From contig CAYYQY010000003.1 in assembly GCA_964473905.1 (NCBI GenBank), forward strand, positions 20,546-84,545: 64,000 nucleotides of DNA. The letters run 5' to 3'. A program made the translations under genes and the position numbers. This document shows positions 1 to 64,000 of this stretch, one piece after another. The stretch is from an uncultured Dehalococcoidales bacterium (GTDB taxonomy: Bacteria; Chloroflexota; Dehalococcoidia; Dehalococcoidales; CAYYQY01). How positions within the stretch are numbered: the stretch's first letter is position 1; each line of letters begins with the position of its first letter. The notes beneath the pieces were generated by a model. That model was not told where the DNA came from. It saw only the letters and a program-made list of their open reading frames with translations, and made no database searches.

Positions 1-3000
1 ACCGTCTGATTATTATATGGCTGTCTTCGGTGGAGACGGACTCCACTCTGGCACTGGTAGCCAGGGTCTTTATTTTTACCGCGTAGAGCAGGTTATTTAC
101 CTCCGGCGGCAATTTACCAAAGCGGTCTTTGAAGTCGTAAGCCAGGGTATCTATCTCCTCAACACTGTCTATTCTGGTAAGGCGCTGATAGAGGCTTAAC
201 CTGGTATCCAGGTCCGGTATATAGTCTTCAGGTATATGGGCGGCTAGAGGCAGGTCAACGGTGGACGCTGGCAGGCGTGCCAGGCTGGCGGCCAGTTCCG
301 GCTCGCCGTTACGTTTTGCTTTTTGCCCTGCTACCGCTTCGGCTAAAAGCCGCGTATAGAGGCCAAAACCGACAGCACTGATGTGTCCGCTCTGTTTGAC
401 TCCGAGCAGTGTGCCGGCGCCTCTAATCTCCAGGTCTTTGATGGCGATATTATAACCGGAGCCGAGCTCGGTCGCCTCAAATATCGTCCGCAGACGTTTT
501 TCGGCCGTCGTGGAGAGAATCGTTTCTTTATCATATAGAAAATAACCGTAGGCGAGATTTGTCCCGCGGCCCACTCTGCCCCGGAGCTGGTATAGCTGAG
601 TTAGTCCGAACCTGTCGGCGTCATTGACAATGAGAGTATTGACATTCGGCAGGTCAAGCCCCGACTCAATGATTGTGGTGCATACCAGGACGTCGCTTTT
701 GCCCTGCGTGAAATCCGTCATAACTCGCTCAAGCTCGGCTTCCGGCATCTGGCCGTGACCGATGACAATACTGGCCTCGGGTACGAGGTGTTGAAGTTTA
801 TTTGCCATGTAGGCGATACTCTGCACCCGGTTATGAACGAAGAAGACCTGCCCGTTTCTCTCCAGTTCACGGAGTACCGTCTCTCTAATAAGGTGGTCAT
901 CGTAGGCGGCGACAAATGTTTTTACCGGCAGGCGCTGTTCCGGTGGCGTCTCCATGGTGCTCATATCCCGGACACCAACCAGGGCCATGTGCAGGGTACG
1001 GGGGATAGGGGTGGCACTGAGCGTGAGCACGTCAACCTCGTGCCGCAGCTTCTTCAGGGACTCTTTATGGGTGACACCAAACCGCTGCTCTTCGTCAATG
1101 ATGATTAACCCCAGGTCTTTAAAGACCACGTCTTTTTGCAGCAGCCGGTGGGTGCCGATGCAGATGTCCACGCTGCCGTTGGCCAGACCGTCCAGGATAG
1201 CCTGTTGCTCCTTTGGTGTTCGGAAGCGGCTCAAAACACTGACCTTGACGGGGAAGGCGTTAAGCCGCTCGCTGAAGGTAATGAAGTGCTGGTCGGCGAG
1301 TACGGTGGTCGGTACCAGCACCGCTACCTGCTTGTTTTCCACCACCGCCTTAAAGGCAGCACGGATGGCAACCTCGGTCTTGCCGTAGCCTACGTCGCCG
1401 CAGACTAGCCTGTCCATGGGGCCTGCTTTTTCCATGTCCTCTTTTACCGCGCGCTGCACCACTATCTGGTCCGGCGTTTCCACATAAGGGAAAGCGGCCT
1501 CCATCTCCTGCTGCCATACCGTATCTTGGGAGAAGGCGAAGCCAGGCACCAGTTGCCGGGCGGCATAGAGTTCAATGAGGTCCTGGGCAATATCCAATGC
1601 TGATTCATTTACTCTTTGCTTGGTGCGTGTCCACTCCTGGCTACCCAGGTGGCTTAATGCCGGTGGCTGTTCGCTGGCCCCTATGTAGCGTTCGATGCGG
1701 TCTATCTGGTCGGAGGGGACATATAGTCTGTCGCTGCCGGCGTACTGCAGCACCAGGTATTCCTTCTCCGTATGATTGGTACGCATGGTGGTAACACCGC
1801 TGAACCGGCCGATGCCGTGCTCTACGTGTACCACGTATTCGCCCGGGGTTATTTCGGCGACAGTCTTGTGGGATGCTACCGGACGTTTCCTGCCCGCCCT
1901 GCTTTGCTTGACAAAACCAAAGATTTCGGCGTCGGTGAAGAGGTGGGTGTTATCGTTCATTACCCAGCCCTCGGGCAGCGAGCCTTTAACCAGCATCAGC
2001 GCACCGGGCGGTGGTATCTCGTTAATCTCGCTACGGACGGGGGCGATGACATCCTCTTCATCCAGCAGTTCGGATAACCTGTCAGCCTGGTGACTCAGGA
2101 TTACGATTCTTTGTCTCCGGTCCAGCATTGGTCTAATGCTTTTAATGAATGATACGAGCTGTCCGGCATAAATAGCCGCCGGAGTAAAGCCCAAGCTATA
2201 TAGAGGTTCGCTATCGGGCACCTGCCAGGAAGTAATGTGGAGTTTCGGCTGTGTTTCCAGTGACGGTTCAAGCTCACTCCAGTTGAAGTAGGGCCGGGGA
2301 AAATTGGGGGGTAGTTCTCCCCCAGCTATCTTCTCACTTCGTATCTCTTCGGCTTCTTTGTCCAGGTCGGCGATGGCTACCTTAATATTTTCCGGCTCAT
2401 CGAGTATTATCCTGGTGTCCCGGGGCAGGTAGTTCAGCAGAGAGTCATGGTTAAATAGCGGCGCGTAGAATAGCCCGGCGTCCGGGGTTTGCCGGCTTTG
2501 CATCAGGGCAATGTCCTGGCTGAACTGCTCTCTGGTTTCGGGTTTCAAGCAGCTGAGGTTAAGGCCGACCAGTATTTGCGTAAGCTCTTCACTACCTGAC
2601 AGCAGCGAAGCGAGCAGTGCCGTGGCCGGGCTGGCGATAACGGATGGCACCGGCTTCAGAGAACGCTGGTTTACCGGGTCGAATAGCCGGATACTGTCCA
2701 CGGTATTGCCAAAGAACTCTATCCTGACCGGTAGTTCGCTGTTTACCGGGTAAATATCAATAATGCCGCCGCGGTGGCTTATGGTGCCGGGCACCTCCAC
2801 CATGTTTTCCAGTGTGTAGCCGGTGGCCTGCCACCTGCCAAGTAGCTCAAACGGCTCGATATTCATACCGAGTTTAACATCACGCACCGCGCCGGTAAAG
2901 ATATCGAAGCGGGTTGTCTTCTGCATCAGGGCAGGGGCAGAGGCGACTACCAGCGGTGGCCCCGAAGTTGTGTCTTTACCGCACAGAGACCACAGCACCT

Positions 3001-3322
3001 GTATTCTGCCCATTTCCGTGGCGGTATCTGAGGTGATACGCTGGTAGGGCAGGGCGTCAGGTTCGGTGAACAGGAAAATGCCCGAAGCCGGGCACCACGT
3101 GACGAGCTGCTCATATAGCTTCCTGGCGCGCTCCGGCTGGGCGGTAACCAGCAGTACGGGTGAGCCGAGGTGGCGGTACAGCGCGGCTATGAGATAAGGC
3201 CTGGCTGCGTCCAGCAGCGAGGCACTCGTCCTGTTTTCCCCCTGAGAAAGCCTGTCCAGAAGCTTGCGGTAGGCAGGTAATTCCTTGATAAGCTCAAGCA
3301 GCTGATTAAGGTTAGTTTGCAT
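1..3322 (-). CDS. mfd: Transcription-repair coupling factor Mfd; the C-terminal end is cut by the window edge
   Basis: Absent from the ORF track because it is open at position 1. My minus-strand translation from ATG (3322-3320) reads MQTNLNQLLELIKELPAYRKLLDRLSQGENR... Around 1340-1425 it encodes PMDRLVCGDVGYGKTEVAIRAAF, the helicase motif I of Mfd/RecG type. The short ORFs listed between 17 and 3047 are shadow frames of this gene. Confidence 0.85.
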   Translation of the reverse strand, partial: MQTNLNQLLELIKELPAYRKLLDRLSQGENRTSASLLDAARPYLIAALYRHLGSPVLLVTAQPERARKLYEQLVTWCPASGIFLFTEPDALPYQRITSDTATEMGRIQVLWSLCGKDTTSGPPLVVASAPALMQKTTRFDIFTGAVRDVKLGMNIEPFELLGRWQATGYTLENMVEVPGTISHRGGIIDIYPVNSELPVRIEFFGNTVDSIRLFDPVNQRSLKPVPSVIASPATALLASLLSGSEELTQILVGLNLSCLKPETREQFSQDIALMQSRQTPDAGLFYAPLFNHDSLLNYLPRDTRIILDEPENIKVAIADLDKEAEEIRSEKIAGGELPPNFPRPYFNWSELEPSLETQPKLHITSWQVPDSEPLYSLGFTPAAIYAGQLVSFIKSIRPMLDRRQRIVILSHQADRLSELLDEEDVIAPVRSEINEIPPPGALMLVKGSLPEGWVMNDNTHLFTDAEIFGFVKQSRAGRKRPVASHKTVAEITPGEYVVHVEHGIGRFSGVTTMRTNHTEKEYLVLQYAGSDRLYVPSDQIDRIERYIGASEQPPALSHLGSQEWTRTKQRVNESALDIAQDLIELYAARQLVPGFAFSQDTVWQQEMEAAFPYVETPDQIVVQRAVKEDMEKAGPMDRLVCGDVGYGKTEVAIRAAFKAVVENKQVAVLVPTTVLADQHFITFSERLNAFPVKVSVLSRFRTPKEQQAILDGLANGSVDICIGTHRLLQKDVVFKDLGLIIIDEEQRFGVTHKESLKKLRHEVDVLTLSATPIPRTLHMALVGVRDMSTMETPPEQRLPVKTFVAAYDDHLIRETVLRELERNGQVFFVHNRVQSIAYMANKLQHLVPEASIVIGHGQMPEAELERVMTDFTQGKSDVLVCTTIIESGLDLPNVNTLIVNDADRFGLTQLYQLRGRVGRGTNLAYGYFLYDKETILSTTAEKRLRTIFEATELGSGYNIAIKDLEIRGAGTLLGVKQSGHISAVGFGLYTRLLAEAVAGQKAKRNGEPELAASLARLPASTVDLPLAAHIPEDYIPDLDTRLSLYQRLTRIDSVEEIDTLAYDFKDRFGKLPPEVNNLLYAVKIKTLATSARVESVSTEDSHIIIRR

Positions 3323-3549
3323 ACTATTATTAACCAAACACCCATAGGGCTAGCCGGAACGGACTAGCCCTCGGCTGAAATTGTAGCATAGTCTTATTAC
3401 GAGTAACAATCTGCCCTCCGGTTGCGTGGTGAAGCGGCCAGCGTCTATAATAAATGGTTGAGGAGAGCATCTTTTATATAAATAACCCCGATAGTCCCTG
3501 CCAATTTAATTACTGATGTCCCCTTTAAAAACTGCCTGGAGGAAGTTAA

Positions 3550-5394
3550 TTGTCTTATCTGGATAGCATACTGTACCGGGTTAATAAACCGGCTCGCTAT
3601 ACCGGCAACGAGTGGAACAGCCAGGTAAAAGACTGGGATAAGACGCCCATCAGAATCGCTCTTGCCTATCCGGATTTATACGAGATAGGCATGTCCAATC
3701 TGGCTTTGCCAATCCTATATGACCTGCTTAATAGCGAACCGGATACTCTGGCGGAAAGAGTTTTTGCGCCCTGGGTGGATATGGCGGCTTTAATGCGGCA
3801 GAGTGGCATTCCCCTCTTCAGCCTGGAGTCTAAACGGCCACTAAGGGAATTTGATATTGTCGGTTTTTCTCTGGGTTACGAGCTGACCTATACCAACGTG
3901 CTCAATATGCTTGACCTGGCCGGGATACCGGTGCTGGCTGCGGCGAGGGATGATACCCATCCGCTGGTCATTGCCGGCGGTAGCTGTGTTCTCAACCCGG
4001 AGCCCATGGCCGACTTCATTGATGCGTTCGTAATCGGGGACGGCGAAGAGGTCCTGCGGGAGATGCTGGAATGCGTTCGGGAATGGCAGGGCAGGACGGC
4101 TAAAGCCCCGAAGCAGCAGCTCCTTAAAAAACTGGCTGCTCTACCCGGCATCTATGTTCCCTCTCTATATGAGATTACCTATCAGGCTGACGGTCTGCTC
4201 ACCGGGGTTACGCCCGTGGTAGATGAGGCGAGCCCGACTATCAGCAGACGGATTGTCACGGAGTTAACGGCGCCCGTAACCAGGATGGTGGTGCCCTATA
4301 TTGAAGCGGTGCATGACCGGGGCGCTATAGAGATACAGCGGGGTTGCAGCCGCGGGTGCCGTTTTTGCCAGGCCGGGATGACATACCGCCCGGTACGGGT
4401 GCGCTCTCACGAGGAGGTAATAGAGGCAACCGGCGATATTATTGCCAGCTGTGGTTATGACGAGGTATCTCTACTCTCATTAAGCAGCAGCGATTATCCT
4501 GGTATTGACCGGCTGGTAGCCAGTCTGTCCGAATGCTACCCCGGTCTCGCCATATCGCTACCGAGCATGCGCATGGACAGCTTTTCCGTAGCGCTGGCGG
4601 AATCGCTCCCCGGCCGCAAAAAGACCGGTCTTACCTTTGCTCCCGAGGCTGGTAGCCAGAGGCTGCGCCAGGTAATAAACAAAGGTATTACCGATGACCA
4701 GATTATGGAGACGGTATCCAACGCCTTTGAACATGGCTGGACGGGTCTTAAGCTTTATTTTATGTTCGGATTGCCCACGGAGACCGGGGAGGACTTGGAA
4801 GATATTATACGAATGGTGAACGGCATATATAACGCCGGACGGAAGAGCAAGAGTAGAAGACCCCGGGTGAGGGTGAGCCTGTCCAGCTTTGTCCCGAAGC
4901 CGCATACGCCGTTTCAGTGGGTAGCGCAGAAGAGTGAAGACGAGCTTAATGCCGGGTATGAATTGGTCAGGGCAGGTTTATACCGGAAGGGTATCCAGCT
5001 ATCATATCCGAACCCCAGGATGAGCCTGCTGGAAGCGGCGATATCACGTGGCGACAGACGGCTCGGCAGAGTTATTCGCCGCGCCTGGGAGTTGGGTTCT
5101 GTCTTTGATGCCTGGAGTGAACACTTCCATTATGAAAACTGGTCACGCGCATTTGAAGAAAGCGGGCTTGAGGCGAGCTTTTATGCCCGGCGCGAGCGTT
5201 CACTGGATGAAGTGCTGCCATGGTCTCATATTGATAACGGCGTAACGCCGAGCTTTCTAAAGCGAGAGTATCATCAGGCTATGGCAGGCCGGGAGACTCC
5301 AAGCTGTCTTTATGATAGCTGTAATGTGTGCGGCCTGGAAAATATTCACCCGGACTGCAACCGGAAGTTAAAGTCGCTCAATCAAAAGCGGTAA
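3550..5394 (+). CDS. Radical SAM protein with an N-terminal B12-binding-like domain (resembles the uncharacterised TIGR03960 family)
   Basis: 614 aa. [11 protein letters not shown] matches the CX3CX2C radical-SAM cluster motif. TTG start 6 nt after GGAGGA. Confidence 0.8.
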
Positions 5395-7816
5395 TGGCGA
5401 CTACTCTATCACCTTCATCAAGTCTCATCAGCATTACACCCTGCGTACTCCGGCCTTGAATGGTGATTCCCTTTCTCGGATCTTTCTCAGTTACCGGCGT
5501 GCGAGTAACAATGCCCTCAGCCGATATAATCATTATCTGTTGATGGCTGGTAACTAGCTTAGCGGTAGTGACCGGGCCGGTCTTCTCAGTAACATTAAAG
5601 GTTCTGACACCACTACCGGCGCGGTGCTGATGCGGGTAGTCGGTAATTGGAGTCAGCTTCCCGAAGCCATTGGCGGTTACTACCAGGACAAAGCCATCCG
5701 GTCTAACGGTATCCAGACTCACTACCCTATCACCCTGCGCTAGACGTACACCGCGGACGCCGCCGCTTGTTCTGGAGCTGGTCCTGAGTTCTTTTACGGG
5801 AAACCTGATGGATTGACCCTGCTCAGTAATCATAATAATGTCGTCTTCTTTGCTACTGAGAGCAGTAGCTACCAGTTCGTCACCAGATTCAAGGTCCATA
5901 GCAATCAGCCCGCTGTTGCGGACGGCGGCGAATTTATCAGTGCTGGTCTTTTTAATCTCACCGTAGCCGGTGGCCATAAGTAAATAACTTTCCGGTTTGA
6001 AATCGGTAACCGTCAGCATGGTAGTTACCCTTTCCTTTTCAGCTATGGGAAAAAGGTTGGCCACTGCAGTACCTTTGGCTACTCTGGAAGTGTCGGACGG
6101 TAGCTCGTAGCACTTGAGGCTGAAGACCTTGCCCAGGCTGGTAAAGAACAGCGAATTATCGTGGGTGTCGGCGATGCTAAGGAGCCTCACCGCGTCTGTC
6201 TCTCTGGTTACCATGGCGATGATGCCACGTCCCCCGCGATGCTGAGGCTTGTAAGCCTGAGCCGGAACTCTTTTAATGAAGCCGCGGTGGCTAAGCGTCA
6301 CGGCTACTTCCTCATGGGGAACAAGGTCTTCTTCGCGGAACTGGAGTATAGCCTGGTCGCTTATCTGGGTACGTCGCTCGTCACCATATTTAGCTTTTAT
6401 TTCAGCAATCTCGGTCTTTATCAGGAGCAGTATTCTGGCCGGGTTGGCAAGCAGGTCTTCCAGGTAGGCGATTGTTTTCAGTATTTCTTCATACTCGTCA
6501 ATTATCTTTTTACGCTCCAGGTTAGCCAGTCGCCGCAGCTGCATGTCAAGTATGGCCTGTACCTGCTCGTGGGACAGACTGAATTTGCTTATTAGATTCT
6601 GCCGGGCAATCTCCACCGTTTCCGACTTGCGGATAGTTGAGATTACCTCGTCCAGGTGGTCTAAGGCGATTTTAAGTCCTTCCAGTATGTGAGCCCTCGC
6701 TTTAGCTTCGTTCAGCTCAAACCGGGAGCGCCGGGTAATGACCTCGTGGCGGAAATCTATGAAATATTGAAGGGCTTCCTTGAGGCTGATGACACGTGGC
6801 TGACCATCAACCAGTGCCAGCATGTTGATAAAGAAGGTCGATTGCATGGCGGTGTACTTGTAAAGGCTGTTAAGCACTTGCTGTGAGTGTGCCTCTTTTT
6901 TCAGTTCAATGACAACGCGCATACCGTGCCGGTCTGATTCGTCACGCAGTTCACTGACGCCCTCAACCTTCTTGTTCTTAACCAGTTGGGCTATTTTCTC
7001 TACCAGGGCTGCCTTGTTTGTCTGATAGGGTAACTCGGTGACTATTATCTGGGTACGGCCGGTACCCTGAATCTCTCCTAATATGGCCTTGGCACGGATG
7101 GTGACTCTCCCGTGACCGGTGGCGTAGGCATTCTTGATTCCTTCCTGGCCGAGGATTATACCGGACGTGGGAAAATCCGGGCCTTTGATAAACTGGATCA
7201 GGTCATCAACCGTTGCTTCGGAGTTGTCTATGAGGTAGCTGATGGCATCACATACTTCACTGAGATTATGGGGCGGAATATTCGTGGCCATACCGACAGC
7301 TATACCTGAACTGCCGTTGATTAGCAGGTTGGGGATTCTGGTAGGTAGTACCACCGGCTCTTTCAGAGAATCATCGAAGTTGGGTGAAAAATCAACAGTG
7401 TCCTTATCTATATCGGCCAGTGTCTCCATGGCTATGGCGGCCAGCCTGGCTTCCGTATAACGCATGGCTGCCGGCGGGTCGTTATCCATACTGCCGTAGT
7501 TGCCCTGTCCGTCAACGAGCATATAGCGCATGGAGAAGTCCTGTGCCATGCGTACCATCGCGTCATAAACAGACGAATCTCCGTGCGGGTGATATTTACC
7601 CAGCACTTCACCAACAATACGGGCGCTCTTTTTGTGCGGGCTGTTGGGGACCAGGCCTATCCCCTGCATTGCATAAAGAATTCGTCTGTGGACCGGTTTC
7701 AGCCCGTCTCTGACGTCAGGCAGTGCCCGGGACACGATAACGCTCATCGCGTAGTCCAGGTATGAACTTTTTATTTCATCTTCGATGTTGACCGGTTTTA
7801 CTTTTCCTAAAACCAA
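5378..7816 (-). CDS. gyrA: DNA gyrase subunit A
   Basis: 812 aa. N-terminus [49 protein letters not shown], and active-site [13 protein letters not shown] start preceded by GGGAGG. Confidence 0.97.
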
Positions 7817-7834
7817 AATTACTCAAGCCTCCCA

Positions 7835-8599
7835 TTAATTATTGCTGTCCTCTTCATCTTCCTGGTCGAGAGCATCCTCGGCGTAAGATTCTTCGTATCC
7901 CATACGTTCCCTTAACATATTATCGCTGACGTAGGTCCGTGAATCCCGGAGTGTCTTGGAGGGGAAAGACATCTGTCCGGTCTGGCTGGGGTCCTGATAT
8001 GTCTCCCTGATAATAGCCGTGACATTATCGTCACTGGCGCTAATAACGTTAGCGGCGTACCTGTTGCCACCCTGCATCAGCCTGATAAGCCGCTGCGCAA
8101 TTTTGGGGTCAATCTGTCCCACATATTCACCGTGGTTATTGCCTGCCGTGAGGTTTGAGCCGGCTATTCTGAGATACAACTGGTCGCCAGCTGCCAGCCG
8201 GACTGTGACATGACGGGGGGGCGGATAATTGAGTTTAATAACTCCAGCCTTACCCACTTCCTCTATAAAATGATGCGGCTCGGCCTTGTTTATATCCTCT
8301 TCGGCTTTTTCCTCGCCCTCTCCCAGTTGTGCCAGGCGCTGGAGGTTCTTTTTGGCGATATTGTTGTACGAATCAAGTTCCAGCGCGTAGCTATAAGCAT
8401 CACTTGATTTTGCGTACATACCGAGCTGCATGTAAGCCCTGCCCAGACGATTATAGGCTTCAATATCTTTGGGAAAGTTGTCTATTATTTCCTGATTTAC
8501 GGTTATAGCTTCTTTCCATCGTCCCTGCATGGCGAGGGCGATGGCATGTTTACTGCGCTGTCGCCTTAATCTGGCTTGTCCTTCTTCCTCGTATGTCAT
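7835..8599 (-). CDS. TPR-repeat protein with an uncharacterised C-terminal domain and an acidic tail
   Basis: 254 aa. The N-terminal half has TPR-like helices (AYNRLGRAYMQLGMYAKSSDAYSYALELD). The C-terminal about 130 aa are unassigned. The tail is DALDQEDEEDSNN. Confidence 0.6.
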   Translation of the reverse strand: MTYEEEGQARLRRQRSKHAIALAMQGRWKEAITVNQEIIDNFPKDIEAYNRLGRAYMQLGMYAKSSDAYSYALELDSYNNIAKKNLQRLAQLGEGEEKAEEDINKAEPHHFIEEVGKAGVIKLNYPPPRHVTVRLAAGDQLYLRIAGSNLTAGNNHGEYVGQIDPKIAQRLIRLMQGGNRYAANVISASDDNVTAIIRETYQDPSQTGQMSFPSKTLRDSRTYVSDNMLRERMGYEESYAEDALDQEDEEDSNN

Positions 8600-8602
8600 C
8601 AG

Positions 8603-10384
8603 TTACTCCACGGTTACACTTTTTGCCAGGTTACGCGGGAAGTCTATATCGCAACACCGCTCTTTTGCCGTGTAGTAGGCAAGAAGCTGTAAGGCTACTA
8701 CGTTCACTATCGGCGAGAATATGGCATCCACCTTCGGTACGCTGATAACGAAGTCGGCTATACTGCCGATAGTCTCGTCTTTCTCCTCGGCGAGTGCTAT
8801 GATGGGTGCTCCTCTAGCTTTCACCTCTTTTATATTGGTCAGCATGGACTCGTAGGTATTGTCCTTTGCTATTATAGCAATAACCGGGGTATTATTGCTA
8901 AGCAGGGCGAAGGGGCCGTGCTTGAGTTCTCCGGCGGCATAACCTTCGGCATGAATGTATGAAATCTCCTTTAGTTTCAGTGCTCCCTCCAGGGCTATAG
9001 GGTAGTTTATGCCTCTGCCCATAAAAAATACGTTATCGTATCCGGACAGGTAGCGGGCATGCTTAATCAAATTTTCCTCGTTGTCAAGGACCTGCTGTAC
9101 CTTGCTTGGCATCTGTCTTAAGCCCAACAGCATACCGGACAGCCTGATGGCATCTACCCTGGAGTACGACATCATCAGCCAGTAGAGTACCATGAGTTGG
9201 GCGGTAAAGCTTTTAGTAGCGGCAACACTTATCTCAGGCCCGGCCCGCGTATAGAGTTTATCGTCGGAGATACGGGCGGCGCTGCTGCCCAGAACATTGG
9301 TGATAACCATTACTTTACAACCGACTTCCTTCAGTATTTTTATAGTCTTGAGTATATCGGCTGTCTCCCCGGACTGGGTAATAACCAGGGCTACGGTGGC
9401 GGCCAGAGGTTCTCGGTAATAGCTGAACTCGGAAGCAATCTCAACTCTGGCCGGGATACCTAGCAGGTCCTGGACGAGGTACTTGCCCACCATTGCCGCG
9501 TGAAATGAAGAGCCGCAGGCCAGGATAAGCATGGCCTCTGTCTCCCGGGCCAGTATAGACTCCAGGCCGGTCAGCGGTTCCGCCGATTTCCATTCACCGA
9601 GAGTATCACGTATTACCTTGGGTTGCTCGTGAATCTCCTTTATCATGAAGTGTTCGTAGCCCGATTTACGGGCATCGTTGATAGTCCACGAGATTTTCTC
9701 TTCCTTTATTAAAACCTCTACCCCCTCTTTTTTTATCTGAATACCGTCGGTAGTGATAACGCCGATATCATCATCCTCCAGGTATATGAACCTATCCGTG
9801 TAATCCAGCAGTGCCGGTATATCAGAGGCGATAAAGTATTCCCTGTCGCCTACACCGAGAACCAGGGGATTGTCCTTTCTGGCGACCACCAGCCTGGGTT
9901 CTCCGGCTCTTAAAGCTATTATGGCAAAAGAGCCATCTATGTCCCTGAGGGCGCACTCAACCGCCTGCTCCAGGTTGCCGGTGTAGTATTTTTCAATCAG
10001 GTGCGGTATTATTTCCGTGTCTGTTTCAGAGGTAAAGTTATGTCCTTCTGCTGTGAGTTGTTCCCTTAATCTCTGAAAGTTGTTTATGACACCGTTGTGT
10101 ACAACAGCGATGTTATTATCACAATCACAGTGGGGATGAGCATTGAGCCGGCACGGTTCGCCATGGGTTGCCCATCTGGTGTGTCCGATGCCTATAGTGC
10201 CCGGTATCTGAGGCGCTATTTTACTCAGGGCTTTGACCCGGATAGCGTCTTTATATAAGTCGATGCTGTTGCCGCCTATTGCTATACCGCAGGAATCATA
10301 ACCCCGGTATTCAAGCTTGCTCAGGCAATCGAATAAAATAGGCTGGGCCTGTCTGTTTCCTATATAGCCAACAATACCACACAT
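8603..10384 (-). CDS. glmS: Glutamine--fructose-6-phosphate aminotransferase
   Basis: 593 aa. MCGIVGYIG N-terminal nucleophile Cys, a SIS-domain body, and the C-terminal ...LAKSVTVE. Confidence 0.95.
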   Translation of the reverse strand: MCGIVGYIGNRQAQPILFDCLSKLEYRGYDSCGIAIGGNSIDLYKDAIRVKALSKIAPQIPGTIGIGHTRWATHGEPCRLNAHPHCDCDNNIAVVHNGVINNFQRLREQLTAEGHNFTSETDTEIIPHLIEKYYTGNLEQAVECALRDIDGSFAIIALRAGEPRLVVARKDNPLVLGVGDREYFIASDIPALLDYTDRFIYLEDDDIGVITTDGIQIKKEGVEVLIKEEKISWTINDARKSGYEHFMIKEIHEQPKVIRDTLGEWKSAEPLTGLESILARETEAMLILACGSSFHAAMVGKYLVQDLLGIPARVEIASEFSYYREPLAATVALVITQSGETADILKTIKILKEVGCKVMVITNVLGSSAARISDDKLYTRAGPEISVAATKSFTAQLMVLYWLMMSYSRVDAIRLSGMLLGLRQMPSKVQQVLDNEENLIKHARYLSGYDNVFFMGRGINYPIALEGALKLKEISYIHAEGYAAGELKHGPFALLSNNTPVIAIIAKDNTYESMLTNIKEVKARGAPIIALAEEKDETIGSIADFVISVPKVDAIFSPIVNVVALQLLAYYTAKERCCDIDFPRNLAKSVTVE

Positions 10385-10393
10385 TGCAGAAAC

Positions 10394-11569
10394 TTAAACG
10401 AGCAGACTCCTATCATTTAATCTGCCCGTGATTAGCTTCAGTGATTGTACCTGGCTGTAGTTACCAACAATGGCCCCGGGCTGGGCGACTGTGTTGTTTC
10501 CCAGATAGCAACTCTCACCGATTATGGCTCCCATATTCACCCCGTAGTATTCATCGCCAATCTTAACATCAGCTTCCCCGCTGCATGCTATGAAATGACT
10601 TTTAATAACGCAACCCTTGTCTATAATTGAATCCTCAATAATGCACCCCGCCCCGATATGAACGTCGTTACAGATGATGCTGTTACGTATTTCACTGAAA
10701 GGCGATATTATGACGTTATCGCCGACACTGGTGGATGGCATCAGACATACGTTAGGGCCGATATCACAGTTCTTACCGATAACCACCGGGCCTACCAGGT
10801 AGGAGTTGGCGTGTATCAATGTGCCTTCCCCCACTGATACCTGTCCCTTGATGGTAACACCATTCTCTATTGTGCCACCGGTATTGCCGTCTATCCGGTG
10901 AAGAACGATATCGTTAAGACTGAGCAGGTGCCAGGGATGGACTACGTCCAGCCAGGTGCCATTTGTTTTCTGGGCGCTGATAGTATTGCCCTGTAAAATC
11001 ATGTTGTTCAGGACATCGGGGATGTCCAGTTCCGGTTCAATAAAATTGAATATATCGTTGGTAAAGGCGTAGATACCGGTATTAACCATATTGCTTACCG
11101 CTTCTCTGGGTTTCTCAATAATATTTCTAACCGAGCCGTTATCCAAAATGACAGCCCCGTATCTGGAGGGGTCATCCACTCTTTTTATAAGCACGGCATG
11201 CGGTTCGGCACTCACAAACCGGGCGATAGTAGCCGCTTCAATCAGATTATCTCCGGGCAGCACCAGGAATTTATCGGTAATCACAGACCTGACATGTGCC
11301 AGCGCATGAGCCGTGCCCAGTTGTCTTTCCTGTGTGACATAGTTGATTTCAACGCCGAATTGCTCTCCCGAGCCGAAATAATCTAGCACCTGCTCGCGCC
11401 GGTAGCCGACAACGAGCACAATATTGCGAATACCGTTTTCAGCCAGGGCTTCGATTACGTAGCTCAGTATGGGCTTACCGGCTACATGCAGCATTACCTT
11501 GGGCTTGGTAACCGTGAGCGGTCTCAGCCTTTGCCCTTCACCGGCGGCCAGTATTACTGCTTGCTCCAT
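10394..11569 (-). CDS. Sugar-1-phosphate nucleotidyltransferase fused to a left-handed beta-helix acyltransferase (archaeal-type GlmU-like), paralog 1
   Basis: 391 aa. ILAAGEGQRLRPLTVTKPK nucleotidyltransferase signature. The C-terminal half consists of hexapeptide repeats (IGKNCDIGPNVCL...VGDNVII...). Confidence 0.8.
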   Translation of the reverse strand: MEQAVILAAGEGQRLRPLTVTKPKVMLHVAGKPILSYVIEALAENGIRNIVLVVGYRREQVLDYFGSGEQFGVEINYVTQERQLGTAHALAHVRSVITDKFLVLPGDNLIEAATIARFVSAEPHAVLIKRVDDPSRYGAVILDNGSVRNIIEKPREAVSNMVNTGIYAFTNDIFNFIEPELDIPDVLNNMILQGNTISAQKTNGTWLDVVHPWHLLSLNDIVLHRIDGNTGGTIENGVTIKGQVSVGEGTLIHANSYLVGPVVIGKNCDIGPNVCLMPSTSVGDNVIISPFSEIRNSIICNDVHIGAGCIIEDSIIDKGCVIKSHFIACSGEADVKIGDEYYGVNMGAIIGESCYLGNNTVAQPGAIVGNYSQVQSLKLITGRLNDRSLLV

Positions 11570-11580
11570 AGCTTTTCTCC

Positions 11581-12783
11581 CTAGAAGACCCTGGCGTTGG
11601 GTAGAATAACGCCGCTGGCCAGGGCGCCCGGCCCGATTTGCGCGTTATTCCCGATAACAGTACCTATATTGATGCAGGCATTGATTCCCGTTTCTACCCC
11701 GTCACCAATTATAGCACCTAACTTACGCCTTTTGGTATCTATGCCGCCCACGGTGATATTATTGCCGTCAAGCCGGAGGTTAGCTATCTTGGTACCGGCA
11801 CCGAGATTGCACTCTTCACCTATAATACTATCGCCTATATAGTTGTGGTGAGGAATCTTGCTGTTCTTCATGATTATGCTGCTTTTAATCTCTACCGCGC
11901 TACCGATACGGCAGTTATCGCCGATAGCCGTGTAGGGGCGAATATAGCAGTTCGGGCCGATGTCACAGTTGTCCCCGATAATGACCGGCCCGACTATATA
12001 TGACCCTGACCGTACTTTAGTATTGGTACCAATGGATACCGCACCCTGCAGCACCGTATTATTTTCAATGTCGCCATAGTTCTGGGCTTCAACTGTACTG
12101 AGTAGAGACTGGTTGGCGGATAATAAATCCCAGGGGTGGCTCACGTCAAGCCAGCCGTTGATTTCCATGTAGGAAACACGCTGCATATTGTCTATAAGCA
12201 TCTGGAGAGTATCCGTAATTTCATATTCACCGCGCGGTGATTTCGGGGTACTCGCCATAAAGCTGAATATATCAGGGGTAAACAGATAAAGACCGGCATT
12301 GGCCATGAACGATGGGGGTTTAACTGTCTTTTCGTAAATGTGGACTACCCTGTCGCCGCTCGACTCTACCATGCCCAGGTCTTGGCCGTCTGTCGTCCTG
12401 AATAGACTGATAGTGTTTTCATGCCTGTTTGACAGGCTGAAGATTTCGTTACGCCGCACGATAATATCGCCGTTCATTACCAGGAAATTACCGTCAATCA
12501 GGCTTTCAGCCATTCTGATAGCGTCAGCCGTTCCCAGCCGCTTTTTCTGGGTGCAGTACTCTATGCTGACACCCCATTTATCACCACGGCCAAAGTAATC
12601 ACGCAGTTGCTCGTCGTGGTAGCCCACGATAAAAATATAATCATTGATGCCAGCTTGCCTCGCTTCAATGAGCAGGTGCTCAATGATGGGCTTATTGGCT
12701 ATGGGTAACATTACCTTGGGCCGGTTGAAGGTTAGCGGGCGCATGCGGTTACCTTCGCCGGCGGCCAGTATGACTGCCTGCAA
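11581..12783 (-). CDS. Sugar-1-phosphate nucleotidyltransferase fused to a left-handed beta-helix acyltransferase (archaeal-type GlmU-like), paralog 2
   Basis: ILAAGEGNRMRPLTFNRPK plus C-terminal hexapeptide repeats. I moved the start from the track's TTG at 12801 to the TTG at 12783. GGAGGG lies 8 nt upstream of 12783, the N-terminus then aligns with paralog 1 (M-QAVILAAGEG), and the start sits 1 nt after the glmM stop. Confidence 0.78.
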   Translation of the reverse strand: MQAVILAAGEGNRMRPLTFNRPKVMLPIANKPIIEHLLIEARQAGINDYIFIVGYHDEQLRDYFGRGDKWGVSIEYCTQKKRLGTADAIRMAESLIDGNFLVMNGDIIVRRNEIFSLSNRHENTISLFRTTDGQDLGMVESSGDRVVHIYEKTVKPPSFMANAGLYLFTPDIFSFMASTPKSPRGEYEITDTLQMLIDNMQRVSYMEINGWLDVSHPWDLLSANQSLLSTVEAQNYGDIENNTVLQGAVSIGTNTKVRSGSYIVGPVIIGDNCDIGPNCYIRPYTAIGDNCRIGSAVEIKSSIIMKNSKIPHHNYIGDSIIGEECNLGAGTKIANLRLDGNNITVGGIDTKRRKLGAIIGDGVETGINACINIGTVIGNNAQIGPGALASGVILPNARVF

Positions 12784-12784
12784 A

Positions 12785-14074
12785 CTATTTACCCTCCACA
12801 AAGCTATTAATTATCCCGGTAGCACTCTCATAAAAATAGCGAAGCCGCGCCTCTGTCCTGGCTTCAATGGTGAGCCTTATCTTGGGTTCGGTGCCGGAAG
12901 CCCGGCAGAGCACCCAGCCGTCTTTAAAATTGAGTCTGATGCCGTCATTATTGCTCACCGAGAGCGGTTCCAGGGCTAAAAGCCGTTGCTTAAGCTCTGG
13001 TGTGACCGCCGCGATATTATTTATGCTGCTCCGGATAATCGGGTAGTCGGGTATATTATCGGTGAGTTGGGAGAGCTTATGACGGCTCGCTATGGCTACG
13101 ATTCGCGCCGCGGCATATATGCCGTCGGGACACAGTGACACTTGGGGGAAGACCCAGCTTCCCGATGGTTCACCGCCGAATTCGCCGCCCTTTTTAAGCT
13201 CCTCGGAAACGTAGATGTCACCGACTGGCGTCCGGGTAATCTTTAGGCACGTATCGTCAATGGCCATGGAAGCATCTATGGTGGTAACCACCTCTTTGGC
13301 CCCCGCCTCCCGGGCGAAAAGGGTAAGAAGCTTGTCCCCGGAAATGAACCGGCCTATATCGTCAACGGCCATCATCCGGTCGGCATCACCGTCGTGGGCA
13401 ATACCCAGGTCGGCACCAATATCTTTAACCGTCTCCATTAACTTGTGTAAATTATCTGCCGTCGGCTCGATATCGTGGGGGAAGAAGCCGGAAGGCTGAC
13501 AGTTAAGGCTAATTGTCTCACACCCCATCCTGCCGAGCAGGGAAGGAGTAATTATACTGCCGGCTCCGCAGCCGCAGTCAATTACTACTTTGAGCCCGGC
13601 CTTAGCGGGGAAATCCTGTAATATGCGCTCTATATGCTGCTCTATAGCCAGCTCGTATGTAGCGCAATTCTTGATTTCGTGCCATGGTGTGCGGGGAAAG
13701 TACTCATTAAAGACCATGTCTTCAATCTGCTCACGCTGGTTACGATTAAAGGCGGAGCCGTCCGGGTTTAACAGCTTGATGCCGTTATATTCCGGGGGGT
13801 TATGCGAGGCGGTAATCATGGCCGCGGCATCGAATTCTCTCCCGGCGAGGGCGAGGGTGGGTGTGGGTACCAGCCCGGCAACGGAGCATCTGGCACCGAT
13901 GGTGAGCAGTCCTGAGACCAGGGAGTATTTCATGGCTTCGCTCGTGGTACGGCTGTCACAGCCCACGACTACTTTTCCGTAAACGCTGCCTATCGCCAGT
14001 CCTACCCGAAAGGCAAGTTCTATAAACTCCCTATCGGCTATAGCTCTTATCCCAGACGTGCCGAATAATCTCAT
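12785..14074 (-). CDS. glmM: Phosphoglucosamine/phosphohexose mutase (alpha-D-phosphohexomutase family)
   Basis: 429 aa. Active-site loop TASHNPPEYNGIK, metal loop HDGDADR, and MRLFGTSGIRA N-terminus. Confidence 0.85.
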   Translation of the reverse strand: MRLFGTSGIRAIADREFIELAFRVGLAIGSVYGKVVVGCDSRTTSEAMKYSLVSGLLTIGARCSVAGLVPTPTLALAGREFDAAAMITASHNPPEYNGIKLLNPDGSAFNRNQREQIEDMVFNEYFPRTPWHEIKNCATYELAIEQHIERILQDFPAKAGLKVVIDCGCGAGSIITPSLLGRMGCETISLNCQPSGFFPHDIEPTADNLHKLMETVKDIGADLGIAHDGDADRMMAVDDIGRFISGDKLLTLFAREAGAKEVVTTIDASMAIDDTCLKITRTPVGDIYVSEELKKGGEFGGEPSGSWVFPQVSLCPDGIYAAARIVAIASRHKLSQLTDNIPDYPIIRSSINNIAAVTPELKQRLLALEPLSVSNNDGIRLNFKDGWVLCRASGTEPKIRLTIEARTEARLRYFYESATGIINSFVEGK

Positions 14075-14083
14075 ATCGGATAG

Positions 14084-14112
14084 ATTGTAACCGTAGTATA
14101 TCGGGATGTCAA
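14084..14112 (-). promoter_or_regulatory. Sigma-70-type promoter of the glmM operon, placed so the mRNA would be leaderless or nearly so
   Basis: The minus strand reads TTGACA (14112-14107), a 17-nt spacer, TACAAT (14089-14084), then 9 nt (ctatccgat) and the glmM ATG at 14074. There is no Shine-Dalgarno in between. Confidence 0.55.
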
Positions 14113-14191
14113 TTTGCCAGATGGCATAATTATACGGAATTATTGGTCATAAAGCGTCAGATAAAGGAAGTTCCTTTTCAATAAGCAATTA

Positions 14192-15388
14192 TCACGGCTG
14201 CGTCAGAACAGCGCCACATTTAGCGCAAAATCTGCTATCCGGAGCGTTGGGATGGAAGCAAACCTTGCAAACCAGCAATTCTTTGGATGAGCCCTGCCCG
14301 AAGTAGAGTTTTACGTGAGGCCAGGGAATTTCTATACCCTCTTCGTCAAAAGCTTTCTTAATCCTCTTTCTCAGTTCACCCGTAACTTCCCACTGTGTTA
14401 GCGGCTTGGTATCGCCCAGTATTTTAATGTCTATACCGGAATCGCCAAAGTTGTTTACCCGGAGTACCTGGGGGGCAGCGATAATCTTCGGTCCGAAGTA
14501 TTTGTCCTTGGTCAGTTCGTTACCTACCCGGTTTATTACCTCTATTACACGGTCAAGGTCTTCGCCGTAGGCTACGGGCACGTCCAGGTTTACTCGGGAC
14601 CAGTCCCGCGTGTAATTGCTGGAGGTGGTAATTTCACCGTTAGGTATGCTGTGCACAATACCGTCAAGGTCACGCAGAACGGTTCTCTTTAAGTTGATGT
14701 CCTCAACGATGCCGCTAATTCCGGCTACCTTTACTACGTCTCCTTTATTGTACTGGTCTTCCATCAAGATAAATAGCCCGTTTAATACATCCTTTATTAG
14801 GCTCTGGGCACCGAAGCCGATGGCTATGCCGATAACTCCGGCGCTGGCCAGAAGTGGTGTAATATTCAGGCCCACCTCTGAAAGTAACATGAACAGTGCT
14901 ATCAGGCCTATAAGTGCGGCCGAAGTACTGGAAAGGATACTGCTGAGAGTATGTGTCCTCTTCTGCAGCTCTTCACGGGCTCGTTTGCCCTTGCCCCGTA
15001 CCTTGATTGACCGCTCTACTATCTCCGGTATCACCAGCCTTAAAAGGCGGTAGACTATGAATGATACGGCAATGATAATCAGGACGATAATACCATGCTG
15101 GAGTATCCATGCCTGTATCGTTTCCGTGGTTATCATCTTGCTGGCTCCCTGACGCGACATTATTATGGCCGCCAGGGCAGTGGCTACCAGTCCCAGGCAG
15201 ATGGCTTCAATAGTCCAGATAATCGTATTTACCAGGATATACGGTTCTTTACGCTTTTTCTTAAGCGCCGTTTTTTTCAGGTCAGCGAGAATCCGGTTTC
15301 TGAATACGATAAGCAGAATTGATACCAAGGCTGAGGCTATAAGTATCCAGACGCTGTTTACGGTGAACCACTCCCACATTTCAGGCAT
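14192..15388 (-). CDS. Small-conductance mechanosensitive channel (MscS family) with a C-terminal zinc-ribbon
   Basis: 398 aa. N-terminal TM helices and an MscS beta-domain region (GDVVKVAGISGIVEDINLKRTVLRDLDG). C-terminal CKVCFHPNAPDSRFCAKCG. An extended -10 (TGCTATAAT on the minus strand, 15411-15419) lies upstream. Confidence 0.8.
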   Translation of the reverse strand: MPEMWEWFTVNSVWILIASALVSILLIVFRNRILADLKKTALKKKRKEPYILVNTIIWTIEAICLGLVATALAAIIMSRQGASKMITTETIQAWILQHGIIVLIIIAVSFIVYRLLRLVIPEIVERSIKVRGKGKRAREELQKRTHTLSSILSSTSAALIGLIALFMLLSEVGLNITPLLASAGVIGIAIGFGAQSLIKDVLNGLFILMEDQYNKGDVVKVAGISGIVEDINLKRTVLRDLDGIVHSIPNGEITTSSNYTRDWSRVNLDVPVAYGEDLDRVIEVINRVGNELTKDKYFGPKIIAAPQVLRVNNFGDSGIDIKILGDTKPLTQWEVTGELRKRIKKAFDEEGIEIPWPHVKLYFGQGSSKELLVCKVCFHPNAPDSRFCAKCGAVLTQP

Positions 15389-15488
15389 CCTTATGCAAAA
15401 GAGTAGCTATATTATAGCACTCTACCGTGAATATGAAACAAAGGAATATGAACATCATTATTTGGAAACTGGTTGAAAATGCGGCGGG

Positions 15489-15686
15489 TCAGGTTACTTC
15501 TTTCGGTGGATTAAGAACTTTTACTCTGCGCTCCAAATTGCCCCTTGGCATCAGCACGTAGCACTGGCACTTCAGGCATCTAATGCCGATGTCGGTGCCC
15601 AGCCTGACTATCTGCCAGTCATAGCTGCCGCAGGGGTGTTTCTTTTTAAGGCGCACTGTGTCACCCAGTTTAAGCTCAGGTAACAT
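15489..15686 (-). CDS. DUF951 family small protein
   Basis: 65 aa. LGDTVRLKKKHPCGSYDWQIVRLGTDIGIRCLKCQ is the typical DUF951 pattern. Confidence 0.7.
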   Translation of the reverse strand: MLPELKLGDTVRLKKKHPCGSYDWQIVRLGTDIGIRCLKCQCYVLMPRGNLERRVKVLNPPKEVT

Positions 15687-15712
15687 ACTGGTATCCCGTA
15701 TTTAGTTTTTGG

Positions 15713-16519
15713 CTAGGCCCGGCAGTCATTAATACGTTCTCTTAAGGAGGCGGCGGCGTCCCTCGCCGCCCGGGCGAAGTCTAAATCTGGCGAGGCAAAA
15801 ATAATCTGGCGTGACGAGTTGATAATTATTCCCGCTCCTTCCCGGTTTACACCGTAGCGCACTGCCAGGGACAGCTCACCTCCCTGGGCTCCTATGCCGG
15901 GTATGAGGAGCGGCATGTCAGGGTGGCTTTGCCTGATAAGTCTCAACTCTTCGGGATAGGTAGCACCAACCACCAGACCGATGTTGCCGGTGCTGTTCCA
16001 CTGGCTCGCTTTGCGGGCTACCATCTCAAAGAGCCGGTACTCACCGGACTCTGCTGCGCAGCTAAGGGATTGAAAATCCAGGGCACCGCTGTTTGAAGTG
16101 CGGCACAGTATAAATACACCTTTATCGGTATACTGGATGAAGGGCTCTATAGAGTCAAAGCCCAGATACGGGTTAACGGTGGTGGCATCGCAGTTAAGGA
16201 CGGAGAATATAGCTCTGGCATAAGCCCTGGCGGTATTGCCGATGTCGCCGCGCTTGGCATCGCCGATAACCGGTATATCGTTGGGAATATATTTGATAGT
16301 CTGCTTCAGGGCTTCTAACCCTTCACTTTCCAGGGCTTCGTAGAAGGCAAAATTAAGCTTATAGGCGCATACCAGGTCACAGGTAGCATCAATAATAGCC
16401 TTGTTAAATTCAAGGACGCCTGTGTCAGCGGGCATGCGTTCCGGGTCCGGGTCCAAGCCGACACAGAGCAGGCTCTTATTCTGCCGTGTCGCACTGCTTA
16501 ACTTATCGCTAAATTTCAC
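15713..16519 (-). CDS. pyrF: Orotidine 5'-phosphate decarboxylase (type 2)
   Basis: 268 aa. LCVGLDPDP and GDAKRGDIGNT motifs. GTG start. Confidence 0.9.
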   Translation of the reverse strand: MKFSDKLSSATRQNKSLLCVGLDPDPERMPADTGVLEFNKAIIDATCDLVCAYKLNFAFYEALESEGLEALKQTIKYIPNDIPVIGDAKRGDIGNTARAYARAIFSVLNCDATTVNPYLGFDSIEPFIQYTDKGVFILCRTSNSGALDFQSLSCAAESGEYRLFEMVARKASQWNSTGNIGLVVGATYPEELRLIRQSHPDMPLLIPGIGAQGGELSLAVRYGVNREGAGIIINSSRQIIFASPDLDFARAARDAAASLRERINDCRA

Positions 16520-16686
16520 TTTCTACCTTCGTATGTCTGATTACAAACTGATAATATCAGCCGTCTGAAGGCAGCGTCAAGTCCACAAAATTGTTGGTTG
16601 CTCAGCGGCAATGATATAATTTGCCAGGAGATATGGCACCGCACCACTATAAAGTTACGGCTATGGGGTAAACGGAGGAGGCGAGC

Positions 16687-18069
16687 TTGTCGGCATTTAA
16701 CTATCAGCAAGCGCTGGATTACATCTACAGTTTTATTGACTATGAAGGGACATACAAGCCACAGTATAACACGGCAAATTATGACTTAAGACGCGTGGCG
16801 GTATTGCTGGAGAGGCTGGGTAATCCCCACCAGGCAGCCAAGTCGGTTCATGTTGCCGGTACCAAGGGTAAGGGAAGCACCTCGGCCATGGTGGCATCGG
16901 TGCTCACCACTTCCGGATATGTTACCGGGCTTTATACCTCACCCCATCTTCATAAAGTAAACGAGCGTATAAGGGTTGACGGGCAAGATATAGCTGACGA
17001 AGAGTTGGTGGATTTGGTCGAGTTATTAAAGCCTGATATTGAAGCGGTGCACCAGCGGGCGACATACGGTCGGTTAACCACGTTTGAGCTGTTGACTGTC
17101 CTGGCCTTTACCTACTTCGGGCAAAAAGAAGCGGATTTCCAAGTGTTGGAGGTGGGCATGGGTGGCCGGCTTGATGCCACCAATGTTATCTCTCCTTCAG
17201 TCTGTATTATTACCGCTATCAGCTTTGATCATGTAGCGGCATTGGGCAAAACCCTGTCTCAAATAGCGGCGGAAAAGGCGGGCATAATCAAGCCGGGCAG
17301 CATTGTTATATCGTCTCCCCAGCCTGCTGAAGCTGCCCGGATAATAGAAAAGACCTGCCTGAATTATAATGTGCCCATGCTCAGAGTAGGCAGTGACATC
17401 AGGTGGCAGAGCAAGGGTTTTGATATGGATAAACAGTGGTTCACGGTGGACGGAATATCAGGTAGCTACGAGCTGTCTATACCGCTTCTGGGTACTCACC
17501 AGTTGGATAATGCGGCGGCAGCGGTAGCCGCTCTTGAGTTGCTGTCTCAGCAGGGATACAGCATATCCAGGGAAAGCATTGCTGCCGGGCTTGGGGGAGT
17601 TGTCTGGCCGGGCAGATTGCAGGTACTGAGGCGACAACCACTCATAGTAGCTGACGGTGCCCATAACCCGGAGTCGGCTCGAGGGTTAAAGCAGTCTCTC
17701 GTTAAATACTTCGGGTTGTCAGCCGAGCTAACGAAAGAAGCGGTATCAAATAGTGTCCCCAAATATCCCGGCGGCTCCGTCCTGATTATCGGTGCCTCCT
17801 CGGGTAAGGATATTGCTGGCATAGTAGCCGAGCTACACTCGCTTTTTGATAGCGTTATCGTTACCAGCTCCCGTCATCCGCGGGCGATGGCGCCTTCTTT
17901 AATTGAATCCGAGTTTACCCGGTATGGTATAGAGGTAGTGACGGCGGATGATGTTGCGGTGGCCCTCTCCCTGGCTCTATCCATGAACCGGGACTTTATC
18001 TGCATTGCCGGGTCGCTATTTCTGGTCGGGGAGGCGATAGAGAGGGTAAATATGCCTTATACAGAGTAA
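16687..18069 (+). CDS. folC: Folylpolyglutamate synthase / dihydrofolate synthase
   Basis: 460 aa. HVAGTKGKGST P-loop and a Mur-ligase fold pattern. TTG start after GGAGGAGG. Confidence 0.9.
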   Translation: MSAFNYQQALDYIYSFIDYEGTYKPQYNTANYDLRRVAVLLERLGNPHQAAKSVHVAGTKGKGSTSAMVASVLTTSGYVTGLYTSPHLHKVNERIRVDGQDIADEELVDLVELLKPDIEAVHQRATYGRLTTFELLTVLAFTYFGQKEADFQVLEVGMGGRLDATNVISPSVCIITAISFDHVAALGKTLSQIAAEKAGIIKPGSIVISSPQPAEAARIIEKTCLNYNVPMLRVGSDIRWQSKGFDMDKQWFTVDGISGSYELSIPLLGTHQLDNAAAAVAALELLSQQGYSISRESIAAGLGGVVWPGRLQVLRRQPLIVADGAHNPESARGLKQSLVKYFGLSAELTKEAVSNSVPKYPGGSVLIIGASSGKDIAGIVAELHSLFDSVIVTSSRHPRAMAPSLIESEFTRYGIEVVTADDVAVALSLALSMNRDFICIAGSLFLVGEAIERVNMPYTE

Positions 18070-18103
18070 TGATAGGCCTATTACGAAAATATGGCCGGTA
18101 ACC

Positions 18104-18367
18104 TCAGATATTAATGTCATATCTTGTAGCCAGAGCCTCTTCAGGTAGCATATCACCCAGGATTTTTTGAAGGGCCATAGTGTGGCTGCAAAGCCCCCAG
18201 CTTGAGAAGAAATGACAGGAGCATTGCCACTCACCGTCTTTTAAGCTGACTTCATAGTTATCATGCTCACCCCGTAGCGTAACTGATAGTCCGGTAAAAG
18301 TGATTCGTTCTGCCTCTTGCGCATAGCGTTTCGCCTTTTCGATTTTCCCGATAAGGCTTGATTGCAT
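18104..18367 (-). CDS. Stand-alone SWIM zinc-finger protein
   Basis: 87 aa. CSCHFFSSWGLCSH matches the CxC..CxH SWIM signature. Confidence 0.6.
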   Translation of the reverse strand: MQSSLIGKIEKAKRYAQEAERITFTGLSVTLRGEHDNYEVSLKDGEWQCSCHFFSSWGLCSHTMALQKILGDMLPEEALATRYDINI

Positions 18368-18535
18368 ATAAATCCTCCCCTCGGCTAGCTAAGCACCGGA
18401 ACAGGCCGTTTAGTGCCTCACCTAATTATTTTACGGATATGTTAAGTGCAACCTCTGCAAGTTTTACGCTCTGATAACGATAAAGCTGACAGTACTAATT
18501 GTAGCGCCTTTTTGATTATTAGTCCAGTTCGTGTG

Positions 18536-18564
18536 TTGCTAAAAAAGACCGGCGGGATTATAAT
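18536..18564 (+). promoter_or_regulatory. Sigma-70-type promoter upstream of the ROK kinase / galU genes
   Basis: TTGCTA (18536-18541), a 17-nt spacer, then TATAAT (18559-18564). Confidence 0.5.
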
Positions 18565-18610
18565 CTGGCTACAAGAATCGGATAATTTTACAGATTGATA
18601 CCAGCAAAAG

Positions 18611-19612
18611 TTGACCAAACTCGAAATGACAAAAAAGAATATTCATGATTCGAGAGTGCTGGCGGTAGACTTGGGCGGGACTAAGATGGTTGCCGCTGTT
18701 GTTTCCCATGATGGTGATATAATAGCCCGTGACTATCAGCTTACTCAAGCCAGCGAAGGCCCGCAGCCGGTAATTACTAGGATCGGGTCTATGATGGATA
18801 GCCTTTTTGCTTCGGTGGAATTAGTGCCGGCGGAGCTAAGCGGTATCGGTGTGGCCTGCGCCGGCGCTATAGATATGACTGCGGGACTGGTTACCATGTC
18901 GCCTAATCTTCCCGGCTGGCATAATATCCCGTTAAGAGATATTATCCGGGACAGGTACGGGGTGAATACTTTCTTAATCAATGACGCCAGTGCCGCCGCT
19001 CTGGGCGAGAAGCATTTTGGCGCCGGCAGGGGCGTAAAAGACCTGATTTACATTACGGTAAGCACCGGTATCGGCGGCGGCATAATTATTGATGATAAGC
19101 TTTATTACGGTGCGCGGGGTGGTGCCGGTGAAATAGGGCACATGAGCATAGATATTAACGGGCCGCGGTGCCGATGCGGAAATAACGGCTGCCTGGAGGT
19201 GCTCGCCTCCGGCACGGCGGTAGCTAATGAAGCGAAGAGGCGTATTCGCACTGGGGAAAAGACCGTTCTTACCGAGATTACGGAAGGTAATATGGATAGT
19301 ATTACTGCCGAGCAGGTGGGTATAGCTGCCGGGCGTCAGGATACGCTCGCGTCAGACATTATTAGTAAGGCTGCCTTCTATCTGGGCATCGGTTTTACCA
19401 ATCTGGTAAACATCTTTAATCCGGAGATGATTATTGTCGGTGGCGGTATGGCCAGACTGGGCGACCTGCTGCTGGAGCCGGTACGAAGAGCAGTTCAGGA
19501 ACACGCTTTCAGATTATCGGCGGAGTCGGTAAGGATAGTTACCGCCGAACTTGGCGATAATGCCGGGGTGCTCGGCGCTGCCATGTACGCCTATCATAAG
19601 GAAACATGCTGA
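18611..19612 (+). CDS. ROK family sugar kinase (glucokinase-like)
   Basis: 333 aa. VLAVDLGGTK ATP-binding N-terminus and the ROK zinc motif CRCGNNGCLE. The start could be the TTG at 18611 or the ATG at 18626. Confidence 0.85.
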   Translation: MTKLEMTKKNIHDSRVLAVDLGGTKMVAAVVSHDGDIIARDYQLTQASEGPQPVITRIGSMMDSLFASVELVPAELSGIGVACAGAIDMTAGLVTMSPNLPGWHNIPLRDIIRDRYGVNTFLINDASAAALGEKHFGAGRGVKDLIYITVSTGIGGGIIIDDKLYYGARGGAGEIGHMSIDINGPRCRCGNNGCLEVLASGTAVANEAKRRIRTGEKTVLTEITEGNMDSITAEQVGIAAGRQDTLASDIISKAAFYLGIGFTNLVNIFNPEMIIVGGGMARLGDLLLEPVRRAVQEHAFRLSAESVRIVTAELGDNAGVLGAAMYAYHKETC

Positions 19613-19621
19613 GGTATTGAT

Positions 19622-20482
19622 ATGAAGGTTCGCCGGGCAATCATTACGGCGGCCGGTTGGGGAACCCGGTTTCTGCCTGTCACCAGGTCTCAACCCAAAG
19701 AGATGCTGCCTATTATAGATGAACCGGTAATTCAATATGCCGTTGAAGAGGCCGTCAATTCGGGTATTGAGCATATTGTAATCATCACTGCTCTTGGTAA
19801 ACAGGCTATTGAAGACTATTTTGACCGCTGTTTTGAGCTGGAGTACTTCTTGAAGAAGAAGGGGGAGACGGCTTTGCTTAAAAAGATGCGGGATATATCA
19901 AGCTTGGCCGATATCTGCTATATCAGGCAAAAGGAGCAGTTGGGTCTCGGTCATGCAATTTTAACAGCGCGGAGTGTCATTGGTAACGAGCCGTTTGCCG
20001 TAATATTGCCAGACGATATTATTGATAGCGAAGTACCGGCGCTCAAGCAGATGATGACCGTCTATAACGAACGTGGCGGTAATATCATAGCCGTTGAAAC
20101 CGTGAAAACGGAGGACACGGTAAAATACGGGATTATAAAACCAGAGGCGGTCACCTCCAGTTTATACCGGGTGCTGGGACTCGTGGAGAAACCGGCATCG
20201 GCCGAAGCCCCGTCCAATCTGGGGGTAGTGGGTAGATATATACTTATGCCCGAAGTATTTGATATTATCGGCAAGACCCCGTCGGGCAAAAACCAGGAGA
20301 TTCAGCTGACCGACGCCCTGGAGATATTGCTGCAAAAACAGGCGGTATATGCCTGGCAGTTTGAGGGCACCAGGTATGACGTGGGCACGCCCATCGGGTT
20401 GCTTAAGGCGACGGCGGCCATGGCTCTCAAACGTCCTGATATTCGCGAGGAGTTTCGGGATTACCTGAGTAAGCTGCTGTAA
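19622..20482 (+). CDS. galU: UTP--glucose-1-phosphate uridylyltransferase
   Basis: 286 aa. AAGWGTRFLPVTRSQPKEMLPI signature. Confidence 0.9.
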   Translation: MKVRRAIITAAGWGTRFLPVTRSQPKEMLPIIDEPVIQYAVEEAVNSGIEHIVIITALGKQAIEDYFDRCFELEYFLKKKGETALLKKMRDISSLADICYIRQKEQLGLGHAILTARSVIGNEPFAVILPDDIIDSEVPALKQMMTVYNERGGNIIAVETVKTEDTVKYGIIKPEAVTSSLYRVLGLVEKPASAEAPSNLGVVGRYILMPEVFDIIGKTPSGKNQEIQLTDALEILLQKQAVYAWQFEGTRYDVGTPIGLLKATAAMALKRPDIREEFRDYLSKLL

Positions 20483-20615
20483 GCCGGCTCTGCCTGCCAT
20501 TTCTATTTTCCCTCCGGGTCTTAGCACCGTAAGCAGCATTTGTATTGACAGCTATAGCTGGAAAGTCTTACACTAAAGTTATAGTCAATGCTTTTTACGG
20601 GTGGAGATTTCTTAA

Positions 20616-23231
20616 GTGACCACTGACGAGCTTCGTGCTCTATTTTTACGCTTCTTTGCAGAAAAAGACCATACAGTTATTCCAAGTTCGTCCTTAGTGC
20701 CAAGGGGTGACCCTACCTTACTGCTTACCAGTGCCGGCATGGTACAGATAAAGCCCTACTTTCTGGGTAAGGCGGTGCCGCCCAACCGGCGTTTAGCGTC
20801 TTGTCAGAAATGCTTTCGTACTACCGATATTGAATCCGTAGGTGATTCCACACACCTCACTTTATTTGAAATGCTGGGTAATTTCAGCGTCGGTGACTAC
20901 TTCAAGAAGGAAGCCATAAGCTGGGGCTGGGAGTTTGTTACCCGGTGGCTGAAGCTGCCGGAGGAGCGCCTCTGGATAACAATATTTCTGGACGATGATG
21001 AGTCTTATCATTACTGGCGGCAACTGGGTATTGCCGAAGACAGAATACTGAGATTCGGTGAGCAGCATAACTTCTGGGGGCCGGCTGGAGATTCCGGGCC
21101 GTGCGGTCCCTGCAGCGAGATTCACTATGATTTCGGGGAGAGTATCGGTTGCGGCAAGGATACCTGCGCCCCGGGCTGCGATTGCGGCCGTTTCTCCGAG
21201 TTGTGGAATCTGGTATTTACCCAGTATAACCAGGACGAGTACGGGAACAGGACTCTGTTGCCGAAGCCCAATATTGATACCGGCATGGGACTGGAGAGAA
21301 CAGCGGTGGTGATGCAGGGCAAGACCTCGGTCTATGAAACCGAACTCTTTGTGCCACTGCTGGAACGCATATCCGGGATATCAGGGAAGGATTACGGCGC
21401 TGACGTTAATACCGATAAGGCTATGCGGGTGGTAACCGAGCACGGGCGAGGTGTTGCCTTTCTGATTGCCGATGGTGTTATCCCCGGTAACGAGGGGACG
21501 GGTTATGTTCTGCGCCGGTTATTGCGCCGTGCTGCCCTGTTCGGCAAGAGATTGGGGCTGGACAAGCCATTCCTTGCCGAGATAGCCGAGATAGCTATCG
21601 GCAATATGGGGCATATATACTCGGAGTTAAAAGCGCGGCGGGACTTCATTTTGAAGGTTATAGAGAACGAGGAAACCCGGTTCGAGGAGACATTGAGCAA
21701 TGGGTTGGAATTACTGGACGGTATTATGGAGAAAGCTGCCGGTAACGGTGAAAGACAGATTGCCGGGGGAAAGATATTTGAGCTATATGATACTTACGGT
21801 TTTCCCGTAGAGCTAACCATGGAAGTCGCTACCGACCGCGGTTTTGTCATTGATATGGATGGCTTTGAATCAGAGATGAAAAAGCAGCGGGCACGAGCCA
21901 GGGCTTCACAAAAACTGGGCGAAGCGGAAAAGACGGTTACCGGAATGAATACCCTGGATATTAACAAGACGCCGTTCCTGGGATATCATAGACTGGAGCA
22001 TAACGCCAGTATAGTCAGCATATTAGTTGATAATAACCCGGTACAGAGAGTGGCAGCCGGGCAGGAGGCAAGCCTGGTTCTGGATGCTACTCCATTCTAT
22101 GGTGAGATGGGTGGACAGATGGGAGATACCGGTGAAATAGGTAGCGGGGCCGGATGGTTTACGGTAGAGAATACTATACATATCACGCCTGAAGTCATCG
22201 TACACCAGGGGCGTGTTACTGACGGTAACCTGAGTGTGGGGGATAAGGTTACGGCGGTAGTTGACGCGGAACGCCGGCTGGACATCGCGCGCAACCATAC
22301 CGCTACTCACCTGTTGCAGTATGCGCTGCACTGTGTGCTGGGAGAGCATGTTCAGCAGAGGGGTTCACTGGTGACGCCGGAGCGGTTCAGATTTGACTTC
22401 TCGCACCTCACGGCTATGACGAAGGAAGAACTGCTTGAGGTTCAGCATATGGTGAATGAAAATATACGCCGGAACCTGATAGTAGTTGACATAACTACGA
22501 CCTATACAGAGGCTTTAGAGGAGGGTGCGGTAGCCCTTTTTGATGAGAAGTATGGTGATACGGTACGGGTGATAAAAATCGGTGAGCCGGCTATCAGTGC
22601 CGAGCTTTGCGGTGGTACCCATGTTTCGACAACCGGGGAACTTGGTCTATTTCAGATCCTGGGAGAAACAAGCATAGGCGCCGGGCTACGTCGTATAGAA
22701 GCCGTCACCGGGCGGGCTGCGGAAAAGTTGGTTGACCTCAAAACCTCTGGTTACGAAGAGATGGCGCAATTCCTGGAGGCTTCTATAGACGAAGTCCCGG
22801 CTAAGGTTGCTGACCTGCTGGATGCGCTGAACGCGGAACGCAGGCAGCGGCAAGCCCTGGAACGAGAACTGGCGGCTAAACTGGCTGAATCTCTACTGTC
22901 TCAAGCAGAGGTAATAAACGGGGTGATGGTGCTGGTAGCCGGGGTGTCGTCTACACGGGTGGAAATACTGCGTGAGATGAGTGACCGTATAAGAGAGAAG
23001 CTGAAGAGCGGTATAATAGTCCTGGGCTCGGTTTATGAAGACAAGCCGGTATTTATTGTTGCCGTGACTCCCGATCTGATCAGCAAAGGTTACGATGCGG
23101 GCAAGATGATTAGGGAGGTGGCCAGGGTAACCGGTGGCGGTGGTGGTGGTAAAGCCGGCCTGGCTCAAGCCGGTGGTAAATATAAGAATAAGCTGGAAGA
23201 AGCCCTGCGTCTGGCGAGAAGCCTGGTGTAG
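20616..23231 (+). CDS. alaS: Alanine--tRNA ligase
   Basis: 871 aa. Editing-domain HTATHLL and CGGTHV, and a C-terminal DHHA1 region with GGGGGGKAGLAQAGG. GTG start. Confidence 0.97.
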   Translation: MTTDELRALFLRFFAEKDHTVIPSSSLVPRGDPTLLLTSAGMVQIKPYFLGKAVPPNRRLASCQKCFRTTDIESVGDSTHLTLFEMLGNFSVGDYFKKEAISWGWEFVTRWLKLPEERLWITIFLDDDESYHYWRQLGIAEDRILRFGEQHNFWGPAGDSGPCGPCSEIHYDFGESIGCGKDTCAPGCDCGRFSELWNLVFTQYNQDEYGNRTLLPKPNIDTGMGLERTAVVMQGKTSVYETELFVPLLERISGISGKDYGADVNTDKAMRVVTEHGRGVAFLIADGVIPGNEGTGYVLRRLLRRAALFGKRLGLDKPFLAEIAEIAIGNMGHIYSELKARRDFILKVIENEETRFEETLSNGLELLDGIMEKAAGNGERQIAGGKIFELYDTYGFPVELTMEVATDRGFVIDMDGFESEMKKQRARARASQKLGEAEKTVTGMNTLDINKTPFLGYHRLEHNASIVSILVDNNPVQRVAAGQEASLVLDATPFYGEMGGQMGDTGEIGSGAGWFTVENTIHITPEVIVHQGRVTDGNLSVGDKVTAVVDAERRLDIARNHTATHLLQYALHCVLGEHVQQRGSLVTPERFRFDFSHLTAMTKEELLEVQHMVNENIRRNLIVVDITTTYTEALEEGAVALFDEKYGDTVRVIKIGEPAISAELCGGTHVSTTGELGLFQILGETSIGAGLRRIEAVTGRAAEKLVDLKTSGYEEMAQFLEASIDEVPAKVADLLDALNAERRQRQALERELAAKLAESLLSQAEVINGVMVLVAGVSSTRVEILREMSDRIREKLKSGIIVLGSVYEDKPVFIVAVTPDLISKGYDAGKMIREVARVTGGGGGGKAGLAQAGGKYKNKLEEALRLARSLV

Positions 23232-23245
23232 CCTGGAGGTATAAA

Positions 23246-23662
23246 ACGCGCAGTCTGGGTCTTGATGTTGGAGACCGTAGAATCGGGGTAGCCTTAAGCG
23301 ACCCTACGGGGATGCTGGCTAGCCCGGTAGCTATAATCAACTGTACAAACGAAGTGGTAGATATCGAAGCCGTTCTCGATATTGTCAGGCAGCAGCAGGT
23401 TGAGCAGATAATAGTGGGGTTACCCATGTCCATGAGCGGCGAAACGGGTAAGCAGGCGGAGAAGGTTGTCGCTTTCGTCAAGCTATTGCGTACCCATACC
23501 GATGTCCCCGTAGAATTTCGCGACGAGCGTCTGTCAACGGTAGCGGCGGAGCGGTTGAAACGGCCCACAAAGACCAGGAAAACACGTGAAAAAACCAGAT
23601 ATGACGCTATGGCGGCCGCTATTATCCTGCAGGGTTATCTGGACGAAGTAGCTTTTCGATAG
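23246..23662 (+). CDS. ruvX: Holliday-junction resolvase-like nuclease RuvX/YqgF; the start codon is uncertain
   Basis: The track ORF starts at ATG 23312, but the same frame upstream encodes ..YKTRSLGLDVGDRRIGVALSDPTG, the conserved YqgF N-terminus with the catalytic Asp. No ATG/GTG/TTG exists between the in-frame stop at 23189-23191 and 23312. GGAGG lies at 23235-23239. Candidate starts are ACG 23246 or CTG 23255. Confidence 0.6.
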   Translation, partial: TRSLGLDVGDRRIGVALSDPTGMLASPVAIINCTNEVVDIEAVLDIVRQQQVEQIIVGLPMSMSGETGKQAEKVVAFVKLLRTHTDVPVEFRDERLSTVAAERLKRPTKTRKTREKTRYDAMAAAIILQGYLDEVAFR

Positions 23663-23725
23663 CTACTATACTCTACATGAATACCCCCTATAGTTGTTTA
23701 TTGAGACACCCGGGAAAAATATTTT

Positions 23726-25525
23726 ATGGATACTGATAAAGTACATTATAAGGCAATCCTATCTAATATTCTAAATAGGTTGCGCTCCAACGAAGGGGTT
23801 TTGGAAATAGTTCTAGCTGTATTGGTTGGGGTTGCTGCCGGATTTGGGGCTGTCTTATTCTGGGAGATGATAGAACTTTTCAGCTGGTTTTTCTTCAAGG
23901 AGGGAGCTGAAGCGTTAGCACCTTTGGGGAAATACTATGTGATTATAATACCGGCAATTGGTGGGTTAATATTAGGTCCTATTATCTATTTCTTAGGTAA
24001 GGAAGCAAAAGGAGAAGGTCCTCCAGAGGCGATGGAGGCTGTTGCTATTAGAGGTGGTCGGATTAGGCCACGAATAATGCCGATTAAGGTGCTGGTATCG
24101 TCACTATGCATAGGCAGCGGTGGTTCGGTTGGCCGTGAAGGTCCTATTGTACAGATTGGGGCTTCTATTGGCTCAAGTCTCGGACAGTGGTTACACCTGT
24201 CAGAGGAATCGCTAAAGACGCTGGCACTTTGTGGGGTTGCCGGCGGTATTTCTGCTACATTTAATGCACCACTGGCCGGCATGATATTCGCTCTGGAAGT
24301 AGTTGGGAAGAGAGTACTTACTCCCAGGTTCGTATATATTGTACTTAGCTCAGTGTCTGCCAATGTTATCGCCCGCATATTCCTGTTTACTGAAGAGCAG
24401 CCTACTTCTTTTACAGTGCCACAGTACACGATTGTTAGTTACTGGGAGCTCATTCTTTATGTTTTACTGGGGATAATTGTTGCTCTGGTTGCCGTTGGCT
24501 TTATGCGTTTCTTTTATAAGGTCGAAGATGCCTTTAACAAACTGAAGGTACCGGCCTATCTCAAGCCGGCTATAGGCGGTCTCGTTGTCGGAGTTATTGG
24601 TTTTTACTACCCCGAGGTTTTTGGTGTTGGCTACGGGACGCATTATGGCGTGGGTGGATCTATAATACAAGCAGGTGCGGTTGATAAGATGCTGGCCGGA
24701 GAGATAACGCTCACTGTGATTATAGTGATACTAGCACTTAAGATGTTAGCCTCCTCTATTACTCTGGGCAGTGGCGGTAGCGGTGGTATTTTCGCGCCAT
24801 CTTTGTTCATGGGTGCTGCATTGGGTGGAGCGTTTGGCATCATGGTGCATCAGAGCTTTCCTGCAGTAACGGCTGCCTCCGGTGCTTATGCACTGGTCGG
24901 TATGGGGGCGTTTTTCGCTACCATAGTTCGCGGGCCGATTACGGCTATCATTATGCTGTTTGAAATGACCTTGGATTATGCACTGATTTTACCGCTTATG
25001 ATAGTGGTTGTTGTCAGTAGCTTAATAGCCCGTCAATTTACTACGGAGAGTATCTACACAATGCGATTGCTAAGGCGAAATGTTGATATTCGGCAGTTGG
25101 AAGAAACCAGCCCGATGAGGATGGTTACCGTGGGCGAGGTTATGACCAAGAACTACCCTTCGGTGCCGTCAACAATGACGGTTGAAGAGCTTATCGCGAG
25201 ACTCCGTAACAGCGGCCATCACGGTTATACTGTCATAGATAAAGACGGTAATTTTAGCGGTATGGTCACCCTGTCCGATGTTGAGGCAGCGGTAGCCAGG
25301 GGCAGTATCGCCGATTTGACGGTAGGTAATATCGCCTCTAAATCTGTGATTACAGCTTATCCCGACCAGTACCTGCATGACGTAATGGTCGGGCTGGGAG
25401 AGAGGGAGGTGGGACGCATCCCGGTAGTTGATAGAAGTGACCCCAAACGTTTGCTGGGTTGTCTGCGCCGCCACGATATTATACGGGCTTATGCGCGGAA
25501 AACAGCCGGGAAGCCTCTTCGTTAG
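23726..25525 (+). CDS. ClC family chloride channel / H+-Cl- antiporter with C-terminal CBS pair
   Basis: 599 aa. GGSVGREGP and GSGGSGGIFAPS selectivity motifs, followed by two CBS-like segments at the C-terminus. Confidence 0.88.
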   Translation: MDTDKVHYKAILSNILNRLRSNEGVLEIVLAVLVGVAAGFGAVLFWEMIELFSWFFFKEGAEALAPLGKYYVIIIPAIGGLILGPIIYFLGKEAKGEGPPEAMEAVAIRGGRIRPRIMPIKVLVSSLCIGSGGSVGREGPIVQIGASIGSSLGQWLHLSEESLKTLALCGVAGGISATFNAPLAGMIFALEVVGKRVLTPRFVYIVLSSVSANVIARIFLFTEEQPTSFTVPQYTIVSYWELILYVLLGIIVALVAVGFMRFFYKVEDAFNKLKVPAYLKPAIGGLVVGVIGFYYPEVFGVGYGTHYGVGGSIIQAGAVDKMLAGEITLTVIIVILALKMLASSITLGSGGSGGIFAPSLFMGAALGGAFGIMVHQSFPAVTAASGAYALVGMGAFFATIVRGPITAIIMLFEMTLDYALILPLMIVVVVSSLIARQFTTESIYTMRLLRRNVDIRQLEETSPMRMVTVGEVMTKNYPSVPSTMTVEELIARLRNSGHHGYTVIDKDGNFSGMVTLSDVEAAVARGSIADLTVGNIASKSVITAYPDQYLHDVMVGLGEREVGRIPVVDRSDPKRLLGCLRRHDIIRAYARKTAGKPLR

Positions 25526-25540
25526 CAGGAGGATAGGGAT

Positions 25541-26662
25541 ATGGATTTCAGTCTGAGCGAGCAGGAAAAGATGTTACAGGGCATGGCCAGGGAATTTGCC
25601 ATAAAAACGATAGGCCCCCGTGCTGATGATATTGATCATAGCAGCCGTTTCCCACTTGATATTGTTGAAGAAATGGGTTCTCGTGGCTACTACGGGCTGC
25701 CCTACCCGGTTGCATACGGGGGTAGCGGCGCCGGTTATACGAGCTATGCCCTGGTCCTGGAGCAGATAAGCCGGGCTTCGATGACAGCCGGCGCTATTAT
25801 GTCGGTACACACGGTTCCCGAGGAGGCCATCTTTCGGTTCGGTAACGAGGTGCAGAAGCAGGTACTGCTAACACCTCTTACCAGTGGTGAGCTGCTGGGC
25901 TGTATTGCCTTTACCGAAGCGGAGACCGGCTCCGACCCGAGGGCCATAACTACCGCTGCCCGGAAGAACAACGGTGACTATGTGGTTACAGGGCAAAAGC
26001 AGTTCGTAGCCAATGCGCCGGCGGCTAACCTGGCGCTCGTATTTGCCCGGTGTGAGCAGGAGGGGCTCGCAGCTTTTATAATGGACACGTCATCACCGGG
26101 TTTCAATCTCCGCGAGCCGTGTGAGACAATGGGACTGCGTGGTCTGGGAACGTCGGTAATATTCCTGGATGATGTGTGCGTGCCGGGCGATAACCGGCTC
26201 GGGGCAGAGGGGCAGGGATACAGCATTTTGCTGGATACAATTTGCATTGAGCGGCTGGGAGTAGCCGTGCAGGCGTTGGGTGTAGCGCAGGCAGCACTGG
26301 AACTTGCTATTGACTATGCCAGAGAGCGCCGGGCTATGAATAGACCGATTGCTGAGCTGTCGACCATAAAGTGGCACTTGGCGGAGATGGCAACCAGAAT
26401 AGAGAGCACGCGGTGGCTCGTATACCGGACTGCTTTTCTCAGTGACCAGGGGCAGGATATCAAGTACGAGTCGGCACTCGTCAAGCTGGGCGCTTCCCAG
26501 ATGGCGGTAGATGTGACCCGTATGGCCATGCAGGTTCACGGGGCTTACGGTACGATGAAGACTTTGTCCATAGAGCGGCTGTACCGCGACGCCAAGATGA
26601 CTGAAATGTATGTTGGTGTCTCTGAAATACAGCGGATTATTATTGCCAGCTATTTGATATGA
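25541..26662 (+). CDS. Acyl-CoA dehydrogenase
   Basis: 373 aa. Typical ACAD layout (FAIKTIGPRADDIDHSSRFP..., CIAFTEAETGSDP, C-terminal YVGVSEIQRIIIA). Confidence 0.85.
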   Translation: MDFSLSEQEKMLQGMAREFAIKTIGPRADDIDHSSRFPLDIVEEMGSRGYYGLPYPVAYGGSGAGYTSYALVLEQISRASMTAGAIMSVHTVPEEAIFRFGNEVQKQVLLTPLTSGELLGCIAFTEAETGSDPRAITTAARKNNGDYVVTGQKQFVANAPAANLALVFARCEQEGLAAFIMDTSSPGFNLREPCETMGLRGLGTSVIFLDDVCVPGDNRLGAEGQGYSILLDTICIERLGVAVQALGVAQAALELAIDYARERRAMNRPIAELSTIKWHLAEMATRIESTRWLVYRTAFLSDQGQDIKYESALVKLGASQMAVDVTRMAMQVHGAYGTMKTLSIERLYRDAKMTEMYVGVSEIQRIIIASYLI

Positions 26663-27834
26663 GCGGTTTTAAACTGATAAGTACTGATGCCGGGAGCGGA
26701 GCGCGTGCCGGTGAAATACGTACCCTGCATGGTACGGTGCCGACGCCGGCATTTATGCCGGTAGGCAGCCAGGCTACGGTAAAGGCGGTATCGCCCGACG
26801 AGCTTGAGGATATCGGGGCAGGCATGATACTGGCCAATACCTATCATCTGTATTTGAGGCCGGGGATGGATGTGGTTGAAAAAATGGGCGGGTTACATAA
26901 GTTCATGGGCTGGGATAGAGCCATCCTGACTGATAGTGGCGGTTATCAGATATTCAGTCTGGCCAGGCTACGGAAAATAAACGATGACGGCGTCGTTTTC
27001 CGTTCGCATATTGATGGCAGCGAGCACTTTATTACCCCTGAGCTTGACATAAAGCTACAGGAGGCACTCGGTGCCGATATTATTATGGCGCTGGACGAGT
27101 GCCCGGCCAACGATGATAGCCTGGACAAAGTGGCGGAGGCTATGCACCGCACTCACTTGTGGGCAGAGAGATGTCTTAAGGCCAAGAAGCGGAGTGACCA
27201 GGAGCTGTACGCTATTGTGCAGGGGGGCGTATTCCCCGAGCTTCGCCGCCGTTCCGTGGCATATCTTAAGTCACTGGACTTTCCCGGGTACGCCATCGGT
27301 GGCCTGAGCCTGGGCGAACCGAAAAAGGTTACCCTCTCCATTGTTGAAGAGACGGTGAAAATGCTTCCCGAAGCCAGGACACGCTATCTCATGGGGGTGG
27401 GTTCGCCGGAGGATATTGTTGAGGGTGTAGCCAGGGGGTGCGATATATTTGACTGTGCTTTACCCACCAGGGTAGCCCGGAACGGCGCCTTCTTCGCCCG
27501 TGATGGCAGACATAATATCCGAAATGCTGTATATAGAAGGATAGAAGAGCCCATGGTGGATGGTTGTAATTGCTATACCTGCCGACACTTCTCCGCAGCA
27601 TATGTACATCATCTGTTTGCCTGTGAAGAGCTGCTGGGCTACCGGTTGATGACTATTCATAACCTGAGTTTTATGAATAACCTGGTAAGCGAGATAAGAG
27701 CCTCGATATTGAATGGCGGCTTCAAATCTTTCCGGGAAGGGTTTTTAGCGGAATACCGGCCTACTGATGAGCAGGTGCGGCTTAATCAGAAGCAGAAATG
27801 GCTGAAGTCACGCCACTCGGAATATTCGGAATAG
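26659..27834 (+). CDS. tgt: Queuine tRNA-ribosyltransferase (tRNA-guanine transglycosylase)
   Basis: 391 aa. LTDSGGYQ and the zinc site CNCYTCRHFSAAYVHHL. ATGA overlap with the upstream gene. Confidence 0.95.
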   Translation: MSGFKLISTDAGSGARAGEIRTLHGTVPTPAFMPVGSQATVKAVSPDELEDIGAGMILANTYHLYLRPGMDVVEKMGGLHKFMGWDRAILTDSGGYQIFSLARLRKINDDGVVFRSHIDGSEHFITPELDIKLQEALGADIIMALDECPANDDSLDKVAEAMHRTHLWAERCLKAKKRSDQELYAIVQGGVFPELRRRSVAYLKSLDFPGYAIGGLSLGEPKKVTLSIVEETVKMLPEARTRYLMGVGSPEDIVEGVARGCDIFDCALPTRVARNGAFFARDGRHNIRNAVYRRIEEPMVDGCNCYTCRHFSAAYVHHLFACEELLGYRLMTIHNLSFMNNLVSEIRASILNGGFKSFREGFLAEYRPTDEQVRLNQKQKWLKSRHSEYSE

Positions 27835-27870
27835 ACCACTGATAAAAGATGTCCCTGACTCAAAATCTGA

Positions 27871-28104
27871 CTACACGGTAGCGGGTTCTATCTTTACTCC
27901 CTTGGACGTTGCCCAGTCCAGGACACCGTTAATGGCAGTGCTATCCCCCTCAAGCTCGACTTCTATCCAGCCGCCGGACTCGCTCATGTTGGCCTGCCGG
28001 ATGTTGGTTTGCAAGGCAAAATCCTGCCCTATGCTATAGATAATCGGTTCAGCAGCCACTTCATCGTTAAAGGTCATTATTATACGCAATTTACTCATTT
28101 TCAT
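27871..28104 (-). CDS. Stand-alone NIL-domain protein (MetN C-terminal-like ligand-binding fold)
   Basis: 77 aa. Similar by eye to the N-terminal half of the NIL-ferredoxin at 33511-33921 (..EPIIYSIGQDF.. versus ..RPIVYRLVKDF..). Last gene of the operon. Confidence 0.6.
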   Translation of the reverse strand: MKMSKLRIIMTFNDEVAAEPIIYSIGQDFALQTNIRQANMSESGGWIEVELEGDSTAINGVLDWATSKGVKIEPATV

Positions 28105-28110
28105 TCCCTC

Positions 28111-29085
28111 TTACGATATAATAATAGCGCTTTCCAGACGCTTAACCGTAGCTTCGGCCTCTTCTACCATAGTATCGATAATCTCTCTAACAGAGGGGAT
28201 ATTGTGTATCAGTCCGACGGTCTCACCGGCGGAGATGACGCCTTTATTGATGTTGCCCTCCTCCAGTGCCTGTTTACCTCTGAGCCCGGTTATCGTGGGC
28301 AGCAGATCTTCCAGCGTAGCCCCCTTTTCCTCCATGCGCAGTACGTTGAGCGATAGCTCTGTTCTCAGCACCCGCTCCGGATTATTAAAGGTGCGGTTTA
28401 TCATTATCGTGTCTTTTTCCGTAGCCTGAATTAGCCACTCCTTGATTCTGGGATGAGCTGTGCATTCCTGGCTGGCCAGAAAGCGGGTGCCCAGCATCAC
28501 CCCATCGGCACCCAGGGCCAGGGCAGCCGTGAGGCCTTTACCATCGGCGATGCCCCCACCGGCAATAACCGGGATTTTAACTGCAGCTGCCGCCAGCGGA
28601 ATCTGGACGAGGGATGTAATTTCTTCCATGCCGGGGTTGCCGCCCGCCTCAAAGCCGACGATGGTTACCGCATCTACCCCCAATCTTTCCGCAGTAAGGG
28701 CATCCTTCACCCGGGCGCACTTGTGCATTGTAGTTGCCCCGGCGTCCTTAAGCATCTTGATGTAAGGTTGCGGATTTCTGCCGGAGGTCTCAATTATGCT
28801 GACGCCGGCCTCTATCGCGATAGCCAGGTATTTTTCATGATGCACGGGTCTGAAAGTTGGCAGAAGGGTAATATTGACGGCGAATGGATTGGCGGTCAGG
28901 CTCTGTGTCTTTTTTATACCCTCCCGAAAATCTTCCGCGGTGCCATAATTGGCTGAGGAAAGAATACCCAGACCGCCGGCATTGGATACGGCCGCTGCCA
29001 GTTCGGAATTGGCGAGCCACAGCATGGCTCCCTGGATTATCGGGTATTTTATACCGAGCATTTCCGTTATTCTGGTTTTAAACAT
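28111..29085 (-). CDS. FMN-dependent TIM-barrel oxidoreductase of the COG2070 / nitronate monooxygenase (NPD, FabK-like) family
   Basis: 324 aa. LGIKYPIIQGAMLWLANSELAAAVSNAGGLGIL N-terminal signature, and IPVIAGGGIADG. Confidence 0.8.
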   Translation of the reverse strand: MFKTRITEMLGIKYPIIQGAMLWLANSELAAAVSNAGGLGILSSANYGTAEDFREGIKKTQSLTANPFAVNITLLPTFRPVHHEKYLAIAIEAGVSIIETSGRNPQPYIKMLKDAGATTMHKCARVKDALTAERLGVDAVTIVGFEAGGNPGMEEITSLVQIPLAAAAVKIPVIAGGGIADGKGLTAALALGADGVMLGTRFLASQECTAHPRIKEWLIQATEKDTIMINRTFNNPERVLRTELSLNVLRMEEKGATLEDLLPTITGLRGKQALEEGNINKGVISAGETVGLIHNIPSVREIIDTMVEEAEATVKRLESAIIIS

Positions 29086-29092
29086 ATATCTC

Positions 29093-29368
29093 TTAACCTC
29101 CGCCTATCAGTGGTATAAGATCAATCTCATCCCCGTCCTTAACGGGCATATCCAGCTCGTCGGGAAAGGTATCTTTTTCATTCAAAAAGATACAGACCCA
29201 CTCCAGCAGTTCACCCTTACTATCAAACAGTTCGTTTTTAATGTCAGGCAGCTTTTCGGTAAGCTCCTGGATGCATTTACTCACGGTGTTACCGTTTACT
29301 TCCACTATTGAACATTCGTTGGGTAGTCCCTTTAGAAAATAGCGGTTGATATTAATCTTGGTACTCAT
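29093..29368 (-). CDS. ThiS/MoaD-family ubiquitin-like sulfur-carrier protein
   Basis: 91 aa ending ...DEIDLIPLIGGG (C-terminal Gly-Gly). Overlaps the upstream E1-like gene by 17 nt. Confidence 0.75.
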   Translation of the reverse strand: MSTKININRYFLKGLPNECSIVEVNGNTVSKCIQELTEKLPDIKNELFDSKGELLEWVCIFLNEKDTFPDELDMPVKDGDEIDLIPLIGGG

Positions 29369-30125
29369 TGTTCGCTTCCATCCCCAGTTGTTTACAGTGC
29401 TTGCAACCGGGGTCTCTTTTTACGGTAAACTCTCTGAATTGTAAATTAAGCCCATCGTAGACCAGTAATTTATTGGTCAGCAGTTTGCCGGTACCCAGGA
29501 TATACTTTATTACCTCCGTAGCCTGGATACTACCCATGATGGCTGCTGTAACGCCAACTATAGGTATTGTTGCGGCGGGTATAGCGCCGCGATATATGCA
29601 TTTCAGGCAGGCAGTTTTACCTGGGATTATGGTCGTAGCCCGGCCTTCAAAGCCATATACAGCGCCATGGAAGAAGGGTATGCCTTTGGATACGGCGGTC
29701 TTATTGAGAATAAATCTTGTCTTCAGGTTATCAACGGCATCCACTATTAAGTCACAACCATCCGTAAGCCCGAAGATATTGTCTTCGGTAATAAGCTCAT
29801 CCCTGGCTTCTACTGTCACCTCCGGGTTAATCAGGTTCAGCTTATCTACGGCTAAGTCAACCTTCATCCTGCCTATATCCTTATCCCGGTACAGTACCTG
29901 TCTATTAAGGTTGCTGAGCTCCACGCGGCCGCTATCAACCACTCGCAGCGTACCCACTCCCGCTGCTGCCAGGTAGGTGCATACTGGCGCGCCAATCCCG
30001 CCGGCGCCGGCGATGAAGACCTTGGCCCGCTTGAGTTTCTCCTGGCCGGCCTCACCGAAGCCTTCAATCATAATCTGACGGCTGTATCTTTCCCGTTCAC
30101 TTCCGGTAAGCATAGCGTTATTCAC
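29352..30125 (-). CDS. ThiF/MoeB/HesA-family adenylyltransferase (E1-like)
   Basis: 257 aa. RYSRQIMIEGFG, nucleotide loop IAGAGGIGAP, and two CxxC pairs (CLKC, CKHC) as in the zinc site of MoeB/ThiF. No rhodanese domain. Confidence 0.85.
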   Translation of the reverse strand: MNNAMLTGSERERYSRQIMIEGFGEAGQEKLKRAKVFIAGAGGIGAPVCTYLAAAGVGTLRVVDSGRVELSNLNRQVLYRDKDIGRMKVDLAVDKLNLINPEVTVEARDELITEDNIFGLTDGCDLIVDAVDNLKTRFILNKTAVSKGIPFFHGAVYGFEGRATTIIPGKTACLKCIYRGAIPAATIPIVGVTAAIMGSIQATEVIKYILGTGKLLTNKLLVYDGLNLQFREFTVKRDPGCKHCKQLGMEANNEYQD

Positions 30126-30136
30126 TCCCCGGTGCC

Positions 30137-30937
30137 TTAATCACTCTGGCTTATCTTTCCAGTTAATACCCTTGAAGGGTGACTGTATATGTTCATTCTG
30201 CTGCCGCGGACAAAACCGATTAGCGTTATACCCCGGTCGGCGGCTATCTTTACCCCCAGGGTAGTCGGTGCCGATTTGGATATGAGCACGGGGATATTTC
30301 TTCTGGCTATCTTGAGTATTATCTCCGAGGATACGCGGCCACTCGTAATCATTATACGGTCGTCCGTCGTTAAGCCGATGGCAAGACACTCGCCGATTAC
30401 CTTGTCAATGGCATTATGCCGGCCGATGTCCTCGCTGAACAGGAGAATATTTTGTCTGTCGCTCAGGGCGGCACTATGGACGCCGCCTGTTTTCCTGAAT
30501 ATCCGTGAGCGCTGCACAAAGTCATCCATAATTGTATAAATCTCAGCCGGTGATATTTGTAAGCCGGACTTTATCTCTCCGGGACTGTCGCCATTGGCAC
30601 TGGCGTAAGGCTGGAGAGTCCTGCCGCTGCTGGATGCAATAAGCTGAGGGGATGATAAATCAGGGGCTATAACCATGTTATTTCTGCTGGTTATACGGGC
30701 AAAGCCTCGCTCACTATCGATAGTGATACTATCTATATCGTCTTTACTTTTTATAAGCCCCTCTGAAACGAGGAAACCCAAGGCCAGATAGTCCAGTTTG
30801 GCCGGGGAACACAGCAGTGTTACGAGCTCCCGGTTGTCAAGTATTATGGTAATGGGTAGCTCTACGGTTACCGTATCCTTGAAGTCGCTCCTTCGCTGCT
30901 CGGTGATGCGTACTATGGGGACTTCATCTATCTCCAT
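30137..30937 (-). CDS. fdhD: FdhD/NarQ-family protein lacking the canonical Cys-pair loop
   Basis: 266 aa. LDYLALGFLVSEGLI, TGGVHSAAL and EDIGRHNAIDK match the FdhD family. Where E. coli FdhD has GRTGCGVCG, this protein has GRTLQPYAS. Confidence 0.8.
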   Translation of the reverse strand: MEIDEVPIVRITEQRRSDFKDTVTVELPITIILDNRELVTLLCSPAKLDYLALGFLVSEGLIKSKDDIDSITIDSERGFARITSRNNMVIAPDLSSPQLIASSSGRTLQPYASANGDSPGEIKSGLQISPAEIYTIMDDFVQRSRIFRKTGGVHSAALSDRQNILLFSEDIGRHNAIDKVIGECLAIGLTTDDRIMITSGRVSSEIILKIARRNIPVLISKSAPTTLGVKIAADRGITLIGFVRGSRMNIYSHPSRVLTGKISQSD

Positions 30938-31034
30938 AATTATATTTCCTGACCGGTTTGCCGGTTTTGGTCAGCCGAAAAAAGCTCTAATGTACAACTG
31001 TACTTATACTGCACTATATCTATTTAATTGTCTA

Positions 31035-31820
31035 TTACTTTCCAGACAGTTTATTTATGGCTACTTCGGCCGCTCTTTTGCCGGAAAGCAGCATACCGCC
31101 AAAAACGGGGCCCATTCTGGGTGAACCAAAAACGGCGTTGGCTGCCATACCGCTTACTATCAAGCCGGGATATGCTTCTTTAGTGTTATCCAGTATCTCT
31201 CTCTCCCCGATTTCAGCCCACATTGATTTTTCGCCGGCGATTTTGCCCGTTTCCAGTAATAGCTTGGCGCCGAGTTTTTCGCTCACTATATGACATACTT
31301 CGCTGGCATGTCCCGTGGCATCTATCACCGCCTTGGCGCGTATTGAGAGCGGGTCTACATGCAGTTTGGCTATTTGCGTGGCGGTCCAGTTTAAAACGAG
31401 GCCGGTTACCCGGTCATTCTCCCGTATCATTACGTCCTCAACGCTTATCAGGTTAAATATCTTCGCACCGGCTCTTATCGTGCGGTAGCATATAGCCGAG
31501 ACAGCTTCCAGGGCGTCCGCAGTGAAGTAGCCCGGTTGATACAACTTGGCGGCAATGTCAAACTCGTCCAGAATATGCTTACCCTCCTGCTGTACCACGA
31601 TATGATTGAACATCATACCGCCGCCGGGCATACCCCCACCGACACGAAGTTGCCTTTCAAAAATAACGGTTTTTAAGCCGGCTTTAGCCAGGAAATACGC
31701 GGCAGTCATACCGGACGGGCCGGCGCCGACTATAGCCACGTCAACCTGCATGGCGTCTAAGAAGTCTTTCATAAAGGTCTCAACAATTGCCTTGGATATG
31801 GTAATCTCGTCTAGTTCCAT
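31035..31820 (-). CDS. thi4: Thi4-type thiamine thiazole synthase
   Basis: 261 aa. [20 protein letters not shown] dinucleotide fold, [20 protein letters not shown], and a C-terminal [21 protein letters not shown] pattern typical of archaeal/eukaryotic Thi4. Confidence 0.85.
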
Positions 31821-31845
31821 GGTTCCCCTTTCCTAAAGCCTTTTC

Positions 31846-32763
31846 CTAGGCTATTTCTAACATTCTATCTACGGCGTGTTTTGCCCTGAGACGTATATCA
31901 GCCGGTACTTTAATCTCGTATTTCATGTCCTTTAGCGCCAGTAGCACCTTCTCCAGAGTGATAAGTTTCATGTCTGGGCAAATGGCCTGCACCGAGGCGG
32001 GAATAAATATTTTATCCGGGTTCTCCTTTATTAGCCGGTATATTATACCAATCTCCGTGCCGATGATTATTTCTCGCGCTTCTGTTTCCCTGGCAAACCG
32101 GCACATGCCGCTGGTGCTTAGGGCCTCATCGGCGAGGGCGATAACTTCGGGCTTGCACTCCGGATGCACAATTACTTTGGCTCGCGGATTTGCTAGTTTC
32201 GCCTTCAAAATATCTTCGGGGCTAATACGGGCATGGGTAGGGCAGAAACCGGGCCAGAGGGAAATATTCTTTCTACCGGTCTTTAAGGCGACATACTGCC
32301 CCAGGTACTGGTCGGGAATAAATAGAATCTCCCTGTCGCCCAGGCTTTTTACAATATTCACCGCATTCGCCGACGTACAGCAGATGTCTGACTCGGCTTT
32401 AACCTCTGCTGACGAGTTCACGTAGCAGACAACGGTGGCTACCGGCATCTCTGCTTTCCGTTTATTTAAGCTGTCGGCGGTAATCATATCTGCCATGGGG
32501 CAACCGGAACGGGCATCGGGCAGCAGGACTTTTTTGTCCGGGCACAGGATGGAAGCTGTCTCTGCCATAAAACGGACACCGCAGAAAACAATCGTCTCCG
32601 CATTGGTTCTGGCTGCCCGCTGGCTTAGCTCCAGTGAATCACCCACCAGGTCGGCTATATCCTGCACTTCGCCCGGCTGATAGTTGTGGGCAAGTATGAT
32701 GGCATGCCTCCGCTCTTTGAGGTAGAGTATATTTTCCTTAATTTCGCTAATATTCAAAACCAT
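31846..32763 (-). CDS. nadA: Quinolinate synthase
   Basis: 305 aa. ILAHNYQPGEVQDIAD, FCGVRFMAET and VIVHPEC are typical NadA blocks. Confidence 0.9.
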   Translation of the reverse strand: MVLNISEIKENILYLKERRHAIILAHNYQPGEVQDIADLVGDSLELSQRAARTNAETIVFCGVRFMAETASILCPDKKVLLPDARSGCPMADMITADSLNKRKAEMPVATVVCYVNSSAEVKAESDICCTSANAVNIVKSLGDREILFIPDQYLGQYVALKTGRKNISLWPGFCPTHARISPEDILKAKLANPRAKVIVHPECKPEVIALADEALSTSGMCRFARETEAREIIIGTEIGIIYRLIKENPDKIFIPASVQAICPDMKLITLEKVLLALKDMKYEIKVPADIRLRAKHAVDRMLEIA

Positions 32764-32783
32764 GATATTTAAACCCTGCCGTT

Positions 32784-33506
32784 TCAGGTCCCGGATATTA
32801 CGACATCTCCCCAGACTCCCATACTGTCATCCTTGATTATGACGGTACCGGTTATACCGTCAATACACCTCGCAAATCCTATCCCTTTAGGGATATCACC
32901 GGACTCCTTAACCATGTTGCCTGTGGCCGTAGCCACGGCATCGGCCAGGCTGGCGGATGCGGAAATAACTATTACGGCATCCGCCCGACCGTAGCTCAGC
33001 GAGTGGCCTACCGTACCGGAAGAAGTACAGATGCCCAGAGGAGTGTCCCGGCCTTCAATTTCCAGTGCTATTTTCCCGCTTAAAGGAGAGTTACCGGCAT
33101 AGATGCCGATTAGCCGCTTTCGCGAGGATTTAAGATATATATCCCCGCCGTTCTCAATAATTACCTCCTCTGCTGAGTTAATCAGTCTACTACCGACATA
33201 CTCGGCTATTGCTCCGGCTACCGAGGCCATAGGGCCTACTCCAGCTTTTCTTGATGCATCCATCATCGGTCTCAGGATAGGAGCTATGTCTCCGGTACCC
33301 GGCAGCGGTTCCAGTGAAGTTAGAAACGGCGGATGCCGTTCTATGTAGCTCTCCAGGGTGTCACGGTATTTTATTACCAGATTCAGCGCCTCTTCCTCCA
33401 GGTTAGCGGAGGCACGGATATATAAATCAGTCTCCTTTATCACCACGTTGAAACTGGTTAAATCCTCGCCTTTAATCCAGTGACGGTAGGTCTTGGGTTC
33501 GTACAT
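32784..33506 (-). CDS. UPF0280 / COG2122 ApbE-like protein (family of Methanosarcina MA1715)
   Basis: 240 aa. MYEPKTYRHWIKGEDLTSFNVVIKETDLYIRA is a UPF0280-type N-terminus. Sits directly after the COG1900 and NIL-ferredoxin genes. Confidence 0.7.
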   Translation of the reverse strand: MYEPKTYRHWIKGEDLTSFNVVIKETDLYIRASANLEEEALNLVIKYRDTLESYIERHPPFLTSLEPLPGTGDIAPILRPMMDASRKAGVGPMASVAGAIAEYVGSRLINSAEEVIIENGGDIYLKSSRKRLIGIYAGNSPLSGKIALEIEGRDTPLGICTSSGTVGHSLSYGRADAVIVISASASLADAVATATGNMVKESGDIPKGIGFARCIDGITGTVIIKDDSMGVWGDVVISGT

Positions 33507-33510
33507 CAGG

Positions 33511-33921
33511 TTAGAAGTGTAGCTCCATAGCCCGTGGCGGGCAGGCCGTTATGCACTGTCCGCAGGCTATGCACTTATCATCTTCAAAGTTTATTTTTTT
33601 GGTCACCGGGTCAAGGACAAAGGCTCCGGTGGGACATATGGTAACACAGGCGCCACAGTGGGTACATCTGTCTTCGTTACGAACAACGTCCTGGCTCAGC
33701 GATTGAATCTTGATTCCGCTTTTGGTCAGGTAATTGATACCTTTATCGTAGTCCTCTTGCCTGCCTCTTATCTCCAGTACCATCAAGCCTTCCTCTTCCG
33801 GGGTGAAAAAGGCCTTCAGGATATTGAATTCAAGGTCAAAGTCCTTGACGAGCCGGTATACTATGGGCCGGTCTACGATGCGTTTCGGGAAACGGAGGAC
33901 TATCTTCTTTGCTACAGCCAT
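33511..33921 (-). CDS. NIL domain fused to a 2x[4Fe-4S] ferredoxin (family of MA1822)
   Basis: 136 aa. N-terminal NIL-like domain, then CTHCGACVTICP and CIACGQCITACP. Confidence 0.8.
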   Translation of the reverse strand: MAVAKKIVLRFPKRIVDRPIVYRLVKDFDLEFNILKAFFTPEEEGLMVLEIRGRQEDYDKGINYLTKSGIKIQSLSQDVVRNEDRCTHCGACVTICPTGAFVLDPVTKKINFEDDKCIACGQCITACPPRAMELHF

Positions 33922-33939
33922 GGCTAATGCCTTTGTGTT

Positions 33940-35148
33940 TTATTCTTCTATAGGGCGTTCGTTAAGAGGTTTACAGCTTATGCCTGACTCAATGCCGGGT
34001 AGCGGTGCTACCGGTTCACTGAGCAGGAACTCTCCGTTCTCTATCCAGGTCTTAAGCGTGCCGGCTATTTCCAGCGCCCGGGAGTAGCTGGATAGAGAAG
34101 CCGTGGGCACGTCTTTACCCTGGATATTTACCCTACCGCTTCTAAGCTGAGCGTAGCTTACCTCAGCTACTATATCCGGCTTCAAATTGGGGTAAGCATC
34201 TGAGTAATCTATAACCGCGGCCATGATTTCGCTATCGCTTACCGCTGTGTACCTGAGGATTTCTTCAGAGAGTATAGGTATAGGTACGCCGATACCCACG
34301 GTTAAAGTGCAGCCATAGCCCAGCATGCTGGTGCCCACCAGCCAGCGCGGGTTCATATGCTTCAGGTCACCGATTACGGCCAGGGTGCCGGCCCCTCTAC
34401 TGGGTACGCCGTTATCGGTTCGCGGTGCGTTCGGGCTGTGCTGGGTGCCCTGCCAGGCAACATAACCTGTCCCGCCGCCCAGAAATATCTTGGTGCCGAT
34501 ACCGATAGTCTTATAATAGGGGTCATTCAGCAGCGGTGAGAGCTGCCCGGCGGTAGCGTAATTGATGTTTCCCAGATTAGGCTTAAGTACCCCCAGATAG
34601 GTATATATTGTCCGCTTGGATAGGTTGGCCGCCACATTATAGTTCTGGTAGGCATTTCTTATATTGAAAAGCACCGCTTCATTCAGGTCCTTGATATTAA
34701 TCAGGGTTTCAAGACGCTTTCTGGGATAGCAATCGGTGCCGTAAGCGGTGGCTACCAGGCTGATATCCTTACCGGCTACCAGCTCCTCAATCACGTGGCC
34801 GCCACCATAGTTGAATTCACCGGGATGGACTCTATTCCTGGGGTCATCATCGGGCAGCGCGCCGGCGCCGACAAATAAATCGGCTGCGGCCAATCCGGTG
34901 TAGGCTGGTACATCGTTGAGATATACCCTGCCGCCGCCGAGCTTGATTCTCGGTTTTGAGTGGCCGATGTTGAAGTAGGCACCTGACGAGCACATAGGAC
35001 CAAGGGTGCCCGTGGTAACCACGTCAACTTCCCGGGCTACCTTTTGTAGCCCCTTCTCTCTGACCAGGTCAATTATTTCCTCGGCAGTGACGACGACTGC
35101 CTTGCCCAGTTTTATCTTTTCGTTTATTTCGCCAATCGTTCTTGTCAT
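33940..35148 (-). CDS. COG1900 (DUF39) homocysteine-biosynthesis protein (family of MA1821), without CBS domains
   Basis: 402 aa. TIGEINEKIKLGKAVVVTAEEI N-terminus and overall COG1900 pattern. Genomic pairing with the NIL-ferredoxin. Confidence 0.75.
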   Translation of the reverse strand: MTRTIGEINEKIKLGKAVVVTAEEIIDLVREKGLQKVAREVDVVTTGTLGPMCSSGAYFNIGHSKPRIKLGGGRVYLNDVPAYTGLAAADLFVGAGALPDDDPRNRVHPGEFNYGGGHVIEELVAGKDISLVATAYGTDCYPRKRLETLINIKDLNEAVLFNIRNAYQNYNVAANLSKRTIYTYLGVLKPNLGNINYATAGQLSPLLNDPYYKTIGIGTKIFLGGGTGYVAWQGTQHSPNAPRTDNGVPSRGAGTLAVIGDLKHMNPRWLVGTSMLGYGCTLTVGIGVPIPILSEEILRYTAVSDSEIMAAVIDYSDAYPNLKPDIVAEVSYAQLRSGRVNIQGKDVPTASLSSYSRALEIAGTLKTWIENGEFLLSEPVAPLPGIESGISCKPLNERPIEE

Positions 35149-35156
35149 TGTACTAG

Positions 35157-35185
35157 ATGATAGTATGTAAGCCTGTAATTGTCAA
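35157..35185 (-). promoter_or_regulatory. Sigma-70-type promoter of the COG1900 sulfur operon, placed so the mRNA would be leaderless or nearly so
   Basis: The minus strand reads TTGACA (35185-35180), a 17-nt spacer, TATCAT (35162-35157), then 8 nt (ctagtaca) and the ATG at 35148. No Shine-Dalgarno. Confidence 0.55.
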
Positions 35186-35340
35186 TTTGGCCATCTTGCC
35201 AGTATCCTGCTTATACGGCATCTATAATATTAGCTGTGACATGTGGCCTGCCGATAAAGGTAAATGAAAAAGATAATAATCTATAGATTGAGACATGAAG
35301 AGTATTAGACAGGAACACCTAAGGCCATCAACTTTTTGGA

Positions 35341-35766
35341 TTACTCGCCGAATGCAGTAACCAAAGGGTGCTGTTCCCGGTACTCAATAAGCTCAATCAT
35401 GACGCCAAAGGTATCCTTGGGGTGGAAGGTAGCCGTCCGGGCATCGCCAATCTGCTCGCCGCCGATTTGCCGGATACCCTTTGCCTTCATTTCGGTTATG
35501 GCCGCATCCAGGTCGGGCACCTTGAAGGATATCATGGATACACCCTCTCCCTTCTGCTCCAGGAGCCGCTCGGCATTGCCGCCCGGCGTTAGCGGTGCAC
35601 ACAGGTTAATACAAGATGGTAAAGGGCCTACGGTTTGCTTAATATCAAAATTCTTGTTATCCCAGGACTGTGAAAACTCAATACCCATTACGTCGCTAAA
35701 AAGCCCTATCGCTTTCGCCAGGTCTCTTACAAAAATGGTAATGTGGTCAATCCTATCGATTTTCAC
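35341..35766 (-). CDS. VOC/glyoxalase-family protein (methylmalonyl-CoA epimerase-like)
   Basis: 141 aa. IDHITIFVRDLAKAIGLFSDVMG VOC motif. GTG start behind GGGAGG. Confidence 0.7.
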   Translation of the reverse strand: MKIDRIDHITIFVRDLAKAIGLFSDVMGIEFSQSWDNKNFDIKQTVGPLPSCINLCAPLTPGGNAERLLEQKGEGVSMISFKVPDLDAAITEMKAKGIRQIGGEQIGDARTATFHPKDTFGVMIELIEYREQHPLVTAFGE

Positions 35767-35840
35767 GGTGTCACCTCCCGAATTATTCTATAGCTACAGG
35801 CGCATCATTGTCAATTTGACGTACCCGAGACGGGCGACGG

Positions 35841-35870
35841 TTGCCGAACAGTCTCCATATGAGCTATAAT
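35841..35870 (+). promoter_or_regulatory. Sigma-70-type promoter of aspS
   Basis: TTGCCG (35841-35846), an 18-nt spacer, then TATAAT (35865-35870). The track's ORF start at 35841 is this -35 box. Confidence 0.45.
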
Positions 35871-35900
35871 TTAAAGCTGATACTTTTTCTGGAGGTAGTC

Positions 35901-37694
35901 TTGCTGAGAACACATAGCTGCGGTGAGCTGCGGAAGGAACATACCGGCACCAGGGTAACTCTGGCCGGTTGGGTAGACCGCCGCCGTGATCACGGGGGCC
36001 TCATATTTATTGATCTCCGGGGGCGGGACGGTATAGTCCAGGTGGTCTATAACCCGGAAGTATCAGGCATATGCCACGAAACTGCCGGCGAGATGCGCAG
36101 CGAGTACGTGGTACAGGTAACCGGTGAGGTGGCGCCCCGGCCGAGGGGAACGGAAAATCCAAGATTGCCTACGGGTGAAATAGAGGTTATTGCAGGGGAA
36201 ACCAGAATATTAAATCCGTCAATAACCCCGCCTTTTTACATCAACGAGGACATTGAGATAGAAGAGAGCCTGCGTCTTAAGTATCGCTACCTTGACATAC
36301 GGCGGGCGCGGATGAAAAACAATATATTTCTCCGACACCGGGTAGTGAAATATGTCCGTGATTTCCTGGATGCAAGAGGGTTTATTGAGGTAGAAACGCC
36401 CATCCTCATAAAAAGCACGCCGGAAGGCGCACGTGATTACCTGGTGCCAAGCCGCGTCCATCCAGGCGAGTTCTATGCTCTGCCCCAGTCGCCGCAGCAG
36501 CTTAAGCAACTGCTCATGGTGGCCGGAGTGGAGAAATATTTTCAGATAGCCAGGTGCTTCCGAGATGAAGACCTCCGCGCCGATCGCCAGCCCGAGTTTA
36601 CCCAGCTTGACATGGAAATGAGTTTCATTGAAGAGGAAGATATCATCAGCCTGATGGAAGAGATGTTCACGGCCCTTGTAACTGAAGTAAAGCCTGAAAT
36701 GAGGATGATAAAACCATTCCCTCGCCTGAAATATGCCGAGGCGATGGAGCGTTACGGGACTGATAAGCCGGACCTGCGTTTCGGCATGGAAATAAAGGGT
36801 GTATCAGACATTGTCGGTGATTCTGATTTTTCCATATTCCGTAATGCAATAAAAGGCGGTGGAGTAGTCAAAGGCATATGTGCGCCGGGCTGCGCCGGCT
36901 ATACACGGCATCAACTGGAGGAATTGAACCAGATAGTAAGAAGTTTCGGTGCCGAAGGCGTTATAAATATTTCTATAGGAGATAATGCTTCGGGCATAGA
37001 TGATTTGAGCCTTGATATGCTCCGGTCTGTTGCTATCAAATACCTCACCCTGGAGCAGGTAAAGGCAATAGCGGGGCGGCTGGCAGCGACCCCCGGAGAC
37101 CTGTTGCTCATAATGGCGGGTAAGCCGGAAATCGTCGCCATCGCATTGGGAGAGCTGCGGCTGGAGATGGGACGCCGGCTCAACCTGGCTGCTGGCGATT
37201 CGCTTGCCTTTGCTTTTATACTGGACTTTCCGTTATTCAAGTGGGATGAGAAGATGGGGTACTGGGAGACGATGCATCACCCCTTCACCGCGCCCAAGGA
37301 TGAGGATGCCTGTCTGGTGGATACCGAGCCTGGTAAGATGCGGGGTAAACACTACGACATTGTATGTAACGGCTACGAAATAGCAGGCGGTAGCCTGAGA
37401 ATTTACTCCAGCGAGATGCAGAGAAAGGTGTTCAGAATGCTGGGCTATAAAGATGCGGATATTGATGACCGCTTCGGTCATTTACTGGAGGCCTTTGATT
37501 ACGGGGCGCCGCCACACGGTGGTATTGCCTCCGGTATTGACCGCTTGGTCATGCTGCTCGCCGGAGAGCAAAACATCAGGGAGGTTATTGCTTTCCCCAA
37601 GACGCAGAGTGCTATTGATTTAACGCTGAATGCGCCTTCGGCGGTTGGCGATGAGCAGCTTAGAGAGCTGCACTTGAGAATAACAGAGGACTAG
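35901..37694 (+). CDS. aspS: Aspartate--tRNA ligase
   Basis: Class II motif FRDEDLRADRQPEFTQLD, and LRTHSCGELR N-terminus. I place the start at TTG 35901 (GGAGG at 35891-35895, 5-nt spacing) rather than the track's 35841. Confidence 0.93.
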   Translation: MLRTHSCGELRKEHTGTRVTLAGWVDRRRDHGGLIFIDLRGRDGIVQVVYNPEVSGICHETAGEMRSEYVVQVTGEVAPRPRGTENPRLPTGEIEVIAGETRILNPSITPPFYINEDIEIEESLRLKYRYLDIRRARMKNNIFLRHRVVKYVRDFLDARGFIEVETPILIKSTPEGARDYLVPSRVHPGEFYALPQSPQQLKQLLMVAGVEKYFQIARCFRDEDLRADRQPEFTQLDMEMSFIEEEDIISLMEEMFTALVTEVKPEMRMIKPFPRLKYAEAMERYGTDKPDLRFGMEIKGVSDIVGDSDFSIFRNAIKGGGVVKGICAPGCAGYTRHQLEELNQIVRSFGAEGVINISIGDNASGIDDLSLDMLRSVAIKYLTLEQVKAIAGRLAATPGDLLLIMAGKPEIVAIALGELRLEMGRRLNLAAGDSLAFAFILDFPLFKWDEKMGYWETMHHPFTAPKDEDACLVDTEPGKMRGKHYDIVCNGYEIAGGSLRIYSSEMQRKVFRMLGYKDADIDDRFGHLLEAFDYGAPPHGGIASGIDRLVMLLAGEQNIREVIAFPKTQSAIDLTLNAPSAVGDEQLRELHLRITED

Positions 37695-37720
37695 CCGGGG
37701 TTGGCACGGGGAGAAGATTT

Positions 37721-38656
37721 ATGGTTGACGTTATTGAAGTAGGTGAAAACATATACATGATAGACGACCAGGTATGTTCGGTACCCCGGATGGGCAGCGT
37801 ATATCTGATAAATGAAGAAAAGAAAGCCCTGATTGATAGTGGCCCGCCGAGTTCGGCACCGGTGGTGCTGGCGGGGCTTGAGCAGCTAGGGGTAAGACCG
37901 GAAGATATAGATTATATAGTGGCTACGCACATTCACCTGGACCACGGGGGTGGCTGTGGGGTACTGAGTAAATATATGCCCGGGGCAAAAGTGGTGGTGC
38001 ATCACAAGGGGGCTTCGTATCTGGTGGAGCCTGGAGTCCTCGTAGAAAGTGCCGTTAAAGCGCTTGGTGCCGAGGTAATAGCCCAGCATGGTGAAGTAGT
38101 ACCCGTGGAGCCAGAGAAAATTCAGGCTGTTGGCGATGATGATACGATAACCCTTGGCGAGCAGCAGGTGCTGCATTTTATAGATGCTCCGGGACACGCC
38201 CCGCATGAATTGTGCATACACGAAAAGCGAAATAACGGCATGTTTGTCGGGGATGCCATGGGTCTTTATCTGGGTGACGGCAGCGTGCTACTGCAGTGCC
38301 ATCCGCCGCCGAGCTTCAACCCGGAAGTATGTATCAGCACCATTGAGAGGCTAATAAAGTTAGACAGCGCTACCATATATTTTGCCCATTTTGGCGCCTG
38401 TAACCGGGCACAGGAGACTTACCAGAGGGCTATAGAGCAGCTTCAGGGCTACATTGACGTACTGGCTAAAGCTGACGGGAATGATAGTCTTGATGCGGCT
38501 ATTGCGGAGATAGAGGGCGTCATTAAGGCGGAACTGGAACCGATAAAAGAGACACCGCAGCTATATGAGTTCGTGGATAAGACCATCGTAACGCCCTGCA
38601 TTACCGGTCTTGTGCATTATTATAAGCGAAGATTTAACGCCAAACTGACTGAGTGA
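37721..38656 (+). CDS. MBL-fold metallo-hydrolase
   Basis: 311 aa. THIHLDHGGG metal motif. Confidence 0.75.
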   Translation: MVDVIEVGENIYMIDDQVCSVPRMGSVYLINEEKKALIDSGPPSSAPVVLAGLEQLGVRPEDIDYIVATHIHLDHGGGCGVLSKYMPGAKVVVHHKGASYLVEPGVLVESAVKALGAEVIAQHGEVVPVEPEKIQAVGDDDTITLGEQQVLHFIDAPGHAPHELCIHEKRNNGMFVGDAMGLYLGDGSVLLQCHPPPSFNPEVCISTIERLIKLDSATIYFAHFGACNRAQETYQRAIEQLQGYIDVLAKADGNDSLDAAIAEIEGVIKAELEPIKETPQLYEFVDKTIVTPCITGLVHYYKRRFNAKLTE

Positions 38657-38663
38657 GGGAGAA

Positions 38664-39980
38664 GTGAAGGTAACAAAAGATAAAATAGAAAGTAGCCAGG
38701 TGTATTTAACTATTGAAGTAGAGCCCGCCGAGGTGGAAGAGTATATGGATGCCGCCTACCGGCAGATGGTAAAGAAAGTGAACATACCCGGTTTCCGTAA
38801 GGGCAAGGCATCCCGTGATGTGCTGGAACGTTATATCGGGAAAGAGAGCCTGCTTGAAGAGGCACTCAATAATTTAGTTCCAGAAACCTACGAAAAGGCG
38901 ATTGCGGAGCAGGAGATTGAGCCTATTTCCCAGCCGCAACTGGAAATAGCGAAGACCGAGCCTATGGTCTTGAAAGTGGTTATACCGGTTAAGCCAACGG
39001 TTGAGCTTGGCGAATATTCCGGTATTGACATTAAAGCGGAACCGGTGCAGGTAACCGAGGTAGAGGTTAATAATATAATAGAAGAACTGCGTCACCGCTC
39101 TGCTGACTGGGAACCGGTAGAAAGGCCAGTAGTCATTGGTGATATGTTAACGATAGATGTTGACAGCAGTATTGACGGTAGCTCTTTTATCAACCGGGAG
39201 GGTGTCCAGTATCAGGTGCGCAGTGGTTTCCCCTATCCGGCCCCCGGCTTTGCCGAGCAGTTGGTGGATATGACGATAGATGAAGAAAAGGAGTTTGCGC
39301 TTAGTTTTCCAGAAGATTTTATCCGAACTGAGCTGGCGGGGAAGACAGCGTCGTTTACGGTGAAGATTAAAGAGGTGAAGAAGGAGAACCTGCCTGAAAT
39401 AAACGATGATTTTGCCCGTCAGATTGACCCGGAATGGGAGAGCATGGAGCAACTGAGAAATCAGATTAATACCGACCTGCTGTCCAAGGCTGAGGATGAA
39501 GCCAGGAGAGATCATGAAGAGCGGGTGGTAACCGCAGTAACCGAGCTTTCCAAAATAGAGTACCCCCCGGTACTGGTGGAAGAAGGTATAAACCGGCTTA
39601 TAGATGAGCGGCTGAGGCAACTGCAGATGGCTGATAGGGGACTGGATGAGTATCTCAAGCAGGTTAATAAAACGGAGGAGGAAGTACGGGAGGAGCTAAG
39701 GCCAATGGCGGTAAAGCAGCTTACCGGCTCACTGGTACTGGAGCATGTGGCTGAAAAGGAAAACATTGAGGCATGTGAAGCTGAGATTGATACCGAGATT
39801 CAAACCTTGACAAGCACGATGGATGAGAGTAAAAAAGAGGACATGGGGAAATTCCTGAACATGGCTGAAACTCGAAATCAAATCAAGCAGATGCTTATAA
39901 CCAAGAACACGGTAAAACGACTGGTGGAAATAGCTGAAACAAACAGTGGCGGGGAAGAAAGCAGTGCCGAAAGTGATTGA
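38664..39980 (+). CDS. tig: Trigger factor
   Basis: 438 aa. N-terminal ribosome-binding region with GFRKGKA and an FKBP-like middle domain. GTG start. Confidence 0.9.
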   Translation: MKVTKDKIESSQVYLTIEVEPAEVEEYMDAAYRQMVKKVNIPGFRKGKASRDVLERYIGKESLLEEALNNLVPETYEKAIAEQEIEPISQPQLEIAKTEPMVLKVVIPVKPTVELGEYSGIDIKAEPVQVTEVEVNNIIEELRHRSADWEPVERPVVIGDMLTIDVDSSIDGSSFINREGVQYQVRSGFPYPAPGFAEQLVDMTIDEEKEFALSFPEDFIRTELAGKTASFTVKIKEVKKENLPEINDDFARQIDPEWESMEQLRNQINTDLLSKAEDEARRDHEERVVTAVTELSKIEYPPVLVEEGINRLIDERLRQLQMADRGLDEYLKQVNKTEEEVREELRPMAVKQLTGSLVLEHVAEKENIEACEAEIDTEIQTLTSTMDESKKEDMGKFLNMAETRNQIKQMLITKNTVKRLVEIAETNSGGEESSAESD

Positions 39981-40021
39981 TATAGGTTTATATAAGTTAT
40001 GGCAAGGAGGGCTGTATCCAA

Positions 40022-42055
40022 ATGGACGTAGTCAAGACCGTCTGTAATATGTGTGATGTTAGGTGCGGTATAGATGCCTATGTTGAGAACGGGCAGATAG
40101 TAAAAATTGATGGTATGCCGGAGCACCCGCATAACTCCCTCTGTGTTAAGGCATATGCTATTCCGGAGCTTGTTCATTCCAAAGACCGGTTGACCAGCCC
40201 CATGCTTAAGGTAAACGGAGAGTTCAAGGATATTACCTGGGACGAGGCGTTTACTGTTATCGCTGATAATTTGAACAGAGTTAAGGAGAAGTACGGGCCG
40301 CAGGCGCTCAATGTCCATGTTGGTAATGCCTATATCGGTACCCAGACAGAGAAAATAGTAAGGCGTTTTAGCGATCTTTTTGGCACGCCCAACTACTCTA
40401 CGGGTGGTTCGTACTGCTTTCTGGCCAGTACTCTGGGGCACATGATAACATGCGGGGCACACGTGCTCCCGGATTTTGAGGGTAATCCCAGGTGCATGGT
40501 TATGTGGGCTAGCAACCGTACTCAGAGCAGTCCTCCCTACGCCGAGGTGATTAGCCGCTGGGTAAGTGATAAAACCAAGTTAATAGTGATCGATCCCAGA
40601 ATTACCAAACGCGCTAAAGAGGCGGATATATATGCTCAAATCAGGCCGGGAACGGATTGTGCTCTGGCACTCGGTATGCTGAATGTTATTATCGCTGAAG
40701 AGCTTTATGATAAACAGTTTGTAGAGCAGTGGACTGTTGGCTTTGAACAGTTAGCTCAACATGTAAAGACATACTCGCCCGAGAAGGTTGAGACGATAAC
40801 GTGGGTACCGGCAGGCACTATCCGGGATATGGCCCGCCTGTACGCCACGAGTAAGCCGGCCTGCATCTCGCTGGGTATTCCCACCAATCACAGCACTAAC
40901 GGGGTTCAAACCGTCAGGGCTATTACCATACTGATGGCTATTACGGGTAACATTGATGTAGCCGGTGGCGATATTATTACACCATCACTGTGGCAGTCAA
41001 GCATCCGGGTTAAAGGCAGCATACCTGATTTAAGCACTTCGCTCGGTGCTGACTACCCTATATTCAGGAGATATGCGGTAGAGTCAACAGCTTCGCCTCT
41101 TACCGAGACAATACTCAGCGAAGTACCTTACCCGGTAAAAGCCTTGATTTTTGCTGGCTGTAACCCACTAATGACCATGCCGAATACTAACAAGGTAAGA
41201 CGTGCCTTTGAAAAGCTGGATTTCATGGCGGTTATAGACATATTTATGACGGATACGGCCAGGATGGCTGACCTGGTACTGCCTGGAACGAGCTTTGCGG
41301 AAAGGGAGGACTTAAGGCACTGGCGTGCGGATGGGCTAAGCCTGGTAGTGGCGACCAATAAGGTGGTGGAACCGCCTGGAAACTGCATGGAAGACTGGAA
41401 AATATGGGCGGCGCTGGCCGAAAAGATGGGTTATGGTGAGTATTTTCCCTGGAAGACGACCGTAGATCTGCTTGAATACCTGCTTAAACCGTCCGGTATT
41501 ACGCTGGAGCAGCTCAGGGCAAACCCGGGTGGTGTCTACTATGCCGGGAAAAAATATAAAAAATATCTGGAGGAAGGATTTGCTACACCGTCTAAAAAGG
41601 TAGAGCTGTATTCCGAACTGATGGAGCAGCACGGGTATGAACCACTACCATCATTTAAAGAGCCGGTGGAAAGTCCGGTAAGCCAGCCTGATTTAGCCGC
41701 GAGCTATCCTTTAATAATGATTACCGGTACCCGGACAGCGGGTTATCTCCACTCTGAGTACCGCAATTTGCCCAGCCTGCGTAGGCTTATGCCGGAGCCG
41801 ATAATTGAAATAAATACGGATACGGCGCATAATCTTAATATAACGGATGGAGACCGGGTTAAAGTTGAATCAAGAAGGGGAAGCGTTGAGTTAAAGGCCA
41901 GAGTGCATAATGATATACATCCTGAGGTGGTATCCATGCAGCACGGGTGGAGTGAGGCTAACGCTAATGTGTTGACCAATGATGAGGTCCGTGACCCGGT
42001 ATCGGGCTTCCCCGCGTTTAAGGGTGTTTTGTGCAGAGTGGTTAAGGTAGGCTAA
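40022..42055 (+). CDS. Cytoplasmic molybdopterin (Mo/W-bisPGD) oxidoreductase, stand-alone catalytic subunit, substrate unknown
   Basis: 677 aa. N-terminal [4Fe-4S] motif CNMCDVRC...(x24)...C (Cys8, Cys11, Cys15, Cys41). No twin-arginine signal. The candidate metal ligand is Cys132 in GGSYCFLAS. AGGAGG lies upstream. Confidence 0.85.
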   Translation: MDVVKTVCNMCDVRCGIDAYVENGQIVKIDGMPEHPHNSLCVKAYAIPELVHSKDRLTSPMLKVNGEFKDITWDEAFTVIADNLNRVKEKYGPQALNVHVGNAYIGTQTEKIVRRFSDLFGTPNYSTGGSYCFLASTLGHMITCGAHVLPDFEGNPRCMVMWASNRTQSSPPYAEVISRWVSDKTKLIVIDPRITKRAKEADIYAQIRPGTDCALALGMLNVIIAEELYDKQFVEQWTVGFEQLAQHVKTYSPEKVETITWVPAGTIRDMARLYATSKPACISLGIPTNHSTNGVQTVRAITILMAITGNIDVAGGDIITPSLWQSSIRVKGSIPDLSTSLGADYPIFRRYAVESTASPLTETILSEVPYPVKALIFAGCNPLMTMPNTNKVRRAFEKLDFMAVIDIFMTDTARMADLVLPGTSFAEREDLRHWRADGLSLVVATNKVVEPPGNCMEDWKIWAALAEKMGYGEYFPWKTTVDLLEYLLKPSGITLEQLRANPGGVYYAGKKYKKYLEEGFATPSKKVELYSELMEQHGYEPLPSFKEPVESPVSQPDLAASYPLIMITGTRTAGYLHSEYRNLPSLRRLMPEPIIEINTDTAHNLNITDGDRVKVESRRGSVELKARVHNDIHPEVVSMQHGWSEANANVLTNDEVRDPVSGFPAFKGVLCRVVKVG

Positions 42056-42120
42056 GGAGGGAATAATAACCCTGTTTAACGTGAAAAGGAAAGAGAAGTA
42101 ACAGGAGGGAGACGAGAGAA

Positions 42121-42729
42121 ATGGAAAATATACCGACGAATGTTATTCCAATGGTGATTGAAAGTAGTCCCAGGGGTGAACGGGCCTTCGATATATACTC
42201 GCTTCTGCTTAAAGACCGTATTGTAATGCTGGGTATGCCCATTAATGACCAGGTGGCCAATGTTATCGTAGCCCAGCTTCTATATCTGGAACGTGAAGAT
42301 CCGGATAAGGACATAAGCCTTTATATTCACTGCCCGGGTGGTGTTATAAGCGCCGGGCTGGCTATCTATGATACCATGCAGCTCATACGTCCCGATGTAT
42401 CCACCATATGTGTCGGGCTGGCTGCCAGCATGGGGACGGTGCTCCTCTGTGCCGGGGCCAAGGGTAAGCGCTACGCTTTGCCCAATGCCACCATCCACAT
42501 GCACCAGGCTTTCGGCGGTGCTCAGGGGCAAGCTTCTGATATAGAAATTGCTGCCCGCGAGATTATGCGTATGCAGGAGATAATCAGAAACACGCTGGCA
42601 AAACATACCGGTCAGCCGCTGGAAAAAATAACTCACGATACAGACCGGGATTTCTACCTGAATCCGGAGCAGGCGGTAGAGTACGGGATTGTGGATGAAA
42701 TCCTGACCAAGCCGGTAGATAGCAAGTAG
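42121..42729 (+). CDS. clpP: ATP-dependent Clp protease proteolytic subunit
   Basis: 202 aa. Catalytic Ser in GLAASMG, His in IHMHQAFGG, Asp in DTDRDFY. Confidence 0.95.
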
Positions 42730-42771
42730 CCGAATATAGATATATAAAAATTAAATGCAGTAAGTTAGAGT

Positions 42772-42806
42772 GGAGGAAGGCAAGCAGGCCTTCCTCCGTG
42801 CTTTTA
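42772..42806 (+). terminator. Intrinsic terminator after clpP
   Basis: GGAGGAAGGC (42772-42781), loop AAGCAG, GCCTTCCTCC (42788-42797), followed by GTGCTTTTA. Confidence 0.6.
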
Positions 42807-42871
42807 GCTCAATCATGCACGGCAAGATGCGGGGTCAGGTATCAAGTAGGGGTCTATACAGCGTCGTTCCG

Positions 42872-43516
42872 CTAGAACTGTTTCTTTAGCTTGTTCCAGG
42901 TGGTGGCGATGTGAACCAGCGGGCTGGATCTTTTGCCATAGATTTTACCCTGTGCCAGGGATTTAAGAAAACTCAGCTTGTCTTCAAATTCGGGCATCTC
43001 AACATAGGCGTTACCTATCTCGCCAAGGGTATGGGCGTCGCTACCGGCACTGCCGGGGATATTATGCTTGCGGGCAAAAGCGAGAGACTTTTTCGAAGTG
43101 AAGTGGAGCGGGCTCCTGGCATTGAAGACTTCAACAACATCAATCTGGTCTGCTATCTGTGATAGGACTCTGCTGTTTAAACCGGCTCTGGTAACGCTGT
43201 CAAAAGGATGCGGCGTGCATACGAGAGCTCCCTGTTGCCGGATGCGGGCTAATGTTTCATCTACTGATAGACCACTGGGTATTGTCTCGTTAAGAAACAT
43301 ACCCATAATCTCGCCATGCGGCGTAAGAATTTCCTCCGCTACGATTACCGGGAAGGGGGCCATGCTTTTGGCTTTCAATGCCCCTTCAGCGGTACCGTGA
43401 TCGGCTATAGCAATACAGTTGATTCCGACCTCAAGGCAGCGCTCAATTATCTTCTCCAGCGGAGTACCACAGTCCATAGAGTAGGCAGAGTGTATATGCA
43501 AATCGGCTTTTAGCAA
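42872..43516 (-). CDS. PHP-domain metal-dependent phosphoesterase
   Basis: 214 aa. MLKADLHIHSAYSMDC and IADHGT motifs. Confidence 0.75.
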   Translation of the reverse strand: MLKADLHIHSAYSMDCGTPLEKIIERCLEVGINCIAIADHGTAEGALKAKSMAPFPVIVAEEILTPHGEIMGMFLNETIPSGLSVDETLARIRQQGALVCTPHPFDSVTRAGLNSRVLSQIADQIDVVEVFNARSPLHFTSKKSLAFARKHNIPGSAGSDAHTLGEIGNAYVEMPEFEDKLSFLKSLAQGKIYGKRSSPLVHIATTWNKLKKQF

Positions 43517-43524
43517 TTTATCAC

Positions 43525-44082
43525 TCAGCTTACCCTTTCCAGATAACTGCCGGTACGGGTGTCTACCTTTATAACGTTGCCGGTGTTAATAAACAATGGG
43601 ACCTGAATGGTGATACCGGTCTCCATTACGGCCGGTTTGTTGCCGCCGGTAGCGGTATCTCCTTTAAAACCGGAACCGGTCTCGGTAACCGTAAGCTCCA
43701 CGGTAATGGGAAACTCCACGCCAACGACCTCATCCTTATAGCTTGATACCTGTAAGACCATACCTTCTTTCAGATAGTTAAGGCCGTCTCCGAGCCTCTC
43801 TGCGTTCAAGGCTGTCTGTTCGAAGCTTTCCTGGTCCATGAAGTTATATATATCGCCATCATTATAGAGGTACTGCATGTCGCGTATATCAAGACGGGCG
43901 CGGGTAAATTTCTCGTTGGATTGGAAAGTCCGTTCAATAGTATGACCGGCATTTATATCGCGAAGCTTGATGCGGGTCAGAGCAGTCCGTTTCATTTTAA
44001 TATGCTGGTAGTCAAGGACCTGATAGAGTCCTCCTTCCAGTTCGATAATAATGCCTTTCCTTAAATCGCCACTGCTTATCAT
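43525..44082 (-). CDS. efp: Elongation factor P with a non-canonical beta3-beta4 loop
   Basis: 185 aa. Colinear with bacterial EF-P (C-terminal VPLFINTGNVIKVDTRTGSYLERV). The loop reads QHIKMKRTALTRIKLRD. Confidence 0.88.
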   Translation of the reverse strand: MISSGDLRKGIIIELEGGLYQVLDYQHIKMKRTALTRIKLRDINAGHTIERTFQSNEKFTRARLDIRDMQYLYNDGDIYNFMDQESFEQTALNAERLGDGLNYLKEGMVLQVSSYKDEVVGVEFPITVELTVTETGSGFKGDTATGGNKPAVMETGITIQVPLFINTGNVIKVDTRTGSYLERVS

Positions 44083-45164
44083 GTTGTCCTCCGGGCTTTT
44101 GATAGTACTTTTACGGCGCCATTTTCTATGGTTACGTCATCCTCTATCCTGACTCCTCCCCAACCGGGAAGATAGATACCGGGTTCAATGGTAAAAACCA
44201 TACCATTGGTAAGGCATTCGTCGGCACCCGGGCCCAACCGCGGGAATTCATGGCAGGCAAGACCTATACCGTGACCCAGGCTGTGGCCGAAGGCTTCGCC
44301 GTAGCCTGCCTGTTCAATGACCCTTCTTGACAGGCTGTCAGCCTCTTCGCCGGTAAGTCCCTCTTCTATTTTTATGATAGCTTCTTCTTGAGCACGGCGT
44401 ACAGTGTCATATACCATGGCATAGGTGTCATCGGCAGGGCTGATACAGAAAGTACGGCTGATATCGCTCGAATATCCTTCATATCTGGCACCCATATCTA
44501 TGATAACGGGTTCGCCTCCACCGATAGCGCGCGATGACGGCTGGGCGTGGGGCAGGGCGGCGTTGGGACCGGAAGCTACGATAACGTTAAAAGGCATGCT
44601 CTCGCTACCATTCTCTCGGAGAAACATCTCTATAGACCAGGCCAGTTCCTTTTCTGTCATACCGGCGTGAATTATATCTTCAATATATTCTGTAGCGCTG
44701 ACCGTTATTGCCACCGCTTTCTTGATGAGCTCAATTTCCCCGGCTTCCTTGATAGCCCGGAGTGATTCAACCATTCCTTCACGGGGGATAAATTCAAGTC
44801 CGGGTCTGGCCCTATTAAGTATATCAGTAAACTGGTGGTAGGTGGTAACGGTAAAGTATTCCGCTTCAAAGCCGAGCCTGTTGATGTTTAGCCCGGATAC
44901 AAGCCCGGGCAGCCAGCTATCGGGGCTCCCGGCTATTTTTATTATCTCGTAATCAGGAGCCTCTACCTTTACCTGTTCTATATAGCGGAAATCGGTAGCC
45001 AGAAATTTATCCTGAGGGGTAATCAGCAAAAAACCTGCCGAACCACTGAAGCCCGACAGATAATACCTGTTTTCGGGTTGAGATACCAGTAGGGCGTCTA
45101 TTTCCTGGTCTACCAGCTTACGGCGTAGTTTTTCAACACGACTGGCTGTCTGCAAGGTCGTCAT
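44079..45164 (-). CDS. Xaa-Pro aminopeptidase (M24B family)
   Basis: 361 aa. DMGARYEGYSSDISRT, HSLGHGIGLACHE and FTIEPGIY metal-ligand blocks. Confidence 0.88.
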   Translation of the reverse strand: MTTLQTASRVEKLRRKLVDQEIDALLVSQPENRYYLSGFSGSAGFLLITPQDKFLATDFRYIEQVKVEAPDYEIIKIAGSPDSWLPGLVSGLNINRLGFEAEYFTVTTYHQFTDILNRARPGLEFIPREGMVESLRAIKEAGEIELIKKAVAITVSATEYIEDIIHAGMTEKELAWSIEMFLRENGSESMPFNVIVASGPNAALPHAQPSSRAIGGGEPVIIDMGARYEGYSSDISRTFCISPADDTYAMVYDTVRRAQEEAIIKIEEGLTGEEADSLSRRVIEQAGYGEAFGHSLGHGIGLACHEFPRLGPGADECLTNGMVFTIEPGIYLPGWGGVRIEDDVTIENGAVKVLSKARRTT

Positions 45165-46086
45165 TCCTTTCCTGAGCCATGGGGTGAGCCGATAGATATA
45201 CTTTCCTGGCGCGGCTCTGGGTTACGTGCGTATAGATCTGGGTAGAAGTAAGATTCGTATGTCCCAGGAGCTCCTGGACTACCCTCAAATCGGCGCCGCC
45301 ATCCAGCAGGTGAGTAGCGAAGGTGTGGCGCAGCAGGTGAGGGTGAACCCACTTGTCTATGCAGGCACTTCTGGCATATTCGTTTAATAATTTCTGTACA
45401 CTTCTTTCGGTAAGGCGGTCTCCATAATAGTTTAAAAACAGTGCTTTCGTATTATTACTGCCCATTAGTTTAGGCCGTCCCTGGTTAAGATAGGTTTTAA
45501 GAGCTCTTGCCGCCGGCTTGCCCATCAGGACCACTCTTTCTTTGGCACCCTTCCCCCGGACACGTATTTCACGGGTATCAAAGTCAATCTGGCCAATATC
45601 GAGATGTATAAGCTCGCTTACTCTCAGCCCCGAAGCATATAAAAGTTCTATAAAGGCACGGTCGCGCTGGCCGAGTGGTGTGGTTAGGTCTGGGGCCAGC
45701 AGCAATTTATTCACCTCGGTAATGGTGAGGAACTCGGGCAGACGCTTATCCAGTTTAGGTGATGAAACATTTTCCATGGGGTTCACGGATAGCTTTTCTT
45801 CCCGTAAAAGGTAACGGAACAGGGAACGAATGGCCGAAAGCTTGCGGGCGATACTCACCCTGGCAATACCCTTCTCCATAAGCCAGGTAATGTATTCACG
45901 CACCAGAATCCGGTCTACCTTGTCTAGAGAATTGACATTTTTCAGTCTGAGGAACTGGAAAAATCCTGTCTCCGGGCCGCGGCAGTAGTTACCCAGCAAA
46001 TCGTTTTTATAGTTACGTACCGTATAAACGGAGGCGTTTCGTTCAGCCTCCAGATACTGGATATAGCTGTCAAATAGTCTCTTCAC
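45133..46086 (-). CDS. xerC: Tyrosine recombinase XerC/XerD family
   Basis: 317 aa. N-terminal SAM-like domain (YIQYLEAERNASVYTVRNY), catalytic LLRHTFATHLL and LGHTNLTSTQIYTHV. GTG start. Overlaps the aminopeptidase gene by 32 nt. Confidence 0.85.
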   Translation of the reverse strand: MKRLFDSYIQYLEAERNASVYTVRNYKNDLLGNYCRGPETGFFQFLRLKNVNSLDKVDRILVREYITWLMEKGIARVSIARKLSAIRSLFRYLLREEKLSVNPMENVSSPKLDKRLPEFLTITEVNKLLLAPDLTTPLGQRDRAFIELLYASGLRVSELIHLDIGQIDFDTREIRVRGKGAKERVVLMGKPAARALKTYLNQGRPKLMGSNNTKALFLNYYGDRLTERSVQKLLNEYARSACIDKWVHPHLLRHTFATHLLDGGADLRVVQELLGHTNLTSTQIYTHVTQSRARKVYLSAHPMAQERNDDLADSQSC

Positions 46087-46281
46087 CAGTCCCCCAGTTC
46101 AGCACTTATTACGAGCCATAGCTAACAACGAATACTTATTACAAAAATCCGGTGTTTAGCTTACCGGTACCTAAAATATTTACTCTTAATACTAGCCCAG
46201 GGAATACCTTTCTCTGCTCTCGATTAAGCGTCATACCGGTGCACCGGGAGACTGGAAGAAGCGTGACTATTTATTAATCTT

Positions 46282-47793
46282 TTAAAAACACAGTTTACCC
46301 GGGTTCATAATGTTATTCGGGTCACTCTTATTCTTGAGTTTCTTCAGATATTCGGCGTAAGTCCCGGAGCGACTGTACATAATTTCAGCCCAGGGTCCGT
46401 AGGGTCTATCAAAGAAACCACCCATATCAACCACTACTTCGCTGGCCTCTTTGTAGAGAGCCTTAACCGCTTGACTTTCCGCCGCGTCGTCAAGGTTGCA
46501 GTGAAAGTCAAATTCGCAGTATATGGTTCTCGCCCGCTCTATGGGCAGCAGATAGCCGCCGATATCACTGGTCGGGTAGTTGTATTTACAGGCTACGTCG
46601 TAGATAGCTGCCTCCAGTAAGCCTACCGTGTCCGGGCTCGAGTGGAACATAAGCCCGTGGCATGAGCCTTTATAACCGAATCGCTTCTGCATCCGGCCAG
46701 GCAGTATCACTTCCTCCTTGATGATATTGCTCAGTCCGGTTATAGCACCTACGGTATTCTTTAGCTCGCAACCACTTTCAACCGCTACGTCCTTCAGGTC
46801 CAGTTCCTGGTAGGCTAGTTTCTCATCGGCGCGTCTTGCCCAGCCGGTGAGGCAAACAATTATCGTCCAGGGTGGCAGGTTACCTCTGATGCTTTCAAAC
46901 TGCATGACCTGCTCTTCTGTCCAGGGGTTGGCGCCTCTATTCCCGACGTAAGTTCCCTTTTTCAGCTTATCGTCCTCACCCGGTATGTCTACCACCAGGG
47001 CGGCCAGGTCAAAGCTGTTAAAGGCAAAACATTCCAGTCCCAGTTCCTTGCGCTCAATACGCTGTATGATATGGGTCGCCTGGCTTACTGTCTCCGCCGG
47101 TATAAAGATGACTTTTTGGGCGGTCGGTAGTGGCAGGAGCCTTATTGCCATCTGTGTCACGATGCCGAAGGTGCCCTGAGAGCCCATGTAAAGGCGATAA
47201 AAGTCAAATGCCGGTCCGTCCGGGGCCATAGCACGTGATTTCTGTGTTGGCGGATGACCTATCGTGAACAGCTCGCCGGTAGGCATTAACATGTCGTAGG
47301 TACTGAAAAGCTCATTACCGAAGACGAAATCAGGAGCGGTAACCACCGGGTTCCTCTCTATATAGTCCACCAGCACCGAAGCCGAAGGCGGACTGGTAAG
47401 CGGTGCGGCTACTCTCAGGCCGTATTTTTCCAGTTCCGGTTGAAGCTGGGCATAGGTTACTCCGGCTTCAATCAGGGCGTGCCAGTTCCGCTCGTCTATA
47501 TAGGTAATCTTGTTGAGCCTCTGCAGGTTTACCAGGATACCGCCGATACTGGGAACGGCACCGCCGTGAAAGTCTGTCCCCGAGCTATAGGGGACAACCG
47601 GCATCAGGAGTTTGTTGGCCAGTCTGACTATTTCCTGGACCTCCGCTACAGTACCCGGCGTGACTACATAGTTAGGCCTTGTCTGCGGGACAAAACTCTG
47701 GTCGCGTGAATATTTATCCAGGACTAAGGGGTCATCGGAGGCATTATCTTTGCCTACGATAGCTGCTAATTCCTCAAGGATGCTATCACTCAC
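46282..47793 (-). CDS. FAD-linked oxidase/dehydrogenase subunit, type B, copy 1 (GlcD/D-lactate dehydrogenase-like)
   Basis: 503 aa. FAD_binding_4-type loop VVPYSSGTDFHGGAVP, and a C-terminal DPNNIMNPGKLCF. Confidence 0.8.
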   Translation of the reverse strand: MSDSILEELAAIVGKDNASDDPLVLDKYSRDQSFVPQTRPNYVVTPGTVAEVQEIVRLANKLLMPVVPYSSGTDFHGGAVPSIGGILVNLQRLNKITYIDERNWHALIEAGVTYAQLQPELEKYGLRVAAPLTSPPSASVLVDYIERNPVVTAPDFVFGNELFSTYDMLMPTGELFTIGHPPTQKSRAMAPDGPAFDFYRLYMGSQGTFGIVTQMAIRLLPLPTAQKVIFIPAETVSQATHIIQRIERKELGLECFAFNSFDLAALVVDIPGEDDKLKKGTYVGNRGANPWTEEQVMQFESIRGNLPPWTIIVCLTGWARRADEKLAYQELDLKDVAVESGCELKNTVGAITGLSNIIKEEVILPGRMQKRFGYKGSCHGLMFHSSPDTVGLLEAAIYDVACKYNYPTSDIGGYLLPIERARTIYCEFDFHCNLDDAAESQAVKALYKEASEVVVDMGGFFDRPYGPWAEIMYSRSGTYAEYLKKLKNKSDPNNIMNPGKLCF

Positions 47794-47860
47794 TTCTCTA
47801 CCCCCTTTCTTGAGTTATGCTGATAGTAAACAGCACTCACCAGTATTTGTTTCTTGGACA

Positions 47861-49393
47861 TTATTGCTCCAGCCTGACAAGCTTCCCCGGGTTCATGGTG
47901 TCGTTGGGGTCAAAGACGTTCTTTATCTGGGTTACCCAGTGCTTGGCGTTGGGACCTACCCTTGGGGAGTATATGGTAAGCACGGGTTCCATATAGTAGT
48001 ATCCCAGGTCAAGCAGGTCTTGCTTGGGTGTGCGGACAAAGCCGTCTATATTCATATCGCGGGCTGAACTCGCTTCCTCGTAATCAGACTGGTCAAAGAC
48101 CGTATCGTCTTCAAACAGCGCGTAATACCCCCGCTCAAAGATGTAAACCCAGGGGGTCTCCTCGTCGAACATGTAGTGGGAATGTCTCATGACTATATCC
48201 TGAGACCGCTCGTAAAACTCCCGGTGGTTGTCTATGTGACCGCAGCCGAGTTTGATAGAAGAAAAGCTGCCCCGGCGCTGGAAACGGCTGCCGCAGCCGT
48301 CGCGGAAGGCATCGCCATGCCAGGTTGCCATCTCTTCATTAAGGTCATCTCTGAACTTGCCGCCGGTCTCCTTGACGATATCCCGGAGAACGTTCTCTTC
48401 GTGGTCCAACTGCCTTGTCGACGAGATACCGGCGTTGATGACGTAAATCATGTGTCGGGGGAAGAACCCCTCGTGCCATCTCTTTTCCGCAAGCTCTTCG
48501 GTTTGCTGTGTCATACCGGTAACCCAACCATTTGAAGCCCCGTTAAGGTGGGTGCCGATGCCGGAGTGCGCGATTTCGTACATGGCTTCATTCATGGGCT
48601 CAATATCGGGGTATTCTACGTAGTAAATCCTGTGGTTGGCAGGTAACGGCGGCCTGTTGTAAACGGTCTCCTGTGGCCATTCGCCTCCGGCCCAGGGATG
48701 CAGCTTCATGGTGGCCTCTACGATAACCGCCATACCGCCATGATTGCAGAACTCAAAAATACCCTTGAGGTCAGGCCCAGGTCCCTGGCACCAGAAGTTG
48801 CCGCAGGCGGGTATGGTAGCCGAACCGGTCTTCAGAATATCACCGTTGGGTAAAACCAGGGTGAGGTTGGCTATTGAGCGCAGACCGACACCGTAGGCCA
48901 GCGAACTCTGCCAGGTACCGCTGTTAATAATGTTGGATAAGAGTCCGCAGCTACCCGGGGCTAACGGGGTGCCCCCGTTCCACAGCCCTCGCTTCATGGT
49001 TTCAGCCTGAATACGGGCGAAACTAACGTAGGGCTGAATGGTAGCCGTCATGGTATCTTCGTTGATTTCAAGAATCTTGTCCATTCGTTTCAGGTCAAGA
49101 GAAATGGTGCCCGGTTCACTCGGTATGCAGAGGGATACCATGTTAGCACCGGTACTTATGGGGATTACCTTTAGCCCGTACCTGTTAGCGATGCGGACTA
49201 CCCCTTGCACCTCCTCCGTGCTTGCCGGTAATACCACCAGGTCCGGAATAGCGGAGGGGTCTTGCTTGTATCTCTTCATAATTCCGGGGAAGGCCCCGTC
49301 CTTGGAGTATGTCTGGCGAACCATGGGGTCATCGCTGATAAAATCAGGGCCGACCACCGCGGCTATTGCTTGATAAACATGAGGTTCAATCAA
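47861..49393 (-). CDS. FAD-linked oxidase/dehydrogenase subunit, type A, copy 1
   Basis: 510 aa. PCMH-type FAD domain with a divergent loop VIPISTGANMVSLCIP, and a C-terminal DPNDTMNPGKL. TTG start behind AAGGAGGTG. Confidence 0.75.
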   Translation of the reverse strand: MIEPHVYQAIAAVVGPDFISDDPMVRQTYSKDGAFPGIMKRYKQDPSAIPDLVVLPASTEEVQGVVRIANRYGLKVIPISTGANMVSLCIPSEPGTISLDLKRMDKILEINEDTMTATIQPYVSFARIQAETMKRGLWNGGTPLAPGSCGLLSNIINSGTWQSSLAYGVGLRSIANLTLVLPNGDILKTGSATIPACGNFWCQGPGPDLKGIFEFCNHGGMAVIVEATMKLHPWAGGEWPQETVYNRPPLPANHRIYYVEYPDIEPMNEAMYEIAHSGIGTHLNGASNGWVTGMTQQTEELAEKRWHEGFFPRHMIYVINAGISSTRQLDHEENVLRDIVKETGGKFRDDLNEEMATWHGDAFRDGCGSRFQRRGSFSSIKLGCGHIDNHREFYERSQDIVMRHSHYMFDEETPWVYIFERGYYALFEDDTVFDQSDYEEASSARDMNIDGFVRTPKQDLLDLGYYYMEPVLTIYSPRVGPNAKHWVTQIKNVFDPNDTMNPGKLVRLEQ

Positions 49394-49410
49394 TTCAACT
49401 CACCTCCTTT

Positions 49411-50646
49411 TCATAACCCCTGCAGTACAAGGTCCAGCAAATCATACATTTTCATCTTGTTGCCGTTTCTCTGGATAGCCTCGCCCAGGTTTTCTTCACA
49501 GTGGGGGCAGTAAGTAACCAGGGCTTCAGCACCGGTGCTCTCTGCCTCCTCAATGCGCTTGTCCGCTGTCCACTGTGCCAGTTCCAGGTATCCATCCCGG
49601 AGCCAGCTACCGGCACCGCAACACCACGAATCATCCCTGTTTCTATCCATTTCGGTTAGTGTAATACCGGGAATACTGTTCAGGATATTCCTGGGTGGCT
49701 CATAGATACCGGAGAAAGCTCCCGTGCCGCTGATACCATAATCGCTGATTCTGCCGAGGTGGCAGGGGTCGTGGTAGGTCACGTTCAGGTTAACCGGCTT
49801 GGTTAGTTTGAGTTTACCCTGGGTTATGAGCTCGTCTGTGAACTCAAGGATATGGACAACCTCAAAGTTCATCTTTTCACCTACCTCGGGGTAGTCGCGC
49901 TTAAAAGTGCTGTAGCAGAAGGGGCAGATGGTAACCAGCTTTTCGATTCCCATATCATTGAACATCTTGATGTTCTCTTTGGCGAAAGCGTGGAACGAGT
50001 CCACATCGCCCATTCGGAGCGAGGGATTGCCACAGCAGCGCTCTTTCTCGCCGAGGATACCGACGTCAACACCGGCCTTGATGAGAACGGTAGCAGCGTC
50101 CTGAGCCATTTTCTCGGCTGAGGGGTCGCGGAGCGGGAAACAGCCGACATAGAGCAGGGTCTTGGTCTTGGTGCCTGTGCCGGAGATACCGTCGGCCAGG
50201 CTGGCGGGCAGACCCTTCATCCAGTTAATTCTCTCGGCGTCGTGTTTCCTGTAGGGGTTCATGTATTCTCTAAGGTCATCCAGGAAGGTTTTGAAGCCGC
50301 CGGGCGGGTTCAGACCGTCCTTGAGTGCCTTGGCCCTCATTGCCTGGATTATCTGTGTGGGTTGCATCTCTTTGATACGTCCGCATATATAATCACAGGC
50401 GCCGCAGAGCGGGTCCTGATAAATTACCTCAAGCATGCTGTCAGACCAGTCCAGTTCGCCCTCAATTAAGGCACGGGCGATATCCATTTTACCCTGAGCA
50501 GCGTAACAGTCAAACTTGTATCGGGATATACTGGGGCAAATCTGGTAGAACTCTGCGTTCTTGGTATGCCAGGGGAAGACCTGCTTACACTGGCTATCGC
50601 GAAAGCAGTTCCAGGTCCACCGACGGTAATCTTTAAGTTCTTTCAT
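49411..50646 (-). CDS. Soluble (Fe-S)-binding protein with two CCG domains (HdrD/GlcF-like), copy 1
   Basis: 411 aa. CCG motifs ...YVGCFP..CCGNP..ICPFCY and ...HDPCHL..CCGAG..YCPHCE. N-terminal non-canonical Cys pattern. ATG behind GGAGGA. Confidence 0.8.
   Translation of the reverse strand: MKELKDYRRWTWNCFRDSQCKQVFPWHTKNAEFYQICPSISRYKFDCYAAQGKMDIARALIEGELDWSDSMLEVIYQDPLCGACDYICGRIKEMQPTQIIQAMRAKALKDGLNPPGGFKTFLDDLREYMNPYRKHDAERINWMKGLPASLADGISGTGTKTKTLLYVGCFPLRDPSAEKMAQDAATVLIKAGVDVGILGEKERCCGNPSLRMGDVDSFHAFAKENIKMFNDMGIEKLVTICPFCYSTFKRDYPEVGEKMNFEVVHILEFTDELITQGKLKLTKPVNLNVTYHDPCHLGRISDYGISGTGAFSGIYEPPRNILNSIPGITLTEMDRNRDDSWCCGAGSWLRDGYLELAQWTADKRIEEAESTGAEALVTYCPHCEENLGEAIQRNGNKMKMYDLLDLVLQGL
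49907..50249. repeat. Near-identical tract shared with 51426-51768 (inside the CCG-protein gene, copy 1)
   Basis: Base-by-base comparison at a fixed offset of 1519 nt gives 343 nt with a single mismatch (49954 A versus 51473 G, synonymous GAT/GAC). Positions 49955-50249 are a perfect 295-nt match. Confidence 0.9.
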
Positions 50647-50882
50647 ACCTTATCCTCCTCATATCTTGAGAAGTGGAAGCGGAGTAGCATGTACTGGCAA
50701 AATACGAATACGTGATACTATCTCTTCCTTATCCATGTCATTCTACTTGCCGGAAAATCTGTAAGCCTAGCCCGGACAAAAAATTCCGAGTGTCATGCCC
50801 GGTATCGTAAGTATAAGGTCTGAATATATACAGGCTGCCGTATTACCGGACAGCATAAATGACATAGCTCTCGCCGTTAATA

Positions 50883-50919
50883 GAAGAGTAAGGTTCTTTT
50901 TTATAGAACCTTACTCTTC
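50883..50919 (-). terminator. Perfect 15-bp hairpin just downstream of the CCG-protein gene, copy 2 (possible terminator separating the two modules)
   Basis: GAAGAGTAAGGTTCT (50883-50897), 7-nt loop, AGAACCTTACTCTTC (50905-50919). Starts 10 nt after the stop codon at 50930. No clear U-tract. Confidence 0.35.
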
Positions 50920-50929
50920 GCTATCTTTA

Positions 50930-52171
50930 TTACAGTGCCTGCAGTACAAGGTCCAGCAGGTCATACATTTGCATCTTGTTGCCGTTTCTCTGGATAGCCT
51001 CGCCCAGGTTTTCTTCACAGTGGGGGCAGTAGGTAACCAGCGCTTCAGCACCGGTGCTTTCTGCCTCCTCAATGCGCCTGTCGGCTGTCCACTGTGCCAT
51101 GTCAAGATATCCGTCCCGGAGCCAGCCACCGGCACCGCAGCACCAGGAATCATCCTTGTTGCGGTACATCTCGGTAAGCGTTACGCCGGGAATGCTGTTC
51201 AGGATGTTTCTTGGCTGTTTATACTTGCCAATGAAATCATCCGTACCACTGGTACCATTACCGCTGATTCTGCCGAGGTGGCAGGGGTCGTGGTAGGTAA
51301 CGTTCAGGTTAACCGGCTTTGTCAGTTTGAGTTTGCCCTGTGCGATAAGTTCATCCACCATATCCAGGATGTGGATAACCTCGAAGTTCATCTTCTCGTC
51401 AACCATGGGATAATCGCGGGTAAAGGTGCTGTAGCAGAAGGGGCAGATGGTAACCAGCTTTTCGATTCCCATGTCATTGAACATCTTGATGTTCTCTTTG
51501 GCGAAAGCGTGGAACGAGTCCACATCGCCCATTCGGAGCGAGGGATTGCCACAGCAGCGCTCTTTCTCGCCGAGGATACCGACGTCAACACCGGCCTTGA
51601 TGAGAACGGTAGCAGCGTCCTGAGCCATTTTCTCGGCTGAGGGGTCGCGGAGCGGGAAACAGCCGACATAGAGCAGGGTCTTGGTCTTGGTGCCTGTGCC
51701 GGAGATACCGTCGGCCAGGCTGGCGGGCAGACCCTTCATCCAGTTAATTCTCTCGGCGTCGTGTTTCCGGAAGGGGTTCATGTATTCTCTGAGGTCATCC
51801 AGGAAGGTTTTAAAGCCGCCGGGCGGGTTCAGGCCGTCCTTGAGTGCCTTGGCCCTCATTGCCTGGATAACCCGGGTTGGTTGCATCTCAGTAATACGTC
51901 CGCAGTTATAATCACAGGCGCCGCAGAGCGGGTCCTGATAGATTACCTCAAGCAGTTTATCTGACCACTCTATTTCACCTTCAATCATGGCACGGGCTAA
52001 ATCGCCCATTTTCCCTTGAGAGGAATAGGCATCAAATTTATAACGTGTCAGAGTCGGGCAGATATCATCATAGTCTGCATTCTTGAGGTGCCAGGTGAAG
52101 ACATGTTTACATGTGCTATCGCGAAAGCAGTTCCAGCACCAATGTCTGTACTCTTCCAGTTCCTTGATCAT
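50930..52171 (-). CDS. Soluble (Fe-S)-binding protein with two CCG domains (HdrD/GlcF-like), copy 2
   Basis: 413 aa. About 85% identical by eye to copy 1, with the same CCG motifs. Confidence 0.8.
   Translation of the reverse strand: MIKELEEYRHWCWNCFRDSTCKHVFTWHLKNADYDDICPTLTRYKFDAYSSQGKMGDLARAMIEGEIEWSDKLLEVIYQDPLCGACDYNCGRITEMQPTRVIQAMRAKALKDGLNPPGGFKTFLDDLREYMNPFRKHDAERINWMKGLPASLADGISGTGTKTKTLLYVGCFPLRDPSAEKMAQDAATVLIKAGVDVGILGEKERCCGNPSLRMGDVDSFHAFAKENIKMFNDMGIEKLVTICPFCYSTFTRDYPMVDEKMNFEVIHILDMVDELIAQGKLKLTKPVNLNVTYHDPCHLGRISGNGTSGTDDFIGKYKQPRNILNSIPGVTLTEMYRNKDDSWCCGAGGWLRDGYLDMAQWTADRRIEEAESTGAEALVTYCPHCEENLGEAIQRNGNKMQMYDLLDLVLQAL
51426..51768. repeat. Near-identical tract shared with 49907-50249 (inside the CCG-protein gene, copy 2)
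   Basis: See the partner repeat at 49907-50249: 343 nt with 1 mismatch, and a 295-nt perfect core (51474-51768). Confidence 0.9.
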
Positions 52172-52191
52172 TTAGACTCCTCCTTTTGAGA

Positions 52192-53715
52192 TTAGAAGCA
52201 GAGCTTGCCCGGATTCATAATGTTGTTGGGGTCCAGTTGCGCCTTTACTTTCTTAAGGTACTCGGCATAGTTACCGCTACGCCGGTACATCATGTCTGCC
52301 CAGACTCCATAGGGCCTATCGAAGAACGCGCCAGCATCGATAGCAGCTTCACTGGCTTCATGGAATAAAGCCTTGACTCTTTCCACGTCAGCGGCACTGG
52401 CTGATTCACAGTGCAGGTCATAGACGCAGTAGAAAGAGCGCGCCCGTTCCACCGGCTGGACATAAGCGCCAACATCACCCCATGAATAGTTGTATTTGGC
52501 AGCTACCTTGGCTATAGCTTCTTCAATCTTGGAGAGTGCAGCACCGGTACTGTAGAACATTAGACCGTGGCAAGAGCCTCTGTAACCAAATCTCTTTTGC
52601 ATTCTCCATGGGAGGAGCATTTCCTCCTCGATTATTTTTCCAAGACCCGATATACCGCCTACGGATGGCTTTAGCTCAAAGCCAACTTCAGCAGACAGGT
52701 CTCTGAGGTCGAGTTCCTGGTATTGAACTTTCTCCTCGGGATGTCTTGCCCAACCTGTAAGCGTAATTACCAGGGTCCAGGGGGGCAGGGCATGTCTCAG
52801 TGTCTCGAAACGCTTTCTTTGAGCCTGAGACCAGGGCTTGGCACCAGTGTTACCGATGTATGAGCCTTGCTTCAAGCTCTTGGTATCGGCGGCGTCCTCG
52901 TCAACGGCGAGGGTAGCCAGGTCAAAGCTGTTGAGCGCGAAGCATTCAAAACCGAGTTCCTGGCGCTGAATGCGTTTCATAGCGCCTATAACGTCAGCGG
53001 CATTAGCAAAGGCAACGAAGAACACTTTCTGTGCTTTGGGTTTCGGGATTACTCTCACGTTAATTTCATAAACAGTACCCAGTGTTCCCTCTGCACACAT
53101 GAACATTCGGTAGAAGTTCAGGCCGGGGCCAAAGATATGCGAGTGTGGGGCCCCTTCAACTGCCGGGTTACCCATGGTGAAGCTGTCACCGTTGGGTATT
53201 ACGACACGCATAGTCTGCATCTGCTCATTGCCGTAAATGAAGTCTGCCGCGCACGGTACCGGCTCTCTCTCAACGTATGAAATGAGGGCTGATGCCGAGG
53301 GAGGAGCCATAAGTGGCGTGGGCAATCTAAGGTCGTGCTTATCGAGCTCTTCTTTCAGCTGGGCAAAGGTTAAACCGGGGCCGATACTTACCCAGTGATA
53401 GAAAGTGTCAAGCTCGGATATCTTGTTCATTTGACTCAGGTCAACCACGATACCGCCCTGAGTGGGTACGGAGCCCCCGTGGAAATCGGTAGCGGAGCTA
53501 CGCGGCACCAGGGGCATGAGTTGCTCGTTGGCGAATTTAACGATGTTTTGCAGTTCCTCGAGTGACTTGGGTTTTACCACATAGTGGGGCTTGCGGGCCG
53601 GGGTAAAGCTCTGGTCACGGGAATATTTTTCTAAGGTAGCAGTGTCGCTGGACACCCCTTTGGCGCCGACTATTTTATTCAGTCCATCTTTAATGGCATC
53701 TTTAACTTCACTCAT
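52192..53715 (-). CDS. FAD-linked oxidase/dehydrogenase subunit, type B, copy 2
   Basis: 507 aa. LVPRSSATDFHGGSVP and a C-terminal DPNNIMNPGKLCF. Roughly half identical to copy 1 by eye. Confidence 0.8.
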   Translation of the reverse strand: MSEVKDAIKDGLNKIVGAKGVSSDTATLEKYSRDQSFTPARKPHYVVKPKSLEELQNIVKFANEQLMPLVPRSSATDFHGGSVPTQGGIVVDLSQMNKISELDTFYHWVSIGPGLTFAQLKEELDKHDLRLPTPLMAPPSASALISYVEREPVPCAADFIYGNEQMQTMRVVIPNGDSFTMGNPAVEGAPHSHIFGPGLNFYRMFMCAEGTLGTVYEINVRVIPKPKAQKVFFVAFANAADVIGAMKRIQRQELGFECFALNSFDLATLAVDEDAADTKSLKQGSYIGNTGAKPWSQAQRKRFETLRHALPPWTLVITLTGWARHPEEKVQYQELDLRDLSAEVGFELKPSVGGISGLGKIIEEEMLLPWRMQKRFGYRGSCHGLMFYSTGAALSKIEEAIAKVAAKYNYSWGDVGAYVQPVERARSFYCVYDLHCESASAADVERVKALFHEASEAAIDAGAFFDRPYGVWADMMYRRSGNYAEYLKKVKAQLDPNNIMNPGKLCF

Positions 53716-53716
53716 C

Positions 53717-55276
53717 TCAACCCTCCTTCTCCGCTTTCTTCTTTTCCGGAGGTCTTATGAAAGTTAATGCGTCCGGATTAAGAATGTCCTTGGGGTCGAA
53801 TACACTCTTCATCCGCTTGAGCATCAAATGGAAATTGGGACCTATCTTGGGGCCAAACCAGGCTCCTGTTGGCTCGGCAAGCGTAAAGTAACCAGAGGGG
53901 TTCTCACAAGTGGTTTTAACGATTTCAACTACGAACGGTAGTATCTTCTGAGAGTAGTCCAGCTGGTCGCCGTAGAGGTCGCGCTCGTCAACCCAGAAAT
54001 AACCGCGGTCGTAGGCATAATACCACGGCCAGGTGGTATTAACGCTTGGAATATCCCCATTTTTAATTACGTCCTGCTGGCTGTGATGAACCTGGACCAT
54101 GTTTTCAATAGGTCCGCGTCCGAATCCGGTTATGGCGTATATTCCGTAACGAATCCAGCGAACGAAGTCGCCGCTGCGGAAGCAGTCCTGGTTATAAGCA
54201 TCCATGTGGCCTCTGCGTTCACCGGTGAGAGGTTCTCCACCCACCTCTTCCATTATCTCCTTCAGTATCATTTCTTCGTAATCCAGCTGGCGGGGAGAGA
54301 AGCCGGCGAGCATAATGTACATCCAGTGCGGTTCGTAAAAACCCTCGTCGAATCGTTTTACGGAAAGCGCCTGGTGAGACTCGCCGACCAGTGAATCAAC
54401 AGATTTCATGGTCAGGTTAACACCAATAGCAATGCCGGCGTAGCATATATCATGGCCGGCTTTAATCGCTTGCTCGGGTTTATTGAATCTGTACCAGAAA
54501 ACGCGATGGTTGGCGGGTAGCGGTGGATGAGCGTAGACCTCCTCTTGGGGCCACTCTCCGCCTACCCAGGTGTGCAGCTTATAAATTACTTCGGTTATCA
54601 CACCGATAGCACCGAAACTGCCCATTTCCCAGAGTGCCTTGAGGTCCGGGCCGGGGCCGTACCAGTAGGTAGAATCGCCTGGATTTAAGCCGTGGGCACC
54701 GGTGCGAATGATTTCTCCGTTAGGCAGGACAACGGTAAAGGCGAGGACGCCTCTGATACCGAAACCATAAGCTACGGAGGTTTGCCAGTCGCCACCATAG
54801 GCCAGTATGTTTGAAATGAGGTTATTACTGGCTGGAGCGGCAGGTGTGCCGCCATTCCATAGACCGCGTTTCATTGCTTCAGCCTGGACTCGGGAGTAGC
54901 TGACCCAAGGTTGCATCCTGATGAACTTGTTTTCCTCATCAATTTCCAGAATCTTGTCCATGCGTTTGAGGTCAAGAATAATAGTCCTGGGCCTTCGCGG
55001 GATACAGTATCCGGTAAGGTTATCCCCAGAACCCATGATTATCACGTTGACTGCGTACCTGTTGCAAATACGCATGACTCCCTGTACTTCTTCTGTATCC
55101 AAAGGGATAACTATGGCATCAGGAATGGCAACCGGGTCTTTTTTCAGCTTCCTCACGGTGATTGATGGGTGAGGATCCCGGCTATAGGCGTGGCGGATAA
55201 CAATGTCATCACTAACAAAATCAGGACCGACAACTTCAGCAAGTGCCTGGATAACATAAGGTTCTATCAATTCCAA
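53717..55276 (-). CDS. FAD-linked oxidase/dehydrogenase subunit, type A, copy 2
   Basis: 519 aa. VIIMGSGDNLTGYCIP and DPKDILNP. The N-terminus MELIEPYVIQALAEVVGPDFVSDD parallels copy 1. TTG start behind AAGGAGGTG. Confidence 0.75.
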   Translation of the reverse strand: MELIEPYVIQALAEVVGPDFVSDDIVIRHAYSRDPHPSITVRKLKKDPVAIPDAIVIPLDTEEVQGVMRICNRYAVNVIIMGSGDNLTGYCIPRRPRTIILDLKRMDKILEIDEENKFIRMQPWVSYSRVQAEAMKRGLWNGGTPAAPASNNLISNILAYGGDWQTSVAYGFGIRGVLAFTVVLPNGEIIRTGAHGLNPGDSTYWYGPGPDLKALWEMGSFGAIGVITEVIYKLHTWVGGEWPQEEVYAHPPLPANHRVFWYRFNKPEQAIKAGHDICYAGIAIGVNLTMKSVDSLVGESHQALSVKRFDEGFYEPHWMYIMLAGFSPRQLDYEEMILKEIMEEVGGEPLTGERRGHMDAYNQDCFRSGDFVRWIRYGIYAITGFGRGPIENMVQVHHSQQDVIKNGDIPSVNTTWPWYYAYDRGYFWVDERDLYGDQLDYSQKILPFVVEIVKTTCENPSGYFTLAEPTGAWFGPKIGPNFHLMLKRMKSVFDPKDILNPDALTFIRPPEKKKAEKEG

Positions 55277-55457
55277 ACCACCTCCTTTAGAATATTAAGT
55301 AAAAAAATAGCTATTATGCTCCGGTGTCACCTCCCTTCTATTCTATACGCATGCCAAAGGCAGCATAAGCAAAAAAGTTATTAACAACTCTACAATATGT
55401 GGTGCTTCAAAGTCAATAGTAACTACGTTGAGCCGGCTCACGGGTTAACGTAGATTT

Positions 55458-57575
55458 TTAGGTCTCGGTGGTCTCAACTTTGCTCTTATGAGCGCACTTG
55501 GTGCATTTTGCCCACTTGCTTCTGTAGAGAGTTTGCATGCTGCCGCATTTGGGACATGGTTCGGGTAACGGCCTGAAGTTCGTGGCAAACTGGCAATCGG
55601 GGTAGTTGCTGCAGCCAAAGAAGGTACGTCTTTTTTTATTCAGCTTCTCTACCAGCTCGCTGCCACACTCCGGACATTTAACGCCGGTTTTTATTTGATA
55701 GGACTTGCTGTATTTACATTCCGGATAACCGCTGCAGGCGAGGAATTTACCGTAACGCCCGGTTTTGATAGCCAACTGCCTGTTGCACTTGGGGCAGGTC
55801 TCATCCACCAGTTCGTCCGCCATCTCAACTTTCTCCAAGAGTGAAGAGGCTTGGGTTAAGTTTATTTCAAAGGGTGTATAGAAATCCCGGATAACGCTGG
55901 TCCAGTCTCTATGCTCGCTGACTATCTCGTCCAGTTCCTGTTCCATGCGGGCGGTAAAACCGATATCGATTACATCGCTGAAGTACTGGGCGAGTATATC
56001 ATTGACTATGATACCCAGCTCCGTAGTGTGGAAGGTGCCGGCACTGCGAGTGACATACTCCCGCTCCTGAATAGTGGATAGAATGGGCGCATAGGTGCTG
56101 GGACGGCCTATCCCCTCCTGCTCCAGGGATTTGACCAGTGTCGCCTCGGTAAAGCGGGGTGGGGGTTGCGTAAAATGCTGCTCAGGATTAAGTTTGACGA
56201 GGACAAGGGCGTCTTCCTTTTCCAGGTGCGGTAGAGGCGAGCTTTTATTCGCCGTCTTGTCTGTCTCGTCCTTTCCCTCCGTGTAAAGGACGGTAAACCC
56301 GGCAAAGATGAGGTCGGAGCTGGAAGCTCGGAGCAGGTAGTTGGAAGTGGGGTGCGAGAGGCTGGCTTTAATATCCACTGTAATGTTATTAAAGGTGGCC
56401 GCTGACATCTGGCTGGCTATCATTCTTTGCCAGATAAGCTGGTACAGCTTGAACTGGTTGCTGGTAAGGTGTTGCTTGATGATAGACGGTTCCCGCCGGG
56501 TACTGGTTGGACGTATAGCCTCATGGGCCTCCTGGGCTCCTTTTACCTTGCGGGAAAAGGAACGGGCGTGGGGTGGTAAAAATTGAGGGCCGTACTTGTC
56601 GCTGATGAATTCCCGGGTTTCGGTAACGGCATGGTTTGCTACCCGGGTTGAATCTGTACGCATATAGGTGATAAGGCCAACCGTGCCTTCGCTGCCTACA
56701 GGCAGCCCTTCGTAAAGCTGCTGGGCAATAGCCATGGTTTGTTTAGCGGTAAAACGCAGCTTGCGCCAGGCTTCCTGTTGCAGGGTGCTGGTGATAAAGG
56801 GCGGCGGCGGCTGGCGGGTGGCTTTCTTGCTACCTACTTTAGCTACTTGGTAGCTCGCCTCTTTAAGTCCCTGGCAAATCTTATCGGCTTCCGTCTGGGT
56901 ATGAATATGCAGCCTGGTACCGTTAAGGTGGCCGATAAGCGTGGCTTTGAAAATGCTATTCCCTTCGGCGCCGGTGTGCTTTTTTAGTTCGGCATCCACG
57001 GACCAGTATTCTTCCTTGACGAACTGCTGGATTTCCCTTTCACGGTCAACGATTATACGTAAGGCCACTGACTGTACCCGGCCTGCGGACAGGCGCTTGC
57101 GCACCTTGTTCCAGAGGAGCGGGCTAATCTTGTAGCCTACCAGCCTGTCCAGGATACGGCGTGCCTGCTGGGCGTTTACTAGTTGAATGTCAATAGACCG
57201 GGGATGTTTGAAAGCGTGCAGCACCGCCTCCTTTGTTATCTCATGGAAAGTGACTCGCTGATACGGTACATCGTTAGTTCGGGTTACCTCGGCCAGATGC
57301 CATGATATGGCCTCTCCCTCGCGGTCAGGGTCTGTTGCCAGGTAGACGGTGGAAGCTGACTTTATCGCCTCTTTTAGCTCCTGAACTACCTTCCTTTTAT
57401 CTTTGGGTACAACGTATTTGGGGGTAAAGTCGTGCTCTACATCAACACCCAGGCGGCTTCTCGGCAGGTCACGCACATGACCCAGCGATGCCTTAAGAGT
57501 GTAGCCTTTACCCAGTATCTTACCGAGAGTTCTCGCCTTCGCCGGTGATTCCACAATAACCAGTTTGTTTGTCAT
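55458..57575 (-). CDS. topA: DNA topoisomerase I
   Basis: 705 aa. TOPRIM LVIVESPAKARTL, active-site region ITYMRTDSTR, and three C-terminal zinc ribbons (CPKC.., CPEC.., CPKC..). Confidence 0.96.
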   Translation of the reverse strand: MTNKLVIVESPAKARTLGKILGKGYTLKASLGHVRDLPRSRLGVDVEHDFTPKYVVPKDKRKVVQELKEAIKSASTVYLATDPDREGEAISWHLAEVTRTNDVPYQRVTFHEITKEAVLHAFKHPRSIDIQLVNAQQARRILDRLVGYKISPLLWNKVRKRLSAGRVQSVALRIIVDREREIQQFVKEEYWSVDAELKKHTGAEGNSIFKATLIGHLNGTRLHIHTQTEADKICQGLKEASYQVAKVGSKKATRQPPPPFITSTLQQEAWRKLRFTAKQTMAIAQQLYEGLPVGSEGTVGLITYMRTDSTRVANHAVTETREFISDKYGPQFLPPHARSFSRKVKGAQEAHEAIRPTSTRREPSIIKQHLTSNQFKLYQLIWQRMIASQMSAATFNNITVDIKASLSHPTSNYLLRASSSDLIFAGFTVLYTEGKDETDKTANKSSPLPHLEKEDALVLVKLNPEQHFTQPPPRFTEATLVKSLEQEGIGRPSTYAPILSTIQEREYVTRSAGTFHTTELGIIVNDILAQYFSDVIDIGFTARMEQELDEIVSEHRDWTSVIRDFYTPFEINLTQASSLLEKVEMADELVDETCPKCNRQLAIKTGRYGKFLACSGYPECKYSKSYQIKTGVKCPECGSELVEKLNKKRRTFFGCSNYPDCQFATNFRPLPEPCPKCGSMQTLYRSKWAKCTKCAHKSKVETTET

Positions 57576-57579
57576 CCAG

Positions 57580-58707
57580 TTAATCCACCCTTACATTGTA
57601 TTCCTTACTTACCTCGCGAGCTATAACATAACTCATAATACCTACCTGCTTCACCAGCCCTTTGAGCTCCATCATGCTCAGGGTGCTGCTGACTGTAGCT
57701 ATAGGGAGGCTGCTGGCACGGCAAATATCATCAATATGCGTAGGTTCGCCGGTGAGCCCATTCAGCAACAGCGACTCGGTATCGGAGGCGGGTATGAGTT
57801 CTGTCATCTCCATCTGTTGTGCTACCTGAGTATAGTTTAATTCCACCAGGATATCCGTGTAGTTACGGACCAGCTTGGCACCTTCCTGGATAAGGAGATT
57901 GGTGCCGCGGCTCGCCGGTGATAAAATGCTGCCCGGAACGGCAAAAACCTCCCGGTTCTGTTCCAGTGCCAGATGCGCCGTAATCAGGGCGCCGCTTGAC
58001 TCCCCGGCTTCAATGACCAGCACGCCCGGGCTAAGTCCGCTTAAAATCCGGTTGCGGCGGGGGAAGTTATCGGGTCTGGGTCGGGTACCCAGGGGGTATT
58101 CGCTTATTAAGGCCCCCTGTTGAGAGAGACTGCGGGCTAAACTGGTGTTCTCGTGCGGGTATACCGTGTCCAGTCCCGAGGCGAATACGGCGATGCTTCT
58201 ACCCCCGGCGTCCAGCGCGCTGCGGTGGGCCATAGTATCTATGCCTTTCGCCAGACCGCTGACGATAGTAATATTACTACGTGCCAGATCGGCTACTATT
58301 TCATCTGTCACCTGACGGCCGTAGATGGAAGCCCGGCGGCTGCCGACAACTGCCAGACACCACTCATCGGCGGGTAGCAGGGAACCTTTTACATATAAAA
58401 GGGGCGGGCAATCATATATTTCTTTGAGCCGGGAAGGGAAATCATCATCGTGCCAGGTAAGCGTCCTGACGCCATATTTTTCCAGCTTTTCCATTTCCGC
58501 ATCCGGTGATATTCTGGGACGCCAGGTATTGATGCTGCGAATGGTACTGCTTTCCAGTCCGGCTTGCTTTAAGTCAGCGGATGAGGCTAGCCAAGCGTCC
58601 TCAAGACTACCGAAGTAGTTCTCAAGTTGGGCAAATCTAACTCGCCCGATGCCGGGGATAATGCTGAAACCTACCCGGTATTTCTTATCATTACGTAACG
58701 TATCCAA
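57580..58707 (-). CDS. dprA: DNA processing protein DprA/Smf
   Basis: 375 aa. Rossmann-like core VVGSRRASIYG..IVSGLAKGID..H and a C-terminal winged-helix. TTG start with no obvious SD. Confidence 0.88.
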   Translation of the reverse strand: MDTLRNDKKYRVGFSIIPGIGRVRFAQLENYFGSLEDAWLASSADLKQAGLESSTIRSINTWRPRISPDAEMEKLEKYGVRTLTWHDDDFPSRLKEIYDCPPLLYVKGSLLPADEWCLAVVGSRRASIYGRQVTDEIVADLARSNITIVSGLAKGIDTMAHRSALDAGGRSIAVFASGLDTVYPHENTSLARSLSQQGALISEYPLGTRPRPDNFPRRNRILSGLSPGVLVIEAGESSGALITAHLALEQNREVFAVPGSILSPASRGTNLLIQEGAKLVRNYTDILVELNYTQVAQQMEMTELIPASDTESLLLNGLTGEPTHIDDICRASSLPIATVSSTLSMMELKGLVKQVGIMSYVIAREVSKEYNVRVD

Positions 58708-58949
58708 AGCAGTGCCATTCTAGCATAGAGGTAGATTATAGACAATTTGGCAAGTAAACGTAATTATATTACGTCGTGGCTTCTGGCAGGGCGGTCAGGA
58801 AGGCATAAGGAATGTATTTAGTAAGTAGATAATTTGGGTGAAGTAAGAAGAATATTTAAGTGGAGAAGGTGACTTCAGTATATTTTATATATAACTAAAG
58901 TAATATCGCAGGATGGATAATAGTAGTCGTATAGTAAGCCAGAAGGAAG

Positions 58950-59038
<89 letters not shown>

Positions 59039-59055
59039 GTAAGATAATATTAAAC

Positions 59056-59146
59056 TGGCGGAGAGGGTGGGATTCGAACCCACGCTCCGCTGTAGGCGGA
59101 GACCGCTTTTCGAGAGCGGCACCATGAACCACTCGGACACCTCTCC
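59056..59146 (-). tRNA. tRNA-Ser (anticodon CGA), CCA encoded
   Basis: Acceptor GGAGAGG/CCTCTCC, anticodon stem CCGCT/AGCGG with loop CTCGAAA, long variable arm CTCCGC-CTACA-GCGGAG, and the same T-arm and 3' end as the neighbouring tRNA-Ser. An extended -10 (TGGTATAAT on the minus strand, 59158-59166) lies just upstream. Confidence 0.9.
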
Positions 59147-59236
59147 AACGAAAAATAATTATACCATATGCTTTACAGTGTTGCCTCATTTTAATTATAG
59201 TAGTACTTACTGCCTTATTTATGGAGCGAATAGCTA

Positions 59237-60238
59237 TTGGTCTGGTTTAAGTTTTTACTGTGTCTTGTCATCATACTGTTCGCTGGCACCAAGCTGGCCC
59301 GGTATGGTGATGCCATTGCCGAGAAAACGAATCTGGGGCGAATATGGATAGGGCTGATACTTATTGCAGCCGTAACCTCCATGCCCGAGTTTGTTACCGG
59401 GATAAGTGCCGCGGCCTTGGTGGAAAAGCCAGATTTAGCTTTGGGAACTCTGCTGGGAAGCTGTATCTTTAATCTCGCTATTATTGGCTTACTGGATATC
59501 ATGAGCTACAGAGTACCGATATTATACGGGGCGAGTTCAAGGCATATACTGGCGGCGGTTGTCGGCATTGTGCTCGCGGTTATCGCCTGCGGCGGTATCC
59601 TGGGCGGGGACGTATTATCCAGGTTTTCGCTCGGCTGGGTCGGCGTGGTTGGTTTTCTGCTGCCGGTGGTATATATCCTGGGTATGAGGCGCATGTTTCT
59701 CATTGAGCAGAAACATAAAATAGCGTTGGCGCCAGCGGTCAAGATGCGGTATGGAGAGCTATCCAGTAAAGAGGTTTACCTGAAATTTGCCTTGGCTTCG
59801 GTGGCCGTAATTGGCGTTGGCATATGGCTCTCCTTCGTCGGTGATGAAATAGCTGTGACTACCGGTTGGAATGACAGCTTTGTGGGCAGTCTCTTTCTGG
59901 CCATCACCACCTCGGCGCCGGAACTGGTGGTTGCCATCACTGCTCTCCGCATCGGCGCTGTTGACATGGCGGTGGCTGACATACTGGGTGCTAATATGCT
60001 GGATATAGCCCACGTCTTTACCGTTGACCTTTTCTATACCAAAGGGGTTATACTCTCTGCCGCATCAAACGCTCATATCATAACCATGGGAATAATTATT
60101 ATTATGAGCCTGCTGGTTATTCTAGGGCTGCGTTTTAAACAGAGCCGCAAGACATTTGTGTATATAAGCTGGTACGGTGTGGTTTTGATTGGTCTCTATC
60201 TATTTAGTGCCTACGCCCTTTTCGTGGCGGTGGTATAG
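59237..60238 (+). CDS. Ca2+/cation antiporter (CaCA, sodium/calcium exchanger membrane-region family)
   Basis: 333 aa polytopic membrane protein with two alpha-repeat-like segments (AAVTSMPEFVTGISA and AITTSAPELVVAITA). TTG start. Confidence 0.75.
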   Translation: MVWFKFLLCLVIILFAGTKLARYGDAIAEKTNLGRIWIGLILIAAVTSMPEFVTGISAAALVEKPDLALGTLLGSCIFNLAIIGLLDIMSYRVPILYGASSRHILAAVVGIVLAVIACGGILGGDVLSRFSLGWVGVVGFLLPVVYILGMRRMFLIEQKHKIALAPAVKMRYGELSSKEVYLKFALASVAVIGVGIWLSFVGDEIAVTTGWNDSFVGSLFLAITTSAPELVVAITALRIGAVDMAVADILGANMLDIAHVFTVDLFYTKGVILSAASNAHIITMGIIIIMSLLVILGLRFKQSRKTFVYISWYGVVLIGLYLFSAYALFVAVV

Positions 60239-60366
60239 ACGGGGCCTGCCGGCACGCTATCATTTCTGTTGCCAATTACAGTCCATATAGGTTATAATAA
60301 AACATCTCCTTTCAGCGCACTGCGTTACTTCCCAGGTTTTGTTATTACAACCGACATATCCTTTTC

Positions 60367-60396
60367 TTGCTATAAAATATATCTATAGGTTAGAAT
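60367..60396 (+). promoter_or_regulatory. Sigma-70-type promoter for tRNA-Arg (and possibly the por operon)
   Basis: TTGCTA (60367-60372), an 18-nt spacer, then TAGAAT (60391-60396), 9 nt before the tRNA 5' end. A similar box pair (TTGCCA-18-TATAAT) lies about 95 nt further upstream. Confidence 0.4.
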
Positions 60397-60405
60397 AATT
60401 AACTA

Positions 60406-60478
60406 GCCCCTGTAGCTCAGGTGGATAGAGCACCAGCCTCCGGAGCTGGTTGCGAGCGTTCGAGTCGCTCCAGGGGCA
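60406..60478 (+). tRNA. tRNA-Arg (anticodon CCG), CCA not encoded
   Basis: Acceptor GCCCCTG/CAGGGGC, D-arm GCTC..GAGC, anticodon stem CCAGC/GCTGG with loop CTCCGGA, T-arm GAGCG-TTCGAGT-CGCTC, discriminator A. Confidence 0.9.
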
Positions 60479-60506
60479 TTTTCTATATGGTAAGCAGGAG
60501 GCAAAG

Positions 60507-61082
60507 GTGACAGAGAAAAGTGAGCTTATTGAGATCAGGTGGCATGGTAGAGGCGGTCAGGGAGGAGTAACGTCTGCGGAGTTGGTGGCACAGGCTGCCA
60601 TAAGTGAAGGACGTTACGGTCAGGCTTTTCCCAGTTTTGGTCCGGAAAGAAGGGGTGCCCCGGTACTGGCTTTTATCCGGGTGAGTAACCAGCCTATCCG
60701 GTTGCGGATGGAGATTACGGAGCCTGACGTGATTGTAGTACTCGATCCGGGGCTGCTGCCTATAGTCAATGTGACTTCCGGTCTCAAACCCGGAGGTATA
60801 GCGGTGGTTAACACCAGGAAATCTCCCGAGGAAATCAGAGAAGAATTTAAAATAGACTGGCAAATAGCTACCGTAAATGCTACCAGAATTGCCCGCGAGC
60901 TGCTGGGAGTCCCTATTACTAATACCACCATGATCGGTGCCCTGGTCAGGGTTACCGGATTGGTCAACATGGAATCACTGGTAGCGCCGGTGGAGCACCG
61001 TTTTGGCCGACTGGCGGAACGGAATATTAATGCTATGAAAAGGGCTTACGAGGAAACCATAGTAAAGGAGCGTAAGAAGTGA
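60507..61082 (+). CDS. porC: Pyruvate/2-oxoacid:ferredoxin oxidoreductase, gamma subunit
   Basis: IEIRWHGRGGQGGVTSAELVA signature. I place the start at GTG 60507 (AGGAGG at 60495-60500). The track's start at 60450 lies inside the tRNA-Arg gene. Confidence 0.88.
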   Translation: MTEKSELIEIRWHGRGGQGGVTSAELVAQAAISEGRYGQAFPSFGPERRGAPVLAFIRVSNQPIRLRMEITEPDVIVVLDPGLLPIVNVTSGLKPGGIAVVNTRKSPEEIREEFKIDWQIATVNATRIARELLGVPITNTTMIGALVRVTGLVNMESLVAPVEHRFGRLAERNINAMKRAYEETIVKERKK

Positions 61083-61372
61083 CGAAGCGGGAAAATGAGA
61101 TAACCTGGAAGGATGTGGGTGTTGGCGGTATTGTAGAGGAGGCCGGAAATGCCAGCCAGTATGAGAGCGGTACCTGGCGCTCACAGAGACCTACCTATGA
61201 CTTTAGCCGGTGTATCAAATGCGGCCTTTGCCAGCTCTTCTGCCCCGAGGGCTGCATTGAGCAGAATGCTGAAGGGTACTTCGAAGCCAACATGTATTAC
61301 TGTAAAGGGTGTGGTATTTGTGCTCGTGAGTGCTGGACGAAAGTTATTACCATGGTAGAGGAGGAGGAGTAA
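61079..61372 (+). CDS. porD: Pyruvate/2-oxoacid:ferredoxin oxidoreductase, delta (2x[4Fe-4S]) subunit
   Basis: 97 aa. CIKCGLCQLFCP and CKGCGICARECW. GTGA overlap with porC. Confidence 0.88.
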   Translation: MTKRENEITWKDVGVGGIVEEAGNASQYESGTWRSQRPTYDFSRCIKCGLCQLFCPEGCIEQNAEGYFEANMYYCKGCGICARECWTKVITMVEEEE

Positions 61373-62547
61373 TGGCCGAGAGAGTTGGGATAGAGGTTTC
61401 GCTGGCGGTAGCTGAAGCGGCAATGATGGCCAACACCGACGTGGTGGCGGCTTATCCTATAACGCCGCAGACTCACATAGTAGAGCATCTTGCCGAGCTG
61501 GTGGCAGACGGCGCGTTGGATGCCGCCTATATACCGGTTGAATCTGAGCACTCGGCCATGAGCGCCTGTCTGGGGGCATCAGCAGCCGGTGCCAGGACAT
61601 TTACCGCTACTGCCGGGCAGGGTCTGGAGCTAATGCACGAAGTGCTCTATGTCGCTTCAAATATGCAACTGCCGGTGGTTATGGCAGTAGCCAACAGGGC
61701 GCTGTCATCACCACTCAGTGTATGGGGTGACCATTCCGATGTTATGTCGGTACGTGACACCGGGTGGATTCAGATATTTGTTGAGAACGGGCAGGAATCC
61801 CTGGATAACGTACTGTGTGCTTTCCGTATAGCGGAAGACCCCCGGGTATTGCTGCCTATCATGGTTCACCTGGACGGGTTCTATCTGTCGCACGTAATCG
61901 AGCCGATAGTCTACCCTGAGCAGAGTGAAGTTGATAAATTTATCCCCCCCTTCAAATACGCACTGCGCCTGGATACCGATAACCCGGTCAGCATGGGCAC
62001 TTTCGCGCCGCCTGTCGTCTATTCGGAGACGAAAAAAGCGCAGGAGTTGCATTTGAGAAGCACGAAAGAGGTAATCCTGGAGTGCTGGCGTGAGTTCGGC
62101 AAACAATTCGGACGTAATTACTGCCCGGTAGAGAGCTATCACGCGGAAGATGCCAGTATACTAATGTTGACTATGGGTAGTTTCAGTGAGACGGCGATGA
62201 CGGCGGTGGATAAACTCAGGGGTGAAGGAATGGATGTCGGGCTGGTAAGGCTCCGCTTATGGCGTCCCTTCCCCTTTGAGGAGTTGCGCGAGGCAGTTAA
62301 GAATGCTGACGTGCTCATCGTTCTGGACAGGGCAATTTCCTACGGCGGACCCGGCGGCCCGGTATGCTCCGAGATCAGGTCGGCTTTATATAACGAAGTA
62401 AAGAAGCCGAAGGTAGTTGGCTTCGTTGGCGGTCTGGGTGGCAGAGATATTACCGTAGCTGGATTTGAGGATATAATCAAGAAGGGTCTGGATATCTCTC
62501 AAAACGGAAGCGAAGAAGAATTCGAGATATACGGAGTGAGAGAATAA
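61372..62547 (+). CDS. porA: Pyruvate/2-oxoacid:ferredoxin oxidoreductase, alpha subunit
   Basis: MAERVGIEVSLAVAEAAMMANTDVVAAYPITPQT. ATG at 61372 overlaps the porD stop (TAATG). The track's start at 61330 lies inside porD. Confidence 0.9.
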   Translation: MAERVGIEVSLAVAEAAMMANTDVVAAYPITPQTHIVEHLAELVADGALDAAYIPVESEHSAMSACLGASAAGARTFTATAGQGLELMHEVLYVASNMQLPVVMAVANRALSSPLSVWGDHSDVMSVRDTGWIQIFVENGQESLDNVLCAFRIAEDPRVLLPIMVHLDGFYLSHVIEPIVYPEQSEVDKFIPPFKYALRLDTDNPVSMGTFAPPVVYSETKKAQELHLRSTKEVILECWREFGKQFGRNYCPVESYHAEDASILMLTMGSFSETAMTAVDKLRGEGMDVGLVRLRLWRPFPFEELREAVKNADVLIVLDRAISYGGPGGPVCSEIRSALYNEVKKPKVVGFVGGLGGRDITVAGFEDIIKKGLDISQNGSEEEFEIYGVRE

Positions 62548-63482
62548 TGGAAAAATACGCTATATATGTACCGAGACTGGTAGCCCAAAAGGAGAACTTT
62601 GCCCCAGGGCACCGGGCATGTATCGGCTGCGGTGAAGCCCTGGCTGTCAGGCAGGCCTTCAAAGCGTTAGGGCAGAACGTTATAGTGGTTAACGCTACCG
62701 GTTGCATGGAGATTGTAGCCTCGCAGTTCCCTTATACCTCGTGGCGGCTCCCTTGGATTCATACTTTATTTGAGAATACGGCGGCCGTTGCCTCCGGCGT
62801 TGAGGCGGCCTTAAAGGTCATGATAAGGAAAGGGAAGCGTCCGGATAGGAATGACAAGATTGTAGCTATTGCCGGTGACGGCGGTACCAGCGATATCGGT
62901 CTTCAGGCACTATCCGGGGCTATGGAGAGAGGTCACGATTTCACCTACATTTGCTTTGATAACGAAGCCTATATGAATACTGGTATCCAGAGGTCTTCGT
63001 CAACCCCATTTGGTGCTTTTACCACGACGTCACCGATAGGCAGAAAGAGTTTCGGGCAGTTCAGCTGGAAAAAGGATATGCCGGCTATAGCGGTCGCCCA
63101 CAACATACCCTATGTAGCCACGGCATGCCACAGCTACCCGTTTGATCTGATGGAAAAGGTGGCTCGGGCAGTGGCCACACCCGGCCCGGCTTATGTTCAT
63201 GTGCTTTCGGTTTGTCCTACCGGCTGGCGGTCTACCCCCGACCTGACGGTAAGATTGGGACGGCTGGCGGTGGAGACGGGTGTATTCCCGCTATACGAGG
63301 TGGTTAACGGCAAATATAACCTTACCTTTGATGTAGCTGAGTTAAGGCCGATTAATGACTATATGAAGTTGCAGGGCAGGTTCAGACATCTGAGTGATAA
63401 CAATATAGAAATTATCCAGAATCGAGTAAGAGAAGAATACACCAAAATCAGGGACAAAGCTAAACTAGAGGGTGCAAAGTGA
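62547..63482 (+). CDS. porB: Pyruvate/2-oxoacid:ferredoxin oxidoreductase, beta (TPP-binding) subunit
   Basis: 311 aa. CIGCGEAL, TPP motif IAGDGGTSDIGLQALSG..FDNEAYMNTG. Confidence 0.9.
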   Translation: MEKYAIYVPRLVAQKENFAPGHRACIGCGEALAVRQAFKALGQNVIVVNATGCMEIVASQFPYTSWRLPWIHTLFENTAAVASGVEAALKVMIRKGKRPDRNDKIVAIAGDGGTSDIGLQALSGAMERGHDFTYICFDNEAYMNTGIQRSSSTPFGAFTTTSPIGRKSFGQFSWKKDMPAIAVAHNIPYVATACHSYPFDLMEKVARAVATPGPAYVHVLSVCPTGWRSTPDLTVRLGRLAVETGVFPLYEVVNGKYNLTFDVAELRPINDYMKLQGRFRHLSDNNIEIIQNRVREEYTKIRDKAKLEGAK

Positions 63483-64000
63483 ATAAAGTAGTATTCAGCA
63501 GTTGGGCAGACAGTATTATTGATAACAGAGGTCTTGAGGCGGATAAATATAAGGATGCGGAGAACCTGGGAATACCTCTGGAATATGATAAACATCAGAT
63601 AAAGGCTTTCATGTCCTGGAACGGCGTGGTACTGGCTGACGGCAGTGTTAATATTATAGACATGCTTAATGCCTATATTAAGGAAGTAGCCAGGCTTAGC
63701 TGCGGTCAGTGCAGCGTCGGCTATCTGGGTATTAAAGCCATAAAGGCCATATTGGGAAAAATTACAGGCGGCGCCGGTGCGGAGAGTGACGTCCAGTCGC
63801 TAAAGAGATTAGCCGCCAATGTGAAGGAAAATACGCGGTGTGATTTCTGTGCGTCAGCGGTAACCCCTGTTCTGGATACGATAAATTATTTTAGTGATGA
63901 ATTTGATAAGCTCATAACTGGTAAAGGTAGCATACCACAGTCATCATATGTGACCAGAGTAACTGCCCCCTGTATGGCTGCCTGCCCGGCACATCAGGAT
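63479..64000 (+). CDS. NuoF-type Fe-S domain fused to a GltD/NfnB-like NAD(P)H oxidoreductase; N-terminal part only, runs off the right edge
   Basis: Not in the track because it is open-ended. My translation from GTG 63479 (GTGA overlap with the porB stop) reads VNKVVFSSWADSII...LSCGQCSVGYLG...TRCDFCASA...TAPCMAACPAHQD. SCGQC resembles the NuoF soluble-ligand/4Fe-4S region. CMAACPAHQD resembles the N-terminus of glutamate-synthase small-subunit-like proteins. Confidence 0.55.
   Translation, partial: MNKVVFSSWADSIIDNRGLEADKYKDAENLGIPLEYDKHQIKAFMSWNGVVLADGSVNIIDMLNAYIKEVARLSCGQCSVGYLGIKAIKAILGKITGGAGAESDVQSLKRLAANVKENTRCDFCASAVTPVLDTINYFSDEFDKLITGKGSIPQSSYVTRVTAPCMAACPAHQD

Follow-up and report, generated by a model that had tools for sequence, protein, structure and literature searches.

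Two paralogous flavoprotein/iron-sulfur gene modules between topA and xerC in an uncultured Dehalococcoidales bacterium

RESULTS

Two three-gene modules lie between topA and xerC

The window analyzed here, a 64,000-nt stretch of DNA from an uncultured Dehalococcoidales bacterium, carries six co-directional minus-strand open reading frames between topA and xerC. We propose, with a probability of about 70% for the proposal as a whole, including its mechanism, origin, and kinship, that the products of these genes assemble into two heterotrimers, A2·B2·C2 and A1·B1·C1, which are paralogous flavin/iron-sulfur oxidoreductases of the cytoplasm. In each, A and B, distinct FAD proteins of the VAO/PCMH fold, would pair as a heterodimer that transfers hydride or electrons with a small organic substrate. 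C would serve as the route by which electrons exit or enter, by way of two HdrB-type CCG sites and two clusters of the ferredoxin type, the ligand positions of each cluster comprising three Cys and one Asp, and its outside partner would probably be an ETF or a quinone-linked system. Complex formation, the direction of electron flow, the cluster types, and the acceptor are predicted from homologs; below we describe the gene structure, folds, motif pattern, phylogeny, gene conversion, and site occupancy of the block.

The genes are read in the order A2-B2-C2, spacer, C1-A1-B1 (Table 1). Every coordinate in the initial annotation of this DNA was reproduced, all of the motifs it quoted were found (WNCFRDSQCKQVFP, CGACDYIC, STGANMVS, GSGDNLTG, and SSGTDFHGG), and Pfam recovered the flanks it named, dprA-topA and xerC-aminopeptidase-efp, together with a PHP-domain gene on the xerC side. 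A1, B1, and C1 are also present in NCBI with identical starts.

Table 1. Features of the block and its flanks (positions in the window)
Feature	Coordinates	Strand	Description
A2	53717..55276	-	VAO/PCMH-fold flavoprotein (FAD binding predicted), type-2 module; 519 aa; TTG start; FAD_binding_4, 78.6 bits
B2	52192..53715	-	VAO/PCMH-fold flavoprotein with FAD-oxidase_C, type-2 module; 507 aa
C2	50930..52171	-	Soluble iron-sulfur subunit; 413 aa; two CCG domains (119.9 bits)
C1	49411..50646	-	Iron-sulfur subunit paired with type-1 AB, later copy of C2; 411 aa
A1	47861..49393	-	VAO/PCMH-fold flavoprotein (FAD binding predicted), type-1 module; 510 aa; TTG start
B1	46282..47793	-	VAO/PCMH-fold flavoprotein with FAD-oxidase_C, type-1 module; 503 aa; GTG start
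Gene-conversion tract in C2	51474..51768	-	295 nt, identical to C1 49955-50249
Gene-conversion tract in C1	49955..50249	-	295 nt, identical to C2 51474-51768
Hairpin, 15-bp perfect stem	50883..50919	-	10 nt past the C2 stop
Short terminator-like stem, then T-run	50786..50802	-	Inside the C2-C1 spacer; consensus scan only
Upstream flank	55458..58707	-	topA (55458-57575) and dprA (57580-58707); Pfam
Downstream flank	43525..46086	-	xerC-like recombinase (45133-46086), M24 aminopeptidase (44079-45164), efp (43525-44082); Pfam

A ribosome-binding site of the AGGAGG/GGAGG type lies 5–9 nt ahead of each of the six genes (AAGGAGG for A2), and the intergenic gaps are, in transcription order, 1, 20, 283, 17, and 67 nt, with the start of B2 falling 1 nt past the A2 stop. 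Genes for A and B adjoin in 80 of 80 genome loci, and C joins them in about half. The two are also found fused in a 1016-aa protein from candidate division WS5 (P0389), the N-terminal half of which matches A (E 4e-42) and the C-terminal half B (E 1.6e-88). These ribosome-binding sites and tight spacing, the A-B adjacency, and the fusion support our proposal.

None of A, B, and C contains a predicted transmembrane helix (no 19-residue window above 1.6 on the Kyte-Doolittle scale), and no membrane protein gene was found in the block. Nor did A, B, C, or the rest of the block reveal a membrane heme-b domain or subunit of the EtfD/HdrDE kind. Open reading frames and Pfam matches within the block included no etf genes and no other acceptor gene (quinone-binding or membrane subunit), so the pairing of a VAO-type dehydrogenase with EtfA/EtfB that marks the Ldh-EtfAB type (LctBCD) does not occur there. 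Among relatives, EtfB-EtfA genes lie within the homologous block of L017 only.

The perfect 15-bp hairpin reported in the 283-nt spacer was found as described, with a folding energy of -25.7 kcal/mol (z -5.5) that 0 of 200 shuffles equaled. In relative L001, the corresponding position is taken by a hairpin with four compensatory pair changes. The window's hairpin matches no Rfam family, its U-tail is weak, and terminator-like sites identified by consensus scan are not enriched across the region relative to shuffles. The hairpin is likely a transcript-end or processing structure dividing the two operons.

A and B are predicted flavoproteins of the VAO/PCMH fold

FAD_binding_4 is present in A1, A2, B1, and B2 (75–91 bits); FAD-oxidase_C is weakly matched in A2, B1, and B2 and was not found by Pfam in A1. 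An AF2 model of A1 (pLDDT 91) adopts the complete two-domain VAO fold, which together with FAD_binding_4 places the proteins in the VAO/PCMH superfamily, the fold having been established on this A1 model. Its best fold matches include mLDHD, vanillyl-alcohol dehydrogenase, and PCMH (TM 0.74–0.79, identity 16–20%). Because AF2 models carry no cofactors, FAD binding by A, like Asp ligation in C, is best read as a prediction. Both flavoproteins are full length, as initially annotated (503–519 aa), unlike the short GlcE (about 350 aa). Global amino acid identities of 45% for A1/A2 and 53% for B1/B2 bear out an estimate by eye of about half; A and B share about 26%.

The cap domain of A1 is rare, occurring in 42 representative clusters among 1.84 billion, and no PDB sequence matches the cap domain of A. 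The FAD domain of A scores best against PCMH-type proteins, and its S-T-G-x-N loop, which the initial annotation had taken to be divergent, is unexceptional in that it looks like the loop of PCMH/VAO proteins. The B-family profile aligns over its full length with PCMH (1dii) and bacterial vanillyl-alcohol oxidase (9ffk), at E ~1e-40. These matches would fit a cytoplasmic PCMH/VAO-like enzyme that forms a quinone methide in oxidizing benzylic alcohols or para-substituted phenols, with the iron-sulfur subunit replacing cytochrome c, as would the location of more distant family members beside genes for UbiD decarboxylases, glyoxalase/dioxygenase-fold proteins, and TetR regulators. However, in an HMM profile alignment of B to 1dii, which is a sequence rather than a structural comparison, the phenolate triad is not conserved (PCMH Tyr95 is His and Tyr473-Arg474 is Asp-Arg) and the flavinylated Tyr384 is Phe, and Pfam analysis of the neighbors of the window's block yielded no aromatic-pathway genes. 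We consider such chemistry unlikely for these enzymes.

An assignment to the conventional D-2-hydroxyacid dehydrogenases that act on glycolate or D-lactate, of the GlcDEF or Dld-HdrD type, is still less probable. The subunit plan is that of GlcDEF, JGI labels some cluster members "glycolate oxidase," mLDHD is among the top fold matches of A, and glcD models match A and B weakly. The initial annotation had nonetheless separated the block from GlcDEF, and all three proteins indeed fall far below every curated family cutoff. A and B score 75–102 bits with the glcD model TIGR00387 (cutoff, 568) and 53–75 bits with PRK11230 (cutoff, 897), the N-terminal FAD domain alone aligning. The GlcE model PRK11282 (cutoff, 284 bits) gives 35–38 bits for B1 and B2 and no match for A, and the GlcF model PRK11274 (cutoff, 333 bits) gives 19–21 bits for C. 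The GEHG(I/V)G motif of D-2-hydroxyacid dehydrogenases (GlcD, Dld, LDHD, and D2HGDH) is absent from A and B; in the B family an invariant FFDRPYG stands opposite mLDHD GEHGIG, and A has an E-P motif. The unmatched cap domain of A and the full length of both flavoproteins also count against this assignment.

C combines two CCG domains with noncanonical ferredoxin-type sites

C1 and C2 each contain two CCG domains (Pfam CCG twice, 116–120 bits). The five-Cys pattern C...CCG...CxxC occurs twice, with all ten Cys present in both proteins; across C homologs, nine of these are invariant and the tenth is present in 57 of 59. The ferredoxin-type sites depart from the two canonical CxxCxxCxxxCP motifs (eight Cys) of HdrD, GlcF, and EtfD: the window's proteins have C-x2-D-x2-C-x16-CP and D-x2-C-x2-C-x3-C, a total of six Cys and two Asp. 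Ligand-column analysis agrees with the initial annotation that these motifs are noncanonical. The second site it gave, C-x2-C-x3-C, is present but is only part of the motif, the full form beginning with an Asp that aligns with Cys in relatives. At both sites the Asp columns are Cys in relatives, and over the family the eight cubane-ligand columns hold Cys only, except at three where Asp or Glu is allowed. Asp may act as a cluster ligand in the ferredoxin-type sites.

The best NCBIfam match of C is TfrB, at 167–173 bits against a cutoff of 385 and over residues 38–411. By sequence, the best match is the iron-sulfur part of EtfD (E 1.4e-32), and an AF2 model of C1 (pLDDT 92) has as its best PDB match the soluble iron-sulfur part of M. 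smegmatis EtfD (9ojn; E 1e-20, TMq 0.72). A possible partnership of C with ETF is supported by the fact that EtfD takes electrons from ETF and by the EtfB-EtfA pair in the L017 block.

A three-protein flavoprotein of similar architecture occurs in anaerobic benzene degraders

One addition to the initial annotation concerns the literature: proteins of this kind, as compared by description, already appear in two papers from 2026. BzS1_12970/80/90 constitute a heterotrimeric flavoprotein of an anaerobic benzene degrader (Musat et al. 2026, PMC13416013), and the "Magic" proteins #24–26 of Ca. Anaerobenzenivorax ORM2a are of the same three-protein type (Toth et al. 2026, PMC13101534). The trio was proposed to be the anaerobic benzene-activating enzyme in Desulfobacterota and Pelotomaculum, and during growth on benzene roughly a fifth of the proteome consists of it; it was modeled as GlcDEF-like, yet is at most 23% identical to GlcDEF, and a link to ETF is suspected (PMC13416013, PMC13101534). 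Members of the benzene clade are 63–89% identical to one another and their syntenic homologs 23–42%. In Table S4, the BzS1 proteins match MAG proteins of 485 aa and ~520–570 aa at 36–45% identity; these are the sizes of Thermodesulfobacteriota B and A, and the A proteins concerned are 35–40% identical to A1 of the window.

According to the published descriptions, the window shares with the benzene degraders the set of three proteins in one operon: one with FAD_binding_4 and FAD-oxidase_C, one Hdr-like iron-sulfur protein, and one with FAD_binding_4 only. By architecture, sizes, and reported identities, its modules look like distant, undescribed relatives of that trio. It is very unlikely, however, that they are its functional counterparts, serving Dehalococcoidia in the activation of benzene or of some other unactivated hydrocarbon, even though Protein #25 also lacks one ferredoxin-site Cys. 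Other functions are attributed to homologs at 23–42% identity (PMC13416013), the window's block has next to it none of the genes that surround the B-C-A genes of the benzene degraders (for CoA ligase, CoA-transferase, beta-oxidation, and TetR), the gene order is not the same, the second CCG motif is intact in the window and degenerate in Protein #25, and benzene activation by the BzS1/ORM2a trio is itself still a proposal.

The AB pairs belong to two old subfamilies, and C1 and C2 exchange sequence

An old duplication of the AB pair, as initially suggested, is upheld: A1B1 and A2B2 belong to separate subfamilies, each found singly in other genomes. In neighbor-joining trees of A, B, and C, constructed without bootstrap support, A2 clusters with A of single A-B-C modules (L012–L017) and B1 with B of B-C-A modules (L005, L006, and L011), while C1 and C2 both lie inside the type-2 C clade, C1 apart from type-1 C. 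This placement persists when unconverted segments alone are used. Given identities of 45–53% and membership in separate old subfamilies, A1B1 and A2B2 may differ enough to act on different substrates.

The tree also bears out that C was duplicated after AB. The reported C1/C2 identity of about 85% is right as an average (86.6% globally), but it is a mosaic rather than uniform. In the middle of the gene, paralogs within a genome are 97–100% identical, versus 78–86% for orthologs between genomes. C1 and C2 still exchange sequence by gene conversion, which in part accounts for their high identity.

The block occupies a fixed site in one Dehalococcoidia subclade

The block breaks an otherwise contiguous dprA-topA-xerC-pepP-efp run, in keeping with the initial description. 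The site is empty in 38 of 59 informative relatives, in which topA is directly next to xerC, followed by the aminopeptidase-efp run. It is occupied by the block in every informative member of one subclade of the TopA tree, and the block proteins are better conserved than the flanks (A1 90% and A2 86%, versus TopA 76% and XerC 73%). The block is vertically inherited within this subclade. In other relatives, the same junction holds unrelated cargo.

The term accessory insertion thus suits the 9-kb block insofar as it interrupts a conserved run, but not as a strain-level island, since it is fixed in the whole TopA subclade. The initial annotation had counted relatives carrying the block at the same site with flank-like composition against accessory status, and this is partly what we find: overall GC equals that of the flanks, while the tetranucleotide profile is the least typical of any 9-kb stretch of the window (r 0.83 versus 0.93–0.96), a deviation inflated by internal paralogy, and GC3 of A1, C1, and C2 is 0.655 versus 0.562±0.034. 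Recent acquisition of the block as a mobile island, as its position beside a tyrosine recombinase gene, the varied cargo at the junction, and this composition might suggest, is the least credible explanation considered, given its fixed site, its conservation, its GC, and the lack at the block of any transposase or flanking repeats, the housekeeping xerC-like gene being the sole integrase seen. We favor instead a history in which type-1 and type-2 modules arrived between topA and xerC in the ancestor of one Dehalococcoidia subclade and a tandem copy of C2 took the place of the native type-1 C in the window's lineage; after arrival, the block would have passed on vertically under purifying selection.

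DISCUSSION

The predicted enzymes share features with several known systems. With the PCMH/vanillyl-alcohol oxidases and dehydrogenases (1dii, 9ffk, and 8s7p) they have in common the VAO fold, the full-length alignment of B, and the loop of A; identity is only 16–20%, the partner is an iron-sulfur protein rather than cytochrome c, and a heterodimer of two paralogs is predicted in place of a homodimer. Like E. coli GlcDEF, they comprise two VAO-family FAD subunits and an iron-sulfur subunit with two ferredoxin-type and two CCG motifs, all free of transmembrane helices, but B lacks the 2-hydroxyacid active-site motif and both flavoproteins are full length. C resembles TfrB and HdrB/HdrD in its two CCG domains of five Cys each, and differs from TfrB in having no [2Fe-2S] N-terminal domain and a score under the TfrB cutoff. 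We know of no thiol or disulfide substrate in this host.

Mycobacterial EtfD (the Rv0338c homolog, 9ojn) has the same succession of two cubane-cluster domains and two CCG domains, which there act as a wire for electrons supplied by a flavoprotein (PMC13083937). C has no counterpart of the five heme b-bearing transmembrane helices of EtfD or of its long disordered tail; in EtfD a linear [3Fe-4S] cluster sits at the first CCG site, where the second Cys is missing, whereas C has CCG in both sites; and the cubane motifs of EtfD are all-Cys, in contrast to the Asp substitutions in the window (PMC13083937).

The closest parallel is the benzene-degrader trio, which likewise comprises a B-like protein, a C-like protein with four Cys-rich motifs, and an A-like protein in which only a PCMH-type FAD domain is recognized, in an operon-like layout and with a ferredoxin-site Cys missing. 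Type-1 relatives of module 1 even share its B-C-A order. The window differs in its host phylum (Chloroflexota is absent from the text of PMC13416013 and PMC13101534), in the length of A (510–519 versus about 577 aa), in having both CCG motifs of C intact, in its two Asp substitutions versus the one missing Cys of Protein #25, and in its two tandem modules of order A-B-C and C-A-B. There is a small chance that the Dehalococcoidia modules are working members of a new flavin/iron-sulfur class that functionalizes inert substrates without oxygen. If so, an abundant sediment lineage would have two distinct such substrates by virtue of its two modules, and the replacement of cysteine by a carboxylate residue at the two ferredoxin-type sites would serve to tune or gate the recycling of electrons within the complex.

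Two tight operons lie between topA and xerC

The six minus-strand open reading frames that the initial annotation placed between topA and xerC are real, and their coordinates matched ours exactly. An AGGAGG/GGAGG-type ribosome-binding site precedes each of them, and the gaps between the genes (A2-B2, 1 nt; B2-C2, 20 nt; C2-C1, 283 nt; C1-A1, 17 nt; A1-B1, 67 nt) delimit two tight operons, A2-B2-C2 and C1-A1-B1. On one side the block adjoins dprA-topA; the opposite flank consists of a xerC-like gene, an M24 aminopeptidase gene, efp, and a PHP-domain gene. NCBI holds A1, B1, and C1 with identical starts on an 86,859-bp contig, under uninformative names.

The C2-C1 spacer contains a 15-bp hairpin (Table). 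The relative's locus L001 has a hairpin in the same place after C2, differing at four base pairs, all compensatory, and the equivalent region of a further relative (L115) folds weakly. An Rfam search of the spacer matched no family and a sigma-70 scan found no convincing promoter there; promoter-like sites were not enriched in that scan (13 found, 9.3±2.9 expected).

Table. Coordinates of the block, its internal features, and features of related loci and neighboring genes
Feature	Sequence	Positions	Details
Two-module block	window	46282-55276	A2-B2-C2, C1-A1-B1, minus strand
B2	window	52192-53715	residues 72-80, SSATDFHGG
C2-C1 spacer hairpin	window	50883-50919	15 bp; dG -25.7 kcal/mol; z -5.5
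Hairpin after C2	L001	about 8534-8568	
C1 identical tract	window	49955-50249	295 nt, identical to C2 tract
C2 identical tract	window	51474-51768	295 nt, identical to C1 tract
Two-module block, same site	L103	6835-15830	topA-B-C-A-B-C-A-xerC
N run between C2 and C1 parts	L009	3084-3183	
EtfB and EtfA genes	L017	2371-4156	B-C-EtfB-EtfA-A-x-xerC-pepP
xerC-like gene in two ORFs	L002	13294-14143	233 and 64 aa
Molybdopterin oxidoreductase gene	window	40022-42055	677 aa; Fe4S4 + Molybdopterin + Molydop_binding

A and B are divergent VAO/PCMH-fold flavoproteins

All four A and B proteins contain the Pfam FAD_binding_4 domain; FAD-oxidase_C gives weak matches in A2, B1, and B2 and none in A1. Global identities are 45% for A1/A2, 53% for B1/B2, 86.6% for C1/C2, and about 26% between A and B, and a transmembrane helix was found in none of A, B, or C. 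No A, B, or C protein of the window reached an NCBIfam equivalog threshold. The best model for A and B was glcD, at 75-102 bits against a cutoff of 568 bits, and scores for the GlcE model with B (35-38 bits; cutoff 284 bits) and the GlcF model with C (19-21 bits; cutoff 333 bits) were likewise far under their cutoffs; on these scores, we reject GlcDEF orthology. The top NCBIfam match for C was TfrB, at 167-173 bits (cutoff 385 bits).

PDB sequence searches with A matched the FAD domain alone. The AlphaFold2 model of A1 (pLDDT 91) has a complete VAO fold. Compared with mouse LDHD, vanillyl-alcohol dehydrogenase, and PCMH, its TM-score is 0.74-0.79 and its sequence identity 16-20%. Few proteins share the A cap domain (residues 222-480): among 1.84 billion representative proteins, phmmer found 42 clusters at E ≤ 1e-3 and only 15 at the stricter E ≤ 1e-10.

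Over its full length, a B-family profile aligned with PCMH and with a bacterial vanillyl-alcohol oxidase (E about 1e-40), an alignment that raises the possibility of a PCMH-type phenol site. In that same alignment, however, PCMH Tyr95 is replaced by His, the flavinylated Tyr384 by Phe, and Tyr473-Arg474 by Asp-Arg, part of an invariant FFDRPYG; with the PCMH residues not carried over in this profile alignment, we reject such a site in B. The B family also lacks the GEHG motif of D-2-hydroxyacid dehydrogenases. A and B therefore form their own branch within the VAO/PCMH superfamily. Within the B family, the pyrophosphate loop of B2 has Ala in place of Gly (Table) where B1 and most other members have SSGxxxHGG.

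C is an EtfD-like protein with carboxylates at cluster-ligand positions

Pfam identifies two CCG domains in each of C1 and C2. The C1 model (pLDDT 92) most closely resembles the soluble iron-sulfur portion of EtfD from M. smegmatis (9ojn; TMq 0.72, Foldseek E 1e-20; phmmer E 1.4e-32), followed by LutA and HdrB. Electrons in EtfD pass from ETF to menaquinone along a chain of two cubane clusters and two CCG-site clusters (PMC13083937).

The ferredoxin motifs of the C family read C-x2-C-x2-C-x16-CP and C-x2-C-x2-C-x3-C, and both C1 and C2 have Asp at positions 17 and 78. Across 59 homologues, position 17 is Asp in 36, Cys in 21, and Glu in two; position 78 is Cys in 40 and Asp in 19; and position 81 is Cys in 57 and Asp in two. 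The remaining five cubane-ligand cysteines are invariant, as are nine of the ten CCG cysteines, the tenth being kept in 57 of the 59. Asp-ligated ferredoxins exist, and the restriction of these ligand columns to Cys and carboxylate residues argues that Asp may serve in C as a ligand or as the marker of a [3Fe-4S] site.

Gene neighborhoods point to joint action of A, B, and C

In a scan of species-representative genomes, A adjoins B in 80 of 80 loci, about half of which also contain C; the gene orders are A-B-C, B-C-A, A-B, and B-A. Where C is missing, a gene for a 446-aa geranylgeranyl-reductase-like flavoprotein is usually next (29 loci). A 1,016-aa protein of candidate division WS5 (P0389, RJO60169.1) is a natural A-then-B fusion, its N-terminal half matching A1 (E 4e-42) and its C-terminal half B2 (E 1.6e-88); UniRef annotates it as 'D-lactate dehydrogenase (cytochrome)'. 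EtfB and EtfA are encoded within the homologous block of a Chloroflexota MAG (L017), which hints at ETF as a redox partner. The description that fits the enzymes best is that of two soluble A·B·C flavin/iron-sulfur oxidoreductases.

The two modules have separate relatives, and C1 and C2 evolve in concert

By bit scores and neighbor-joining trees, A1 and B1 group with single B-C-A modules (type 1; L005, L006, L010, L011) and A2 and B2 with single A-B-C modules (type 2; L012-L017). C1 and C2 both fall in the type-2 C clade, also when only segments outside the conversion tracts described below are used. At the same site in a relative (L103), a type-1 B-C-A module is interrupted between its C and A by a type-2 A-B-C module and retains its own type-1 C. 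The native type-1 C of the window lineage has thus been replaced by a copy of C2, which accounts for the side-by-side position of the two C genes.

A uniformly recent duplication of C could by itself account for 87% identity between C1 and C2, but the identity is mosaic, and we reject this as the sole cause: the two genes share a long identical run (Table), and their ends are 63-78% identical. Mid-gene, C1 and C2 of one genome are 97-100% identical, compared with 78-86% between window and L001 orthologues; at the gene ends, the orthologues are the closer pair. Because identity in the tract is higher within a genome than between species, the pattern indicates concerted evolution by ongoing gene conversion between adjacent paralogues, of which C1/C2 is a clear bacterial case. 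The repeat also breaks metagenome assemblies. In the Dehalococcoidales MAG locus L009, a run of Ns lies exactly across the repeat, with the N-terminal portion of C2 on one side and the C-terminal portion of C1 on the other; this assembly collapsed or broke there, and automated annotation would consequently miss one C gene.

The block is an old insertion that is now vertically inherited

The layout and location of the block are unchanged in close relatives, in which A1 is 90% and the DNA about 80% identical. We scanned metagenomes with TopA and recovered 80 loci at 60-72% identity, 59 of which extend past topA. In 38 of the 59, topA is directly followed by xerC-pepP-efp-PHP; six carry the block, and 15 carry other small cargo. 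This junction, beside a recombinase gene, seems to have taken up insertions repeatedly. The cargo in these 15 relatives is unrelated and 0.5-3.2 kb long (L091, L092, L095, L098, L106-L108, L118, L123, L129, and additionally L140, L141, L156, L157, L166); one gene (L095) has weak similarity to an adenine DNA methyltransferase, and several have no family match.

In the TopA tree, the window and L001, L033, L090, L093, L101, L105, and L115 form one clade, every informative member of which carries the block; L103 falls outside it. The proteins of the block are more conserved between window and L001 (A1 90%, A2 86%, B2 84%, B1 78.5%) than those of the flanks (TopA 76%, XerC 73%, PepP 68%). The block and its flanks have equal GC content; GC3 is raised in A1, C1, and C2, and the tetranucleotide correlation is lower (0.83 vs 0.93-0.96), partly from internal paralogy. 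Given its fixation across the TopA subclade and conservation exceeding that of the flanks, we reject a recent mobile island. We conclude that the block inserted long ago into a conserved gene run, at a junction that varies among relatives, and is now fixed and vertically inherited in the subclade. The initial annotation had read it as an accessory insertion in which an old duplication of the A-B pair was followed much later by duplication of C; this was largely right, but gene conversion and vertical inheritance had to be added.

Neighboring genes also vary. The xerC-like gene of L002 is split, possibly by a frameshift or sequencing error. A molybdopterin oxidoreductase gene lies between tig and clpP in the window (Table); in L001, tig adjoins clpP without it, and formyltransferase, HAD, and PfkB genes absent from the window lie between the PHP gene and clpP.

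The family is widespread and recalls a candidate benzene-activating enzyme

The nearest species representative is the uncultured Dehalococcoidales MAG of L009 (84%), and the family's other carriers are MAGs of uncultured Chloroflexota and Thermodesulfobacteriota. The Thermodesulfobacteriota MAGs (L007/L008, L018-L088) have many paralogous A-B(-C) modules per genome. Neighbors there often include genes for the geranylgeranyl-reductase-like flavoprotein, TetR, UbiD-family proteins, and xanthine/uracil permeases; a BNR, MMPL, DUF1302, and DUF1329 set is also frequent and may be the porin/RND 'Nanopod' cluster of Toth et al. The A cap domain further occurs in MAG proteins (544-552 aa) of Bathyarchaeia (P0286, P0381, P0382) and Actinomycetota (P0371), so the family crosses the boundary between bacteria and archaea. 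In public databases the proteins carry generic names ("FAD-binding oxidoreductase", "(Fe-S)-binding protein", "glycolate oxidase"), and the pipeline labels "glycolate oxidase" and "lactate dehydrogenase" for the block genes are probably wrong. Literature searches on the family in Dehalococcoidia and on VAO/Hdr combinations turned up nothing about its Chloroflexota members.

How benzene is activated anaerobically has long been an unsolved question, for which the top current candidate is a biochemically uncharacterized GlcDEF-like trio. In the sulfate-reducing benzene degrader BzS1, three proteins of 54.5, 46.5, and 65.8 kDa, encoded in the order FAD oxidase, Hdr-like iron-sulfur protein, FAD oxidase, together account for about one fifth of the total protein complement; Musat et al. 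(2026, PMC13416013) related them to GlcDEF and VAO/PCMH and noted abundant ETF. Toth et al. (2026, PMC13101534) described the same trio as "Magic" proteins #24-26 of Ca. Anaerobenzenivorax, which AlphaFold3 assembles into a GlcDEF-like heterotrimer with ≤23% identity to GlcDEF. Both groups assigned other functions to homologues at 23-42% identity, and neither paper mentions Chloroflexota (PMC13416013, PMC13101534).

In Table S4 of Musat et al. (PMC13416013), the BzS1 proteins match MAG proteins of 485 aa and roughly 520-570 aa at 36-45% identity, sizes that fit the Thermodesulfobacteriota B and A proteins we retrieved, the A proteins being 35-40% identical to window A1. Accessions of the window homologues are absent from the top-100 BLAST matches in that table. 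A search from a 568-aa Thermodesulfobacteriota A protein returned no protein labeled as from NaphS2 or a benzene degrader, and the ten representatives found by the A cap domain include no benzene-clade accession. By their architecture and these indirect size and identity figures, the window enzymes resemble the GlcDEF-like kind discussed for anaerobic benzene activation and may represent a Chloroflexota branch of it that has not been described before; a hydrocarbon-activating role for them is possible but unlikely.

If the window proteins are kin to the benzene trio, as the architecture suggests, this enzyme kind would reach Dehalococcoidia and, more distantly, Bathyarchaeia, Actinomycetota, and WS5. 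It would comprise at least two old subfamilies able to sit side by side, exchange its electron-output partner (C, the geranylgeranyl-reductase-like flavoprotein, or ETF), and show systematic Cys↔Asp/Glu alternation at cluster-ligand positions. The variants offer comparative material for the residues that set substrate and redox tuning, and the window supplies two small self-contained operons that could be expressed heterologously. Among the benzene-degrader proteins, #25 keeps seven of eight cubane cysteines and has a degenerate second CCG site (PMC13101534). The cysteine loss is a feature related to that of window C, whereas window C retains both CCG sites.

What the first reader, a model, noticed from the sequence alone, without database searches (positions are those of the whole stretch)
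49907..51768. 343-bp near-identical tract inside otherwise diverged tandem paralogs: recent gene conversion between the two CCG-FeS genes
At a constant offset of 1519 nt, 49907-50249 equals 51426-51768 except for one synonymous A/G difference (49954 / 51473). The perfect core is 295 nt. Immediately outside the tract the divergence rises stepwise: about 6 mismatches in the next 100 nt on the right, clearly more in the following 100, and by eye 10-20% on the left side. The neighbouring A and B paralogs show nothing comparable. The tract encodes the first CCG domain and the segment before it (...KHDAERINWMKGLPASLADGISGTGTKTKTLLYVGCFPLRDPSAEKMAQDAATVLIKAGVDVGILGEKERCCGNPSLRMGDVDSFHAFAKENIKMFNDMGIEKLVTICPFCYST). 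This is the signature of ongoing concerted evolution of one functional surface, while the N-terminal Fe-S part and the second CCG domain are free to diverge. It is also a substrate for deletion of the 1.5-kb interval, and a likely source of assembly collapse in short-read data.
Basis: seen in the sequence. Interest (0 to 1): 0.65.

Follow-up and report, generated by a model that had tools for sequence, protein, structure and literature searches.

The report
Gene conversion between adjacent Fe-S paralogs
Two neighbouring genes for cysteine-rich iron-sulfur subunits in an uncultured Chloroflexota genome keep overwriting each other's middle section by recombination; this is a clean, multi-species example of a well-known process, but the newest 12-base step is seen only in this assembly and needs raw reads to confirm.

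Summary
Window 49907-50249 equals 51426-51768 except for one synonymous site, and the perfect core is 295 nt (permutation p<5e-5).

The two genes lie on the minus strand: C1 at 49411-50646 and C2 at 50930-52171. Each encodes a two-CCG-domain Fe-S subunit. They belong to two anciently diverged operons that abut, A2-B2-C2 then C1-A1-B1. A1/A2 are 41% and B1/B2 52% identical in protein, with saturated synonymous sites.

Related loci show true concerted evolution:
- In three species, codons ~100-235 are 95-99% identical between paralogs of one genome but only 78-83% between orthologs.
- Codons 1-65 group by gene type instead.

This excludes purifying selection and independent duplications.

Three other assemblies of essentially the same strain are ≥99.83% identical over 7-8 kb. 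They differ from the window almost only at 12 sites in C1 (50072-50227), where the window carries the C2 bases. This is either a very recent C2→C1 conversion of 156-295 bp (about 0.6) or an assembly artefact (about 0.35).

The predicted assembly collapse is real elsewhere: fusion contigs, a 1519+50-nt loop contig, and many contigs that end inside the tract.

This is a new member of a known kind, of moderate interest.

The parts
49411..50646 (-). C1: 411-aa Fe-S protein with two CCG domains. First gene of operon C1-A1-B1 and the acceptor of the latest conversion.
   Evidence: ORF and translation. Pfam CCG, 2 stretches, E=8e-34. HdrB, TfrB, GlpC and LdhH-like hits, all below the NCBIfam cut-offs. 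PDB 9ojn_A residues 406-743 and HdrB 5odc_B.
50930..52171 (-). C2: 413-aa paralog, last gene of operon A2-B2-C2 and the donor. Its sequence is identical in the window and in L001.
49907..50249 (-). Near-identical tract, C1 copy (C1 nt 398-740, residues 133-247). It covers the linker and the whole first CCG motif.
51426..51768 (-). Near-identical tract, C2 copy.
50072..50227 (-). Minimal span of the newest patch. At 12 sites (C1 nt 420-575) the window's C1 has the C2 base, while L001, L024 and L023 have other bases (3 are non-synonymous: G156S, T163N, G192D). The maximal span is 49955-50249.
50250..50435 (-). Older homogenised shoulder in C1 (C1 nt 212-397; about 91% identical to C2; pS 0.1-0.3). 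Concerted site patterns dominate here.
49414..49608 (-). Second, older homogenised block at the 3' end of C1 (codons 347-411; 91% identical to C2 against 80-84% to orthologs). It includes a 60-nt perfect run at 49453-49512.
50452..50646 (-). Type-specific 5' segment of C1 (codons 1-65). It groups with C1 orthologs of other species (77-86%), not with C2 of its own genome (71%).
50647..50929 (-). 283-bp spacer between the two operons. A perfect 15-bp-stem hairpin (50883-50919) starts 10 nt after the C2 stop codon and resembles a terminator. On the minus (coding) strand the tail after it is not T-rich.
46282..49393 (-). A1 (47861-49393) and B1 (46282-47793): FAD_binding_4 oxidoreductase subunits, partners of C1.
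52192..55276 (-). A2 (53717-55276) and B2 (52192-53715): FAD_binding_4 subunits, partners of C2. They are only 41% and 52% identical in protein to A1 and B1, with no converted tract.

Best explanation
C1 and C2 are old paralogs that encode the CCG-type iron-sulfur subunit of two different three-subunit FAD-linked dehydrogenases. The two operons, A2-B2-C2 and C1-A1-B1, lie head to tail, so the two C genes are direct repeats 1519 bp apart.

Homologous recombination between them repeatedly copies a few hundred bases from one gene into the other. The likely route is RecA-type strand invasion or break repair using the paralog as template, followed by heteroduplex repair. This non-reciprocal interlocus gene conversion has homogenised the middle of the genes (about codons 70-246), and more weakly the 3' end. 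It has done so independently in each species.

The first ~65 codons, and in this genome codons ~247-289 and ~302-345, stay type-specific. Two reasons are possible: their divergence blocks heteroduplex extension, or converted variants there are selected against because they must fit the very different A/B partners.

The 295-nt perfect core in the window is the newest layer. It is a C2-to-C1 patch of 156-295 bp that erased 12 differences still present in other assemblies of the same population.

Shown: the mosaic pattern, its phylogenetic signature, the templated nature of the 12 changes and their direction.
Inferred: the molecular pathway, the reason the N-terminus resists conversion, and that the last patch is biological rather than an assembly product.
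For: 1. Synonymous sites. pS is 0 over codons 136-225 and 0.8-0.9 in other windows of the same gene pair. Permutation gives p<5e-5.

2. The tract is not slow-evolving. Orthologs differ by 17-21% there, the same as elsewhere in the gene.

3. Phylogenetic switch along the gene:
- Codons 1-65: W1-S1 79% and W2-S2 82%, against W1-W2 71%, S1-S2 73% and U1-U2 65%.
- Codons 100-235: W1-W2 99%, S1-S2 95% and U1-U2 97%, against 78-83% for every between-species pair.

4. Quartet site patterns, window versus L019:
- nt 1-180: 20 orthology sites to 8 concerted.
- nt 271-720: 3 orthology sites to 63 concerted.
- The same holds for window versus L007 (3:81) and for L019 versus L007 (4:71).

5. N-terminal type follows operon type in all loci of the ≥70% clade, including stand-alone operons (L021 C1-A1-B1, L011 B2-C2-xerC).

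6. Strain level.
- L001 (ENA, 7845 nt) differs from the window at 13 sites, 12 of them in window 50072-50227.
- L024 (another ENA sample, 7179 nt) differs at exactly those 12 sites and nowhere else.
- L023 (JGI) has the same 12 bases.
- At all 12 sites the window's C1 equals C2, and C2 is unchanged.

7. Long perfect runs in the same region occur in an independent species and assembly: L007 has runs of 204 and 101 nt.

8. A second strain-level patch exists in species S. L020's C2 carries C1 bases at three clustered sites, nt 220/223/234. The related strain L008 keeps the C2 bases at the first two of these sites.
Against: - The window's converted state is seen in only one assembly, an NCBI MAG contig of 86.9 kb. 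Its C1 protein is on record from one contig only.
- Outside the patch the window and the other assemblies differ at 1 site in about 12.7 kb. A neutral conversion arising before any point mutation would be somewhat surprising, unless conversion is frequent here or the patch was selected.
- The patch removes exactly all differences inside the pre-existing high-identity block.
- No reads were available.
- The molecular pathway (RecA, mismatch repair) was not tested.
- Some apparently recombinant contigs (L023, L025, L010) are better explained as assembly products and were not counted as evidence.
Confidence: 0.88

Rival explanations
1. Assembly or polishing artefact for the newest layer only. The true genome is like L001/L024, with 13 differences in the tract, and the MAG's assembler wrote C2 sequence into C1 over nt 420-575. 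The older homogenisation would still be real.
For: - Three other assemblies of an otherwise identical population lack the patch.
- This paralog pair demonstrably confuses assemblers. L025 is a C2::C1 fusion with its junction in the 117-nt identical stretch.
- L023 is a 1519+50-nt loop contig whose first 50 nt equal its last 50.
- Contigs end inside the C gene at residues 126-244 in L004, L005, L006, L008, L015, L016, L017, L018 and L022.
Against: - The left junction lies in a 22-nt identical interval (C1 nt 398-419), between C1-specific bases at 395/397 and the first C2 base at 420. A de Bruijn contig with k≥25 can contain that junction only if reads contain it.
- A collapsed-graph consensus would also have made nt 333-397 and nt 693 equal in both copies, and they are not.
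- C2 is untouched.
Confidence: 0.35
2. The polarity is reversed. The ancestor had C1 identical to C2 across the tract, as in the window. The 12 'a' bases in L001, L024 and L023 were imported into C1 from a diverged relative by ordinary between-strain homologous recombination.
For: - Clustered differences typical of between-strain imports exist nearby in the sister species: 14 of the 44 L019/L020 differences fall within about 600 nt of A1.
- Some 'a' bases match bases seen in other species.
Against: - At nt 504 and 575 the 'a' base occurs in none of the 11 other sequences compared, and at nt 488 in only one of them. Two of these three changes alter residues (T163N, G192D). This points to private divergence of this C1 rather than an import from a sampled relative.
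- Even under this reading, the identity in the window still requires an earlier conversion.
Confidence: 0.1
3. The identity reflects strong purifying selection, or an embedded nucleotide-level element, in the first CCG domain rather than recombination.
For: The tract encodes the five conserved cysteines of a CCG cluster-binding motif.
Against: - Identity extends to all but one synonymous site.
- The same segment is only 78-83% identical between orthologs. It is 65-88% identical (20-codon windows) between a stand-alone C1 (L021) and a stand-alone C2 (L011).
Confidence: 0.02
4. Independent recent duplication of the C gene in each species, rather than conversion between old paralogs.
For: The copies are adjacent. 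Tandem duplication is a known alternative for adjacent concerted pairs, as noted for fla in PMC6053082.
Against: - The first 65 codons, and the flanking operons, are orthologous by type across species.
- The two copies sit in differently ordered operons.
- Each operon type exists alone in other genomes.
- Each gene pair shows a mosaic of saturated and zero pS.
Confidence: 0.03

Closest known systems
tufA/tufB concerted evolution by gene conversion in bacteria
   Same: Old paralogs are kept similar by recurrent RecA-type non-reciprocal recombination. Paralogs within a genome are closer than orthologs, and the identity includes synonymous sites. It is the best-known prokaryotic case (cited in PMC6053082; the mechanistic details are from my own knowledge of the Salmonella work).
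   Different: The tuf copies are far apart, are homogenised over essentially the whole gene and are functionally redundant. Here the copies are 1.5 kb apart, belong to two different enzyme operons, and only part of the gene is homogenised.
mtrA-1/mtrA-2 and the other 25 genes with long-lasting recurrent concerted evolution in prokaryotes (Wang & Chen 2018, PMC6053082)
   Same: The diagnostic logic is the same: paralogs cluster by genome while flanking genes show orthology. Conversion is recurrent across several species, and the genes encode subunits of energy-metabolism complexes. mtrA is also a tandem pair.
   Different: No CCG or Fe-S subunit gene and no Chloroflexota operon of this kind is in that list. 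The depth here is shallow: species about 80% identical in DNA, not hundreds of millions of years as far as shown. That survey scored whole genes, while this case is segmental.
GlcDEF glycolate oxidase, D-lactate dehydrogenase with a CCG Fe-S partner, and YdiJ-type fused enzymes
   Same: Two VAO/PCMH-type FAD subunits sit next to a protein with two CX(n)CCGX(m)CXXC motifs. The best solved relative of C is the middle of a 1042-aa 'iron-sulfur-binding reductase' (9ojn_A, E=1e-32).
   Different: No NCBIfam equivalog cut-off is reached: GlcD 75-102 bits against 568, TfrB 173 against 385, GlpC 71 against 278. Pfam finds no Fer4 domain in the N-terminus. The substrate is unknown.
Repeat-induced assembly collapse in short-read metagenomes
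   Same: The fusion contig L025, the loop contig L023 of period+50 nt, and contig ends inside the repeat are textbook de Bruijn graph behaviour.
   Different: In the window itself both copies and the spacer are assembled, and the junction interval is too short (22 nt) for the usual collapse.

Membership tests
Interlocus gene conversion / concerted evolution of paralogs | Paralogs within a genome are more similar than orthologs between genomes in the affected segment. | tested here: met
   Codons 100-235: 95-99% within genome against 78-83% between species, in three species. Quartet patterns for nt 271-720 are 63:3, 81:3 and 71:4, concerted to orthologous.
Interlocus gene conversion / concerted evolution of paralogs | The duplication predates the species split: flanking or unaffected segments retain orthology. 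| tested here: met
   Codons 1-65 group by type. N-terminal type follows operon type in every locus of the clade. A and B partners are 41% and 52% identical.
Interlocus gene conversion / concerted evolution of paralogs | The identity includes synonymous sites, and the identical fragment is longer than expected from the overall divergence (GENECONV-type test). | tested here: met
   pS is 0 over 90 codons against 0.34 gene-wide. The 295-nt run exceeds the permutation maximum of 102, and the third-position run of 105 exceeds the maximum of 47.
Interlocus gene conversion / concerted evolution of paralogs | Templated, clustered differences between closely related strains, showing the process is ongoing. 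| tested here: inconclusive
   12 of 13 differences (L001) and 12 of 12 (L024) lie in 156 nt, and all equal the paralog. The converted state is in one assembly only, and no reads were available. A smaller 3-site patch is present in L020.
Interlocus gene conversion / concerted evolution of paralogs | Both copies and the tract are confirmed by reads or long reads. | not testable with these tools
   The tools give no access to reads.
CCG-domain Fe-S subunit (HdrB/HdrD, GlcF, GlpC, TfrB class) | Two CX(n)CCGX(m)CXXC motifs. | tested here: met
   Pfam PF02754 matches twice, 116-120 bits. Cysteines are at 169/204/205/241/244 and 295/342/343/380/383. The protein aligns to HdrB 5odc_B residues 5-237.
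CCG-domain Fe-S subunit (HdrB/HdrD, GlcF, GlpC, TfrB class) | Membership of a named equivalog (GlcF, GlpC, TfrB, LdhH, HdrB) by curated score. | tested here: not met
   All hits are far below the cut-offs.
CCG-domain Fe-S subunit (HdrB/HdrD, GlcF, GlpC, TfrB class) | N-terminal two-[4Fe-4S] ferredoxin-like domain with CxxCxxCxxxCP motifs, as in GlcF, GlpC and HdrD. | tested here: inconclusive
   Pfam reports no Fer4 domain in C1 or C2. More distant homologs carry PF13183. The sequence has cysteines at 14, 20, 37 and 81, 84, 88 only.
GlcDEF-like three-subunit FAD-linked dehydrogenase | Two FAD_binding_4 (VAO/PCMH) subunits encoded next to the Fe-S subunit. | tested here: met
   Pfam PF01565 is found in A1, B1, A2 and B2. 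PDB relatives are D-lactate dehydrogenase, p-cresol methylhydroxylase and glycolate oxidase.
GlcDEF-like three-subunit FAD-linked dehydrogenase | Glycolate or lactate specificity, or a demonstrated complex. | not testable with these tools
   GlcD and GlcE equivalog scores are not reached. No biochemistry was possible.
Short-read assembly chimera or collapse | The switch between copies occurs inside an identical stretch at least as long as the assembler's k-mer. | tested here: not met
   In the window the left switch interval is 22 nt. By contrast the feature is met for L025 (117-nt interval) and for the loop contig L023.

The most novel reading that the evidence does not exclude
Segmental concerted evolution acts as natural module sharing. 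The CCG cluster module of the Fe-S subunit would be interchangeable between two enzymes whose FAD subunits are only 41-52% identical, so conversion keeps it uniform and can even restore conserved residues. The newest patch reverts T163N and G192D at otherwise conserved positions, and G156S in a more variable stretch. The first ~65 residues would be the partner-specific adaptor, protected from conversion by selection. The conversion map would then be a free in-vivo map of the subunit interface. The population would also be polymorphic for converted, fused (one-copy) and possibly three-copy alleles.
Probability: 0.25. Interest if true: 0.55.

Novelty: new member of a known kind. Interest (0 to 1): 0.38.

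Why it matters
- It is a well-resolved case of segmental concerted evolution in an uncultured Chloroflexota (Dehalococcoidia-related) lineage, with events of several ages visible and possibly one caught as a population polymorphism.
- It shows that the Fe-S subunits of two otherwise very different FAD-dependent dehydrogenases share an exchangeable core.
- Trees of this protein family built from full-length sequences will be misleading, because the N-terminus and the core have different histories.
- It is a concrete warning for metagenome work. The same locus yields fusion genes, loop contigs and broken contigs in public assemblies. Several database proteins (P0121, P0002, P0013) may be chimeras.
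- It does not reveal a new kind of system.

Tried and rejected
1. L023/P0002 looked like a third strain with further C2 patches in C1, with the pattern C1/'a'/C2/C1/C2. I do not count it as evidence. The contig is 1569 nt, which is the 1519-nt repeat period plus 50, and its first 50 nt equal its last 50. It is flanked on both sides by the C2-C1 spacer. It is therefore a cyclic graph path. One feature remains unexplained: its C2-to-C1 switch lies in a 36-nt identical interval, shorter than the implied k of about 51.

2. L025/P0121 (same strain) and L010/P0013 (another species) carry a single C2::C1 fusion between B2 and A1. This could be a real 1.5-kb deletion or an assembly collapse, and the two cannot be told apart here.

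3. Exact-protein look-ups of the window's C1 (and of P0001) found no contig on record. I could therefore not identify the MAG, its sample or its assembler. The cluster look-up gave no accession.

4. GC-biased conversion. GC3 is 0.75-0.76 in codons 100-245 of the window's C genes against 0.48-0.66 in the other segments. Stand-alone homologs reach 0.64-0.72 there, so the signal is weak.

5. NCBIfam gave no equivalog for any of the six proteins, so no substrate can be assigned.

6. The promoter scan of the spacer found nothing convincing for C1.

7. The literature search for this operon in Dehalococcoidia found nothing specific.

8. Single-site differences between L019 and L020 inside the C genes that match the paralog are uninformative, because an ordinary mutation at a previously identical site gives the same pattern. 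Only the 3-site cluster was used.

9. Structure prediction was not run. A monomer model cannot show the A/B interface, which is the point at issue.
Full report
**1. The observation**

At a constant offset of 1519 nt, window 49907-50249 equals 51426-51768 except at 49954/51473. The longest perfect run is 295 nt. The single difference is the third base of Asp-231, so it is synonymous.

Both copies lie in minus-strand genes: C1 at 49411-50646 (411 aa) and C2 at 50930-52171 (413 aa). The tract encodes C1 residues 133-247. This covers a linker and the complete first CCG motif, with cysteines 169, 204, 205, 241 and 244.

The gene pair has 163 mismatches in 1233 aligned nt. Shuffling their positions 20,000 times never gave an identical run longer than 102 nt (mean 39). 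For third codon positions alone the observed run is 105, against a maximum of 47.

Synonymous divergence in 30-codon windows runs from 0 (codons 136-225) to 0.8-0.9 (codons 31-60, 256-285, 316-345). The tract is therefore real and far beyond chance.

They were too low on the low-coordinate side, where divergence is 22-32%.

**2. Anatomy of the locus**

Read on the minus strand, the order is:

topA | A2 (53717-55276) – B2 (52192-53715) – C2 | 283-bp spacer | C1 – A1 (47861-49393) – B1 (46282-47793) | xerC.

- A and B are FAD_binding_4 proteins of the VAO/PCMH superfamily. Their closest solved relatives are D-lactate dehydrogenase, p-cresol methylhydroxylase and glycolate oxidase.
- C has two CCG domains and aligns to HdrB and to the middle of a 1042-aa 'iron-sulfur-binding reductase'.
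- None of the six proteins reaches an NCBIfam equivalog cut-off.

These are therefore two GlcDEF-like dehydrogenases of unknown substrate.

They are not a duplicated ABC unit. One operon is ordered A-B-C and the other C-A-B. A1/A2 are 41% and B1/B2 52% identical in protein, with saturated synonymous sites. Each operon type also occurs alone in other genomes: L021 has C1-A1-B1 in another context, and L011 has B2-C2 followed directly by xerC. A perfect 15-bp-stem hairpin follows the C2 stop codon (50883-50919).

Only the two C genes, which happen to abut as direct repeats, resemble each other (86% in protein). A self-BLAST of the window finds no other repeat apart from a 203-nt, 73% match between B1 and B2.

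**3. Comparative test**

Relatives are MAGs and metagenome contigs labelled Chloroflexota or Dehalococcoidia. Complete C2-C1 pairs were obtained for two further species:
- S: L019 (from a 58-kb contig) and L020 (14 kb), from two JGI samples.
- U: L007.

Partial pairs come from L008+L015 and from L022.

Identity by segment:

| Segment | Orthologs between species | Paralogs within a genome |
|---|---|---|
| Codons 1-65 | W1-S1 79%, W2-S2 82% | W 71%, S 73%, U 65% |
| Codons 100-235 | 78-83% for every pair | W 99%, S 95%, U 97% |
| Codons 346-411 | 80-84% | 86-91% |

Quartet site patterns give the same map. For window versus S:
- nt 1-180: 20 orthology sites to 8 concerted.
- nt 271-720: 3 orthology sites to 63 concerted.
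- Orthology islands lie at nt 721-810 and 901-990.

For nt 271-720 the other two species pairs give 3:81 (window versus U) and 4:71 (S versus U).

Orthologs differ by about 18-20% in the tract, as elsewhere in the gene. Purifying selection or an embedded nucleotide element therefore cannot explain the identity. The 5' ends and the flanking operons are orthologous by type, so independent duplications cannot explain it either.

A single ancient homogenisation would give a star-like pattern, which is not what is seen. The process must have recurred after the species split. L007 has perfect runs of 204 and 101 nt in the same region.

**4. The newest layer**

L001 is an ENA megahit contig of 7845 nt that spans topA to A1. 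It is 99.83% identical to the window, and 12 of its 13 differences lie in window 50072-50227.

L024 comes from another ENA sample (7179 nt of a 10.9-kb contig). It differs from the window at exactly those 12 sites and nowhere else. L023 (JGI) carries the same 12 bases.

At all 12 sites the window's C1 equals C2, and C2 is identical in the window and in L001. The event is therefore templated, and its direction is C2 to C1. Its minimal span is 156 bp (C1 nt 420-575) and its maximal span 295 bp (nt 398-692).

The 'a' bases include three amino-acid changes: G156S, T163N and G192D. The bases causing T163N and G192D are absent from nearly all the other sequences compared. The unconverted C1 therefore looks privately diverged, and the patch restores the common residues.

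In the unconverted state the tract is still 96% identical between paralogs. Its 13 differences are concentrated in one half, which points to layered events of different ages.

A smaller patch of the opposite direction is seen in species S. L020's C2 has C1 bases at nt 220/223/234. L019's C2 has the C2-type bases at all three sites, and L008's C2 at the first two.

**5. Is the newest layer real?**

Against:
- It is present in only one assembly.
- The rest of the region is virtually identical between assemblies (1 difference in about 12.7 kb).
- This locus visibly misleads assemblers.

For:
- The left junction lies in a 22-nt identical interval, between the C1-specific bases at nt 395/397 and the first C2-type base at nt 420. 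Any contig built with k≥25 must have found that junction in reads.
- A collapsed-graph consensus would also have equalised nt 333-397 and nt 693, and it did not.

I put a real conversion at about 0.6, an artefact at about 0.35, and reversed polarity (import of the 'a' patch into the other strains) at most of the remainder. None of this affects the older concerted evolution, which rests on several independent assemblies whose copies differ enough to be assembled unambiguously.

**6. Assembly consequences**

- L025 (JGI, same strain) has B2 – [C2 nt 1-581 :: C1 nt 693-end] – A1. The junction lies in the 117-nt identical stretch.
- L010 shows the same kind of fusion in another species.
- L023 is 1569 nt, which is 1519+50, and its first and last 50 nt are identical. 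It has the spacer on both sides, so it is a cyclic path through the collapsed repeat.
- Contigs end inside the C gene at residues 126-244 in nine loci.

These could also be real deletion or amplification alleles, the reciprocal products of unequal crossing-over. That cannot be decided without long reads. Database proteins P0121, P0002 and P0013 should be treated as possible chimeras.

**7. Mechanism and comparison with known cases**

The pattern is classical interlocus gene conversion leading to concerted evolution. It is known for tuf, mtrA, amo, etf and others in prokaryotes (PMC6053082). That survey of 26 genes contains no CCG or Fe-S gene.

What is specific here:
- The two genes serve different operons.
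- Homogenisation is segmental, with a consistently protected 5' segment.
- Several layers are visible, down to a possible population polymorphism.

Why the first 65 codons resist conversion is an inference. Either their divergence (about 29-35% in DNA) blocks heteroduplex formation, or they carry partner-specific contacts. N-terminal type tracks operon type in every locus of the clade, which fits the second idea but does not prove it.

The homogenised area extends well beyond the first CCG domain and includes the end of the second.

**8. Verdict**

The gene-conversion interpretation is strongly supported in general. The recent step is plausible but unverified, and the functional gloss is only partly supported. 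This is a new member of a known kind, of moderate interest, with practical value as a warning about chimeric metagenome genes.

Noticed in passing
L025 (JGI 3300025628) 718-1959; L010 6796-8037: Single C2::C1 fusion genes sit between B2 and A1, in the same strain as the window (L025, junction in the 117-nt identical stretch) and in another species (L010). Each is either a real 1.5-kb deletion allele or an assembly collapse.
   Followed up: partly
L023 (JGI 3300005936), whole 1569-nt contig: The contig length equals the repeat period (1519) plus 50, and its first 50 nt equal its last 50. It is a cyclic graph path. One copy switch lies in a 36-nt identical interval, shorter than the implied k of about 51, and this remains unexplained. 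A real three-copy array or an excised circle is not excluded.
   Followed up: partly
window 50883-50919: A perfect 15-bp-stem hairpin with a 7-nt loop starts 10 nt after the C2 stop codon. It probably marks the end of the A2-B2-C2 transcript, although the tail on the coding strand is not T-rich.
   Followed up: partly
window 49907-50350 and 51426-51870 (codons 100-245 of C1 and C2): GC3 is 0.75-0.76 in the homogenised segment, against 0.48-0.66 in the other segments of the same genes and 0.50-0.66 in neighbouring genes. This may hint at GC-biased conversion, but stand-alone homologs reach 0.64-0.72 there.
   Followed up: partly
L019 9657-10261 versus L020 7829-8433 (A1 gene of species S): 14 of the 44 differences between two 99.7%-identical strains cluster in about 600 nt of A1. 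This looks like an ordinary between-strain recombination import, unrelated to the paralog.
   Followed up: no
L021 (JGI 3300033148) 8001-12362; L011 95-3878: The two operon types also exist alone. C1-A1-B1 lies near a molybdopterin oxidoreductase cluster in L021, and B2-C2 lies directly before xerC in L011. Adjacency of the two operons is therefore lineage-specific.
   Followed up: partly
window 50795-51640 (+): A 281-aa ORF lies antisense to C2 and has an odd composition. It is almost certainly a shadow ORF of the GC3-rich coding strand, not a gene.
   Followed up: no
P0009, P0012: Homologs from other metagenomes mix type-specific motifs in other combinations. P0009 has a C1-type N-terminus with the C2-type 'GTDDFxGKY' loop, and P0012 has a mosaic N-terminus. 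Either conversion boundaries differ widely between lineages or more chimeric contigs exist.
   Followed up: no
window 40022-42055 (+): A 677-aa ORF encodes a protein that looks like a cytoplasmic molybdopterin oxidoreductase (judged by eye from the translation; no domain search was run). It lies upstream of an apparent clpP and has no obvious partner subunits in the same direction.
   Followed up: no
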